Virus record (IMG/VR): IMGVR_UViG_3300015199_000001
Location: 1-42,453 of that record
From: a virus
Length of the DNA: 42,453 nt
Strand: one strand, 5' to 3'
The notes below the pieces were generated by a model. It was given only the letters and a program-made list of their open reading frames with translations. It was not told the origin of the DNA and ran no database searches. The stretch's first letter is position 1. Each line of letters opens with the position of its first letter. This document shows, piece after piece, positions 1 to 42,453 of the stretch. Made by a program: the position numbers and the translations under genes.

Positions 1-127
1 CCCCCGATAACATTCTTTACAAGCAGGCGAACAAATCCGGCATCGACGGCATAAACCAAAATCTGGCCGACGCCTCCCGGCTTAACCTGCCTTACTCGTT
101 GGCCGATGCCGATCCGCGCCTTCGCAA
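1..127 (+). repeat. Terminal direct repeat copy 1 (identical to 42327..42453)
   Basis: Read directly: bases 1..127 equal bases 42327..42453. The repeat lies inside a coding frame. Confidence 0.95.
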
Positions 128-1373
128 TCTTGCGGGCAGCGCCTCGCGCCTCAACCAGGATGTCCGCGCCAACGCAGAGACGGCCATTGGCGACCGGCAA
201 ATGGGGCAGGCCGACCGTGCCGTGCAAGCCATCGACACACACCTTGCGCCTATCCCCAACATGACCGACCTGCGCGGCGGGCTACTCAAGCAAGCACAAA
301 GCGCCTCCAAGCCCCTTTATGAACAGGCCATGCAACAGCCCGCGCCCTATGACGCGACGATCAACGAGATGCTCGGCACGCCCGCTGGCTCAAGGGCCGT
401 TCGTTCAGGCTATGACATCGGCCTAAACCGGGGCGCTTCCCCCGCCGATTTGTCGTTCACGACTGGCGTTAACGGCGAGCCGATGATCCACGGGCAGCCC
501 AACTGGCGCACACTACAGCTCACCAAAATGGGGCTGGACAGTGCAGTCGAAAAGGCGCGCGACCCAATGACCGGCAAACTCAATCTTGCCGATCCCCAAG
601 TCGGCGCCCTTAATGACTTGCGCCAGAGGTTCGTGGCGCACCTCGGCTCGATCAATCCCGACTATGCGGCTGCAAACTCGGCCTATGCCCGCCCAATGGG
701 CTTTGCCGACGCGGCGGACAGGGGCTATTCCAACGCGTCGGGCGCGGTGCCGCCAGATCGTCTCGGGGCAAGTCTTGCCAACCTCAAGGCCGGCCAGCAG
801 CCCTTTTTCCAGCAAGGCTACGCTGGCGCGCTAGCCGACCAAGCCAACAAGGTGCGGCTATCGGGCGATCCATACACCTCAATTCACGGCTCCCCGGCGC
901 AGCAGGCCAAGATCGGTCAAGTGTTCCCTGACGGGGCGGCCAACTTTGCCCGCGTCCATGCGCTTGAAAAGGACATGGCCCGCACCGCCTACGAAACCAC
1001 TGGCGGGTCGCCCACCGCCGCACGCCAGGCCGCCGACGACCAGTTCGGCTCCCGCTTGCTCGGCCACGCCCTCGACATCGGCACGTCGGTAGCTTCCGGC
1101 GCTCCAACGCCGGGGATGTTCGCGGGGCTGCTGGGCAAGCGTCTTCCCGATGCCATCAAGTTCGGCGTCGGCAAGGCGGCACAAAAGAGCGCGGGGGAGA
1201 TAGGGCCAACGCTACTCGACCAAGACCCGGCCAAGGCTCAAGCGATACTCGCGCAGATCATTCAGTCGCGTAAGGCTTGGGATGATTATGTCGCCAAGAG
1301 CCGAGGCGCATTCGGTGCGCTGGGTGGCGTGGCTGCCGCCCCGTTTGGGTTTACTTCTGCTTCTCAGCAGTAA
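1..1373 (+). CDS. 3' part of the junction-spanning large virion/ejection protein gene (continues 40565..42326)
   Basis: Listed ORF 99..1373 is in the same frame as the stop-free frame from ATG 40565 once position 42327 is equated with position 1. Combined length about 3135 nt / 1044 aa. Gly/Ala/Pro-rich segments. Last big gene of the virion module. Confidence 0.65.
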   Translation, partial: PDNILYKQANKSGIDGINQNLADASRLNLPYSLADADPRLRNLAGSASRLNQDVRANAETAIGDRQMGQADRAVQAIDTHLAPIPNMTDLRGGLLKQAQSASKPLYEQAMQQPAPYDATINEMLGTPAGSRAVRSGYDIGLNRGASPADLSFTTGVNGEPMIHGQPNWRTLQLTKMGLDSAVEKARDPMTGKLNLADPQVGALNDLRQRFVAHLGSINPDYAAANSAYARPMGFADAADRGYSNASGAVPPDRLGASLANLKAGQQPFFQQGYAGALADQANKVRLSGDPYTSIHGSPAQQAKIGQVFPDGAANFARVHALEKDMARTAYETTGGSPTAARQAADDQFGSRLLGHALDIGTSVASGAPTPGMFAGLLGKRLPDAIKFGVGKAAQKSAGEIGPTLLDQDPAKAQAILAQIIQSRKAWDDYVAKSRGAFGALGGVAAAPFGFTSASQQ

Positions 1374-1488
1374 GCGCCCGCCACGTCCCGACGAAAAGTC
1401 CAGCGAGAAATAAGGTGAGCATTCCGTGCATCGCCTGATTCTCTAGCGCCAATCGCGCACCAAATCAACATAAATCAAAGGATAGCTG

Positions 1489-2148
1489 ATGGCTGATATT
1501 ACGGCGTGGTCATCGACCGAGGCCAGCAATACCGCCGTGAATGGCAACAACTGCCAAGCGGGGATGAGTCCGGGCCTGGTCGACAACTGCATCAGGGGCA
1601 TCATGGCCTGCGTCGCGGGCACCTTTTCCAGCCTCACCGCCGCCATGACCAACTTCTACAGCGGCGCGGCCCCGCTCCAGCTCGCTAACGGCGGCACGGC
1701 GGGAACGACTGCCGCGACAGCCCGTACCGGGTTGGGCCTTGGCACCTCGTCAGTCCTCGATGAAACCACGGCGGCCCAATTCCGCGCCAACACGGCGAGC
1801 AAAGTCCTTTCGACCGACAAGGTATGGTCGGCGGCGGCGGCGGTTGTCTTAACCCCCGGCGCCAGTGTCGCGCTCGATCTTTCGGCTGGCCTCAACTTCA
1901 CGCTCGCAATGGGTGGTAACTACACGCTGGCCAGCTTCACCAACGGCAAGGCGGGCCAATCGGGGGTCATCGAGGTAACGCAAGACGCCACCGGGACGCG
2001 GACACTGGCTTACGGCGCCGCTTATCTGAAAGCGGGCGGCACGGCCCCCGTGCTTTCGACGGCGATCAATTCCAAGGATTTGCTGTTCTACCAAGTGCTG
2101 GCAAACGGCACTCAGGCCTATATCAGCCTTATCAAGGCGATTGCGTGA
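1489..2148 (+). CDS. Tail fibre protein
   Basis: N-terminus ADITAWSSTEASNTAVNG..GMSPGLVDNCIRGIMA and the motif ANGGTAGTTAATARTGLGLG resemble conserved fibre N-termini of alphaproteobacterial phages/GTAs (from memory). Follows the ejection-protein genes. Confidence 0.6.
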   Translation: MADITAWSSTEASNTAVNGNNCQAGMSPGLVDNCIRGIMACVAGTFSSLTAAMTNFYSGAAPLQLANGGTAGTTAATARTGLGLGTSSVLDETTAAQFRANTASKVLSTDKVWSAAAAVVLTPGASVALDLSAGLNFTLAMGGNYTLASFTNGKAGQSGVIEVTQDATGTRTLAYGAAYLKAGGTAPVLSTAINSKDLLFYQVLANGTQAYISLIKAIA

Positions 2149-2522
2149 TGCTGCCAGGGATAGGCGGCCTCACGGGACTGATTGATGGTGGCCTGGATAC
2201 CCAAACGGTTACGGTTGGCAAGGGCCTTACGCCAACCCGCTGGGGTTATGATGGCGGCGTCCCTTACGGCTCAATCGTCGATGGCACCTCCAACATTTAC
2301 GCGGGCGGCGCGATCAACTGGCTCTACTGGAATGCCAGCGTCTCAACCCTGAACCTCGACATCACCGGCGCAACCAATAGCGGCTGGGTGACGGTGACAG
2401 TTGGGGGCGTGGACTTCGCGCGGTCGGCGGCAACGTTCGCCGGAACCACGTGGACATGGGCAGGCGCCGCCAACCCGTTCGGCACCACCATCGGCGCTAG
2501 TGTCGTGGCGACGTTCTCGTGA
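2145..2522 (+). CDS. Hypothetical fibre-associated protein (125 aa)
   Basis: GTGA/ATG coupled to the fibre gene. Gly/Thr-rich. Confidence 0.45.
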   Translation: MMLPGIGGLTGLIDGGLDTQTVTVGKGLTPTRWGYDGGVPYGSIVDGTSNIYAGGAINWLYWNASVSTLNLDITGATNSGWVTVTVGGVDFARSAATFAGTTWTWAGAANPFGTTIGASVVATFS

Positions 2523-2794
2523 CCCCCGACATCGACATTCGTGTCCAGCTAGAGCGCATGGAGGGCACGATCAACCTCACCAATCAGAAGATGGATACGG
2601 TGGCGGCCAACGTCAGCGACCTCAAACGCGAAGTGTCGCAGCATGGGGACCGCATCGGCAAGCTGGAGGCAACCGGCAACATCGCGCTTGGTGAACGCCG
2701 GGGCATCGGCCTTGCGGCCAAGATCATGTATGCCGCTGGCGGTGGTGGCCTCATCGGCGCGGCGGTGTTCGTCGCGCGGGCGTTCGGCGTATGA
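2519..2794 (+). CDS. Coiled-coil protein with C-terminal transmembrane helix (XhlA-like architecture)
   Basis: GTGA coupling. N-terminal heptad-like region, then the hydrophobic tail GLAAKIMYAAGGGGLIGAAVFVA. Confidence 0.4.
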   Translation: MTPDIDIRVQLERMEGTINLTNQKMDTVAANVSDLKREVSQHGDRIGKLEATGNIALGERRGIGLAAKIMYAAGGGGLIGAAVFVARAFGV

Positions 2795-3024
2795 CCGATA
2801 GCCAGAAACAGGCGCTGGCCCTCGCGGTCGGGGTCGATCTCATCAACCATTGGGACGCGATAGCCAAAGAGCCGCTGCCCGATGATTTCACCGAACTACT
2901 CGCACTACTGTCCGAAACGACCAAGGGAGCAGACTTTGCCCAAGGGAACGAACGACAATCCGCGCATTCTAATTTTGGACATAGAGACGAAGCTGATCCC
3001 AGTTCTGACGTTCGGGATTCGTGA
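2791..3024 (+). CDS. NepR-like anti-sigma factor candidate (77 aa)
   Basis: ATGA-coupled start. The core VGVDLINHWDAIAKEPLPDDFTELLALL matches the remembered NepR signature IGxxLRxxY-x5-EP(I/L/V)PDxFxxLLxxL. The 3' ~90 nt overlap the next gene. Confidence 0.5.
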   Translation: MTDSQKQALALAVGVDLINHWDAIAKEPLPDDFTELLALLSETTKGADFAQGNERQSAHSNFGHRDEADPSSDVRDS

Positions 3025-3682
3025 CCAATACCTAGACATAAAACAGATCGTCGACATCCCCGATAGCGCGCGGGGCGTTCACATGATTGGCTTGAAATGG
3101 GCCGGTGAGCGCAAGACTACGGTGCTTACCGAGTGGGGGCATGGCTACGAGGGTATGATCCGGCGCACCCGCGACTTGCTTGATGAGGCGGACGGCGTGG
3201 TCGGGTTCAATCACGCCAACTTCGACATGAAGAAGCTGGACGGCCAATTCGCCCTTCTCGGTCTTGCCCCGCCCAAGCCGCCCACCAACATCGACATTTT
3301 CAAGACGGCTCGGCAGATGGGCTTTCCCTCGTCCAAGCTAGACTATATCGCCCAAGCGTTTGGCATCGGTAAGAAGGTCAAACACCCAGGCATCGAGATG
3401 TGGCGGGACGTGCTGAACGGGTGCCCCAAGGCGCAGAAGCGGATGACCAAGTATTGCGCGGGCGATGTCACGCTGACCGAGGAGGTCTATTACCGCCTGC
3501 TTCCCTACATCAAGAACCACCCGCACCTTCCCGGACGGCAGGGCGACAAGTGTCCGAATTGCGGCACGGGGACACTGACCGGCCAAGGGGTGAAGGCTAG
3601 CCGATACTTCCTAGTGCAAAGCCTGAAATGCAATCAGTGCGGGGCGTGGTCGCAGGGTCAGCGAAAGAAGATCGCAGCATAG
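2936..3682 (+). CDS. DnaQ/RNase H-fold 3'-5' exonuclease with C-terminal zinc ribbon
   Basis: Motifs ILILDIET, GFNHANFD and YCAGDV, then CPNCG..CNQCG. TTG 2936 is preferred because AAGGGAG lies 6 nt upstream; ATG 2882 is an alternative start. Confidence 0.6.
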   Translation: MPKGTNDNPRILILDIETKLIPVLTFGIRDQYLDIKQIVDIPDSARGVHMIGLKWAGERKTTVLTEWGHGYEGMIRRTRDLLDEADGVVGFNHANFDMKKLDGQFALLGLAPPKPPTNIDIFKTARQMGFPSSKLDYIAQAFGIGKKVKHPGIEMWRDVLNGCPKAQKRMTKYCAGDVTLTEEVYYRLLPYIKNHPHLPGRQGDKCPNCGTGTLTGQGVKASRYFLVQSLKCNQCGAWSQGQRKKIAA

Positions 3683-3765
3683 CAAAGCCCGCCGCTCCGG
3701 GGGGTGGGGGGCGGCGGGCTGATAGTCCAAGGCTGGCCGTCTCTCGCAATCGGGTCAGCCTCGCT
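3683..3765 (-). ncRNA. Candidate short antisense transcript from an EcfG-type promoter to the 3687..3719 hairpin
   Basis: GGAAC-N16-CGTT on the minus strand at 3796..3772. A hairpin plus UUUGC lies about 80 nt downstream. Confidence 0.2.
3687..3719. terminator. GC-rich hairpin (GCCCGCCGC / GCGGCGGGC), possibly a bidirectional terminator
   Basis: 9-bp perfect stem directly after the exonuclease stop. The U-run (TTTGC) is on the minus-strand side. Confidence 0.45.
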
Positions 3766-3771
3766 TAGTCC

Positions 3772-3796
3772 AACGGACTAAGCCCGCCTTTGTTCC
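3772..3796 (-). promoter_or_regulatory. Perfect match to the general-stress sigma (EcfG) promoter consensus GGAAC-N16-CGTT
   Basis: The minus strand reads GGAACaaaggcgggcttagtcCGTT. It lies in the 125-bp gap between the exonuclease and endolysin genes. Confidence 0.3.
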
Positions 3797-3807
3797 GAGG
3801 GGGTTCC

Positions 3808-4323
3808 ATGCGCTCAAATTTTGACGCCTCGCTGGCCGCTGTCCTCAAGTCCGAGGGCGGCTATAGCAACGATCCGCAAGACCCCGGCGGCCGAACCAAT
3901 CGCGGCGTCACGCAAGCGGTCTATGACGCATGGCGGGTCGATCACGGGCTGGCGCTACAGTCGGTCAAGTTCATCACGCCTGCTGAAATCTGTGCTGTAT
4001 ATAAAAGGCGCTACTGGGACTCTGTGTCGGGCGACGCCATGCCATCGGGGCTGGATTATTGCCTATTCGACTTCGGCGTCAACAGCGGCCCCGGCAGGGC
4101 GGCTCGCTATCTGCAAGAGGCGCTGATGGTCAATGTCGACGGCAAGATCGGCCCGGCGACAATGGCGGCGGTTGCCGAGGGCGTGGTTCCGACACTGATC
4201 GACGACATTTGCGACTTGCGGCTCAAGTTCCTCCAGGGCCTGCCGACCTTTGGCCACTTCGGCAAGGGCTGGACGGCCCGCGTTGCCGATGTCCGCGCAC
4301 GAGCGAAGGGAATGGCGAAGTGA
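3808..4323 (+). CDS. Endolysin, glycoside hydrolase family 108 N-acetylmuramidase with C-terminal peptidoglycan-binding domain
   Basis: EGGYSNDPQDPGGRTNRGVTQ signature, plus DGKIGPATMAAV and GWTARV motifs. GAGGGGG Shine-Dalgarno before ATG 3808. Confidence 0.85.
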   Translation: MRSNFDASLAAVLKSEGGYSNDPQDPGGRTNRGVTQAVYDAWRVDHGLALQSVKFITPAEICAVYKRRYWDSVSGDAMPSGLDYCLFDFGVNSGPGRAARYLQEALMVNVDGKIGPATMAAVAEGVVPTLIDDICDLRLKFLQGLPTFGHFGKGWTARVADVRARAKGMAK

Positions 4324-4631
4324 AGCAATTCCTGCGCGACCTGTTTACCGGGGTAAATAATCAGGCGTGGGAGCTGGGCCGCATCAGCTCCGCATGGGCG
4401 ATATTCACGACCTCCGCCCTCGCCGGTTACAAGGTCTATGCGGGCCAGGCATTCGCGCTGACCGAATACGCCACGGCAATGATGATTGTGTTCACCGGGT
4501 GCGCCATTTTCATCGGCGGGAAGGATATGGCGAAGGCGGGCGCCAACAAGGTCGATCCCGCCACGTCCAGCACCGTTGCGACCGTAACCACGACGACGGT
4601 TACGCCGCCTAACGGGGGGGCGCAACCATGA
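4320..4631 (+). CDS. Holin candidate (two transmembrane helices, 103 aa)
   Basis: GTGA overlap with the endolysin stop. Hydrophobic helices ISSAWAIFTTSALAGY and ATAMMIVFTGCAIFIGG. Confidence 0.55.
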   Translation: MKQFLRDLFTGVNNQAWELGRISSAWAIFTTSALAGYKVYAGQAFALTEYATAMMIVFTGCAIFIGGKDMAKAGANKVDPATSSTVATVTTTTVTPPNGGAQP

Positions 4632-5083
4632 TCCTGTTCGCCTTGCTGGCGCCCTATGCCGCGTTCCTGCCGACCGTGCCGGGCGCGATCAACCCCGCCG
4701 TGACGCAGGCCAATATTCACCAGACGATATGCGTAAGCGGCTGGACCAAGACGGTGCGCCCGCCGACAAGCTACACGAACAAGATCAAGCGCAACCTGAT
4801 GGTGTCGCTACATTTGCCGGGCAAGGCATCCGACTACGAACTCGACCACGAGCTATCAATCGAGGACGGCGGCGACCCGTCAAGCCTGCTGAACCTATGG
4901 ATGCAGCCCTACGCCGGACAATGGGGCGCGCGGACCAAGGACAAGATCGAAACCCGCCTCAAGACGCTAGTTTGCAAGGGCGCCATCACGCTCGCCACGG
5001 CGCAGTATGAACTGCAAACGGACTGGATTGCATCCTACAAAACCAGGATCGGAGCGACAGCCGTTACGCCGCCGAACGCCTAA
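4628..5083 (+). CDS. Secreted or membrane-anchored His-Me finger (HNH-like) protein
   Basis: N-terminal signal-like MILFALLAPYAAFLPTVPGA. Contains VTQANIHQTICVSGWTKTVRPPTSYT and YELDHELSIEDGG..NLW, resembling a conserved secreted HNH-like family (from memory). Confidence 0.5.
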   Translation: MILFALLAPYAAFLPTVPGAINPAVTQANIHQTICVSGWTKTVRPPTSYTNKIKRNLMVSLHLPGKASDYELDHELSIEDGGDPSSLLNLWMQPYAGQWGARTKDKIETRLKTLVCKGAITLATAQYELQTDWIASYKTRIGATAVTPPNA

Positions 5084-5091
5084 GCGAGCAT

Positions 5092-5331
5092 TTAACCGCC
5101 CTTCGCTTTCACCATGGCGGCGTAGGTTTCCATCGTGGCTCGGCGCTGGCTATCTAGCACCTTGCCCACCAGTGATTCACCAGAAACCAGCCGGGGCGCT
5201 TCCCAATAGGTTCGTCCCTCATGCTCGATAAGCTGTCGCCGAAAATTGGCCGCTGCGCAATCCGGGATGCCCCCATCGCACGACCCGAAAATCAGCAACC
5301 GCTCTAGTCTCTGTTCGTCGGTCTCAGCCAT
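5092..5331 (-). CDS. Hypothetical protein (79 aa), the only reverse-strand gene in the late arm
   Basis: Clean ORF that fills the gap. Divergent from the protease gene. Confidence 0.45.
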   Translation of the reverse strand: MAETDEQRLERLLIFGSCDGGIPDCAAANFRRQLIEHEGRTYWEAPRLVSGESLVGKVLDSQRRATMETYAAMVKAKGG

Positions 5332-5367
5332 GCACCCCAGCTAGCATAAATCGGGTGCCTTAGTCAA

Positions 5368-5381
5368 GTTCCGGGGGGAAC
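5368..5381. promoter_or_regulatory. 14-bp palindrome GTTCCGGGGGGAAC in the divergent intergenic region
   Basis: Read directly. Ends 7 nt upstream of ATG 5389. Confidence 0.3.
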
Positions 5382-5388
5382 TGTCACC

Positions 5389-5976
5389 ATGATCCGAAAT
5401 GCGCTGCTCGCCTTGGCGGGCCTGTCACTAGCCGTGCCTGCCGTTCCTCAAGATGCGTTCCCGTCGCCGTTCGAGCTTTCCTTCGCCACCGTCCCCCGCC
5501 TCGATTGCGGCGAAGCGCGCGGTTCCGGCGTCCGCCTATCCGATACTCTTGTCATCACCGCCGCGCACGTCATGTTCGATGAAAAGGATAACTCAACCCG
5601 CCAGTGCAAAGCCTTCGGTCAGCCGATGACAAACGTTGTCCGGCTTCCGGGCCTTGACGTTGCCACCGGCCAAGCCGCGATGGAGGACGGCTTTCGCGCC
5701 ATTGTCTCCTGCGACGGCATTCAGGAAGGCCGCGTTTATATGGCAATGGGCTATCCCGACGGGGACGCGCCCGACGTGCAAATGCTTATCGGCACTAACC
5801 GAAAGGCCGCGCCACACCAGGCCATTCTTAAGGGGCGGGTTTACCACGGCATGAGCGGCGGCGCCGTCATCGAACAATCGACCGGGCGGGTGGTGGCCAT
5901 CATCAATGCGCTGAACCCCGACTATCCGCTAACCTTCGTCACGCCGTTAAGCGAAACTTACTTGTGCAAATCCTAG
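5389..5976 (+). CDS. Secreted trypsin-like (S1 fold) serine protease
   Basis: Signal peptide MIRNALLALAGLSLAVPAVP. His motif VITAAHV and Ser motif GMSGGAV. Confidence 0.6.
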   Translation: MIRNALLALAGLSLAVPAVPQDAFPSPFELSFATVPRLDCGEARGSGVRLSDTLVITAAHVMFDEKDNSTRQCKAFGQPMTNVVRLPGLDVATGQAAMEDGFRAIVSCDGIQEGRVYMAMGYPDGDAPDVQMLIGTNRKAAPHQAILKGRVYHGMSGGAVIEQSTGRVVAIINALNPDYPLTFVTPLSETYLCKS

Positions 5977-5986
5977 CAGTGGGCTT

Positions 5987-6010
5987 GGCAGACGGCGGCC
6001 CCGGTCTGCC
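5987..6010 (+). terminator. Hairpin GGCAGAC-N10-GTCTGCC after the protease gene
   Basis: 7-bp perfect stem 11 nt after the stop codon. No T-run. Confidence 0.3.
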
Positions 6011-6113
6011 AGCGGGAAATGCTACGCTTAGCGGCGTGTGCCGTCCGCTGGCGGGGCTTGTGCGCCCTAGCGGGATCACTCCGCTCGAACGTCGCCTTGC
6101 TGCGGGTTTGCTA

Positions 6114-6153
6114 CCAATCCAACGCCGCAACCAATGCTTGCGTTACCCGATTT
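6114..6153 (+). repeat. 40-bp perfect direct repeat, copy 1
   Basis: CCAATCCAACGCCGCAACCAATGCTTGCGTTACCCGATTT, identical to 6308..6347. Confidence 0.95.
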
Positions 6154-6307
6154 CAGGGGCGCGGTCAAGCGGTAGGTTGGTTGCGGGCCGGGCTTGATAC
6201 CGGCGAGTTATTCCGACGTGTCAATTCGGCGTCTCGGCTTTGACCTGCCTAAGCGCACACTCAACTGCGCTGCCGCAACCATGGCTACGTCACGCGACCG
6301 AGAAACC

Positions 6308-6347
6308 CCAATCCAACGCCGCAACCAATGCTTGCGTTACCCGATTT
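6308..6347 (+). repeat. 40-bp perfect direct repeat, copy 2, ending 15 nt before the Rz start codon
   Basis: Identical to 6114..6153. Contains AAC-N17-CGTT. Confidence 0.95.
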
Positions 6348-6362
6348 TCGGAGTATAGTCAA

Positions 6363-6875
6363 ATGCCAATCTTGCTCGCCATTTGGGACTTTGCGAAGCG
6401 CCTGAACCTGTCGCAAATCGCGCTGGTCGGCGTTGTCGCGCTGGCCCTCATGTTTCGGGTCCAACTCGGCCTGGAGCGTCGCCACAGCGGGCATTTGACC
6501 GTGCGGGTCAACGAACTGACCGCTCTTCGCGCAACCGACCGGGCATCATACGTAAAGGCCCAAGCCGACGCGGCGGACAAGAACCGCGCCGAGGTCAAGG
6601 CAATCGAGCAACGCCAGGAGGCGATAACCAATGACGTGCAAGCCAATCTTACTGATCGCCTTGAGCGCCTTCGCCGCGAGCTGCGCCAAGGAACTGCCGC
6701 CCCTCAGGGTTCTACCAGTAGCGCCGGAGCATCCCCGAATGGCAAATCCGGGGCCGGAACTCCTCAGGCGACCGGGCTGTGTCTTGAGGCCGATCAGCTT
6801 TTGCGAGCCGCAGAAAACGAGGAACGGCACGACCGCCTGATAGATTGGGTCGAGCAACAGCTTAAGGCGCGCTAG
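6363..6875 (+). CDS. Rz: i-spanin (Rz-like)
   Basis: GGAG Shine-Dalgarno. N-terminal TM helix LSQIALVGVVALALMF, long charged coiled coil, and an embedded lipoprotein ORF in the +1 frame. Confidence 0.7.
   Translation: MPILLAIWDFAKRLNLSQIALVGVVALALMFRVQLGLERRHSGHLTVRVNELTALRATDRASYVKAQADAADKNRAEVKAIEQRQEAITNDVQANLTDRLERLRRELRQGTAAPQGSTSSAGASPNGKSGAGTPQATGLCLEADQLLRAAENEERHDRLIDWVEQQLKAR
6631..6840 (+). CDS. Rz1: o-spanin (Rz1-like lipoprotein) embedded in Rz
   Basis: Signal plus lipobox-like LSAFAAS|C. Short proline-rich mature part. Lies entirely inside 6363..6875 in another frame. Confidence 0.65.
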   Translation: MTCKPILLIALSAFAASCAKELPPLRVLPVAPEHPRMANPGPELLRRPGCVLRPISFCEPQKTRNGTTA

Positions 6876-7197
6876 GCGGGGATTCTTGAGGGTTGTCAGG
6901 CGAAGTAGCGCCGTCGCCAGGCTCCAGGTAAAGGGCAAGCGGCGAGACGTTTTGCAACGAGTTGAAACGCGCATGGTCGCCGCTACCGTCGTATGGCCGC
7001 AGCGCGCGCAGATAGCGCTCCTGTGCGGTGCCAAGCAGGCTCAGCGCCTCAGCAATACGGGGAATGGCGAGGATGCGGTCGGCAAGTTCCGCGCAGCCCT
7101 CGTAGAACTCAGCGCGGGTGCATTCGACATCCGACTCAGGCCCGTCGATGTGGTCGATTACAAGCGCCGCCACCTCATCCCTTAAGCTATCCATCAT
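6862..7197 (-). CDS. Hypothetical protein (111 aa), last gene of the T5orf172 cassette
   Basis: ATGA coupling to the upstream ORF. Its 3' end converges on, and overlaps, the Rz stop. Confidence 0.5.
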   Translation of the reverse strand: MMDSLRDEVAALVIDHIDGPESDVECTRAEFYEGCAELADRILAIPRIAEALSLLGTAQERYLRALRPYDGSGDHARFNSLQNVSPLALYLEPGDGATSPDNPQESPPSAP

Positions 7198-7421
7198 TGG
7201 CCTCCTGTCTCGGCGTGGCGCGATTTCCACCAACCAAAGGCGGCGTTGGCGCTTGCAAAAGTTTTGGCGGCGTATCGCTGATCGCCGACGCAAATGACCC
7301 ACCGATCGTTACTCAATCGCTCAATCATTGCAACAACCCAACCGCCAGCGCACAAAATCCGAGTGCTGTCCTTGTCGTATCGCTCCGCGCGATAGGCGAC
7401 ATCAGTTTTTACCGTCATCAC
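7194..7421 (-). CDS. Hypothetical protein (75 aa)
   Basis: ATGA-coupled on both sides. Confidence 0.5.
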   Translation of the reverse strand: MMTVKTDVAYRAERYDKDSTRILCAGGWVVAMIERLSNDRWVICVGDQRYAAKTFASANAAFGWWKSRHAETGGQ

Positions 7422-7852
7422 TCACCTCCATCTAGACAGGGGGCGAGACTGGCCGCTGCGGTTTTCATCGCCCGTTCCAGTTCTGGCGACCACAGAAACC
7501 ACTCCCCGCGAATATGCGTCGCTGCGAAATCCTTATGCCACCGCTTTTCTTCGTGGCCCCTGCCCCTTAGCAAGACAAGGCAATCTAGCTTTTCGTGATT
7601 GTCGGCTTGCATCTTGCCAAGGCGATTCACGATGTTAGCCGTGTGGCCGATCTTAACGGCATCGCCGGCGCGGACGAAATAGAGATCGCCCTTAGCGATC
7701 ATCGCTTCCCGCACCACAGCCCTCTCTGCGGCCTCCCAATCCTCGCTAAACGTGCGCCGGGACTCCCTAAAGAAGGCGGCGCGCTCCGGGGAGCCGATTG
7801 GCAAGTGCGGCGCGACAATCAAATTACTCTCCTTCGGGTTGGACAATCGCAC
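7418..7852 (-). CDS. T5orf172 / GIY-YIG-related domain protein
   Basis: LYFVRAGDAVKIGHTANIVNRLGKMQ...GEWF matches the T5orf172 (MUG113-like) pattern from memory. Confidence 0.6.
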   Translation of the reverse strand: MRLSNPKESNLIVAPHLPIGSPERAAFFRESRRTFSEDWEAAERAVVREAMIAKGDLYFVRAGDAVKIGHTANIVNRLGKMQADNHEKLDCLVLLRGRGHEEKRWHKDFAATHIRGEWFLWSPELERAMKTAAASLAPCLDGGE

Positions 7853-8018
7853 CGGGTCGGCTATCTAGGCCAAGCTGGGACGCGAAGGGCCGGGTTAGTC
7901 AAGATTGGCGTTGTTTCCATTATCTAATGCCTAGCCCCCTGCCCCTGCCATTGTCAAGGCGTTTCTTGCCGTTTTTAGCCAAGCATGGCGCATTGTTAGA
8001 CACAGCCGAATTGGCCGG

Positions 8019-9074
8019 TTAGACAATGCACCCGCTTTGTTCCCATTCCGCGACCTGATCTAGCGCCCCACCCGCAAGCCGTTTCCGATTCGCTGTATCG
8101 GCATAAACCGCCACTTCTCGGTCTCCCGTCCATTGGCCCAGCGCCTTGAGGCTTTGCTGCGACACATTCAGATCGGCGGCGCGCCTGGTAAGCGCCTTCC
8201 TCAGCCCGTGCGCGGTGCATTTGGGCAGCCCCGCCGTGAGGCACTGGGCCTTGAACCAGTTGCCGAACCCTGCGGCGGTGTAGGGCTTGCCGAAGCTGGT
8301 TTCTATCAGCGTGGCCGTGCCAACCTTATCCATTGCGGCGATTGCCGCCTGTAGGGCTGGCGCGACGTGCAGGTCGATTTCCTTGCCCGTCTTGACCGCT
8401 ATCGTGCGGAACCGGCCATCGACCGGCGGCGGCATGGTGTGGGCATTGCCCCGGCGCGATCCCGTCCACAGCATCAACTCCATCGCCAGCCTCGGCTTTG
8501 TACCCAGAGGCCAGCGGGCGCGGAACTGCGCGATGTCGCGTTCCGTCCAGGCGTAAAAGCCATCCCCCCTATGATCGACTTTCGTCGACTTAATGACCGG
8601 GTTGTCGCCACGCATCTCCTCGACGACCGCGAACTCAAACAGCCGCAGCAGCACCTCGCGCAGCCGTTCTGCCGATGCCGTCCCGCCGTGAACCCGCTTC
8701 CCCACTTGCCGCTTCACCATCCGGTCGGCGATTAGGCGGTTGATGTCCTTGGGCCGAAAGTTCACCACCGCGTCGTCGCCAAGCTCGCTCCTAACGGTTT
8801 CGATGTATTGCCGCATGGTCGCCTGCCAACTTGGCCCGGCCTTCCTGAACTCGGTCGATTGATAGAACTTGCTCACCAGCTCGTTGAACGTGCCGGGGCG
8901 AGCGCGGACTATGCGAACGCCGTTAAGCGCCTCGTTGTAGCGGTCGCGGTAGGCTTGCGAACCCGGCGGCGGCAGATACAGCGACACGCCGTCCCTACGG
9001 AACCGGAACCGCTCCTTGCCGTGGCGATCCACGAACACCGACACATAGCGGTCTAGCTTGCGCTTACGCGGCAT
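8019..9074 (-). CDS. int: Tyrosine integrase
   Basis: C-terminal catalytic motifs: R in TGSRRGN, AHGLRK, and Y in VAVYAD. N-terminus MPRKRKLDRYVSVF. An upstream ATG at 9113 is possible. Confidence 0.85.
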   Translation of the reverse strand: MPRKRKLDRYVSVFVDRHGKERFRFRRDGVSLYLPPPGSQAYRDRYNEALNGVRIVRARPGTFNELVSKFYQSTEFRKAGPSWQATMRQYIETVRSELGDDAVVNFRPKDINRLIADRMVKRQVGKRVHGGTASAERLREVLLRLFEFAVVEEMRGDNPVIKSTKVDHRGDGFYAWTERDIAQFRARWPLGTKPRLAMELMLWTGSRRGNAHTMPPPVDGRFRTIAVKTGKEIDLHVAPALQAAIAAMDKVGTATLIETSFGKPYTAAGFGNWFKAQCLTAGLPKCTAHGLRKALTRRAADLNVSQQSLKALGQWTGDREVAVYADTANRKRLAGGALDQVAEWEQSGCIV

Positions 9075-9243
9075 GAAGCCTGTCCAGCGGGTTGCGACGG
9101 GCGCCGCCCTCATCGCGCTCCCCGATCACCACCTCAATGCCGTTATCGTTGATAACTATCCGCGCCACCCGCAATCCCGCCGCTTCCGCAGCCTTGACGG
9201 CGCGGGTTAGGTCGGCCTGGCGAAAGGCGGCGCGGGCCGTCAC
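9064..9243 (-). CDS. Small ORF (59 aa, GTG start) in the excisionase position
   Basis: Translates to VTARAAFRQADLTRAVKAAEAAGLRVARIVINDNGIEVVIGE... Its stop overlaps the int start. Below the cutoff of the supplied ORF track. Confidence 0.45.
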   Translation of the reverse strand: MTARAAFRQADLTRAVKAAEAAGLRVARIVINDNGIEVVIGERDEGGARRNPLDRLHAA

Positions 9244-9315
9244 CTCACTTCACCACCTTATCGGGCCTAGACCAGCGGTATGCAACAAACCACAGCAGGC
9301 GGGTAAGGAGCGGCA

Positions 9316-9969
9316 TCATTTCACCACCTTGGGTGCGGCGCGTTGCATGGCGAGGTAGATGCGCTTGACACGATCCCGCTCGTGTTCGCGGTCGCTGGCG
9401 TATGGGGGGTCAAGCATCCGATAGCCTGCGCTGATCATTTCCTCCGTCACAACGGGTTCACGCAGAGCGGCGATCTCGGCTTCGAGGCGGGTGATTTCTT
9501 TGCCGCACTCCGCGAGCGTTTCTAGGGTGAATTTGTCAGCCGTGGTGTCATGGATTAGCGCGCATTGCACCTTCCCCCACAAGAGCGCAGAGTCGCTGAC
9601 CTGAGCCTTCAACTCTCCCGTATCACCTAGAGGGGTTGCTACAGGGGCTGGCGAGGCGTCTCCAGTGACCGGGCTGGAGGCAAGCGCAGTTAGGACGGCT
9701 TCGGCGAGAGCGCGAGTATCCACGCCGCCGTAAGCCACGCCCTGTCGTTCAAGTTCGCCAGTGATTGCGGCCTCCACATTGCACGAACGCAGCGCCAAGA
9801 CGCCCTTGTCTTGGAGAGCCTCTGCGGCCTCGTGCGCCATCAATCCGACCGGGTGGTGGCTGTGATGCGTTGACGAGTGTTCATACCACAGCCGAGCGTC
9901 CTTCGGTATCGCGCGCAATCGTTCAATCAGTGGCGTTGCTGCGGCGGCCATCTGGTTGGTGCCGGTCAT
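9316..9969 (-). CDS. Hypothetical protein (217 aa)
   Basis: ATGA-coupled member of the leftward operon. Confidence 0.55.
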   Translation of the reverse strand: MTGTNQMAAAATPLIERLRAIPKDARLWYEHSSTHHSHHPVGLMAHEAAEALQDKGVLALRSCNVEAAITGELERQGVAYGGVDTRALAEAVLTALASSPVTGDASPAPVATPLGDTGELKAQVSDSALLWGKVQCALIHDTTADKFTLETLAECGKEITRLEAEIAALREPVVTEEMISAGYRMLDPPYASDREHERDRVKRIYLAMQRAAPKVVK

Positions 9970-10181
9970 TGGGCGCCCAGTTCAATCGTTTGGCATATGG
10001 TAAGCAGTGAATTGTCGTCGGCACCTTCTTTGGCATAGCCACTTGTCGTAAAGGTTCGCATTTCGCGGTATGACTTACGCCAGAACACCCACCAAGGCGG
10101 GTTGACAATAACCTCGGCGTCGTAGGTGTGGGAAACCCTTTGCCAGCCGTTGCCCACGTCTGTTCTGATAATTTCACCCAC
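9966..10181 (-). CDS. Hypothetical protein (71 aa)
   Basis: Operon context. Confidence 0.45.
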   Translation of the reverse strand: MGEIIRTDVGNGWQRVSHTYDAEVIVNPPWWVFWRKSYREMRTFTTSGYAKEGADDNSLLTICQTIELGAQ

Positions 10182-10211
10182 GATCTTCCTCCTTCTGGTT
10201 ATGTGCGCGGG

Positions 10212-10409
10212 TCACGGGCGATCCCAATCCGCCAAGCCGGACAGTTCCAAAGCAATCCATCGGCCCTCATGCCCAGCCCAAGCCGCCACGGCATGTTCGG
10301 GCTCGCAATCGCAACCCATCGAATCCACCCATCCGCTAATCGGATACTCCAAGCCGTGCTCGTCGCGGTAAAGCCGCTTTGCCATGTTGATCGCGGGCTG
10401 TCCGCTCAT
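10212..10409 (-). CDS. Hypothetical protein (65 aa)
   Basis: Operon context. Confidence 0.45.
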   Translation of the reverse strand: MSGQPAINMAKRLYRDEHGLEYPISGWVDSMGCDCEPEHAVAAWAGHEGRWIALELSGLADWDRP

Positions 10410-10412
10410 GGT

Positions 10413-10706
10413 TCAGCTATCCTTTCGTGCGAGAGTGGCGCGGGCAATCTCGCTGATCGCGTCGAGCGCTTGTGGCGCCACCATGTTTCCGTCGAAGGCA
10501 TCGCGGACATATTCCTCGATCTTCGCCATCGCGTCCTCCACCCTTGCTTGTAGGGCTGTGGTGGCGTCGAGGAGGGTGCGGAGGTCGTCAATGGTTGGGC
10601 TGAAGTCAGAACCCCGATCAATTGCTGCGCCAGGCAGCCACACCCGCTCGTTAAGATAGACCCGCACACGCTCAACCGCTTCTGATATGTCCCTGGTGCT
10701 AGTCAT
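10413..10706 (-). CDS. Hypothetical protein (about 97 aa)
   Basis: Operon context. The ATG at 10706 gives a short overlap with the upstream gene; 10727 is an alternative start. Confidence 0.45.
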   Translation of the reverse strand: MTSTRDISEAVERVRVYLNERVWLPGAAIDRGSDFSPTIDDLRTLLDATTALQARVEDAMAKIEEYVRDAFDGNMVAPQALDAISEIARATLARKDS

Positions 10707-11241
10707 GGCGACCTCCCTTGGGCGCATCGCTTACAGCGACCGCGCTCTCGTGAACGGCGTCAGTGTTCCCTGTCGCCGCCCTACGGGCTTCGATCGCTTG
10801 CGCGAGCGCGGACAAATCCACCTTCGACTTATGGCCCGTCCCACGCGCATCGGCGCGGATCGCTGCCGCATTTTGTAGCCAGTCAAGCCACCGTAAGCCC
10901 GCAGCCATCATAAACATTGCTTCGTGTTCAGTCGGCGGCTCCAACGACCGGAACTCAATTCCCGCCGCCCCGCAAAACTCTTTGGCCGCCTCATCAACAG
11001 CGTAGCACCCGAGCAAGTCAACGCAGCCCATGCGAGTGCGCCCATCACGGCCAACGACATGAATGCCGCGCGTTCCCCGCTGGAACATGATTGCAGCGGC
11101 AAGCCCGCGCGCGGCGACATACCAATCCGGCTCGTTCTTCCCCGCCACGCCCCTGTCGCTCACGACTTCCTCCCAATCGAGCTGATCGTCATGCTGCAAT
11201 GTCCTTTCGTTCTGGCGTCCACCGAACGCCCTGTTCGTCAC
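10699..11241 (-). CDS. Hypothetical protein (180 aa)
   Basis: Operon context. The 5' end overlaps the ninB 3' end by 53 nt. Confidence 0.45.
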   Translation of the reverse strand: MTNRAFGGRQNERTLQHDDQLDWEEVVSDRGVAGKNEPDWYVAARGLAAAIMFQRGTRGIHVVGRDGRTRMGCVDLLGCYAVDEAAKEFCGAAGIEFRSLEPPTEHEAMFMMAAGLRWLDWLQNAAAIRADARGTGHKSKVDLSALAQAIEARRAATGNTDAVHESAVAVSDAPKGGRHD

Positions 11242-11584
11242 CCCACGCCTGCATCCAGTCCATCAGCGCAGACATTTGCGCCTTGGTGAGCTGCGACGAC
11301 TTGAACCCAACCGGGAACGGATGGCCGTCGAGGATGCCGGGCAAAAACTGGCACTCGAACCCACACGCTTGCATGATGCGCGGCTTCCACTCATCCGGCG
11401 TATATCGCTGGCCCATTGGCTTTGCGATGCTAATGTCTGTCAACATTGACCAAAATCGGTCGTTCTGCTCCAATGACCGCTTCGGCTCCCGCACCTCGAC
11501 AATGAAGCCGTCGGGCGCATGGTCGATAAGCAGCTTCGCGCGGGTGCGCGTCCACTGGTCGCGGAGGATCGTGCGGTGAGTCAT
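11189..11584 (-). CDS. ninB: NinB/Orf-family recombination mediator
   Basis: EPKRSLEQNDRFWSMLTDIS...GFKSSQLTKAQMSALMDWMQAWGDEQGVRWTPE aligns by eye with lambda NinB (ERNRSLDQNRKLWACLGDVS...GQSTSRMRVGEFAELLELIQAFGTERGVKWSDE). Confidence 0.8.
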   Translation of the reverse strand: MTHRTILRDQWTRTRAKLLIDHAPDGFIVEVREPKRSLEQNDRFWSMLTDISIAKPMGQRYTPDEWKPRIMQACGFECQFLPGILDGHPFPVGFKSSQLTKAQMSALMDWMQAWGDEQGVRWTPERKDIAA

Positions 11585-11766
11585 GTATGCCGCCAGACGA
11601 ACACGGACGACGTAATGAACGCCAACCCGGCCAGCCCTAGGCCGAAGAACCCAACGGGGTCGGCCCACGCTGAACCGCCCCGCGCGAGAACCGCCGCTAA
11701 ACCGGCGAATGCTACCGCGACATTGCAAGAGAGCGCGAACATAATCAAAACGAGCAAAAACCTCAT
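11581..11766 (-). CDS. Small membrane protein (61 aa, two hydrophobic helices)
   Basis: ATGA-coupled on both sides. Strongly hydrophobic. Confidence 0.5.
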   Translation of the reverse strand: MRFLLVLIMFALSCNVAVAFAGLAAVLARGGSAWADPVGFFGLGLAGLAFITSSVFVWRHT

Positions 11767-12098
11767 CTATCGTCTCCCATGAGCTTATGCTTGTGTGGCG
11801 ACTTAGCGAGGAACTCCATCGCCAGCGCCTTCATGTCGATGCCGTGTCGCCGCTCAAACGGGCCTTCGCCGATTTGATGCTGACGAGCATGGCAAGTTTT
11901 GCACAAGCTGATCGTCCATTTATCCGAGGGCTTTTGACCCATGCCCCCGTCAGTCCCGGTGCGAACATGGGCGCATTCGATTGCGGTAGTTGACCCGCAC
12001 GAGCAACAAGCATGGCCACGCACAAAATTGCGATGGCCAGGCGAACGCTTCCCAACGTCCTTTTTGCCGGATTGCTTGCTGATGCGTGCGGGTAACAT
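11763..12098 (-). CDS. Zinc-binding HNH-like protein (DUF968/YbcO-like)
   Basis: CCSCG...ECAHVRTG..GGMGQKPSDKWTISLCKTCHARQH pattern. Confidence 0.5.
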   Translation of the reverse strand: MLPARISKQSGKKDVGKRSPGHRNFVRGHACCSCGSTTAIECAHVRTGTDGGMGQKPSDKWTISLCKTCHARQHQIGEGPFERRHGIDMKALAMEFLAKSPHKHKLMGDDR

Positions 12099-12344
12099 CT
12101 AAAAACCGGGGATTTCGTCGTCTAGGTCACCAACGGGCGCGGATTGGCGATGCGCCTGATTGTCACGCGGCGGTAGCGGCTCGCGCAAGATCAGCTTGAA
12201 CTGGCCATCGACCGACGCCGGCATGGCATCGAGCAAAACAGTCCAGCCCGGCCCCTGCTTGGCGGGGAAGGCGGCCCCCAGCTTTGTGAAATACGATTTA
12301 CCGTTGCTTTCGCGGACGGTCAGACAGTCTAGACGTTCAACCAT
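12099..12344 (-). CDS. Small SSB-like protein ending in an SSB C-terminal-tip motif
   Basis: 81 aa ending GDLDDEIPGF (bacterial SSB tips end D(F/L)DD(D/E)IPF). Sits immediately downstream of the annealase. Confidence 0.45.
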   Translation of the reverse strand: MVERLDCLTVRESNGKSYFTKLGAAFPAKQGPGWTVLLDAMPASVDGQFKLILREPLPPRDNQAHRQSAPVGDLDDEIPGF

Positions 12345-12355
12345 GTTAGTCTCCT

Positions 12356-13201
12356 TTATCCTGCCCGCACCCTCTTGGCGCCGGGCGAATTTGCGATGCT
12401 GTCGAGTTCTTCCAGTTCGCGGCGCTTGCGCTCGATCCGGCTGGTCATCGGTTCATATTCGGCGGGCATTCCCTCGCCCGTGTCCCACCATTGCGGAATG
12501 TAGCGCATGGCGGCTTGCTCAAGTTCGATGACCTCGGGCGTTTCCATCCAGGCATTGAAGCCCGCCGCGTCGTCATTGTAGATACGCAGGCTTTCCGCGA
12601 ACGCCTTGATTGCGGCTTTCAGCGTCGTCATCGCCGGATATGGGCCTTCAAGCTTTTCACGGGGCGGGCTTACGGGCTTGGCGTCGATTATCTCGCCGGT
12701 TTCAGTGTCATGGGTTTCCATCGCATCATCAGGATGGAGGTCCCCCTTGTGCCAAAGGTCGAGCGCAGCACCGAAGCGCATCGCCGCGTTGCGGAGCGCG
12801 TCGCCGATGATTTCCTTGACCGCATCGCCGCCTGTCTTGCCGTCAGCAGCGCCATACCCGTAGCGAGTTACGCCGCAGACCGTCAGCTTAATCCACAGCC
12901 CGCCATTCTGGTCGCGGGCGGGCAACCCCTCGGGGGTGAAGCCAACAGGCTCCCATGACCATTCGGGATCGGCGTCAAGCAGCCGGTCTGTCAGCGCGGC
13001 GTGGCCGACATAATCCAAGTGGACAACATCGGGGTGATGCCAAGCGCCGCAGATCGCGCAACGAATGCCCTTCTTGAAGTCCGCCTTTACATCGTCAGTC
13101 TGCTTCTTCGTCGGCTTTGGTAGCTTGCTGATGTGGTGCGCGGGGAAGGGCTGGCGCAAGAGCGCAAGCGGCCCGGCTGCAACGGCGGTTTCGGCGTTCA
13201 C
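12356..13201 (-). CDS. Rad52-family single-strand annealing protein
   Basis: LDYVGHAALTDRLL..DPEWSWEP...IKLTVCGVTRYGYG...KEIIGDALRNAAMRFGAALDLW resembles Rad52/Sak-type SSAPs. Confidence 0.65.
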   Translation of the reverse strand: MNAETAVAAGPLALLRQPFPAHHISKLPKPTKKQTDDVKADFKKGIRCAICGAWHHPDVVHLDYVGHAALTDRLLDADPEWSWEPVGFTPEGLPARDQNGGLWIKLTVCGVTRYGYGAADGKTGGDAVKEIIGDALRNAAMRFGAALDLWHKGDLHPDDAMETHDTETGEIIDAKPVSPPREKLEGPYPAMTTLKAAIKAFAESLRIYNDDAAGFNAWMETPEVIELEQAAMRYIPQWWDTGEGMPAEYEPMTSRIERKRRELEELDSIANSPGAKRVRAG

Positions 13202-13210
13202 ATCACTCTC

Positions 13211-13366
13211 CTACACAAACCAAATCAGAACAGACGCCGCCAACCCTGCGAGGATAATCATTCGGGCAACGGGGTGCGGTTCATGCGAAGGGGGCAGCGA
13301 GGTTGGGCGGTAAGGCCGATGACTGCGCCAGTTGTGCGCCCCGCCCTGCGAGATAAAGCGGCTCAT
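13211..13366 (-). CDS. Small tail-anchored membrane protein (51 aa)
   Basis: ATGA-coupled. C-terminal MIILAGLAASVLIWFV. Confidence 0.35.
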   Translation of the reverse strand: MSRFISQGGAHNWRSHRPYRPTSLPPSHEPHPVARMIILAGLAASVLIWFV

Positions 13367-14025
13367 GCTGGAATCTCCTCGGGCGATGCGAAGCCGAACA
13401 TCGGCAGGAAAAAGAACGGCTGGCCGCGTTCGCGCATGATGGCCGCGCCCTGGATTTCGCCGCAGGCGTATCCGGCGTCCATAGTGGCGGCCCAAGCGGC
13501 GGCCCAAGCGGCGGCCCCAGCGGCGGCCCTAGCGGCGTCCCTAGCGGCGGCCCTAGCGGCGGCCCCAGCGGCGTCCATAGCGGCGTCCATAGCGGCGTCC
13601 ATAGCGGCGTCCATAGCGGCGGCCCTAGCGGCGGCCACTTTCTGCCAATCCTTCGCTTTCATGCGGTCGAGATGCCGCCAGAACCGCAAAACGATCTGCG
13701 CCTGATCGCCGAGTATCTTTTCAGGATGCGTCAGAACAATCGATGGCGCGCCATCAACCTTGTCGTTGACCGAGCGCAGCAAGATTGCGTGGGCGATGCT
13801 AATACCGAGTTGCTTGGCAACCGCTTTGTCGGCTTTGTCCTGATCGGTGTCGCGCAGCTTTTGCGGCGACCACCCGGCGAGCAGATGAAGGACTTGACCC
13901 TGAGCGCACATACAGCCGATGTTCGCGGGCTCGGCCTCGAAGGCGGCCCAATCAATCAACTGGCCTTTGTATGGTTTCCCCTCGCCGCTATCCCAACGAG
14001 CGAGCATTGTGTCGAGGTCGGTCAT
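13363..14025 (-). CDS. Hypothetical protein with an internal Ala-rich tetrapeptide repeat array
   Basis: 220 aa containing (AAMD)x4 and AAxA/AAxD units encoded by the 12-bp tandem repeat. Confidence 0.6.
   Translation of the reverse strand: MTDLDTMLARWDSGEGKPYKGQLIDWAAFEAEPANIGCMCAQGQVLHLLAGWSPQKLRDTDQDKADKAVAKQLGISIAHAILLRSVNDKVDGAPSIVLTHPEKILGDQAQIVLRFWRHLDRMKAKDWQKVAAARAAAMDAAMDAAMDAAMDAAGAAARAAARDAARAAAGAAAWAAAWAATMDAGYACGEIQGAAIMRERGQPFFFLPMFGFASPEEIPA
13474..13629. repeat. Tandem repeat: 13 copies of a 12-bp unit GGCG(G/T)CC(C/A)(T/C/A)AG(C/T)
   Basis: Counted directly. Four consecutive copies (13570..13617) are identical. In frame within CDS 13363..14025. Confidence 0.95.
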
Positions 14026-14321
14026 GCTTGCGGCTCCTTCACCTTTGCGCGGTTAAGCAGGGTGACGAACTCGGTTTCGCAAGCCTCGCGCTTGTCGTGC
14101 TGGACTTTGCGGAAGCGGCGGGCGAGCCTGCCATTGCCGCAAGTTGTCGGGGGGACGCCATCAAGCCACAGCGCGGCCTCACCCACGTATCCGTCGGGGC
14201 AATCGCGGACCACGTCGAGGCCGCTAACCCGGTAAATTTTGCCTTCGCGAAGGTTTGTGATGGCGCCCCAAGTCAGTGGTGCCGCATCAACACAGACCAC
14301 CAAATCACCAACGCCAATCAT
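14022..14321 (-). CDS. Hypothetical protein (99 aa)
   Basis: ATGA-coupled operon member. Confidence 0.5.
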   Translation of the reverse strand: MIGVGDLVVCVDAAPLTWGAITNLREGKIYRVSGLDVVRDCPDGYVGEAALWLDGVPPTTCGNGRLARRFRKVQHDKREACETEFVTLLNRAKVKEPQA

Positions 14322-14491
14322 CGTCCTTGCTCCTTCATGACATATTCAGCGGCTTGCTTCGCCCAATTATGATAGAGGCTCGGCAGTGATTGGGCGTCTC
14401 TCGCCATGTCGCGATAGAAACCGGCAAGGGCGTGACGACCGCGCGTTTCAGCTAGATCGGCGGAAGCGTAGAGGCTGGCGGCGGGGTTCAT
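14318..14491 (-). CDS. Hypothetical small protein (57 aa)
   Basis: Fills the gap exactly, with ATGA overlaps at both ends. Below the ORF-track cutoff. Confidence 0.4.
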   Translation of the reverse strand: MNPAASLYASADLAETRGRHALAGFYRDMARDAQSLPSLYHNWAKQAAEYVMKEQGR

Positions 14492-14739
14492 GCGCCCACT
14501 CCGAACTGACCGTTTTCAACGAACCACTCATCAATCTCGGTGTAGAGTTCATCGAGCGTCCGACCTTCTGCCTTGTGGCCGTTGTCGACCCATCCGTCCT
14601 CTGCGCCCTCATACAATGCGTCATAGTCGCGGCCGTATTCGAAGGACACCGACCATCCGCGATAGGTGTTGGCTTCACCGGCCTCGGCGGCGCGCCTGGC
14701 TTCCAGTTCGTCATGGAAGGCGTTCTTGAGCGCGCTCAT
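14488..14739 (-). CDS. Hypothetical acidic protein (83 aa)
   Basis: ATGA-coupled. Confidence 0.5.
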   Translation of the reverse strand: MSALKNAFHDELEARRAAEAGEANTYRGWSVSFEYGRDYDALYEGAEDGWVDNGHKAEGRTLDELYTEIDEWFVENGQFGVGA

Positions 14740-14951
14740 GCTTCACCTCCTGCGATCAGTCCCTCGGACTTCGCCCACGCAACGGCGCGGCAATAGCAGT
14801 CATCACAGAGGCTGACCGTCTCTTCACCAATATCTCCGGGGAAGTGAGCGGCGTATTCCTCCCGCGCCTCATCCTCCGTCCATTCGTTGTGGAAGGTTTC
14901 GTCGCAATGGTCGCACCGGAACATCCGACAGGCGGTCGCTGACGCGCTCAT
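14736..14951 (-). CDS. Small zinc-ribbon protein (about 71 aa)
   Basis: CDHCDETF...CDDCYC. ATGA coupling at 14951/14948. Confidence 0.45.
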   Translation of the reverse strand: MSASATACRMFRCDHCDETFHNEWTEDEAREEYAAHFPGDIGEETVSLCDDCYCRAVAWAKSEGLIAGGEA

Positions 14952-15199
14952 CGCGCCGCCCCCATGCCAAACCCGGTCTTGACCCACAGCGTTCCGGTAT
15001 CATCGACCCCGGTAAGCCCAAGTTCATAGTCCAGCGTGTCGATCATCGCGTCCAGCCCGTCATCAGGCTGAATGACGGCAATCGCCTTCAACAGGTTGCG
15101 CCATGCCATGCCGTTACGGCGAGGCTCGCTTGCAAGCGCCACGGCACGGGCCATGACCTCGCGGTGTTGGGCGTCGGTAATGGTGAAGGGGTCGGTCAT
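14948..15199 (-). CDS. Hypothetical protein (83 aa)
   Basis: The ATGA-coupled start at 15199 is preferred over 15274. Confidence 0.45.
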   Translation of the reverse strand: MTDPFTITDAQHREVMARAVALASEPRRNGMAWRNLLKAIAVIQPDDGLDAMIDTLDYELGLTGVDDTGTLWVKTGFGMGAAR

Positions 15200-15402
15200 G
15201 TGGCGTCTGCCACGAGAACCGGCTTGGCGCGCATGGCGAGCCGATGTCCGGCCAATACTCCAGCGAGCGCGCACTGAACCTCGCGCTCGTCGTCATATTT
15301 GCCTTCGCGCATGTAGTCGGCATAGCCAGCGGTGTCAGTGTCGATGTCGCAAACGGCAGCGGCAAGCCGACGAGCGAGCGGCAGGGCGTCGGCGCGGTTC
15401 AT
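15196..15402 (-). CDS. Hypothetical protein (68 aa)
   Basis: ATGA-coupled. Confidence 0.45.
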   Translation of the reverse strand: MNRADALPLARRLAAAVCDIDTDTAGYADYMREGKYDDEREVQCALAGVLAGHRLAMRAKPVLVADAT

Positions 15403-15554
15403 GCCGACACCTGTTCGGCAAGCGCCTTAATGGCGGCATCGCGGACAGCCTTGAACTGGCGCCCAAAGTCGCTGTTCGGCCCGCAGGCGTTCCATTGCTT
15501 CACGAAGGCTTCTAGGCCTGCGAGCATCCCGGCAGGATAGGGCGGGCGGGTCAT
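15399..15554 (-). CDS. Hypothetical small protein (51 aa)
   Basis: Fills the gap with ATGA overlaps at both ends. Confidence 0.4.
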   Translation of the reverse strand: MTRPPYPAGMLAGLEAFVKQWNACGPNSDFGRQFKAVRDAAIKALAEQVSA

Positions 15555-15739
15555 GCGAACACCGCGAGGCGAAAGAAGTGGCCGGTGCGTTGGCCGAGCT
15601 TTATTTCCTCAACCGTCTCGCCAGCAGCCAGGCGCCTACGAGCCGCAGGATCAATGATAAAGGTTTCGATTTCATCGTCGCCATAGGCCAGCGTTTCCTT
15701 GCCCGTTGGGGACGTAACTTCGTATGTGCGGCTTGCCAT
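15551..15739 (-). CDS. First gene of the leftward early operon (62 aa)
   Basis: GGGAG Shine-Dalgarno. Directly downstream of the P_L-like promoter and operators. Confidence 0.5.
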   Translation of the reverse strand: MASRTYEVTSPTGKETLAYGDDEIETFIIDPAARRRLAAGETVEEIKLGQRTGHFFRLAVFA

Positions 15740-15743
15740 GATT

Positions 15744-15766
15744 CACTCCCGTTGTTGTTGGGAGTG
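15744..15766 (-). promoter_or_regulatory. Hairpin CACUCCC-AACAACAAC-GGGAGUG that pairs the Shine-Dalgarno sequence of gene 15551..15739
   Basis: 7-bp perfect stem. The 3' arm contains GGGAG 4 nt before the ATG. Confidence 0.35.
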
Positions 15767-15795
15767 ATATTGGACACATCGTCCAACTATGTCAA
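15767..15795 (-). promoter_or_regulatory. P_L-like promoter (TTGACA-N17-CAATAT) reading leftward
   Basis: The minus strand reads TTGACAtagTTGGACGATGTGTCCAATAT. The operator is embedded in the spacer. Confidence 0.5.
15770..15786. promoter_or_regulatory. Operator O_L1: 17-bp palindrome TTGGAC-N5-GTCCAA
   Basis: Exact reverse complement of the site at 16149..16165. Confidence 0.6.
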
Positions 15796-15810
15796 GGACA
15801 ATCTGTCCAA
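15794..15810. promoter_or_regulatory. Operator O_L2: AAGGACAATCTGTCCAA (variant of the same palindrome)
   Basis: GGAC-N7-GTCC core with the same spacing. Overlaps the -35 of P_L. Confidence 0.45.
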
Positions 15811-15815
15811 GTCAT

Positions 15816-16091
15816 TTATGCCAGTTTTCGGGCGCTTTCCGGCCTTTGGGCGCGATTCGCCGTGGTCTTTCCGGTTAAAATATATTCGATCTCGCGCCCG
15901 ACGATCAGTGCGAACCGCTGGATCAGATAGTGAGGCAGCGGCGAGCGGTATTCGTATTTGCGATAGCGGTCGGGCGGAACGCCCAGGGCGGTCGCCATTT
16001 GGGCGGAAGTCCAGCCGCGATCATTACGGAGTTTATGCGTCCGCGCACACAAGGCCTCATTGAAGGCCTGTTCTTCTGACATTCCCACCAT
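15816..16091 (-). CDS. CI-like repressor, XRE-family HTH, no peptidase domain (about 92 aa)
   Basis: HTH segment RGWTSAQMATALGVPPDRYRKYEYRSP. Sits between the two operator-bearing divergent promoters as lambda cI does. Start at 16091 or 16082. Confidence 0.6.
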   Translation of the reverse strand: MVGMSEEQAFNEALCARTHKLRNDRGWTSAQMATALGVPPDRYRKYEYRSPLPHYLIQRFALIVGREIEYILTGKTTANRAQRPESARKLA

Positions 16092-16139
16092 GCCCGAAGA
16101 ATAGCGCCAAAGCGTCCCAAGGTCTTTTGACACGGGGGC

Positions 16140-16168
16140 TTGACAACTTTGGACGATGTGTCCAATCA
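16140..16168 (+). promoter_or_regulatory. P_R-like promoter (TTGACA-N17-CAATCA) reading rightward
   Basis: TTGACAactTTGGACGATGTGTCCAATCA, the same module as P_L. ATG 16176 is only about 8 nt past the -10. Confidence 0.5.
16149..16165. promoter_or_regulatory. Operator O_R: TTGGACGATGTGTCCAA
   Basis: Perfect inverted copy of 15770..15786. Confidence 0.6.
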
Positions 16169-16175
16169 TGTCGCC

Positions 16176-16391
16176 ATGTCCGAAACAACCCTATCTTGGA
16201 AACTAGTCGATGATGTCGCCGCAGATTTGGGCGCGGGCGAAGCGGGGCGTCTTAAATGGCGCCAGCGCGACGCGGGCGTCCCTCCAAAGTGGCGCATTGC
16301 GGTCGCTCAAGAACTCATGCGCCGGGGCATCCCGGTCGCGCTGGCTGACTTTGACAGGCTGACAACTGCGCCGGGAAGGATTGCCGCATGA
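16176..16391 (+). CDS. Cro-like small DNA-binding protein (71 aa)
   Basis: First gene of the rightward operon. Contains KWRQRDAGVPPKWRIAVAQEL, a YdaS/Cro-like pattern. Confidence 0.5.
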   Translation: MSETTLSWKLVDDVAADLGAGEAGRLKWRQRDAGVPPKWRIAVAQELMRRGIPVALADFDRLTTAPGRIAA

Positions 16392-16488
16392 TCTTGGCGA
16401 TTCCCTTCGCCAACGGGCGTCGCTGCGCTCCCCATGCGACGCCCACCCCATCGCCCGCGAACGATAACGACGATTGGAGCGATGTGGC

Positions 16489-16647
16489 ATGAAGCGTTTT
16501 GCAATCGCCTCGTGCATATTTCTGACTCCGCTTGCGGTCACCGGGCTGCTCGTCATGGCTCCGCCAGCCCTGCTCCTGTGCCTGTGTGTCGCCGTGGGTT
16601 TGGCGAGCATCGGGTGGATTAGTTGGCAACTGGCGGGGATCATCTAA
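16489..16647 (+). CDS. Small membrane protein (52 aa)
   Basis: Two hydrophobic helices. Start-stop coupled. Below the ORF-track cutoff. Confidence 0.35.
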   Translation: MKRFAIASCIFLTPLAVTGLLVMAPPALLLCLCVAVGLASIGWISWQLAGII

Positions 16648-16818
16648 ATGGACGCCATCGCCATTTACGCCCTGTTCCTCGCCTTCGCCGGGCTGTTCGT
16701 TCTCGGGTGCTGCCGCCTCTCGGGCGCGGCTGACGATACGCTCGATGAGCGATGCCAAGGCGACTGGCCGCATGTCCCGGGCGTCGAGATTCCCTCCTTC
16801 CATGACGGGGGTGTGTAG
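16648..16818 (+). CDS. Small membrane protein (56 aa)
   Basis: N-terminal helix AIAIYALFLAFAGLFVLGCC. Immediately follows the previous stop. Confidence 0.35.
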   Translation: MDAIAIYALFLAFAGLFVLGCCRLSGAADDTLDERCQGDWPHVPGVEIPSFHDGGV

Positions 16819-16820
16819 CG

Positions 16821-17144
16821 ATGTCGGCGCCAATAATCCTTGGCTTAGCAAAACGCGAGGCGCTGGCCCGCATCGGCGCCGCGCTGCTGCAAACCAAGAA
16901 CGCCAACAAACTCACCCTCGATGAGATGGCGGAAACAATGTCGCGCTCCGACGAGGCTGTGGCGCAGTATATCGCTGGCGAGGCCGAGATGGGCGTCACC
17001 GCATGGTTGAAGGCGGTGAAGGCATGGCCCGACCTTGAATCCCGCCTTGCCTATCACCTGATGGACGAAGCCGAAAAGGCTTTCCGCGCCAGTCAGCGCA
17101 TCCTGAACCTCCCGATGCCCGAGTCAATGGAGAAGGCCGCATGA
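16821..17144 (+). CDS. HTH regulator (CII-position, 107 aa)
   Basis: LTLDEMAETMSRSDEAVAQYIAGEAEMG helix-turn-helix-like segment. Confidence 0.45.
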   Translation: MSAPIILGLAKREALARIGAALLQTKNANKLTLDEMAETMSRSDEAVAQYIAGEAEMGVTAWLKAVKAWPDLESRLAYHLMDEAEKAFRASQRILNLPMPESMEKAA

Positions 17145-17320
17145 CAGCCCTATCACGAACACTTCAATTTGAGGCCTGCGAACGGGGATTTATTTTCACC
17201 GATTACCGGATCAGCAGCGACGCCCGCCGCGTGTTCGCCTTCGATAAAATCGAGGACGCCGCCGCATGGCTCGTCGAGTGCCACTTCGACATGGCGAATT
17301 GCGCGAAGTGCGGCAAATGA
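17141..17320 (+). CDS. Hypothetical protein (59 aa)
   Basis: ATGA-coupled on both sides. Confidence 0.4.
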   Translation: MTALSRTLQFEACERGFIFTDYRISSDARRVFAFDKIEDAAAWLVECHFDMANCAKCGK

Positions 17321-17451
17321 TAGCCCGCCTCGCAGCCCGATACCTCGCCAGCCTTCGCCACCGCAAGGCCAAGCCCGACTATCGCGCCGTTGCTCGCCAG
17401 CTTCGCGAAGAATGCGGATTGCCGCCGTCTCCTGCGTTGGGCGGCTGCTGA
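17317..17451 (+). CDS. Hypothetical basic protein (44 aa)
   Basis: ATGA-coupled start inside listed ORF 17266..17451. Confidence 0.3.
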   Translation: MIARLAARYLASLRHRKAKPDYRAVARQLREECGLPPSPALGGC

Positions 17452-17454
17452 GCC

Positions 17455-17850
17455 GTGGCGACCGGGGGGTCGATCATCATACCGAATGAGCGGGCGGTTC
17501 AGCGCTCGATTATCAAGCTGCTGCGTGTCGCGTTCCCCAAGGTATTCACCTTCGCCGTCCCCAACGGGGCTGTGCTGGCGGGCAATGCCGGACAGCGGGC
17601 GCGGCAAATGGGTGCATTGCTTGGCGACGGCCTGGTCAAGGGTTGCCCGGACATTTGCTGCTTGTGGGCGAACGGCTCGGCGATGTTGGAGGTTAAGCGC
17701 CCCAAGGGAAGCCGCACCAGCGACGAGCAAAAGGCTATCCACGCGCTGCTAGGGACGCTTGGCATCCCCGTTAGCATAGTCCGGTCGCCCGACGAGGCTC
17801 ATGCGGCCCTGCGCGCTGCCGGGGCGCCTTGCTGCGGGGTGCTGTCGTGA
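17455..17850 (+). CDS. VRR-NUC domain nuclease
   Basis: ERAVQRSIIKLL...GLVKGCPDICCLW..GSAMLEVKRPKGSRTSDEQKAIHALLGTLGIPVSIVRSPDEA matches the VRR-NUC pattern (PD..(D/E)xK). Confidence 0.7.
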   Translation: MATGGSIIIPNERAVQRSIIKLLRVAFPKVFTFAVPNGAVLAGNAGQRARQMGALLGDGLVKGCPDICCLWANGSAMLEVKRPKGSRTSDEQKAIHALLGTLGIPVSIVRSPDEAHAALRAAGAPCCGVLS

Positions 17851-18452
17851 CGGACTTCATCATCGTGCAAGACCACCCGTCGCTGCTGCTGTATGTTGAC
17901 GACCTCCAGCGGAAGAATGCCGAAGCGCTTTCATTTTATCCGCGCCAAGTGTTCGAGCGCGAGGCCGAGCGGGGCCGCATTTTCCTTGGCCTGCTTAACG
18001 GCGAGCCGTGCGGCTATATTTACATGGGGGCCGGGGCGGTTGACGTAAAGTGCCATCAGGTTTGCATCCAATACGATGCCCGCCGCCGCCTTTACGGGGC
18101 GGCGCTGGTGGCCGCGATGGAAGAATACGCCGAGCGCCACAATGCTTCGTCTGTCACACTCCGCTGCGGCTTCGACTTAGAGGCAAACGACTTCTGGGGC
18201 GACATGGGCTACGGCGTTATCGCATCCCACACTGGCGGCATCCGCCGGATGCGGACAATCAACGTGTGGCGCAAGGAAATCCGCCCCGGCCTGTTCGCGC
18301 CAATATTCATCGAGCCAGCGCGCGGCAAGGCGGATGCGTCCGTATGGCGGAAGCATAAGCAAACCGGCGTCGTCACCCAATTCGTGCGCGGGAAAGCCAT
18401 GCGCGATTATCGGGCAATGGTGATCGGCAAGTCCGATGGCGACGTCTCATGA
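17847..18452 (+). CDS. GNAT-family N-acetyltransferase with C-terminal extension
   Basis: GTGA coupling. VCIQYDARRRLYGAALVAAMEEYAERHNASSVTLRCGFDLEANDFWGDMGY is GNAT core-like. Confidence 0.55.
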   Translation: MTDFIIVQDHPSLLLYVDDLQRKNAEALSFYPRQVFEREAERGRIFLGLLNGEPCGYIYMGAGAVDVKCHQVCIQYDARRRLYGAALVAAMEEYAERHNASSVTLRCGFDLEANDFWGDMGYGVIASHTGGIRRMRTINVWRKEIRPGLFAPIFIEPARGKADASVWRKHKQTGVVTQFVRGKAMRDYRAMVIGKSDGDVS

Positions 18453-18604
18453 CCCCAACCCAGTTCAAACGCCCCCGCACAGCAAGCAAGCTGGTGGTGG
18501 AGTTCCGTAACAAGGAACGTGGCGGGCCATATCTCGCCGGGCAAATCCGCTGGTCGGATACGAATAGCGATTGGGACGTGGTTGCTGCGGAGGCAGCCGC
18601 ATGA
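18449..18604 (+). CDS. Hypothetical protein (51 aa)
   Basis: ATGA-coupled on both sides. Confidence 0.35.
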   Translation: MTPTQFKRPRTASKLVVEFRNKERGGPYLAGQIRWSDTNSDWDVVAAEAAA

Positions 18605-18789
18605 GCTACACCCGCCTTCGCCGTGTAATCCACGCCTATCGCTTCATCCGCGACATGGCCCGCGTCGGTCAGCTCGAAAAGACACAATCGCGCTTCGTCG
18701 CCAACACATACGGCCTGGAGGTCGAATTGGTGAAGCGGATGAAGGCGCGGTTCAGGAATGAACTTAGCTTTAGTGGGGAGGGGAAATGA
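18601..18789 (+). CDS. Hypothetical protein (62 aa)
   Basis: ATGA-coupled. Confidence 0.4.
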   Translation: MSYTRLRRVIHAYRFIRDMARVGQLEKTQSRFVANTYGLEVELVKRMKARFRNELSFSGEGK

Positions 18790-19118
18790 CCGACGCCGAC
18801 CGCATTTCGCAATGGGCCTCTGTGCCGTATCCGCTGGCCGAACTTGCCGTCTTTGGGGCGCTGCTGTTCGGACTTCCGCTTAAAGACGTGCGCTCGGACA
18901 GTCGCCGCCAACCCCTTGTCCGCTGCCGCAGTTGGATTGCCCGCCAAGCCCGCCGCGAAGGCTACAGCTTCCCTCAGATCGGACGGGCGATCAACCGCGA
19001 TCATTCGACCGTTATGTATGCGATTTCGGGGGATCAATCCGTATCCGCCCACCCAATCGCATCGGGAAATGCTATAGAACAAGGCGTGAACAAGCAAGCA
19101 GAAAGATACGCCGCATGA
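18786..19118 (+). CDS. DnaA domain IV-like HTH protein
   Basis: RRQPLVRCRSWIARQARREGYSFPQIGRAINRDHSTVMYAI parallels the DnaA C-terminal R..aR..a....S...IG....rDHtTV. Confidence 0.65.
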   Translation: MTDADRISQWASVPYPLAELAVFGALLFGLPLKDVRSDSRRQPLVRCRSWIARQARREGYSFPQIGRAINRDHSTVMYAISGDQSVSAHPIASGNAIEQGVNKQAERYAA

Positions 19119-19705
19119 CCACCGCCGCCGACCTTGTTGCCCTAATGGCAGAAGCTGGGACGCCGCCTGAGTTGCTGGCGGCTGTCGCCCAGCGGCTGTT
19201 CGCTGGCGAGACGGCGCAAGAGGCCATCGACGCCCGGCGAGCGAATGACCGGGATCGCAAGGCGCGGAAATCACGGGAAGTCACGGGAACGGACGTGACC
19301 GACGCGGAAATCACGAATTCCCCTTTCCCCCTTACGCCCCCCCTAAAAGTTTCCCCGGACCCCTTCAAAATAACCCCCCCTATATCCCCCATACCCACCA
19401 CTGAATCGCGCGGGTGTCGATTGCGGGATGATTGGAAGCCAGAACCTCTGAACGGCAAGGCGCTGACGATGGTCGAACGCTGGCAGCCAGGCGAGGTTGA
19501 GCGGGAGATCGCCAAGTTCCGAAATTACTGGATGGCCCGAGCGGGCAAGGATGCCTGCCGAACCAACTGGCAGCGAACCTTCATCAACTGGCTCATTTCA
19601 GCGGACGAACGGAAACCACGATATGACCAACGACAACAGCATTCAAGCCGCACAAGCGAGGCCGTCTACGCCGTCATTGGTGACGACCCCCACGCCCCGT
19701 TTTAA
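19115..19705 (+). CDS. Replication initiation / replisome-organiser-like protein
   Basis: ATGA-coupled. Proline-rich linker flanked by domains. C-terminal FRNYWMARAGKDACRTNWQRTFINWL motif typical of phage replication proteins. The iteron block lies inside the gene. Confidence 0.5.
   Translation: MTTAADLVALMAEAGTPPELLAAVAQRLFAGETAQEAIDARRANDRDRKARKSREVTGTDVTDAEITNSPFPLTPPLKVSPDPFKITPPISPIPTTESRGCRLRDDWKPEPLNGKALTMVERWQPGEVEREIAKFRNYWMARAGKDACRTNWQRTFINWLISADERKPRYDQRQQHSSRTSEAVYAVIGDDPHAPF
19262..19400. promoter_or_regulatory. Origin-like element: iterons followed by a strand-asymmetric C/T-rich tract with A4 runs
   Basis: CGCGGAAATCACG x2 (19263, 19303), TCACGGGAA x2 (19271, 19281) and an inverted CGTGAC, followed by CCCTTTCCCCCTTACGCCCCCCCTAAAAG... 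Confidence 0.4.
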
Positions 19706-20072
19706 CCTCGTTCCGGCAAGCAAGGCCGAGGGAACCGCGCAGCTCGCTTCCTGCTTAGTCTTAGTCGTTCCGTCCGGCATGACGGCCAACGAACGCGAGC
19801 AATGGCTGAAGGCGGCGCGCATGGCCCTGTCCGGCATTCCCGCCGATCTCCTCGCCGATGGCTGCGCCGAAGCCCGCAAGCGTTGCCGCTTTCCGTCAGA
19901 GATTGTCCCGACGATCCTTGAGGCCATCGGCAGGCGTTGGGGCTGGCGCAAGGCCGATGCTAAAGCGGATGCACCCAAGCGATTGCCCGCCCCCCGCGAC
20001 GAGGTTGAAACGATCGGTGCAAACGAGGTCGCCAAGCTGCTCGAAACGCTGGCGGGGAAGCTGGCAGCATGA
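19623..20072 (+). CDS. Hypothetical protein (149 aa)
   Basis: Internal ATG of listed ORF 19497..20072. Overlaps the previous gene by 83 nt. ATGA-coupled to the methylase. Confidence 0.45.
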   Translation: MTNDNSIQAAQARPSTPSLVTTPTPRFNLVPASKAEGTAQLASCLVLVVPSGMTANEREQWLKAARMALSGIPADLLADGCAEARKRCRFPSEIVPTILEAIGRRWGWRKADAKADAPKRLPAPRDEVETIGANEVAKLLETLAGKLAA

Positions 20073-21235
20073 GCGTTCGCATTCTCATCGGCGACTGCCG
20101 CGAACGGATGGGGGAGCTTGCCGACGCGAGTGTGGACTCGGTTGTGTGCGATCCGCCTTATCATCTGACGAGCATCGTCAAGCGGTTCGGTGCCGCCAAC
20201 GCAGCCCCGGCGAAAGTCGGCAAGACCGGCGCCTACGCTCGCGCAAGCAAGGGCTTTATGGGTCAAACATGGGACGGCGGCGATGTCGCGTTCCAGCAGG
20301 AAACATGGGCCGAGGTGCTGCGAGTGCTGAAACCGGGCGGGCATATCGTCGCGTTCAGCGGGACGCGGACCTATCACCGCATGGCCGTGGCGATTGAGGA
20401 CGCGGGGTTCGAGATACGCGACCAGCTTGCTTGGGTATATGGTTCGGGATTCCCCAAATCTCATAACCTTGACGGCGAATGGCAAGGATGGGGAACCGCG
20501 CTCAAGCCCGCATGGGAGCCTATCGCGCTCGCCCGCAAGCCGCTGATCGGGACGGTAGCCCGGAACGTGATGGAGTATGGCACCGGGGCGATTAATATTG
20601 ACGGGTGCCGGATTGAGACGGAGGATGGTAAGCCCGCTTGGCACTATCCGCAAGGCCCGCAAGGACGCACTGGCAAGGGCACATGGAACGATACGAACAG
20701 CGGATATAAGCCAATAGCTGAAGAATACAGCGCGCCAGCACTAGGCCGCTGGCCCGCCAACATCATCCACGATGGTAGCGATGAAGTGCTGGCGGGGTTT
20801 CCTGATGCACGCTCCTACTGCAACAACCCAGAAACCGCGAAGCGCGCGGGCGGGAAAACATTTGAGAACACCCCGCGCAATGTCGGAATACTGCCGAGCG
20901 AAGGAGCCTTCGAGCGCGGGCAAATGTATAGCGACTCCGGCACTGCCGCCCGTTTCTTCTATTCGGCCAAGGTAAGCGCCGAGGAGCGCGGCGAGGGCAA
21001 CAATCATCCGACCGTGAAGCCGCAAGCCCTGATGCGCTGGCTGTGTCGCCTCATCACGCCGCCCGGCGGGACAGTCCTCGACCCGTTCATGGGCAGCGGC
21101 TCGACCCTGATCGCAGCCGACGCCGAGCAATTCAACGCCATCGGGTGCGAACTGTCGCCAGAATATGCCGCTATTGCCGAGCGCCGCATCAGAGCCGCCG
21201 CCGGAATGTTCGCTGATGTAGGGATCGCAGCATGA
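20069..21235 (+). CDS. DNA methyltransferase (N6-adenine/N4-cytosine, beta-class order DPPY then FxGxG)
   Basis: VVCDPPYH near the N-terminus. HPTVKPQALMRWL and DPFMGSGST near the C-terminus. No adjacent endonuclease. Confidence 0.8.
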   Translation: MSVRILIGDCRERMGELADASVDSVVCDPPYHLTSIVKRFGAANAAPAKVGKTGAYARASKGFMGQTWDGGDVAFQQETWAEVLRVLKPGGHIVAFSGTRTYHRMAVAIEDAGFEIRDQLAWVYGSGFPKSHNLDGEWQGWGTALKPAWEPIALARKPLIGTVARNVMEYGTGAINIDGCRIETEDGKPAWHYPQGPQGRTGKGTWNDTNSGYKPIAEEYSAPALGRWPANIIHDGSDEVLAGFPDARSYCNNPETAKRAGGKTFENTPRNVGILPSEGAFERGQMYSDSGTAARFFYSAKVSAEERGEGNNHPTVKPQALMRWLCRLITPPGGTVLDPFMGSGSTLIAADAEQFNAIGCELSPEYAAIAERRIRAAAGMFADVGIAA

Positions 21236-21366
21236 CCGACCGCCCCGTTCACCAAGCCAAGCTAGTCCTGCTCTATCGGGTTAGGTCGTGGGTCGACGGG
21301 GAGATACGGTTTCTTGAGGCTTTGCTGGATCGGCCGGCGAGCTTGCGGAGGAAGGGCAAGGAATGA
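21232..21366 (+). CDS. Hypothetical protein (44 aa)
   Basis: ATGA-coupled on both sides. Confidence 0.3.
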   Translation: MTDRPVHQAKLVLLYRVRSWVDGEIRFLEALLDRPASLRRKGKE

Positions 21367-21593
21367 GCGAAAATCGCGCCTTCACAGACCGCTGTATTTC
21401 CCGTCTTCAACGCATCGGCATTCACGACGGGTTGTTTGCCGTCGCTTGCACTGGATATCTAATTCGGCACGGGCGAATTGCATACGACGCGGAGCGCGAC
21501 CTGTTCTGGACCTCGCCAACGAGCGGGCCGCCGCAAGTGGCGGTGTGGATGATGCCGTTGGTTATGGAGGGCGATCATGGCGAACAGGCGTAA
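21363..21593 (+). CDS. Hypothetical protein (76 aa)
   Basis: Operon context. Confidence 0.4.
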   Translation: MSENRAFTDRCISRLQRIGIHDGLFAVACTGYLIRHGRIAYDAERDLFWTSPTSGPPQVAVWMMPLVMEGDHGEQA

Positions 21594-22215
21594 GGCCGGA
21601 AGGCGCGTCGGGGGCAGGCTGTCGCAAGCCAAGCCCGACAAGCTGGCGCGCGAAACTCGGGTCGATCCGTGCGAGCATATCCTTGCCCGCCGCAAGCTGT
21701 TCGCATTCGTCACCCCGACCAAAGGCCCGGACGGCAGGGTGGGCGAGATCGACCAAGACGTTTGCGACGGCATCGGCCAGCTTCACGCATTGGGCAAGCT
21801 CGACGGCCACGGGATTGACCCGCAGGAATTGCGCGACAAGGGGCGGCTCTACGGCGAATTATACTGGAATCGCTATCAGGCCACCGCGCCCAAAATGGGC
21901 ACATTCGAGCGCGCCGACAAATCGACCAATAGCTATGACGGCCCAACCGGACGCGACCTGCTATTCAGCCGCATGGACGACGCGCTTGCGGGATATGACC
22001 GGGAGTGCCTGTTTGACCTCGTGGTGGATAAGGCTTGGGGCGACGACATCACGGGCTGGGCGCAGGCGATCATTGACCACGAGCTGCTGCAACGGGGCAG
22101 GGTTCCAACGTTCATGCGCTTTCCAACGGCGGATGACTATGGGCGGCTTGAGGCTTGCATTCGGGCGCTGGCCGCATTGGTTGATGGCTGCCTCCCCGCG
22201 AGGTGGGCAGCATGA
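21577..22215 (+). CDS. Hypothetical protein (212 aa) in the position of a late-gene regulator
   Basis: Last large early gene before the late promoter/terminator unit. No recognisable motif. Confidence 0.45.
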   Translation: MANRRKAGRRVGGRLSQAKPDKLARETRVDPCEHILARRKLFAFVTPTKGPDGRVGEIDQDVCDGIGQLHALGKLDGHGIDPQELRDKGRLYGELYWNRYQATAPKMGTFERADKSTNSYDGPTGRDLLFSRMDDALAGYDRECLFDLVVDKAWGDDITGWAQAIIDHELLQRGRVPTFMRFPTADDYGRLEACIRALAALVDGCLPARWAA

Positions 22216-22424
22216 GCGCCTGGAATCATCGCGTGGTGCGCTCAATCGAGGACGGGGAGGAATGGCTTGGCATTCACGAGGCGTTCTACGACATCGACGG
22301 CGGAACCGTGTGGACGGAAAGCCCGGTTGGCGTCATCGGCGAAAGCATTGACGAGCTGCGCGAGACGCTGGAGCGGATGCTGGCGAGCCTCGACAAATCG
22401 GTGTTGGGGGAACCATCGAAATAA
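22212..22424 (+). CDS. Hypothetical acidic protein (70 aa)
   Basis: ATGA-coupled. Confidence 0.4.
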   Translation: MSAWNHRVVRSIEDGEEWLGIHEAFYDIDGGTVWTESPVGVIGESIDELRETLERMLASLDKSVLGEPSK

Positions 22425-22450
22425 TTATGCGTTCAACTGCCGTTCCCCTA

Positions 22451-22479
22451 TTGACGGCAGTTACAAAAGCTGCTATACG
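22451..22479 (+). promoter_or_regulatory. Sigma-70-like promoter TTGACG-N17-TATACG (late promoter candidate)
   Basis: Read directly. Lies in an AT-richer 240-bp gap between the early and late genes. Confidence 0.5.
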
Positions 22480-22485
22480 CGAAGC

Positions 22486-22548
22486 CGTATTCTAAAATTG
22501 TAACTGCGCCCAGAGCGCATCGAGGCTCGCCCAACGGCGGGCCTTTTC
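22486..22548 (+). ncRNA. Candidate about-60-nt promoter-proximal transcript ending at an intrinsic terminator
   Basis: Promoter at 22451..22479, internal hairpin TGCGC-N5-GCGCA, then terminator 22524..22548. Confidence 0.35.
22524..22548 (+). terminator. Intrinsic terminator GGCUCGCC-CAAC-GGCGGGCC-UUUUCC
   Basis: 8-bp stem (one G-U pair), 4-nt loop, T4 run. Confidence 0.6.
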
Positions 22549-22668
22549 CGTTCCGCGCCTACGTCGTAGCGACGCGGCGCCGCCGAAGCCGCTCCCTCCA
22601 GCCGACACATGAAATGATGAACGGCGCGATAGCTCAGGTTTCGGCGGCATAATTCCAGGAGTCTTGCG

Positions 22669-22938
22669 GTGAGCGAATACGCCCGCAAGCGCCGTGTTTA
22701 CCGAAAGGCGACAAGCAATGCCTTGGCCCGTGCCATGCCCGACCTCGACGTAGCGGCGGCTGAGCGGATTATCCACGCCATTGCGATTTGCGCCGCGTCC
22801 ATGGCGTGGAAGGGCGAGCCGGGGAACGTCGAGGGGATAATGAACCTCGCCGATGAGTTCGCGGATTACATCAGCGGTGTGTCCGGTGCCAAGATTCCGC
22901 GCCCCGACATTACCGAAGCCAAGAAAGCGGCGCGATGA
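22669..22938 (+). CDS. Hypothetical protein (89 aa), first late-arm gene
   Basis: GTG start with AGGAG Shine-Dalgarno. Confidence 0.45.
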   Translation: MSEYARKRRVYRKATSNALARAMPDLDVAAAERIIHAIAICAASMAWKGEPGNVEGIMNLADEFADYISGVSGAKIPRPDITEAKKAAR

Positions 22939-23057
22939 GCATAATCGTCCGCAAGTGCACTAGCTGCCTGGACGACAATCGCACGACACGGGGTATTGTG
23001 GTCGAGATCGAGTTCTTCGGTTGCTTGGTCGAGCTATGTTTAACGAGGGCGCGATGA
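22935..23057 (+). CDS. Hypothetical Cys-rich peptide (40 aa)
   Basis: ATGA-coupled on both sides. Confidence 0.25.
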   Translation: MSIIVRKCTSCLDDNRTTRGIVVEIEFFGCLVELCLTRAR

Positions 23058-23320
23058 GCCTTCGCCTGGTCGCCCCCGACAACGTGGTCAAACTTGACAC
23101 AATCAATATCACCGACGTTCCCGCCACAATCCACTCCGTTGCCGACGAGATCGCGAACGGGCAGTTCGGCGAAGTCTTACGCGCCATTGTGATTATCGTG
23201 GATATGTATGGCGAGCCGACGACGATTGGTTGCGGAACTGACTGCAACCGCGTGATGACGCTGGGCCTGCTTGAATACGCCAAGCATCGCTTCCTCCAGT
23301 CGCTGGACGAAGCCGAATGA
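23054..23320 (+). CDS. Hypothetical protein (88 aa)
   Basis: ATGA-coupled start inside listed ORF 23021..23320. Confidence 0.4.
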   Translation: MSLRLVAPDNVVKLDTINITDVPATIHSVADEIANGQFGEVLRAIVIIVDMYGEPTTIGCGTDCNRVMTLGLLEYAKHRFLQSLDEAE

Positions 23321-23424
23321 TCCGCCTGTTCGTCATTTCGCTCGGCATCGGGGCTGGCCTTGCGCTGGCCCCGCTGATCTTGGCCGAGCTGGTCATTCAC
23401 TACTCCAAACTTCGCCACCTGTAG
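23317..23424 (+). CDS. Small membrane peptide (35 aa)
   Basis: Hydrophobic LFVISLGIGAGLALAPLILAELVI. ATGA-coupled. Confidence 0.3.
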   Translation: MIRLFVISLGIGAGLALAPLILAELVIHYSKLRHL

Positions 23425-23433
23425 GAGCGCGCC

Positions 23434-24819
23434 ATGAGGGGATTGCGCTTGGGCCTCGGCCTGTCGAGGACTGGCGGCATCGCCGACCCCTCGGCTGGCT
23501 ACGCCCTGTACCTCGACTTCAAGAACCAGCTTTATCGTTCGGGATCGACGCTCATCTCGTCGGCAGTGGCGCTTGGGCCTGAGATTTGCGGCGACCCCGG
23601 TTTTAATGGGGGCGGATGGTGGATTTTAGACGCCGGGGTTACTATCAGTGGCGGCAAGGGTGTCTGGACGGCGACGACGGGAAATGCTTACCATAACGCG
23701 GTTCTCAATATAGGCTCGTCCTATACGGCAACTTACACAGTTGACAGTGTTACAGGCGGAACGATTGGCATCGTGCCGGGCGGGGTGCAGCGCGCCGCTC
23801 CCGGCACCTATACCGAAACCTTCGTCGCGACGCAGACCTATTTTGCCATGGGCGCTGGCGGCACTACCGCGACGGCGCAGATTGACAACGTATCGGTCAA
23901 AGCCGTCGGCATCGCCGCCCTCCCCGGTTACAGCTACACCCGCACTGGCGCAAAGCAGGAATTGCTCGCCAGCGGTGCGGTATCGTCCAGCTTCGCCGCT
24001 AATGTCCCCGGCATTACGACAGCGGGTTATTACTCGCGGGGGGCGGTGACGAACTTGCTCTTAAATGCGGGGCAATCGACGAGCCTTTCCACCCAAAATG
24101 TCACGGTCACCGCACAAGCCTACACGCTCTATTTCATGGACACGGGCACCGTCACGCTGTCGGGCGTCTCGGTTGCTGGCCCGTTGGTCGGCACCGGGGT
24201 TAATAATCAAGTCAGCCTGACCTTCACGCCGACCGCCGGCACACTAACGCTCACCGTGACGGGCAACGTCGCCTATTCCAACCTGGTCGCGGGTTCTGCT
24301 GTCGGCCCGATCATCGCCACGGCGGGCGCGACGGTGGCGGTTGGGGCTGATGCACTAGCTGTTAGTCCTCCCGCGTTGGCCGATCAGGACATGCTCATTT
24401 GGGTGGACTGGACGCCCAAGGAAACGGTAGCCTCCGGGTTCGTCAGCCAATACGACAACGGCACCAACGACGCCGACAGCTTTATCTTCTTTGCAAACGG
24501 CGGAACCCGCGTGTGGGTGGCCAGTGGGCTGCAGCACAATGATGCGGGCGCAGCCGAAGTTGTAGGCGTAAGACACACCCGCATCTTACGTCGCCTGTCA
24601 GGCAACTGGCGGTCGGGTAAGATTGTCGCCGGGGTTTTGACATGGGCCGCAGCCGGTGGCGCGGGAACATTCCCGACCGCAGTAACGACACTCCGTCCGG
24701 GCAAAGACACGCTCACCGTCAGCAATGTCGGGCAGGCTCATGCCGGGGACTTCATCAAGGTAGGCACCTTCACCACTGATGCAGCCGTTCTTGCGGCTGT
24801 GGCGGGGACGGGGATTTAA
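23434..24819 (+). CDS. Tail fibre / receptor-binding protein with lectin-like domains
   Basis: N-terminal GLRLGLGLS. CBM-like segment GDPGFNGGGWWILDAGVTISGG...IDNVSVKAV. SYTRTGAKQ...NVPGIT, typical of fibre LamG-like domains. Confidence 0.5.
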   Translation: MRGLRLGLGLSRTGGIADPSAGYALYLDFKNQLYRSGSTLISSAVALGPEICGDPGFNGGGWWILDAGVTISGGKGVWTATTGNAYHNAVLNIGSSYTATYTVDSVTGGTIGIVPGGVQRAAPGTYTETFVATQTYFAMGAGGTTATAQIDNVSVKAVGIAALPGYSYTRTGAKQELLASGAVSSSFAANVPGITTAGYYSRGAVTNLLLNAGQSTSLSTQNVTVTAQAYTLYFMDTGTVTLSGVSVAGPLVGTGVNNQVSLTFTPTAGTLTLTVTGNVAYSNLVAGSAVGPIIATAGATVAVGADALAVSPPALADQDMLIWVDWTPKETVASGFVSQYDNGTNDADSFIFFANGGTRVWVASGLQHNDAGAAEVVGVRHTRILRRLSGNWRSGKIVAGVLTWAAAGGAGTFPTAVTTLRPGKDTLTVSNVGQAHAGDFIKVGTFTTDAAVLAAVAGTGI

Positions 24820-24821
24820 CC

Positions 24822-25436
24822 ATGCCCGCCTTCAACCGAAGCCTCTTGAAGCCGCTGGACACCCAGCCTTGGCGCTACACCGCCTTCCTCCTGCTCGCAG
24901 CCTGTGGCGCTGGCGGCTCAAGTCCCACCCCCCAGCCTTCCGCACAATGGGAGATCGGCCCGACCGGGATCGACAGCGCCCTATGCCCCAGCGGCAATTG
25001 CTCCATCGGCGAGCCTTTATACACAAACGGCAGCATCACCATTAGCCCGACGCAACAGCCGCACTATGTCACGAGGCCGGGAACGACGCCCCCGACGCAT
25101 CTCAGGTTCACCGTCACCGGCCCGCTGATCGGCGCGCACTGCTCATCGAATAGCATGGTCAGCCTGTACTTCGCCACGAAGGACAATGACTGGTCAAGCG
25201 ACGGACAGCGCTGGTGGTCCGGGGCCACGACAATCGACCATGCGGGTGAGTATGACATAACTCCCGTGGCATGGACCTCGGTCAAGACAATGACTTCGCA
25301 GAACAGCCCGCTCGAATATGCCCGCGCCCGTGCCAATGCTGGCCGCGTCGGCCTCACGTTCGGCAACTGCATCGGGCTTGGTCACGGCGCGACGGCTGAC
25401 GGGTCGGTGGTGTTTACGATTAACGAGTTTGAATAG
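24822..25436 (+). CDS. Predicted lipoprotein (204 aa)
   Basis: Lipobox LLLAA|C after a basic N-region, followed by a Ser/Pro/Thr linker. Confidence 0.5.
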   Translation: MPAFNRSLLKPLDTQPWRYTAFLLLAACGAGGSSPTPQPSAQWEIGPTGIDSALCPSGNCSIGEPLYTNGSITISPTQQPHYVTRPGTTPPTHLRFTVTGPLIGAHCSSNSMVSLYFATKDNDWSSDGQRWWSGATTIDHAGEYDITPVAWTSVKTMTSQNSPLEYARARANAGRVGLTFGNCIGLGHGATADGSVVFTINEFE

Positions 25437-25445
25437 GGGGCGCGA

Positions 25446-26879
25446 TTGGCTGATAACCTCCCGATCACCCCCGGATCTGGCGCCACGGTCGCAACCGACG
25501 ACGTTGGCGGTATTCATTACCAGCTTGTAAAGCAGGCGTGGGGCGACCTTAACGTCGCCAATCTTGTCTCGGCTGCCAACCCGTTGCCCGTAAGCGCGAC
25601 GATAACCGGGGTGGCGACGGAAACGACCCTTGCCGGACTAACCGCCAAGTTCGGCGCGCTCGGCCAAGCGACAATGGCGGCCTCTGCGCCGGTCACGATT
25701 GCGTCCAATCAAGGCGCCCTTGCCGTAACCGGGGCGTTTTATCAGGCGACGCAGCCAGTCAGCGGCACGGTAACGGTCGGAAATGCCAGCGTCGCTGTCA
25801 CGGGCAGCTTTTACCAGGCGACACAGCCCGTTTCCATCGCATCGATGCCCTCAACGCCAGTGACCGGGACATTCTTTCAGGCAACGCAGCCGGTAAGCAT
25901 TGCCGCGACGGTTGCCATAAGCGCGGCGAGCCTTCCGCTCCCATCGGGTGCGGCCACGGCAGCCAAGCAGCCCGCACTGGGAACGGCTGGCGCGGCCTCG
26001 ACTGACGTTATCACGGTTCAGGGCATAGCCAGCGGAACAGCGCAGCCGGTCACTGGCACGTTCTGGCAAGCGACCCAGCCTGTTTCCGGCACGATCACCG
26101 CGAATGCGGGAACCGGGACAATGGCGGTCAGTTTGGCGACGCTCCCGGCCTTGACAACGGGCGCGGCGGTCATCGGCGCGGTCACGCAAAGCGGAACGTG
26201 GAACATCGGCACGGTCACGACGCTCCCCGCGTTGCCCGCCAACCAATCGGTCAACAATGCTCAGGTCGCTGGGGTAACGACTGCAACCGGCAGCGGGGTT
26301 GTCGGCACTGGCGTCCAGCGTGTCGTTCTCGCCACCGACGTTGCCTTACCCGCTGGCACGAACACATTAGGCACAACCACTGGCCCAACGCTCACCAAGG
26401 CGACGCAGGGCACGACCGGCTATTCGGTTCAGGACTTGAAAGACGCGGGGCGGGTCAGTTTCGCAGCGGCTACCGTGATCGCTGGAGTCGCGGCGGTTGC
26501 AGTTGAAGCCCTGTTGTCGGTGGTCCCGGTAAGGGACGGCACGGCAGCGGCGGGCGCAACGTCAATCACCGTTACCAGCGGCAAGCGCCTTAGGGTGCAA
26601 GCAATCGTCGCTAGCGCCCGCTCCAGCGCCGCCACGGTGCTTTCGGGCCGCGTGGTGCTACGGATGAACCCAAGCGGCGCCGTGACGGCCACAAGCCCGA
26701 TCATTGCCATCCTAAGCATGACGCAACAAGCAGCGGCATTGGCCGAGGCTGGGGATACCTGCGTTGTTTCGCTGCCCGATGGCTTCGAGATAAGCGGGAC
26801 GCAGCAGATCGGCCTTAGCCAAGTCTGCTCGGGAACCGGCGGCGTCATTTATGCGTCGATTGTCGGCTTTGAATACTAA
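25446..26879 (+). CDS. Repeat-containing fibre/spike-like structural protein (477 aa)
   Basis: TTG start with AGGGGG Shine-Dalgarno. Four copies of TG(A/S/T)F(Y/F/W)QATQPVS. Ala/Thr/Gly-rich. Confidence 0.5.
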   Translation: MADNLPITPGSGATVATDDVGGIHYQLVKQAWGDLNVANLVSAANPLPVSATITGVATETTLAGLTAKFGALGQATMAASAPVTIASNQGALAVTGAFYQATQPVSGTVTVGNASVAVTGSFYQATQPVSIASMPSTPVTGTFFQATQPVSIAATVAISAASLPLPSGAATAAKQPALGTAGAASTDVITVQGIASGTAQPVTGTFWQATQPVSGTITANAGTGTMAVSLATLPALTTGAAVIGAVTQSGTWNIGTVTTLPALPANQSVNNAQVAGVTTATGSGVVGTGVQRVVLATDVALPAGTNTLGTTTGPTLTKATQGTTGYSVQDLKDAGRVSFAAATVIAGVAAVAVEALLSVVPVRDGTAAAGATSITVTSGKRLRVQAIVASARSSAATVLSGRVVLRMNPSGAVTATSPIIAILSMTQQAAALAEAGDTCVVSLPDGFEISGTQQIGLSQVCSGTGGVIYASIVGFEY

Positions 26880-27154
26880 TGCTGCTGCTGTTTTTCGCGC
26901 CACTATGGGCGGCCGCCGCAACGCCATCAGGCTCATGGGCGGCACAACCGACCTCGACCGGGGCGTGGATACCGGCAACAGCTACGGTCGGATCGTGGGC
27001 TAGCGCGGCATTATCGCTCGGCACGTGGGCACTATCAACCGCCCCCACCGGATCGTGGACGGCACAAAGCCAATCGACGGGAGCGTGGGCGACCGCAACC
27101 GCTTCGACTGGCACATGGACACCTAAAGCGCCCGCAACGGGCAACTGGAGTTAA
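26879..27154 (+). CDS. Signal-peptide protein made of nine TGxW decapeptide repeats (91 aa)
   Basis: MLLLFFAPLWAAAA, followed by units containing SGSW, TGAW, VGSW, LGTW, TGSW, TGAW, TGTW and TGNW at 10-residue spacing. Confidence 0.5.
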   Translation: MLLLFFAPLWAAAATPSGSWAAQPTSTGAWIPATATVGSWASAALSLGTWALSTAPTGSWTAQSQSTGAWATATASTGTWTPKAPATGNWS

Positions 27155-27157
27155 AAT

Positions 27158-27448
27158 ATGTCTCTGGAAATTACCTATTATGCGGCAGGTATGAGCGAGG
27201 TCGTCTATGGCGGCCCGATCCTGTCCGAAACCCGCACGGCTTCCGCCGCTTCCGCCCAATCGGGCGCAACGCCTACCAACGCATCCTATGTTCGCATCAG
27301 GTCAACCGCGAACAACCGCTATGCCTATGGCGCCAACCCAACCGCGACAGCGGCTGCCGGGGCCAACGGCCACTACATCGGTTCGGGTGACGTGATCGAC
27401 ATTCCCGCCGTGTCGGGCAATCTGCTCGCAGTCATCACGGCGGCATAG
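27158..27448 (+). CDS. Hypothetical small structural-type protein (96 aa)
   Basis: Ala/Thr/Gly-rich, beta-type composition. Confidence 0.4.
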   Translation: MSLEITYYAAGMSEVVYGGPILSETRTASAASAQSGATPTNASYVRIRSTANNRYAYGANPTATAAAGANGHYIGSGDVIDIPAVSGNLLAVITAA

Positions 27449-27450
27449 AC

Positions 27451-27576
27451 ATGGCAACGATCCTCCTCATCGCCGCGCTGATCCTGTTTATCCTCGCCGC
27501 ATTCAATGCGCGGGTAATGGACATCAACCTGACCGCGCTCGGCCTCGCCTGCTACATCGGATCGATGTTGATCTAA
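27451..27576 (+). CDS. Small membrane protein (41 aa, two helices)
   Basis: ATILLIAALILFILAAF and LTALGLACYIGSMLI. Confidence 0.35.
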   Translation: MATILLIAALILFILAAFNARVMDINLTALGLACYIGSMLI

Positions 27577-27626
27577 CAATCCAGCCACCCGCCACCGCCA
27601 AGCGGACGGGAAACGGAGGATTCCAC

Positions 27627-28151
27627 ATGTTTTATACCTATGAGCTGGTCGACCCACGCGACCAGTCGGTGTTCTATGTCGGCAAAGGCAAGAACGACCG
27701 GCTACGCGCACACGAAAAAGAGGCGAGGGCGGGCAGGCGCGGCCCTAAATGCAGGCGCATCCGTGAGATCATTGCGGCGGGCCACGTGCCGACCGCAAGG
27801 ATCGTAGAGCGGTTTGCGGATGAGCGCGCAGCTTACGAAGCCGAGCGGGCATTAATTGAGGCCCACGGGGCGGAAAGCCTGACCAACATCATGGTCGGCG
27901 GCCACGGGGGCTGGACGAAGAAGGCGTCGCCCAAGAGGGCCGCTCGCGACACAATTCGCAAATGCGTCGACTTCATTCGTCGGGTGATGGCACTGTACCT
28001 GTCCGGCTATCGCGCCGTTTACACAGACCGGAATGGCCGCGAGTTCGATTTCCTAGCTGAGGGCTACAAGATTGCAATGTCGCTCAAAGCCAAGGCTGGC
28101 GACGACTATTTTGATAAGACTGTGGGAGTGCCGACATGGCAGCCCGCTTGA
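27627..28151 (+). CDS. GIY-YIG nuclease-domain protein
   Basis: YTYELVDPRDQSVFYVGKGKNDRLRAHEKEA...RIREI...AYEAERALIEAHG..LTN. GGAGG Shine-Dalgarno. The 3' end overlaps the terS start by 16 nt. Confidence 0.65.
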   Translation: MFYTYELVDPRDQSVFYVGKGKNDRLRAHEKEARAGRRGPKCRRIREIIAAGHVPTARIVERFADERAAYEAERALIEAHGAESLTNIMVGGHGGWTKKASPKRAARDTIRKCVDFIRRVMALYLSGYRAVYTDRNGREFDFLAEGYKIAMSLKAKAGDDYFDKTVGVPTWQPA

Positions 28152-28372
28152 GAAGGTCGCACCAAGAGGATGTGCGCGCTAAAATCCAAACCAGTCAGTT
28201 GATAAATCGCCTTACAGATCACGCACTTGGCGTCGTCGAGCTTTCGGCAACACAAGTAAGGGCGATAGAGATACTGATTAAGAAAACACTGCCCGATCTT
28301 CAAACGGTCGAACTGACCGGCGAGGGCGGTGGGTCGATTGGCCTCGCGATCTTCAAGGGTCTCAATGACTAA
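28136..28372 (+). CDS. terS: Terminase small subunit
   Basis: IQTSQLINRLTDHALGVVELSATQVRAIEILIKKTLPDL resembles small-terminase N-termini of podovirus-type phages (from memory). Directly precedes terL. Confidence 0.55.
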   Translation: MAARLRRSHQEDVRAKIQTSQLINRLTDHALGVVELSATQVRAIEILIKKTLPDLQTVELTGEGGGSIGLAIFKGLND

Positions 28373-29627
28373 GACGGTTGACCTGGTTTCGCCCTATGAG
28401 GTGCGCGACCAGTTCATGCCGCTTCATGCTCGCAAGACGCGGTGGTTCATCGGCGTTGCCCATCGCCGGGCGGGCAAGACGGTTGCCGACATCAATGAGT
28501 TGGTAATCGGCGCCACCAAGTGTCGCCTGCCCAACCCGCGCTTTGCCTACGTCGCGCCGCAGTTGAACCAAGCCAAGGACATCGCCTGGGTCTATCTGAA
28601 GGAATACACCGCGTTCCTTTCGCCCAAGATCAACGAGAGTGAATTATGGGTCGAACTGCCGGGCGGGGCAAGAATCAGGATTTATGGCGCCGACAATGTG
28701 GATCGCCTTCGCGGCATCTACCTTGATGGCGTGGTGCTTGATGAGTTCGGCGACATGGACCCGACGATCTGGTCGCAGGTCATTCGCCCGGCATTGAGCG
28801 ACCGCAAGGGTTGGGCCGCGTTCATCGGGACGCCCAAGGGCAAGAACACGTTTCACCGGCTATGGATTGAGGCTGACGGCGACAAGGACTGGACCCGGCT
28901 GATGCTCAAGGCATCGGAGACGGGCCTGCTGGACGCCAACGAATTGGCCGACGCCCGCCGCATGATGAGCGTGGACGAGTTCGCCCAGGAGTATGAGTGT
29001 AGTTTCGAGGCGGCGGTCAAGGGTGCTTACTACGGCAAGGAAATGAACGATGCGGACGATGCGGGCCGCATATGCAGCGTTCCTTACGATCCTCGCTTTC
29101 CTGTGCATACGGCTTGGGACTTGGGCATGGCGGACTCGACTGCGATCTGGTTCATTCAGGTCGCGGGGCGCGAAACCCGCGTCATCGACTGCCTCAAGGG
29201 CGAGGGCGTCGGTCTCGACTGGTATGTTAAGCGCCTACATGAGCGCGACTATGTGTGGGGCAGCCACTATCTCCCACATGATGTCGAAGTCCGCGAGCTT
29301 GGCACCGGGAAGTCCCGCAAGGAAGTTCTAGAGGGGCTGGGCATCAAGGTCACGGTGTGTCCGAACATTCCCAAGGCCGATGGTATTCAAGCGGTTCGGA
29401 TGCTGATTCCGACCTGCTGGTTCGACAAGACCAAGACGAGGCTCGGCGTTGAGGCGCTGCGGATGTTCCGCCGCGACTATGACGAGAAGCGCCAGGAGTT
29501 TCGCACCACCGAGTTCCGCGACTGGACGACGCACTACGCCGACGCCTTCCGCTATTTCGCGGTCGGGCATCGTGACCGCGCGCCGGTTCGTAAGATCGAT
29601 TATTCCAAGGGGATGCGGGTCGTATGA
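28365..29627 (+). CDS. terL: Terminase large subunit
   Basis: Walker A-like AHRRAGKT, Walker B VVLDEFG and a nuclease-half-sized C-terminus. The ATGA-coupled start at 28365 is preferred to 28329. Confidence 0.85.
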   Translation: MTKTVDLVSPYEVRDQFMPLHARKTRWFIGVAHRRAGKTVADINELVIGATKCRLPNPRFAYVAPQLNQAKDIAWVYLKEYTAFLSPKINESELWVELPGGARIRIYGADNVDRLRGIYLDGVVLDEFGDMDPTIWSQVIRPALSDRKGWAAFIGTPKGKNTFHRLWIEADGDKDWTRLMLKASETGLLDANELADARRMMSVDEFAQEYECSFEAAVKGAYYGKEMNDADDAGRICSVPYDPRFPVHTAWDLGMADSTAIWFIQVAGRETRVIDCLKGEGVGLDWYVKRLHERDYVWGSHYLPHDVEVRELGTGKSRKEVLEGLGIKVTVCPNIPKADGIQAVRMLIPTCWFDKTKTRLGVEALRMFRRDYDEKRQEFRTTEFRDWTTHYADAFRYFAVGHRDRAPVRKIDYSKGMRVV

Positions 29628-29821
29628 ACTGGCCCGCGTTTGAAGCGCGCTTTCCGGGCGCCACCGCAGCAACATTTCGCCACTGGCCGCACGGCACCAA
29701 GCCCTTCGCAAAGGGCGACAAGTTTGGGCCGGTCATGTGGCGCGTCAAATACGATGGGAGGACTGTGGAAATGCAGGACAGCCCCGGCGTGTTGGCCGAC
29801 ATCGCAAAGGCCTTCGCATGA
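29624..29821 (+). CDS. Hypothetical protein (65 aa) between terL and portal
   Basis: ATGA-coupled on both sides. Confidence 0.45.
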   Translation: MNWPAFEARFPGATAATFRHWPHGTKPFAKGDKFGPVMWRVKYDGRTVEMQDSPGVLADIAKAFA

Positions 29822-31854
29822 TAGATGTGAATCCTGATCTTCTAGCCTTTTTGAAGGAAGAAGAAATCCGTTCGCGCAACCAAGACTTGCTCGACCGTGC
29901 CGAGGTGGCGCTCAACAGTTACAACGGCGACCTGTATGGCGACGAGGAAGATGGCCGTTCCAAGGTCGTCACCCGCGACGTTGCCGAGGTCATCGACCAC
30001 ATGGAGGTCAGTGTCCTTCGCGTGTTCGTGTCGGGCGACCGCGTGGTTGAGTTCGAGCCGCTTGACGAAAGTCAGTCAGACGCCGCCGACGACGCGACCG
30101 AGGCTATCCACCGCCAGTTCCAGCGCAAGGGCTACCAGCTTCTCCACGACTGGTTCAAGGAAGGCAATATCTCGACGCTGGGCATCGTCAAGACAGCCGC
30201 CGAGCAAAGGCGCGAACGGGTCGAGAGTGTCATGCCGTCGATGCTTATGCCCGATGACGCGCTTGAAGCGTCCCCGGTCGAAGGCGACGAAAGCGGGCTG
30301 GACCTTCACCACGTCGCGACCATGCAAGACAAGCCGGTCGAGTTCCGCGATTATCTCGTGCCGATTGAAGAGTTCCGCATTTCGCGGGACGCTCGCGACA
30401 TCGACGATGCCGTTTACGTTGCCCACGCCTCGGTCAAGACGCTTGGCGACCTTGTGGCAATGGGGTTTGACACCGAAGACGTAACAACCATTCCATCTTA
30501 TCATCACATTGAAAGCCTTTCGACCGCCCGCGACACGGGGCTGGACTTTTCCGCCGACCGCAAGGGCGCCAATCGCAAGGTCATCCTCTATGAGGAATAT
30601 GTCCGGTTCGACGCTGACGACGACGGCATTGCCGAGCGGCTGTGCGTTCACCGCGTTGGCGACACGATCCTACGCATCGAGCCGACCGACTATCAGCCGT
30701 TCGTCATCTATTGCCCGTTCCCCATGCCGGGGCGTATCGCCGGTCATTCGCTGGCCGAGAAAGTCACCGACATTCAGCGCGTCCGCACGGTGTTGCAGCG
30801 GCTTCACCTTGACGGCCTCTATACCAACCTTGCGCCGGGTTATCTGGTGCATGAGGATTCGGCGACCGAAAACACTTACGACGACCTGCTGACCGTCCGT
30901 CCCAACCGCATCGTGCGCTGGAAGGGCAGCGTGGCGCCAATGCCGGAGAGTAAGAACGACGTGTCCGCCGTGGCGATGGCCGCGATGGAGCAATTGATCG
31001 GCGAGCGCGAGTCCAGGACGGGCGTCACCCGCATGAACCAGGGGCTGGACGCCGACGCGCTCAACAAGACGGCCACAGGAACGGCGCTGATGCAAGCGCA
31101 GGGCCAGCAGATGGAAGAGTATTTGGCGCGCAACTTCGCCGAGGCCCTTGCTCGGCTGATGCGCCTCAAGCTCAAACTGATGAGCCGCTACGGCAAGCCG
31201 ATGAAGATGCGCGTCGACGGCACGTTCCGCGAGGTCGATCCCTCGCAATGGCCCGAAGAAATGGACGTTATCACCCGCGTCGGGCTTGGGTCGGGCAAGA
31301 AAGAGCAACGCCTGATCTATCGGATGCAAGTGCTGCAAATCCAGCGCGAGTGCATGATGGCGGGCTTGCCGATTGTCGGCCCTGAACAGATTTATAAGTC
31401 GATCTCCGGGGTGGTGAAGGATTCGAGCCTTGGCAGCCCGGCTGATTTCGTGATCGACCCGTCAAGCCCAGAGTTCCAGCAGGCGCAGGCCAATCGCCCG
31501 CCGCCTCCGCCCGATCCGCATCAGATGAAGGTGCAAGGCGAAATGCAGTTGCAGCAAGCCAAGATTGAGGGCGAGCAACAGATCGCGCAAGCTAGGTTGC
31601 AGCATGACGCGGCGGCGGCGGAGCAGGCGCAGCAGTTCGCCCAAACCAAGGCGGAAAGCGATGCCCAGCTTGCCCGCGACAAGGCCAATGCCGAGTTGCA
31701 GCTTGCCGAGCAGAAGTTCGCGGTCGAGGCGCGCATTGCCGAGCACAAGATGATGATGGCCGAGATGCACCACGAGCGCGACCAATCGCGACTCGACGCG
31801 GCCAATGATGCCAAGATCAGCAAGGATCGCAGCGGCGGGGCGCTCGACAAGTGA
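29818..31854 (+). CDS. Portal protein with long C-terminal coiled coil
   Basis: 678 aa, directly after the terminase. The C-terminal 120 aa are Q/A/E-rich heptads, as in P22-type portal barrels. Confidence 0.75.
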   Translation: MIDVNPDLLAFLKEEEIRSRNQDLLDRAEVALNSYNGDLYGDEEDGRSKVVTRDVAEVIDHMEVSVLRVFVSGDRVVEFEPLDESQSDAADDATEAIHRQFQRKGYQLLHDWFKEGNISTLGIVKTAAEQRRERVESVMPSMLMPDDALEASPVEGDESGLDLHHVATMQDKPVEFRDYLVPIEEFRISRDARDIDDAVYVAHASVKTLGDLVAMGFDTEDVTTIPSYHHIESLSTARDTGLDFSADRKGANRKVILYEEYVRFDADDDGIAERLCVHRVGDTILRIEPTDYQPFVIYCPFPMPGRIAGHSLAEKVTDIQRVRTVLQRLHLDGLYTNLAPGYLVHEDSATENTYDDLLTVRPNRIVRWKGSVAPMPESKNDVSAVAMAAMEQLIGERESRTGVTRMNQGLDADALNKTATGTALMQAQGQQMEEYLARNFAEALARLMRLKLKLMSRYGKPMKMRVDGTFREVDPSQWPEEMDVITRVGLGSGKKEQRLIYRMQVLQIQRECMMAGLPIVGPEQIYKSISGVVKDSSLGSPADFVIDPSSPEFQQAQANRPPPPPDPHQMKVQGEMQLQQAKIEGEQQIAQARLQHDAAAAEQAQQFAQTKAESDAQLARDKANAELQLAEQKFAVEARIAEHKMMMAEMHHERDQSRLDAANDAKISKDRSGGALDK

Positions 31855-32024
31855 CTGGCTGGCATCGCTTCCAGCCCGTGAAATTGGGCGACGATTGGCT
31901 GGCGTCGGCGGAGTTCTTTCGCGACGACAGGCCCGTGCCAGAGGATGATAGGGCAGGCACCATCCGGAAAGCCCGCGCTCCGACCGAACACGCCGCCGCC
32001 GAACTTCTGGAGCGGCTGCTGTGA
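31851..32024 (+). CDS. Hypothetical protein (57 aa, GTG start)
   Basis: GTGA overlap with the portal stop. Fills the gap. Confidence 0.4.
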   Translation: MTGWHRFQPVKLGDDWLASAEFFRDDRPVPEDDRAGTIRKARAPTEHAAAELLERLL

Positions 32025-32158
32025 TAACCTGGAGCGCCAAGACCGTCCGCATAACCGCCAACATCATCATTCCAGAGGGTGACGTTTACACCGCTGACGG
32101 GCGGACATTCTATCGCGCAGAGGCGAATAACGAAATGCGGGAAGGGGTGCGCGATTGA
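32021..32158 (+). CDS. Hypothetical protein (45 aa, GTG start)
   Basis: GTGA / TTGA coupled on both sides. Confidence 0.35.
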   Translation: MITWSAKTVRITANIIIPEGDVYTADGRTFYRAEANNEMREGVRD

Positions 32159-32475
32159 CCGACTATGAAGCCGCAGCACGGGGTCAGCGCGCCAAGCAGG
32201 CCGCCGAGTTCGTCGGCCCGATCCTCGCCTCGCACCGCAGCGAATATCTCGACAAGATCGCCCTGATTGCCACGACCGAACTTGATGCCAAGAAACGCGC
32301 CGACGCGATCACCTCGCTATCGGTGGCCATGAAGATACTCGGCAACATCGAAAGCGCCCTGACCGCTGCCATTCAGGACGGCGATATGGCCGAGAAAAGC
32401 ATCATCCGCGCCGACAATGTAGCGAAGATGAGCGACCATAAGCGCCGCCTCTTCGAGTTCGCGCCACAACGATAA
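32155..32475 (+). CDS. Hypothetical head-module protein (106 aa)
   Basis: Helical composition. Lies between portal and scaffold. Confidence 0.45.
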   Translation: MTDYEAAARGQRAKQAAEFVGPILASHRSEYLDKIALIATTELDAKKRADAITSLSVAMKILGNIESALTAAIQDGDMAEKSIIRADNVAKMSDHKRRLFEFAPQR

Positions 32476-32561
32476 GAGCGGAACGTAACCCGCCACACCA
32501 TCGACCGGGACACCCGGCGATCATCCCAACGAGGATGCACTAAAGACCTGAAGGACACTCA

Positions 32562-33581
32562 ATGACGACCCAGCCAGAACAGGCAGTCGGCAACGAGGCC
32601 ACCGCGCCCGCAGCCGCCGCCAGCAATCCATTCGAGGACATCGCTGCCGAAATGCTCGGCGAGGAGCAGGAAGAAGAACCCGCCCCGCAAACAGAGGGCG
32701 ACGAACCGGAAACCGAACAGGCGGAAGCCGACGCGGACGACCTGGACGACGAGGACGAGGCCGAAGCGGGATTGCCGCCCATCGAGCCGCCACACTCGTT
32801 AAACGCCGAGGACAAGGAAGCCTTCAAAAAGCTCCCGCGCGAGGCGCAGGAGTTCACCGCTCGCCGCATTGGCGAGATGGAGAAGGGTTTCAACACCAAG
32901 GCGCAAGAGGCGGCACAGGCCAAGGAAGCCGCCCGAACCGAAGCATTGCAGTTTGCCACCCAGCTAAAGGCCGAAGCGGCCCAACGGTTGAGTGAGTATG
33001 CCAAGATGTTCGAGGTTCGACCACCCGACGCGGCGCTATTTCGCACCAACCCGGATGCCTACGCCCAGCAACTTGAGGCCTATCAGTATGCCACCGTCCA
33101 GCGCGAACAGGCGCAACGGGAAGCTGAACAGGCCAGAGGCGAGCAGGCCCAATATCAAACGGCACTCCAGCAGCACGAAGCGCAACAGTTTCGTCAGCGG
33201 CTAGAGGCCGAGCTGCCCGAAGCATTCGGGGAAGGCGGACAGAAGTTCATCGGTGAACTTGCTGCCACCGCCGAAGCCCTCGGATACGACGACAACGCGA
33301 TCACCCAATCCTCGGTTGAAGAACTGAAGGCGCTCAAAGCCGTAAGCGAGTGGAAGGCCAAGGCCGACCGCTTCGACAAGGCGATGGCGAAGAAGATGGA
33401 GCGCGTTCGTTCAGGCAAGAATCCCCCACCGATCTCGAAGCCGGGCGTTAGCCGGGGCGCGAGTGCCAGCCGACAGGCCAAGGTGGAGCAATCGTGGCAA
33501 AACGCACTGACCGCCAAAACGCGCAACGCGCGTGAGTCGGCGTTAGCCGAATGGGCCGAAGGCGCGGGCTACCTCGACTAG
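32562..33581 (+). CDS. Scaffolding protein
   Basis: Very acidic N-terminus, long Q/A/E/K coiled-coil composition. Immediately upstream of the capsid gene. Confidence 0.6.
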   Translation: MTTQPEQAVGNEATAPAAAASNPFEDIAAEMLGEEQEEEPAPQTEGDEPETEQAEADADDLDDEDEAEAGLPPIEPPHSLNAEDKEAFKKLPREAQEFTARRIGEMEKGFNTKAQEAAQAKEAARTEALQFATQLKAEAAQRLSEYAKMFEVRPPDAALFRTNPDAYAQQLEAYQYATVQREQAQREAEQARGEQAQYQTALQQHEAQQFRQRLEAELPEAFGEGGQKFIGELAATAEALGYDDNAITQSSVEELKALKAVSEWKAKADRFDKAMAKKMERVRSGKNPPPISKPGVSRGASASRQAKVEQSWQNALTAKTRNARESALAEWAEGAGYLD

Positions 33582-33655
33582 GCCAACCACAATCGGATTC
33601 CACGCTGTGAAGCGTCGCGTCCCAGCGCCCCTCCGGGGGCCAGAAGGAACCTTTA

Positions 33656-34606
33656 ATGACTGTGCTTGCAAATACCATTCAGAACGTCGCGCGTGTCGGC
33701 GTTCGTGAAGACCTCTCGGGCAAGATCGCGGAACTATTCCCCGACGATTGCCCGTTCATCGACGGCATTGGTCGCTCAACCGCGAGCAATACCTATACCG
33801 AGTGGCAGACGGACGTTCTTGCGGCCGCTTCGGCCACCAACTCGTCCATTCAGGGTGACGATCTCGCCAACTTGAGCCGTGCGAACACCACGCGCGTCGG
33901 CAACTATACGCAGATCTTGACCAAGGTTGTGGGCGCGTCAACCACCGTTGAGTGGACGAACAAGGCCGGGCGCAAGTCTGAACTTGCTCGCGAACTGATG
34001 AAGGCTGGCCGTGAACTCCGCACCGACATGGAGAAGCGTTTCGTTGGCAACTATGCCTCGGTCGCTCCTGCCGCCGGTGTTGCCGGTCTGTCGGGTGGCG
34101 CGCTTGCGTGGCTAACCACCAACACCTCGAAGGGTGCTGGTGGCGCGGACGGCGGCTTCTCGGCTGCGGTCGTTGCGGCTGCCACCAACGGCACCCAGCG
34201 CACCTACACGGAAAGCCTGCTCAAGACCGTCCTTCAAACGGTGTGGGTTGCCGGTGGCAATCCGAAGATGGTCATCACCAACGGTGCCCAGAAGCAGGCG
34301 GAGGCCGCGTTCGTCGGCCTTGCCGATCAGCGTCAGGAAGCCGGTGGCAAGTCCATGACCATCGTGGCGGCTGCGGACTACTACCTCAGCGACTTCGGCA
34401 AGATCGCCTTTGTTGCCGACCGCTTCGCCTCGGCCCGAGACGCCCTGATTGTCGATCCTGAATACTTCGACATCGCGGTCGGTGAGGAAATGACCACGTT
34501 TGACCTGGCCCAGACCGGCCTCGCCAAGCGCAAGGCCATCCGGACCGAAGTCACCCTGCGTTGCTTGAACGAAGCTGCGTCGGGCGCAATCCGCGACCTC
34601 CTGTAG
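33656..34606 (+). CDS. Major capsid protein (SU10/DUF5309-like HK97-fold type)
   Basis: N-terminal REDLSGKIAELFPDDCPFIDGIG...YTEWQTD pattern and the position after the scaffold gene. Followed by a terminator. Confidence 0.75.
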   Translation: MTVLANTIQNVARVGVREDLSGKIAELFPDDCPFIDGIGRSTASNTYTEWQTDVLAAASATNSSIQGDDLANLSRANTTRVGNYTQILTKVVGASTTVEWTNKAGRKSELARELMKAGRELRTDMEKRFVGNYASVAPAAGVAGLSGGALAWLTTNTSKGAGGADGGFSAAVVAAATNGTQRTYTESLLKTVLQTVWVAGGNPKMVITNGAQKQAEAAFVGLADQRQEAGGKSMTIVAAADYYLSDFGKIAFVADRFASARDALIVDPEYFDIAVGEEMTTFDLAQTGLAKRKAIRTEVTLRCLNEAASGAIRDLL

Positions 34607-34618
34607 GCTGAATGAGGG

Positions 34619-34652
34619 AGGGGCTGGTTCTTAGGGACTGGCCCCTTCTTTT
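34619..34652 (+). terminator. Hairpin AGGGGC...GCCCCT followed by TCTTTT
   Basis: 6-bp GC stem and a T-rich tail 13 nt after the capsid stop. Confidence 0.45.
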
Positions 34653-34670
34653 CCATGAAAGGATAGGCCC

Positions 34671-35006
34671 ATGAGGCTCAAGGTTTCTGCCGCTGGCGCC
34701 GTTACTCAGGCGACCAGCAAATCCACTGCGGTGACGCTTGCCGCACGTTGCGGCACGATCACCATGAATAACGCATCGCTGGCTGGCGCAACGAACGTCG
34801 GCTTTACCGTCACCAACCCGTCCGTTTCGCTTGGCGACGTAGTTGTTGTCAACATCGCCTCGGGCGCGACCGCCGATAGCTACCACGCTACGGTTGACGC
34901 GGTGGCGGCGGGTTCGTTCCGTATCTCGTTGCGTAACGTCACTGCCGCGACGCCTCTCTCCGAGGCGGTGGTGCTGAACTTCAGCGTCATTAATAACTTC
35001 GGCTAA
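34671..35006 (+). CDS. Putative capsid decoration / small structural protein (111 aa)
   Basis: Beta-rich composition. Bracketed by two terminator-like hairpins next to the capsid gene. Confidence 0.4.
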   Translation: MRLKVSAAGAVTQATSKSTAVTLAARCGTITMNNASLAGATNVGFTVTNPSVSLGDVVVVNIASGATADSYHATVDAVAAGSFRISLRNVTAATPLSEAVVLNFSVINNFG

Positions 35007-35011
35007 TCAGG

Positions 35012-35039
35012 CGGGCGGGGGTCATTCCTCGCCCGTTTT
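35012..35039 (+). terminator. Hairpin CGGGCG-N12-CGCCCG followed by TTTT
   Basis: Read directly. Confidence 0.5.
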
Positions 35040-35052
35040 GACTGGAGGCAGA

Positions 35053-35382
35053 ATGTCCCAGTGGGAAATGCTCGACAACGGTTCGTTCAACGGCGTCGCC
35101 AAGTATATTCGCGGGCTGGAAGACGGCTCGGTCGATGTGAAGCACGTCTTCCACGACATTAGCCCGATCATCGACGCCAACAAGCGCAGCCAAGTCGAAA
35201 CCATGAATACCAAGATGGGCGACGGCATCCAACACGCCGCCCGCATCCCGATGGAAGTAGTTTACGAGTGGATCAGGGACCACGGCGTCAATCTATACAA
35301 TCCGAACCATCGCCAAGGCGTTGAGCGCCTGTTGAACTCATCAGAGTATCGCTGGTGCAAGGTTCGCGACATCATTATCTAG
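35053..35382 (+). CDS. Hypothetical protein (109 aa)
   Basis: ATG with GGAGG Shine-Dalgarno, preferred to TTG 35038, which lies inside the terminator. Confidence 0.45.
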   Translation: MSQWEMLDNGSFNGVAKYIRGLEDGSVDVKHVFHDISPIIDANKRSQVETMNTKMGDGIQHAARIPMEVVYEWIRDHGVNLYNPNHRQGVERLLNSSEYRWCKVRDIII

Positions 35383-35391
35383 GAGCAGCCC

Positions 35392-35997
35392 ATGGCGCTT
35401 GCCAATTACAGCGACCTCACCGCTGCCCTATCGTCATGGCTTAACCGCACCGATCTGACCGGCACCTATGACACGTTCATCGCGTTATTCGAGGCCCGCG
35501 CCAACCGCGCCCTTCGCACTCCGCAGATGGAGGCCAGCTCGACCGCGCTGCCGACGAGCAACGCGCTGGCCCTGCCAAGCGACTTCATGGAAGCCCGCGA
35601 AGTCTATCTATCGGGCAAATACATTCACGGTATGTCGCCGATGGAGATGCGCGACACCAAGACGCGGTTCACCTCGGGCGACCCGATTGGCTATGCGATT
35701 GTCGCGCAAACGCTGGTATTCGCCCCGCCGATTGCCGACACCACCACGGTCTATCTCAATTACTACCAGAAGATTCCGACCCTTACTTCGACCAACTGGC
35801 TGATGACCGCTTATCCCGATGCCTATCTCTACGGGACGCTGGCGGCGGCCTACGACTATCTCAGGGACGACACGCAGCGCGACGCCATGCTGTCCGCCTC
35901 GGATCGTATCTTTGCCGAGATACAGCGCGACGCATCGCGCCGCCGCCTGCCCGCCGGCCCACTGGTCGCACGGAACAGCGTTTACTATAATGGCTAA
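35392..35997 (+). CDS. Putative head-tail adaptor / connector protein (201 aa)
   Basis: Position after the capsid genes. N-terminal LSSWLNRTDLTG..FIALFEARANRALR pattern seen in adaptor-type proteins (from memory). Confidence 0.35.
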   Translation: MALANYSDLTAALSSWLNRTDLTGTYDTFIALFEARANRALRTPQMEASSTALPTSNALALPSDFMEAREVYLSGKYIHGMSPMEMRDTKTRFTSGDPIGYAIVAQTLVFAPPIADTTTVYLNYYQKIPTLTSTNWLMTAYPDAYLYGTLAAAYDYLRDDTQRDAMLSASDRIFAEIQRDASRRRLPAGPLVARNSVYYNG

Positions 35998-37405
35998 GCT
36001 CGGCACCTATAGCCCGGATTTGCCCCAATGGGGACACGGCGGCCTCGTCACGGCTGAAAACACCTATTACTCAATAGCCGGATATAAGCCCGTAAAGGCA
36101 CCGTCAGCCATCACCGGGGCGCTTCCCTATGCGTGGCTAGGCGGCGGGGCGTTTGCGGGCCTGGACGGCACCATAACCCTGCTAGCGGCGACGACTGACG
36201 GGCTTTATGCTTACATCTCGTCGGCGTGGGTCAAGAAATACCCTGTCGGTGCCGGCGCCTTCTCTACGCCGTGGCAATTCGCGCAATTCGGCGATCTGGT
36301 CATTTGCACCAACGGCGCCGCGCCGGTCAAATACACGCTATCAACGGCATTGGGCGCGGTGCTGGGCGGGACACCTCCAGCGGCCTCGATGGTGGCGATT
36401 GTCGGCGATCACGTCATGCTGGCGGGCAATTCGTCGGCGGTTTCGACGGCCTACTGGTCGGCGCTTAACAACGCCGAGGGCTGGACGGGCGGTGTCGCGG
36501 GTTGCGGGTCGCAAGTGTTGCCGGACAGCGGTGCTATCACCGGGCTTGGAGGGGGCGAGTTCGGGCTGGTATTTCAAGCCGACGCGATCAATATCTTCGA
36601 GGTTGCCGACGCGCCGCTGTATTTCACGCGGCGCAAGATCAAGAGCGGCGTCGGTTCGTTATGCGGCGGTTCGGTTGCCCAGTTTGACAACAGGGAGTTC
36701 TTCTACTCCCGCTTGGGGTTTCAGGTCTATCAGGGCGGGGAGGTTTCCCCCATCGGCCTCGACCGGATCGACCAGACCTTCCGCGCCGCTTATACGGTAG
36801 CGGAAATCCAGAGCAATATGCGCGCGACCATCGACCCGGAGCGCAAGCTGGCGATCTGGTCGATGCCCGACAAATTGTGGGTTTACAACTGGGAGGAACC
36901 CGCCTGGACGACGGTTTACATCCCCGGAATCATCGGTATCTCGACCGGGCGCACGGCCTCGATCACGCTGGAAACGATTGCGGTTACATACCCCGCGATT
37001 GAAAACGTTACGCCGGTCTTTGATGATCCTTACTGGCGAGGCGGCGAGCCGATGCTGCTATTCGCCAAGTCCGACAAGATTTTGTATGCGTTCGGCGCCG
37101 GTTCCAACCTCGCCGCGACGTTCCGCAATACCAAGCAGCAAATAGTGCCGGGCCGGGCAACTAACGTGCGTTCGGCGATGGTCGAAACCGACGCGACCTC
37201 GGGCGTGACCGTCAACATCGACGTGTCGCCCCGGCTTGGCGATGCGGTCACGCGGGTTTCGGCTTCGACCATGCAGGCCAACGGCGAAATACCAATCCGC
37301 GCCACGGGCAAGTATCTTCAAAGCGAGATTGTCATGGCTAGCACGGCGGTCTGGACGTTCGTGTCCGCACTGGGCCTCAGGGCGACGCCGGGGGGCGAAC
37401 TATGA
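35990..37405 (+). CDS. Putative tail (tubular/nozzle-type) structural protein (471 aa)
   Basis: Start at 35990 overlaps the previous stop by 8 nt. Repetitive beta-type composition. Position in the module. Confidence 0.4.
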   Translation: MAKLGTYSPDLPQWGHGGLVTAENTYYSIAGYKPVKAPSAITGALPYAWLGGGAFAGLDGTITLLAATTDGLYAYISSAWVKKYPVGAGAFSTPWQFAQFGDLVICTNGAAPVKYTLSTALGAVLGGTPPAASMVAIVGDHVMLAGNSSAVSTAYWSALNNAEGWTGGVAGCGSQVLPDSGAITGLGGGEFGLVFQADAINIFEVADAPLYFTRRKIKSGVGSLCGGSVAQFDNREFFYSRLGFQVYQGGEVSPIGLDRIDQTFRAAYTVAEIQSNMRATIDPERKLAIWSMPDKLWVYNWEEPAWTTVYIPGIIGISTGRTASITLETIAVTYPAIENVTPVFDDPYWRGGEPMLLFAKSDKILYAFGAGSNLAATFRNTKQQIVPGRATNVRSAMVETDATSGVTVNIDVSPRLGDAVTRVSASTMQANGEIPIRATGKYLQSEIVMASTAVWTFVSALGLRATPGGEL

Positions 37406-37608
37406 GCCTGCCCAACCCGAACTACACGCAAAGCGAATGGAACCGCGAAGCCAAGCGTCAGCTCGATCCGCTGATCTCGGGCTATCCGTTCCCGACGCTC
37501 GCCGCCGATCCGATCACGGCCAACCTCAGGGCTGGCTACACGTATTTCAACAGCGTTAGCACCAAAGTTAGAACGTGGGACGGCGCATTGTGGCAAATTC
37601 ACTACTAA
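37402..37608 (+). CDS. Hypothetical virion-module protein (68 aa)
   Basis: ATGA-coupled. Confidence 0.45.
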   Translation: MSLPNPNYTQSEWNREAKRQLDPLISGYPFPTLAADPITANLRAGYTYFNSVSTKVRTWDGALWQIHY

Positions 37609-38315
37609 TGCCCGTTACGAACGCGGGCATTCGCGCGGCGTTCGGGATGCAAGACCAGCAAGCCCCGTCCCGTCCCGCTGGCGCATTGTTTCAACCGCGC
37701 AAGCCGTCGCCCGCAGACTATTGGCAGCAGCGATTAGCCGGGCAAGGCTCAATCAGCGCCTATCATCCGAGCGTTAGCGAAAAGGTCCAGAACACGCTGG
37801 CGAGCGGCCTAAGCGGGCTTGGCGTCGGCGAGGCCTACAGCAACCGCCTAGCGAACAAGGCAATGGCCCCGCTGCTCGACTGGACGCCAGTGGGAAACGC
37901 GCAGGGCATTCAGGACGGCGCGCAGATGATGACGCGGGGCGACCTTGCCTCGGGCGCATTGGGCGCGGGGATGCTGGCGCTTAACACGCTGCCTTTCGCG
38001 GGCGGCGCGGTGGGGCGCAAGGTGGGCGGGACGTTAGGCGACCTGATGCGTGATAGTTCTGGCGCAATGAAGCGATACGGAGCAAACGACGACAACAACC
38101 TGCCCAATGCGCTGAACTCGCTTGCTGAGTTTCTATCCGATCCCCGTCCCCTCCACAGTCGATACCAAACGGGCGACAATCTAACGCTGGGCAGCGAGCG
38201 GGGCCGCGTGATGTCGCATAACGATACTCATGTAGTCCTAGACTTGCCTAGTGGCCCGCGCCTTGTCCCAAGGACGCACCCTGACCTGACTGTCACGCCC
38301 TACGGCGACTGGTAA
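37608..38315 (+). CDS. Hypothetical internal virion protein (235 aa)
   Basis: TAATG coupling. Gly/Ala-rich. Confidence 0.45.
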   Translation: MPVTNAGIRAAFGMQDQQAPSRPAGALFQPRKPSPADYWQQRLAGQGSISAYHPSVSEKVQNTLASGLSGLGVGEAYSNRLANKAMAPLLDWTPVGNAQGIQDGAQMMTRGDLASGALGAGMLALNTLPFAGGAVGRKVGGTLGDLMRDSSGAMKRYGANDDNNLPNALNSLAEFLSDPRPLHSRYQTGDNLTLGSERGRVMSHNDTHVVLDLPSGPRLVPRTHPDLTVTPYGDW

Positions 38316-38708
38316 ATGCAAGTCTCATGGCTACCCGACCCGGAGGGACACCCCCTCTGGCCGGAGATGCTGCGCCTGCTTGAACCTGCCGCGCAATACG
38401 GCGGGATAGACACTTACGAACCCGGCGACTGGGTTTGGATCATATACGACGGCCCCATCCTCTACGGCGCTGCGGTCACGCGGCTTTTGCCGGGGGATGA
38501 AGCCGAACTCAGGCTCGCAGGCGGTTCGCGGTCAATGAAATGGGCGGAACTGCTTGACGGGGTGGTCAGCGATTGGGCGCGCACAGGCGGCGCTCATCGG
38601 CTGACATCGCGAGGGCGAAGAGGTTGGGCGCGTTTTGCGAAACGCTTTGGGTGGTCGCCCCTCGGTCAAGATCACGAAAACAGACACATGTGGACGAAGG
38701 AACTGTAA
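38316..38708 (+). CDS. GNAT-like small protein (130 aa) in the virion module
   Basis: ELRLAGG..MKWAELLDGVVSDWARTGGAHRLTSRGRRGWARFAKRFGW resembles a GNAT beta4-alpha3-beta5-alpha4 core. Confidence 0.35.
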   Translation: MQVSWLPDPEGHPLWPEMLRLLEPAAQYGGIDTYEPGDWVWIIYDGPILYGAAVTRLLPGDEAELRLAGGSRSMKWAELLDGVVSDWARTGGAHRLTSRGRRGWARFAKRFGWSPLGQDHENRHMWTKEL

Positions 38709-39601
38709 TGGGCGGCGGCAGTAAAACGACCAACACGACGAGCAGTGCGAACGGCTCCGCTCAGGCGTGGGCGATGCCCTATGCCAAGCAGGGCGCCGGA
38801 TCGGTCCAGGGCGTCTTCGATCAGGCGCAGCCGGGGTTACAGGGTCTGACGAACACGGCCCAGAACGACCTCGTTCCAAACCTTGTCGGCCAATATCATG
38901 GCGGCATGGGCGCGGCACAGCAGGCGACCAACCACTACGGTAACGTCCTGTCCGGTCAATACATGAACGGCAACCCGTATTTGCAACAGATGATTAACCG
39001 CTCGAACAGCGACATTCAGGATCGGGTGAATGGTCAGTATTCGATGAACGGGCGCTATGGCTCGGAAGCGCACGACCAAGTGCTTAGCCGTGAACTGGCG
39101 AACAACGAAAACCAGTATCGCTATCAGAACTACACCACCGAAGCCGGGCGCATGGACAATGCGGCGCAAGGCGCGGGTCAGCAGAACCTCGCCAATGTCG
39201 CCCAGGCCTTGGCTGGCATCGGGCAGGGCGCGCAACTACCCTACACCGGGTCGTCAAGCCTCGCCAATTCAATGGGCGCGCTGTTTAACGGCGGCACGTC
39301 GCAGGGCAAGGAAGTGAAGAAGGGGCCGGGGCTATTGCAGTCGCTTATCCAGGCCGGCTCCAATGCCGCAGCCGCTTACGCCCAATCGGGCTGCGACATT
39401 CGCCTGAAAGAAAACATCGTCCTCAACCACGTCGATCCTGACGGGCTGGCGTTCTACGACTTCACCTACAAGCCCGAGTTTGGGCTGGCCGAGGGTATCC
39501 AGACGAACCTTCCGATGGCGCAGGACGTGGCGAAACTTCGCCCGTGGGCGCTCGGGACGGGTTGGAACGGTTACATGACCATCTATCCGGGGAAGCTGTA
39601 A
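38708..39601 (+). CDS. Q/N/G-rich fibre- or needle-like virion protein with C-terminal S74-type intramolecular chaperone domain
   Basis: TAATG-coupled start MGGGSKTTNT. The C-terminus GCDIRLKENIV...LPMAQDVAKLRPWAL...GYMTIYPGKL matches the S74 pattern SDxRxKxNI...GxIAQEV..v.P. Confidence 0.5.
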   Translation: MGGGSKTTNTTSSANGSAQAWAMPYAKQGAGSVQGVFDQAQPGLQGLTNTAQNDLVPNLVGQYHGGMGAAQQATNHYGNVLSGQYMNGNPYLQQMINRSNSDIQDRVNGQYSMNGRYGSEAHDQVLSRELANNENQYRYQNYTTEAGRMDNAAQGAGQQNLANVAQALAGIGQGAQLPYTGSSSLANSMGALFNGGTSQGKEVKKGPGLLQSLIQAGSNAAAAYAQSGCDIRLKENIVLNHVDPDGLAFYDFTYKPEFGLAEGIQTNLPMAQDVAKLRPWALGTGWNGYMTIYPGKL

Positions 39602-39602
39602 G

Positions 39603-40565
39603 ATGCCCCTGCCGCGCGGACTCCGCAACAATAACCCGCTTAACCTCACGCAAAGCCCGTGGACGAGCAAACAATCGGGCTATGCCGGAACGGACGCGGG
39701 CGGGCGCTACGCCCGTTTTAACACGCCGGAAGATGGCATCGCCGCAGCCGGTCAGTTGCTCCATAGCTATATGTCGCGCGGTTATAACACACCGGCCTCA
39801 ATTGTTGGCCGCTGGGCGCCGTCATCGGAAAACGGCCCATCGACCAACAACTATACCAATTATGTCTCGCAGCAATTGGGGGTGCAACCGAACACTCAGC
39901 TCTCGGACAACCAGGTTACGCCGCTTGTCACGGCAATGGGCCAGTTCGAGAATGGCCGCCAGAACTCGGCTGGCATGATCCGCCCGCAAAAGCCCCAACC
40001 CGCCCCGGCCCTCGCCCCCGACATTGCCCCAAGCGTTGCGGGTTACGGCATGGGCGACCAGATGCCATTGCAAAGCGGGCTGGACACGACTGTCGGCAAG
40101 CTGCCCGCTGGCCCGCCCAAGTTCTTTAGCAAGAACGGCGCGGCGCCCTACCTATTCTCGGCAATCGGGGATGCGTTCGCGATACACAATGACCAAGAGC
40201 CCACCGGCGTCAAGAACATCATGGCCATGAACGCCGACGACAAAAAGCAATCGTTCGACCGCGAAAAGTGGAACGCGGAGCTGGAACTTGAACGCCAGAA
40301 GATGCTTGAGCCCCCCGCCGATTTCCAGACCGCTGACTATTACAACAAGCTGCCTCAGCCGCAACAGCAGTCGTTCCTCGCCGCGCGGGACAGCATTGCG
40401 CCGATTGTGGCTGATTATGTCGATGGCGCGGGCGTCACCCATAAGGGCGTCTATTCGCGCACAGACCACGCATTTGCTGGCGGCGGCGACACTCAAGTCA
40501 TTGACGGCAAGACCTACCAACTTGTCGGCGGCCAATGGCACCTAGTTCCAACGGGGGCAATGTAA
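39603..40565 (+). CDS. Virion protein with N-terminal RNNNP(L/G)N-motif domain (possible cell-wall-directed)
   Basis: LRNNNPLNLTQSPW..GYAG..GRYARFNTPEDGIAAAGQLLHSYMSRGYNTPASIVGRWAPSSEN resembles a conserved phage structural domain (from memory). Confidence 0.4.
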   Translation: MPLPRGLRNNNPLNLTQSPWTSKQSGYAGTDAGGRYARFNTPEDGIAAAGQLLHSYMSRGYNTPASIVGRWAPSSENGPSTNNYTNYVSQQLGVQPNTQLSDNQVTPLVTAMGQFENGRQNSAGMIRPQKPQPAPALAPDIAPSVAGYGMGDQMPLQSGLDTTVGKLPAGPPKFFSKNGAAPYLFSAIGDAFAIHNDQEPTGVKNIMAMNADDKKQSFDREKWNAELELERQKMLEPPADFQTADYYNKLPQPQQQSFLAARDSIAPIVADYVDGAGVTHKGVYSRTDHAFAGGGDTQVIDGKTYQLVGGQWHLVPTGAM

Positions 40566-42453
40566 TGCAACTAGTGACCGACCCCGCATTGCTGGCGCGC
40601 TTGAACGCCGGGCGTAACAACGTGGTCAAGGCCGCGCCGTCGCCCGATCCCAAGTTCATCCCAGGGGCGCCGGGCTACGTCTATGACCCCAAGAAAAACA
40701 CTGCGGTTCCCATCGCCAACGCGCCGCCCGAAAAGTCCACTGTCCCCGTCGGCTACCGCACGGTCAAGGGCGGCAGGCTTGAGCCGATCCCAGGCGGCCC
40801 CGCTGACAAAACCGCCAATGGCGATTCGCTAAGCCCAGAGGCGCTCGACGCGGAAACCGTCAACTGGATATTGACCGGCAAGATGAGTCCGATGGGCATG
40901 GGCAATGGGCCTTTGCGCGTTCAAATTCAGAACAATCGCCCCGTGATAATGCGTAAATACGGCATCACCGAAAACCAATTGCCGGGCGTTCAGCGCCAGT
41001 TCGACGCGGACGCCAAGGCATATAGCCAGCGCGTCTTGCAAACCTCATTTATGCAACAGGCCCGCGACGCGGCGGGGCAGCACGTCGAGCAGATCACGGG
41101 CTACCTCAAGCACCTCCCCGGTCAGACCAGCCTTACGCCGGTGAACGCCGTTACCCTAGCCGCACAACGCGCGACCAGTGGTGAAACTGTTTCCAATCTG
41201 GACGCCACCATGCCGCTGCTCCAGGCTGAGATCGCCAAGATTATGACCGCCAACCCAAGTGGCAGCGGCCAACTGACCGACGAGGCTCGCCGCGAGTTCG
41301 ACATTCTCAATAGCTCGCGTTCGCCCGAGGTTAGGATCAAGGCGATGAACGCCGTTATTGAAATGGCCGACCGCAAGATCGCCGGGACGCAGGCCGAGGC
41401 GGACCGCCTCAACCAGCACATCACGGGCGGACTTTCGAGCTACGGACACGGCGCAATGGGCGCCGGACCGCCAGCACCGCCCCCGCCACCAGCAGCCAAG
41501 GGACCAGGTTTCGCCCCCCCGCCCGGAATGGACGGCGGCACAACCGCTGATAGCGGCCCTTCCGGCACCAAATCTCGCTGGGTGCCAGACCCTAAGATCG
41601 GCGCACAAGTCGATGCGTTTATCCGCAATGGCGTGCCTTACGCCGCCGCGAACGATTGGGCCACCAAGAACGGCGCCGACCCCATCCCGCAAGGCACTTA
41701 CAACCAGTGGCTTAAATACGTCAAAACGCACCCCGCCTCGACCGGCATGGTGGCGGCGGCAAAGCAGTTGCCGCTAACAGACTTCCAGCAGGTCATGGAC
41801 CCAATCTCCCGCTCCGGCCCCGGCTCATTTGCGGCTCATTACGCCAACGCGGCGACTGCTGGCATCCCGTCAATGCTCGCGGGCGACGAGGGGCGCCAAG
41901 CCCTCAACGTTATGGGCGCCACGCATCCGACCCTAAGCGGCATTGGCGACTTTGCCGGTGCCGTCACGGGGACCCTCGGCGGGGGCGCTGCCGTTCGCGG
42001 GGCGGGGAGACTGCTTGGTGGCCGAGCTGCCGCCGCGCTTGCTGCCCCCGGTCGCACAGCGCTTCTGGGCGATCTCGGCTATGGCGGGATGTTCGGCGCT
42101 AATGAAAATCCAGATCACCCGATCCTCGGCGCAGCAGAAGGCGCCGGGGCGATGCTCGCCGGGAACGCTGCCGGTCGCTTCCTTGTGGCCCCTGCGGCTC
42201 GCGCTATCGGCTCAACAGCCATTGCGCAGAAGGGCATCAATGCGGCCCTCGACACGCCACTGGGCCGCATCATGCAAGAGCGGTTCGGCGCTCCCGAGAC
42301 GTTCGACCCCGCCGCCAAGCCCGCCACCCCCGATAACATTCTTTACAAGCAGGCGAACAAATCCGGCATCGACGGCATAAACCAAAATCTGGCCGACGCC
42401 TCCCGGCTTAACCTGCCTTACTCGTTGGCCGATGCCGATCCGCGCCTTCGCAA
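40565..42453 (+). CDS. 5' part of the junction-spanning large virion/ejection protein gene (continues at 1..1373)
   Basis: ATG 40565 overlaps the previous stop (TAATG). No stop codon in this frame to the window end. The frame matches 99..1373 after circularisation. Confidence 0.65.
   Translation, partial: MQLVTDPALLARLNAGRNNVVKAAPSPDPKFIPGAPGYVYDPKKNTAVPIANAPPEKSTVPVGYRTVKGGRLEPIPGGPADKTANGDSLSPEALDAETVNWILTGKMSPMGMGNGPLRVQIQNNRPVIMRKYGITENQLPGVQRQFDADAKAYSQRVLQTSFMQQARDAAGQHVEQITGYLKHLPGQTSLTPVNAVTLAAQRATSGETVSNLDATMPLLQAEIAKIMTANPSGSGQLTDEARREFDILNSSRSPEVRIKAMNAVIEMADRKIAGTQAEADRLNQHITGGLSSYGHGAMGAGPPAPPPPPAAKGPGFAPPPGMDGGTTADSGPSGTKSRWVPDPKIGAQVDAFIRNGVPYAAANDWATKNGADPIPQGTYNQWLKYVKTHPASTGMVAAAKQLPLTDFQQVMDPISRSGPGSFAAHYANAATAGIPSMLAGDEGRQALNVMGATHPTLSGIGDFAGAVTGTLGGGAAVRGAGRLLGGRAAAALAAPGRTALLGDLGYGGMFGANENPDHPILGAAEGAGAMLAGNAAGRFLVAPAARAIGSTAIAQKGINAALDTPLGRIMQERFGAPETFDPAAKPATPDNILYKQANKSGIDGINQNLADASRLNLPYSLADADPRLR
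42327..42453 (+). repeat. Terminal direct repeat copy 2 (identical to 1..127)
   Basis: Read directly from the sequence. Confidence 0.95.

Follow-up and report, generated by a model that had tools for sequence, protein, structure and literature searches.

The PhyR-NepR-EcfG system is the master stress regulator of the Alphaproteobacteria, among them plant symbionts, Brucella, Caulobacter and the sphingomonads. NepR is the anti-sigma factor of this partner switch and keeps the general stress response in check. The NepR protein of Caulobacter is divided into FR1 (residues 1–32), helix α1 (33–47), a linker (48–51), helix α2 (52–61) and FR2 (62–68), and its core alone suffices for binding to both σT and PhyR-SL (PMC4551977). 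Replacement of the linker by poly-alanine abolishes all binding, and both the anti-sigma activity in vivo and the binding of phospho-PhyR in its full-length form depend on FR1 (PMC4551977). In Sphingomonas melonis, residues L32 and Y36 of NepR and L31 and F35 of NepR2 matter in vivo, the aromatic position of α1 being occupied by Phe in NepR2, and the R33A substitution in NepR has no in vivo effect (PMC6599016). Both NepR2 and MexAM1_META2p0735 of M. extorquens bind PhyR, and binding of EcfG has not been seen for either protein (PMC6599016, PMC4814048).

Full-text literature searches returned no paper that describes NepR in a phage or prophage, or a virus carrying a part of the PhyR-NepR-EcfG system, and a tblastn search of 50,697 GenBank phage records detected no NepR-like gene. 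Here we describe ORF77, a NepR-like gene in a phage genome. It belongs to a known protein family, but its occurrence in a phage, its loss of FR1 and its position in a lysis cassette are new.

The ORF77 locus

The window, that is the whole stretch of DNA analysed, is a complete metagenomic contig of 42,453 bp and represents a temperate tailed phage. Its principal features are as follows.

2519–2794, + strand: upstream protein of 91 residues, with a coiled coil at the N-terminus and a hydrophobic segment at the C-terminus, from sequence
2791–3024 including the stop codon, + strand: ORF77, NepR-like protein of 77 residues, from the ORF list and sequence
2936–3024, + strand: C-terminal tail of ORF77, read-through into the exonuclease gene
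2936–3682, + strand: DnaQ/PolB-type 3'-5' exonuclease with a C-terminal zinc ribbon (Pfam RNase_H_2; phrog_403, E 4.5e-59)
3790–4323, + strand: GH108 endolysin with a peptidoglycan-binding domain (Pfam Glyco_hydro_108, E 2.9e-27; PG_binding_3)
6240–6875, with 6631–6840 embedded: spanin-like pair, from sequence features only
8019–9113, − strand: integrase
28329–29627: large terminase
29737–31854: SU10-type portal
32562–33581: scaffold
33656–34606: SU10-type major capsid protein

An adaptor gene is also present among the packaging and head genes, and a large ORF at 23434–24819 has no match among phages. A sigma-factor or receiver domain was found in none of the 78 window ORFs, and a phage-encoded sigma factor was therefore ruled out as the target of ORF77.

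The initial annotation had described a 77-residue ORF carrying a NepR-like peptide, and both the ORF list and the sequence bear this out, with an ATG start and an exact string match to the peptide that it quoted. The full translation is MTDSQKQALALAVGVDLINHWDAIAKEPLPDDFTELLALLSETTKGADFAQGNERQSAHSNFGHRDEADPSSDVRDS. The ATG (2791–2793) overlaps the TGA (2792–2794) of the preceding 91-residue ORF, giving the ATGA junction that had been reported, and the estimate of about 45 codons free of overlap with the exonuclease gene agrees with the 48 codons that precede the exonuclease start at TTG 2936. The overlap amounts to 89 nt (2936–3024).

Placement of the exonuclease start affects these figures. 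The longest exonuclease ORF begins at ATG 2882, and the 120 listed homologues, which are mostly 240–248 residues long and cover ∼91% of it, begin just before the DIET motif. The ATG used in the related contig L006 (MNDNPR...) is an ACG at the same place in the window, and TTG 2936 is the nearest in-frame start, six bases after a Shine-Dalgarno sequence, AAGGGAG (2923–2929). Because the homologues have 240–248 residues and start just before DIET, we take TTG 2936 to be the real start. The possibility that ORF77 is a fused or frameshifted N-terminus of the exonuclease was ruled out, since all 120 homologues are stand-alone proteins of that length and starting point.

The two parts of ORF77 differ in their coding signature. 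Codons 1–41 have GC contents of 0.71, 0.34 and 0.71 at the first, second and third positions, which is coding-like and the same pattern as that of the window's genes, whereas GC3 in the last 30 codons is 0.33, which is not coding-like, and the exonuclease frame, at 0.67, dominates there. The TGA stop of ORF77 is formed by conserved Arg-Asp codons of the exonuclease, and the homologues in L006, L012, L014 and L017 have their own stop ahead of the exonuclease gene. We therefore regard the tail as read-through, probably a disordered extension free of selection. The small ORF of the related contig L005 has the same terminus, ...VRDS and a stop.

ORF77 is absent from the called genes of the source annotation, and its exact protein was not found in a collection of 15 billion proteins in which other proteins of the same contig were found. 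It has no strong Shine-Dalgarno sequence upstream, and a scan not tuned to alphaproteobacteria found no dedicated σ70-type promoter or terminator around it. The EcfG-type promoter pattern GGAAC-N16/17-CGTT was matched twice for phage genes against 0.75 matches expected, which is not significant, and no significant match lies near ORF77. None of the PADLOC defence models matched ORF77 or its immediate neighbours.

The 91-residue protein matches only PHROG families of unknown function; its sequence features suggest a holin-like membrane protein. In L005, L010, L014 and L017 its homologues are followed by a small gene and by that of the exonuclease, and in L016 and L018 a homologue lies upstream of the exonuclease gene with the small gene absent. 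The GH108 endolysin marks a lysis cassette downstream of ORF77, a setting that the initial annotation overlooked. ORF77 has genes for a membrane protein, an exonuclease and an endolysin around it, and ecfG and phyR are not among its neighbours.

Resemblance to NepR

Assignment of ORF77 to NepR is complicated by its score. Pfam NepR (PF18557) is its sole Pfam match, with an E-value of 1.9e-4 over residues 22–41, but the score of 21.5 bits does not reach the curated gathering threshold of 25.7 bits, and neither does that of the sequence trimmed to 46 residues, at 22.9 bits. The NepR family of NCBIfam (NF051865) is likewise its single match, and a search of 177,635 distinct PDB sequences at E-values up to 10 gave Caulobacter NepR (3T0Y_B) as the sole match. 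With this protein (residues 31–60) ORF77 aligns without gaps over 30 residues, so that the residue-for-residue correspondence claimed for the core is confirmed. ORF77 is 38% identical to P0129, a bona fide NepR, over a gap-free BLASTP alignment of 37 residues (E 1e-7); P0129 is a chromosomal NepR that scores 51.8 bits against Pfam NepR and is encoded between phyR and ecfG (locus L096).

The match is specific within the window, ORF77 being the only one of the 78 ORFs to match NepR. Against a hidden Markov model (HMM) built with ORF77 left out, from seven phage NepR-like proteins and one bona fide NepR, ORF77 reaches 21.3 bits (E 1.2e-5). The second-best score among 1,156 six-frame window segments is 4.3 bits, and over 30 triplet-shuffled windows the best score was 9.4 bits. 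We conclude, from these sequence comparisons, that the resemblance of ORF77 to NepR is real and beyond chance.

Searches with the single ORF77 sequence returned no relatives. Nothing was found in a word-indexed collection of 5.8 billion proteins, and tblastn and pattern searches of IMG/VR and GenBank phages gave no match. An exhaustive phmmer search of 1.84 billion proteins gave one match, P0001, which was rejected as spurious, being a tandem-repeat protein with nine copies of LPDDLTSLL. Such searches find no relatives because a 30-residue motif at ∼35% identity is non-significant at this database size.

Predicted structure and conserved residues

An AlphaFold2 model of ORF77, built from an alignment of nine sequences, shows the α1/linker/α2 layout of NepR.

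2797–2865, + strand: predicted helix α1, residues 3–25 (AlphaFold2)
2869–2880, + strand: linker E27-P28-L29-P30 (from alignment; loop residues 26–30, KEPLP, in the model)
2881–2928, + strand: predicted helix α2, residues 31–46, DDFTELLALLSETTKG (AlphaFold2)

The block-mean pLDDT is 78–88 over the first 40 residues and 54–62 in the tail, which is modelled without secondary structure. A Foldseek comparison of the model with the PDB gave no useful structural match, as expected for a 45-residue hairpin.

In the alignment the EPLP linker of ORF77 is the counterpart of E48–P51 in Caulobacter NepR, and L17 and W21 appear to correspond with L32 and Y36 of S. melonis NepR. All of the conserved core positions are intact in ORF77, namely L17, W21, E27, P30, D31, F33, L36, L37 and L40, and four of these (E27, P30, L36 and L40) show no variation among the phage proteins and bona fide NepR. 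The NepR contact residues that are retained comprise L17 and W21 in α1 and F33, L36, L37 and L40 in α2; the Arg that follows the α1 Leu is replaced by Ile. The largest departure is at the N-terminus, where ∼10 residues precede the aligned core in ORF77 compared with 32 in Caulobacter, and in all of the phage members only 5–15 residues are found before α1.

NepR-like genes in related phages

Related contigs were gathered with the exonuclease as anchor, and the slot upstream of the exonuclease gene was then read. Four further loci came from scans of IMG/VR with degenerate DNA patterns, most of the pattern matches being due to chance. The NepR-like genes found are listed below.

L012 (exonuclease 86% identical): slot protein MKKDGIADKVSRELHRLFDPVLKEKVPEDLKRLVAQLK, Pfam NepR 23.7 bits
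L014: slot protein ...IRALQHLYIDTLNEELPPDIKALLAKL..., Pfam NepR 26.1 bits, above the cut-off of 25.7
L017: slot protein similar to that of L014, Pfam NepR 26.6 bits, above the same cut-off
L092, L094 and L095: MTREQFLKQLRREYAGVLTERIPDDMQALIERL..., 21.4 bits (L092 and L094), preceded by the gene for a small membrane protein and followed by that for an Amidase_2 endolysin
L006 and L097: ...ALRNLKQEYDRDVAKLQEEDPDWVKELLARL, no Pfam match, 16–17 bits against the HMM of this analysis
L101: 45-residue protein, 38.7 bits (E 7.8e-10), in a siphovirus genome that encodes a tape-measure protein and a tail fibre of the J type
L128 and L144: ...KAALKELMRSWDDALSEPVPADMKALLAKLK, ∼20.5 bits, the L128 copy ahead of a GH24 endolysin
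L099: hydrophobic N-terminal segment fused to ...EPLPDDFAALLARLE, 20.2 bits

Three of these phage homologues, in L014, L017 and L101, lie above the Pfam cut-off of 25.7. A profile of six of the phage proteins retrieved the chromosomal NepR P0129 from 5.8 billion proteins, and hhalign compares the two with a probability of 95.9% (E 6e-9). The gene is closely joined to its upstream neighbour in two of the pattern-derived loci as well: in L101 its GTG start overlaps the TAG of the membrane-protein gene (TAGTG), with a GH108 endolysin directly after, and in L099 its start is coupled to the membrane-protein gene through TAATG, with a Tlde1/YkuD enzyme following.

Between L014 and L017 the core differs by synonymous changes in 12 codons and by 3 replacements, all conservative, whereas of the changes in the flanks 8 are non-synonymous and 2 synonymous, and the same contrast between core and flanks is seen between L006 and L097. 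The NepR-like core is under purifying selection in this phage family, and the flanks are drifting.

The slot is degenerate in several relatives. L005 and L004 (exonuclease 86% identical) keep only an α2-like piece, and L010 keeps only an α1-like piece. The closest relatives by exonuclease identity are those with degenerate versions, which indicates that the NepR-like gene is dispensable, accessory and subject to fast turnover; DNA identity among the relatives collapses upstream of the exonuclease start. The family nevertheless occurs in phages of at least two architectures, one that of an SU10-like podovirus and the other that of a siphovirus whose tail fibre is of the lambda-J type, and in the lineages found the NepR-like gene always heads the lysis genes.

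Host

The window contains no host flank and no tRNA gene. No close relatives that would give a host were found in GTDB genomes, in which the exonuclease matches are distant, or in plasmids, and relatives of the portal protein among phages have at most 32% identity and mixed hosts, giving no host call. Further information comes from the related prophage L094, whose exonuclease is 69% identical to that of the window and which has a NepR-like gene of its own. It adjoins a che operon whose proteins fall in 90%-identity clusters named Sphingomicrobium sp. and Sphingomonas telluris, and, to judge from these neighbours, L094 sits in a Sphingomonadaceae chromosome. A sphingomonad is likewise the likely host of the window phage.

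Proposed role and alternative explanations

The reading that we favour, which in our judgement has about an even chance of being right, is that ORF77 is a translated, core-only phage NepR that binds host σ-EcfG and blocks the stress response late in infection. In mechanistic terms ORF77 would be a NepR cut down to its binding core of α1, EPLP linker and α2, and it would be produced late, co-translated with the upstream membrane protein and ahead of the lysis genes. It would wrap around the σ2 and σ4 surfaces of the host EcfG-type ECF sigma factor, as cellular NepR does, and, its N-terminal flank being nearly absent, phospho-PhyR would displace it poorly. The general stress response of the host, which is probably a sphingomonad, could then not be switched on before the end of the phage cycle. 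The conserved core is found next to unrelated membrane proteins and four types of endolysin, and its constancy beside such variable neighbours is easier to reconcile with a conserved target in the host than with a partner in the phage. The initial annotation had read ORF77 as a phage-encoded NepR; its sequence-level claims have stood, but the score below the family cut-off, the near absence of FR1 and the lysis-cassette setting limit the reading as a whole.

It is possible that the partner is PhyR rather than EcfG, since the documented stress-repressing NepR paralogues of cells bind PhyR and not EcfG (PMC6599016, PMC4814048). ORF77 would then be a PhyR decoy like NepR2 and META2p0735, leaving the host NepR on σ-EcfG with the stress response still blocked. 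The counterparts of the α1 residues needed by NepR and NepR2, L17 and W21, are kept in ORF77 together with the linker that contacts PhyR-SL, and a NepR core without flanks is able to bind PhyR-SL (PMC4551977), but the phage proteins have just 5–15 residues before α1, and sequence does not discriminate between a PhyR decoy and an EcfG binder. We regard the decoy as rather unlikely. The constant lysis-cassette position could, against our favoured reading, mean a lysis role. ORF77 would in that case be part of the lysis cassette, as an antiholin-like protein or a partner of the membrane protein, with its likeness to NepR arising by exaptation or convergence and with no stress role. Every lineage found has a preceding small membrane protein, with an overlapping stop and start (ATGA in the window, TAGTG in L101, TAATG in L099), and a peptidoglycan hydrolase after the gene (Amidase_2 in L092 and L094, GH108 in L101, GH24 in L128, Tlde1/YkuD in L099), with the exonuclease gene between the NepR-like gene and the endolysin in the window's group; in L099 the motif is even fused to an N-terminal hydrophobic segment. 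The membrane proteins are unrelated, however, and yet the core is conserved, whereas a partner specific to a holin should co-vary with it. Three members lie above the curated NepR threshold, and the family profile retrieves a genuine NepR. Moreover, the junction between tail fibre and lysis genes also holds accessory genes, Acyl_transf_3, GT87 and PAP2 (opposite strand), so that position alone is no proof of a lysis role, and we consider this explanation improbable.

In a combination of the two ideas, the NepR-like protein would belong to the lysis module as a working part. The co-translated holin-like protein or, in L099, the NepR-like protein's own hydrophobic segment would anchor it in the membrane, where it would link the PhyR/EcfG switch to lysis. 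It could sequester σ-EcfG or phospho-PhyR at the membrane just before lysis; alternatively, phospho-PhyR formed under host stress could detach the NepR-like protein from the holin and thereby reset the timing of lysis. We attach little weight to this combined scheme, and just as little to the remaining explanation, in which ORF77 is non-functional and the 141 nt that separate the membrane-protein and exonuclease genes contain either a gene remnant in decay or a frame that is not translated. The latter would account for a frame that is uncalled in the source annotation, scores below the Pfam cut-off, lacks a strong Shine-Dalgarno sequence and a promoter of its own, and has lost its own stop to read 89 nt into the next gene, in a phage whose nearest relatives carry degenerate versions. 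Against this, GC content in codons 1–41 varies with codon position as it does in the window's genes, the ATGA overlap permits translational coupling, every conserved core position is intact, and purifying selection is seen elsewhere in the family.

Taken with the family as a whole, the sequences suggest that phages with a NepR-like gene probably tamper with host stress signalling. If ORF77 does bind σ-EcfG or PhyR, it would represent a natural case of a phage copying a host anti-sigma factor, with silencing of an ECF stress regulon. It would also be a natural core-only NepR, useful for dissecting the role of the disordered flanks, and could provide compact genetic tools with which to switch off the general stress response.

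Comparison with known systems

ORF77 shares with cellular NepR proteins a core of ∼30 residues, in which a Leu-x3-aromatic motif in α1 is followed by an E-P-x-P linker and by D-x-F-x2-LL-x2-L in α2, and the phage family resembles them in combining a conserved core with drifting flanks (PMC4551977). By sequence and predicted fold ORF77 would work like NepR. In contrast to cellular NepR, it is encoded by a phage, in a late/lysis block and not beside ecfG and phyR. Its N-terminal flank has ∼10 residues rather than the ∼32 of Caulobacter NepR, its C-terminal tail is read-through, and its score is under the curated family cut-off. The features of NepR membership that ORF77 does not share are thus the curated score, FR1 and the ecfG/phyR locus context.

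NepR2 and META2p0735 offer a closer parallel in some respects, being divergent extra NepRs that are located outside the nepR position and lower stress output, and ORF77, like them, keeps the residues that contact PhyR. Unlike ORF77, which is borne by a phage and has no significant EcfG-type promoter nearby, both are cellular feedback regulators with EcfG-type promoters.

Phage anti-sigma factors such as T4 AsiA are small proteins that bind a host sigma factor and redirect transcription; to our knowledge, those described target the housekeeping σ70 and have folds of their own. ORF77 would differ from T4 AsiA on both counts, being a copy of the host's own anti-sigma factor and aimed at an ECF stress sigma factor.

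The small-gene slot and the exonuclease start

In three of the closest relatives, the position corresponding to ORF77, the NepR-like gene of the window, is occupied by a degenerate version of the small gene.

L005 734-922, degenerate small NepR-like gene
L004 around 450-638, degenerate small NepR-like gene
L010 2844-3071, degenerate small NepR-like gene

Helix α1 of the NepR core is gone from one of these versions (MKQHIKGLLALAFREPEDSETFAALLKQL...) and helix α2 from another, and both degenerate types end, by read-through, at the same ...RDS* stop within the exonuclease gene. Taken together, the degeneration and the shared stop suggest ongoing decay or rapid turnover of the small-gene slot among the closest relatives.

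The ATG that begins the exonuclease of the closely related locus L006 (MNDNPR...) is replaced by ACG at the corresponding position within window 2936-2962, and the window exonuclease must start at TTG 2936, four codons upstream of the ACG. This TTG is preceded by a strong Shine-Dalgarno sequence and is favoured over ATG 2882, the start of the longest open reading frame, which is almost certainly wrong.

A different form of the small gene is found in L099, an isolate-genome provirus of 101 kb.

L099 6736-6942, 68-aa protein with an N-terminal hydrophobic segment and C-terminal ...EPLPDDFAALLARLE

With these two segments joined, the protein may be a membrane-anchored NepR-like variant. Genes for a Tlde1/YkuD-type enzyme and spanin-like proteins lie downstream.

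A lysis-region protease, and accessory genes at the tail-fibre/lysis junction

Window 5389-5976, trypsin-like serine protease with a signal-like N-terminal segment, within the lysis region

In relatives, envelope-modification genes occupy the opposite strand between the tail fibres and the lysis genes, and this junction has the look of an accessory-gene hotspot.

L091 1566-2525, opposite strand, envelope-modification gene
L097 1885-2955, opposite strand, envelope-modification gene
L128 5290-6432, opposite strand, envelope-modification gene
L094 8353-9318, opposite strand, envelope-modification gene

The protease recurs at the equivalent place in L003, L004, L092, L094 and L128, and that of the window is matched weakly (E 6e-8) by PADLOC defence models of the RT-protease and trypsin-like types. 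Acyl_transf_3, GT87 glycosyltransferase and PAP2 phosphatase families are represented among the envelope-modification genes, which lie close upstream of the NepR-like gene in L097, L128 and L094; L091 has an envelope-modification gene at the junction and no NepR-like gene.

EcfG-type promoter matches

The EcfG-type consensus GGAAC-N16/17-CGTT is matched exactly at two sites in the window, with 0.75 expected, which is no significant excess.

Window 22409-22433 (+), AT-rich spacer, preceding the ORF at 22669-22938
Window 3772-3796 (-)

Other genes, head module and lifestyle

Window 23434-26879, three large consecutive ORFs (461, 204 and 477 aa) lying shortly before the terminase region
Window 28329-37405, SU10-type structural module (Pfam SU10_portal, E 6e-157; SU10_MCP, E 5e-81; SU10_adaptor)
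Window 8019-9113 (-), integrase

At the thresholds used, PHROG gives no match to any of the three consecutive ORFs, and the first (461 aa) has no tblastn match among 50,697 phage records; Pfam matches, which are not resolved by ORF, include none assignable to the three. Domains of the early region, likewise not placed on individual ORFs, comprise an N6/N4 DNA methylase, GNAT acetyltransferase, NinB, VRR-NUC nuclease, GIY-YIG and a DnaT-like domain.

HTH regulators are encoded alongside the integrase and the SU10-type structural genes. The host is probably a sphingomonad, and the phage looks like a temperate one with an SU10-like head; SU10 itself is a lytic coliphage.
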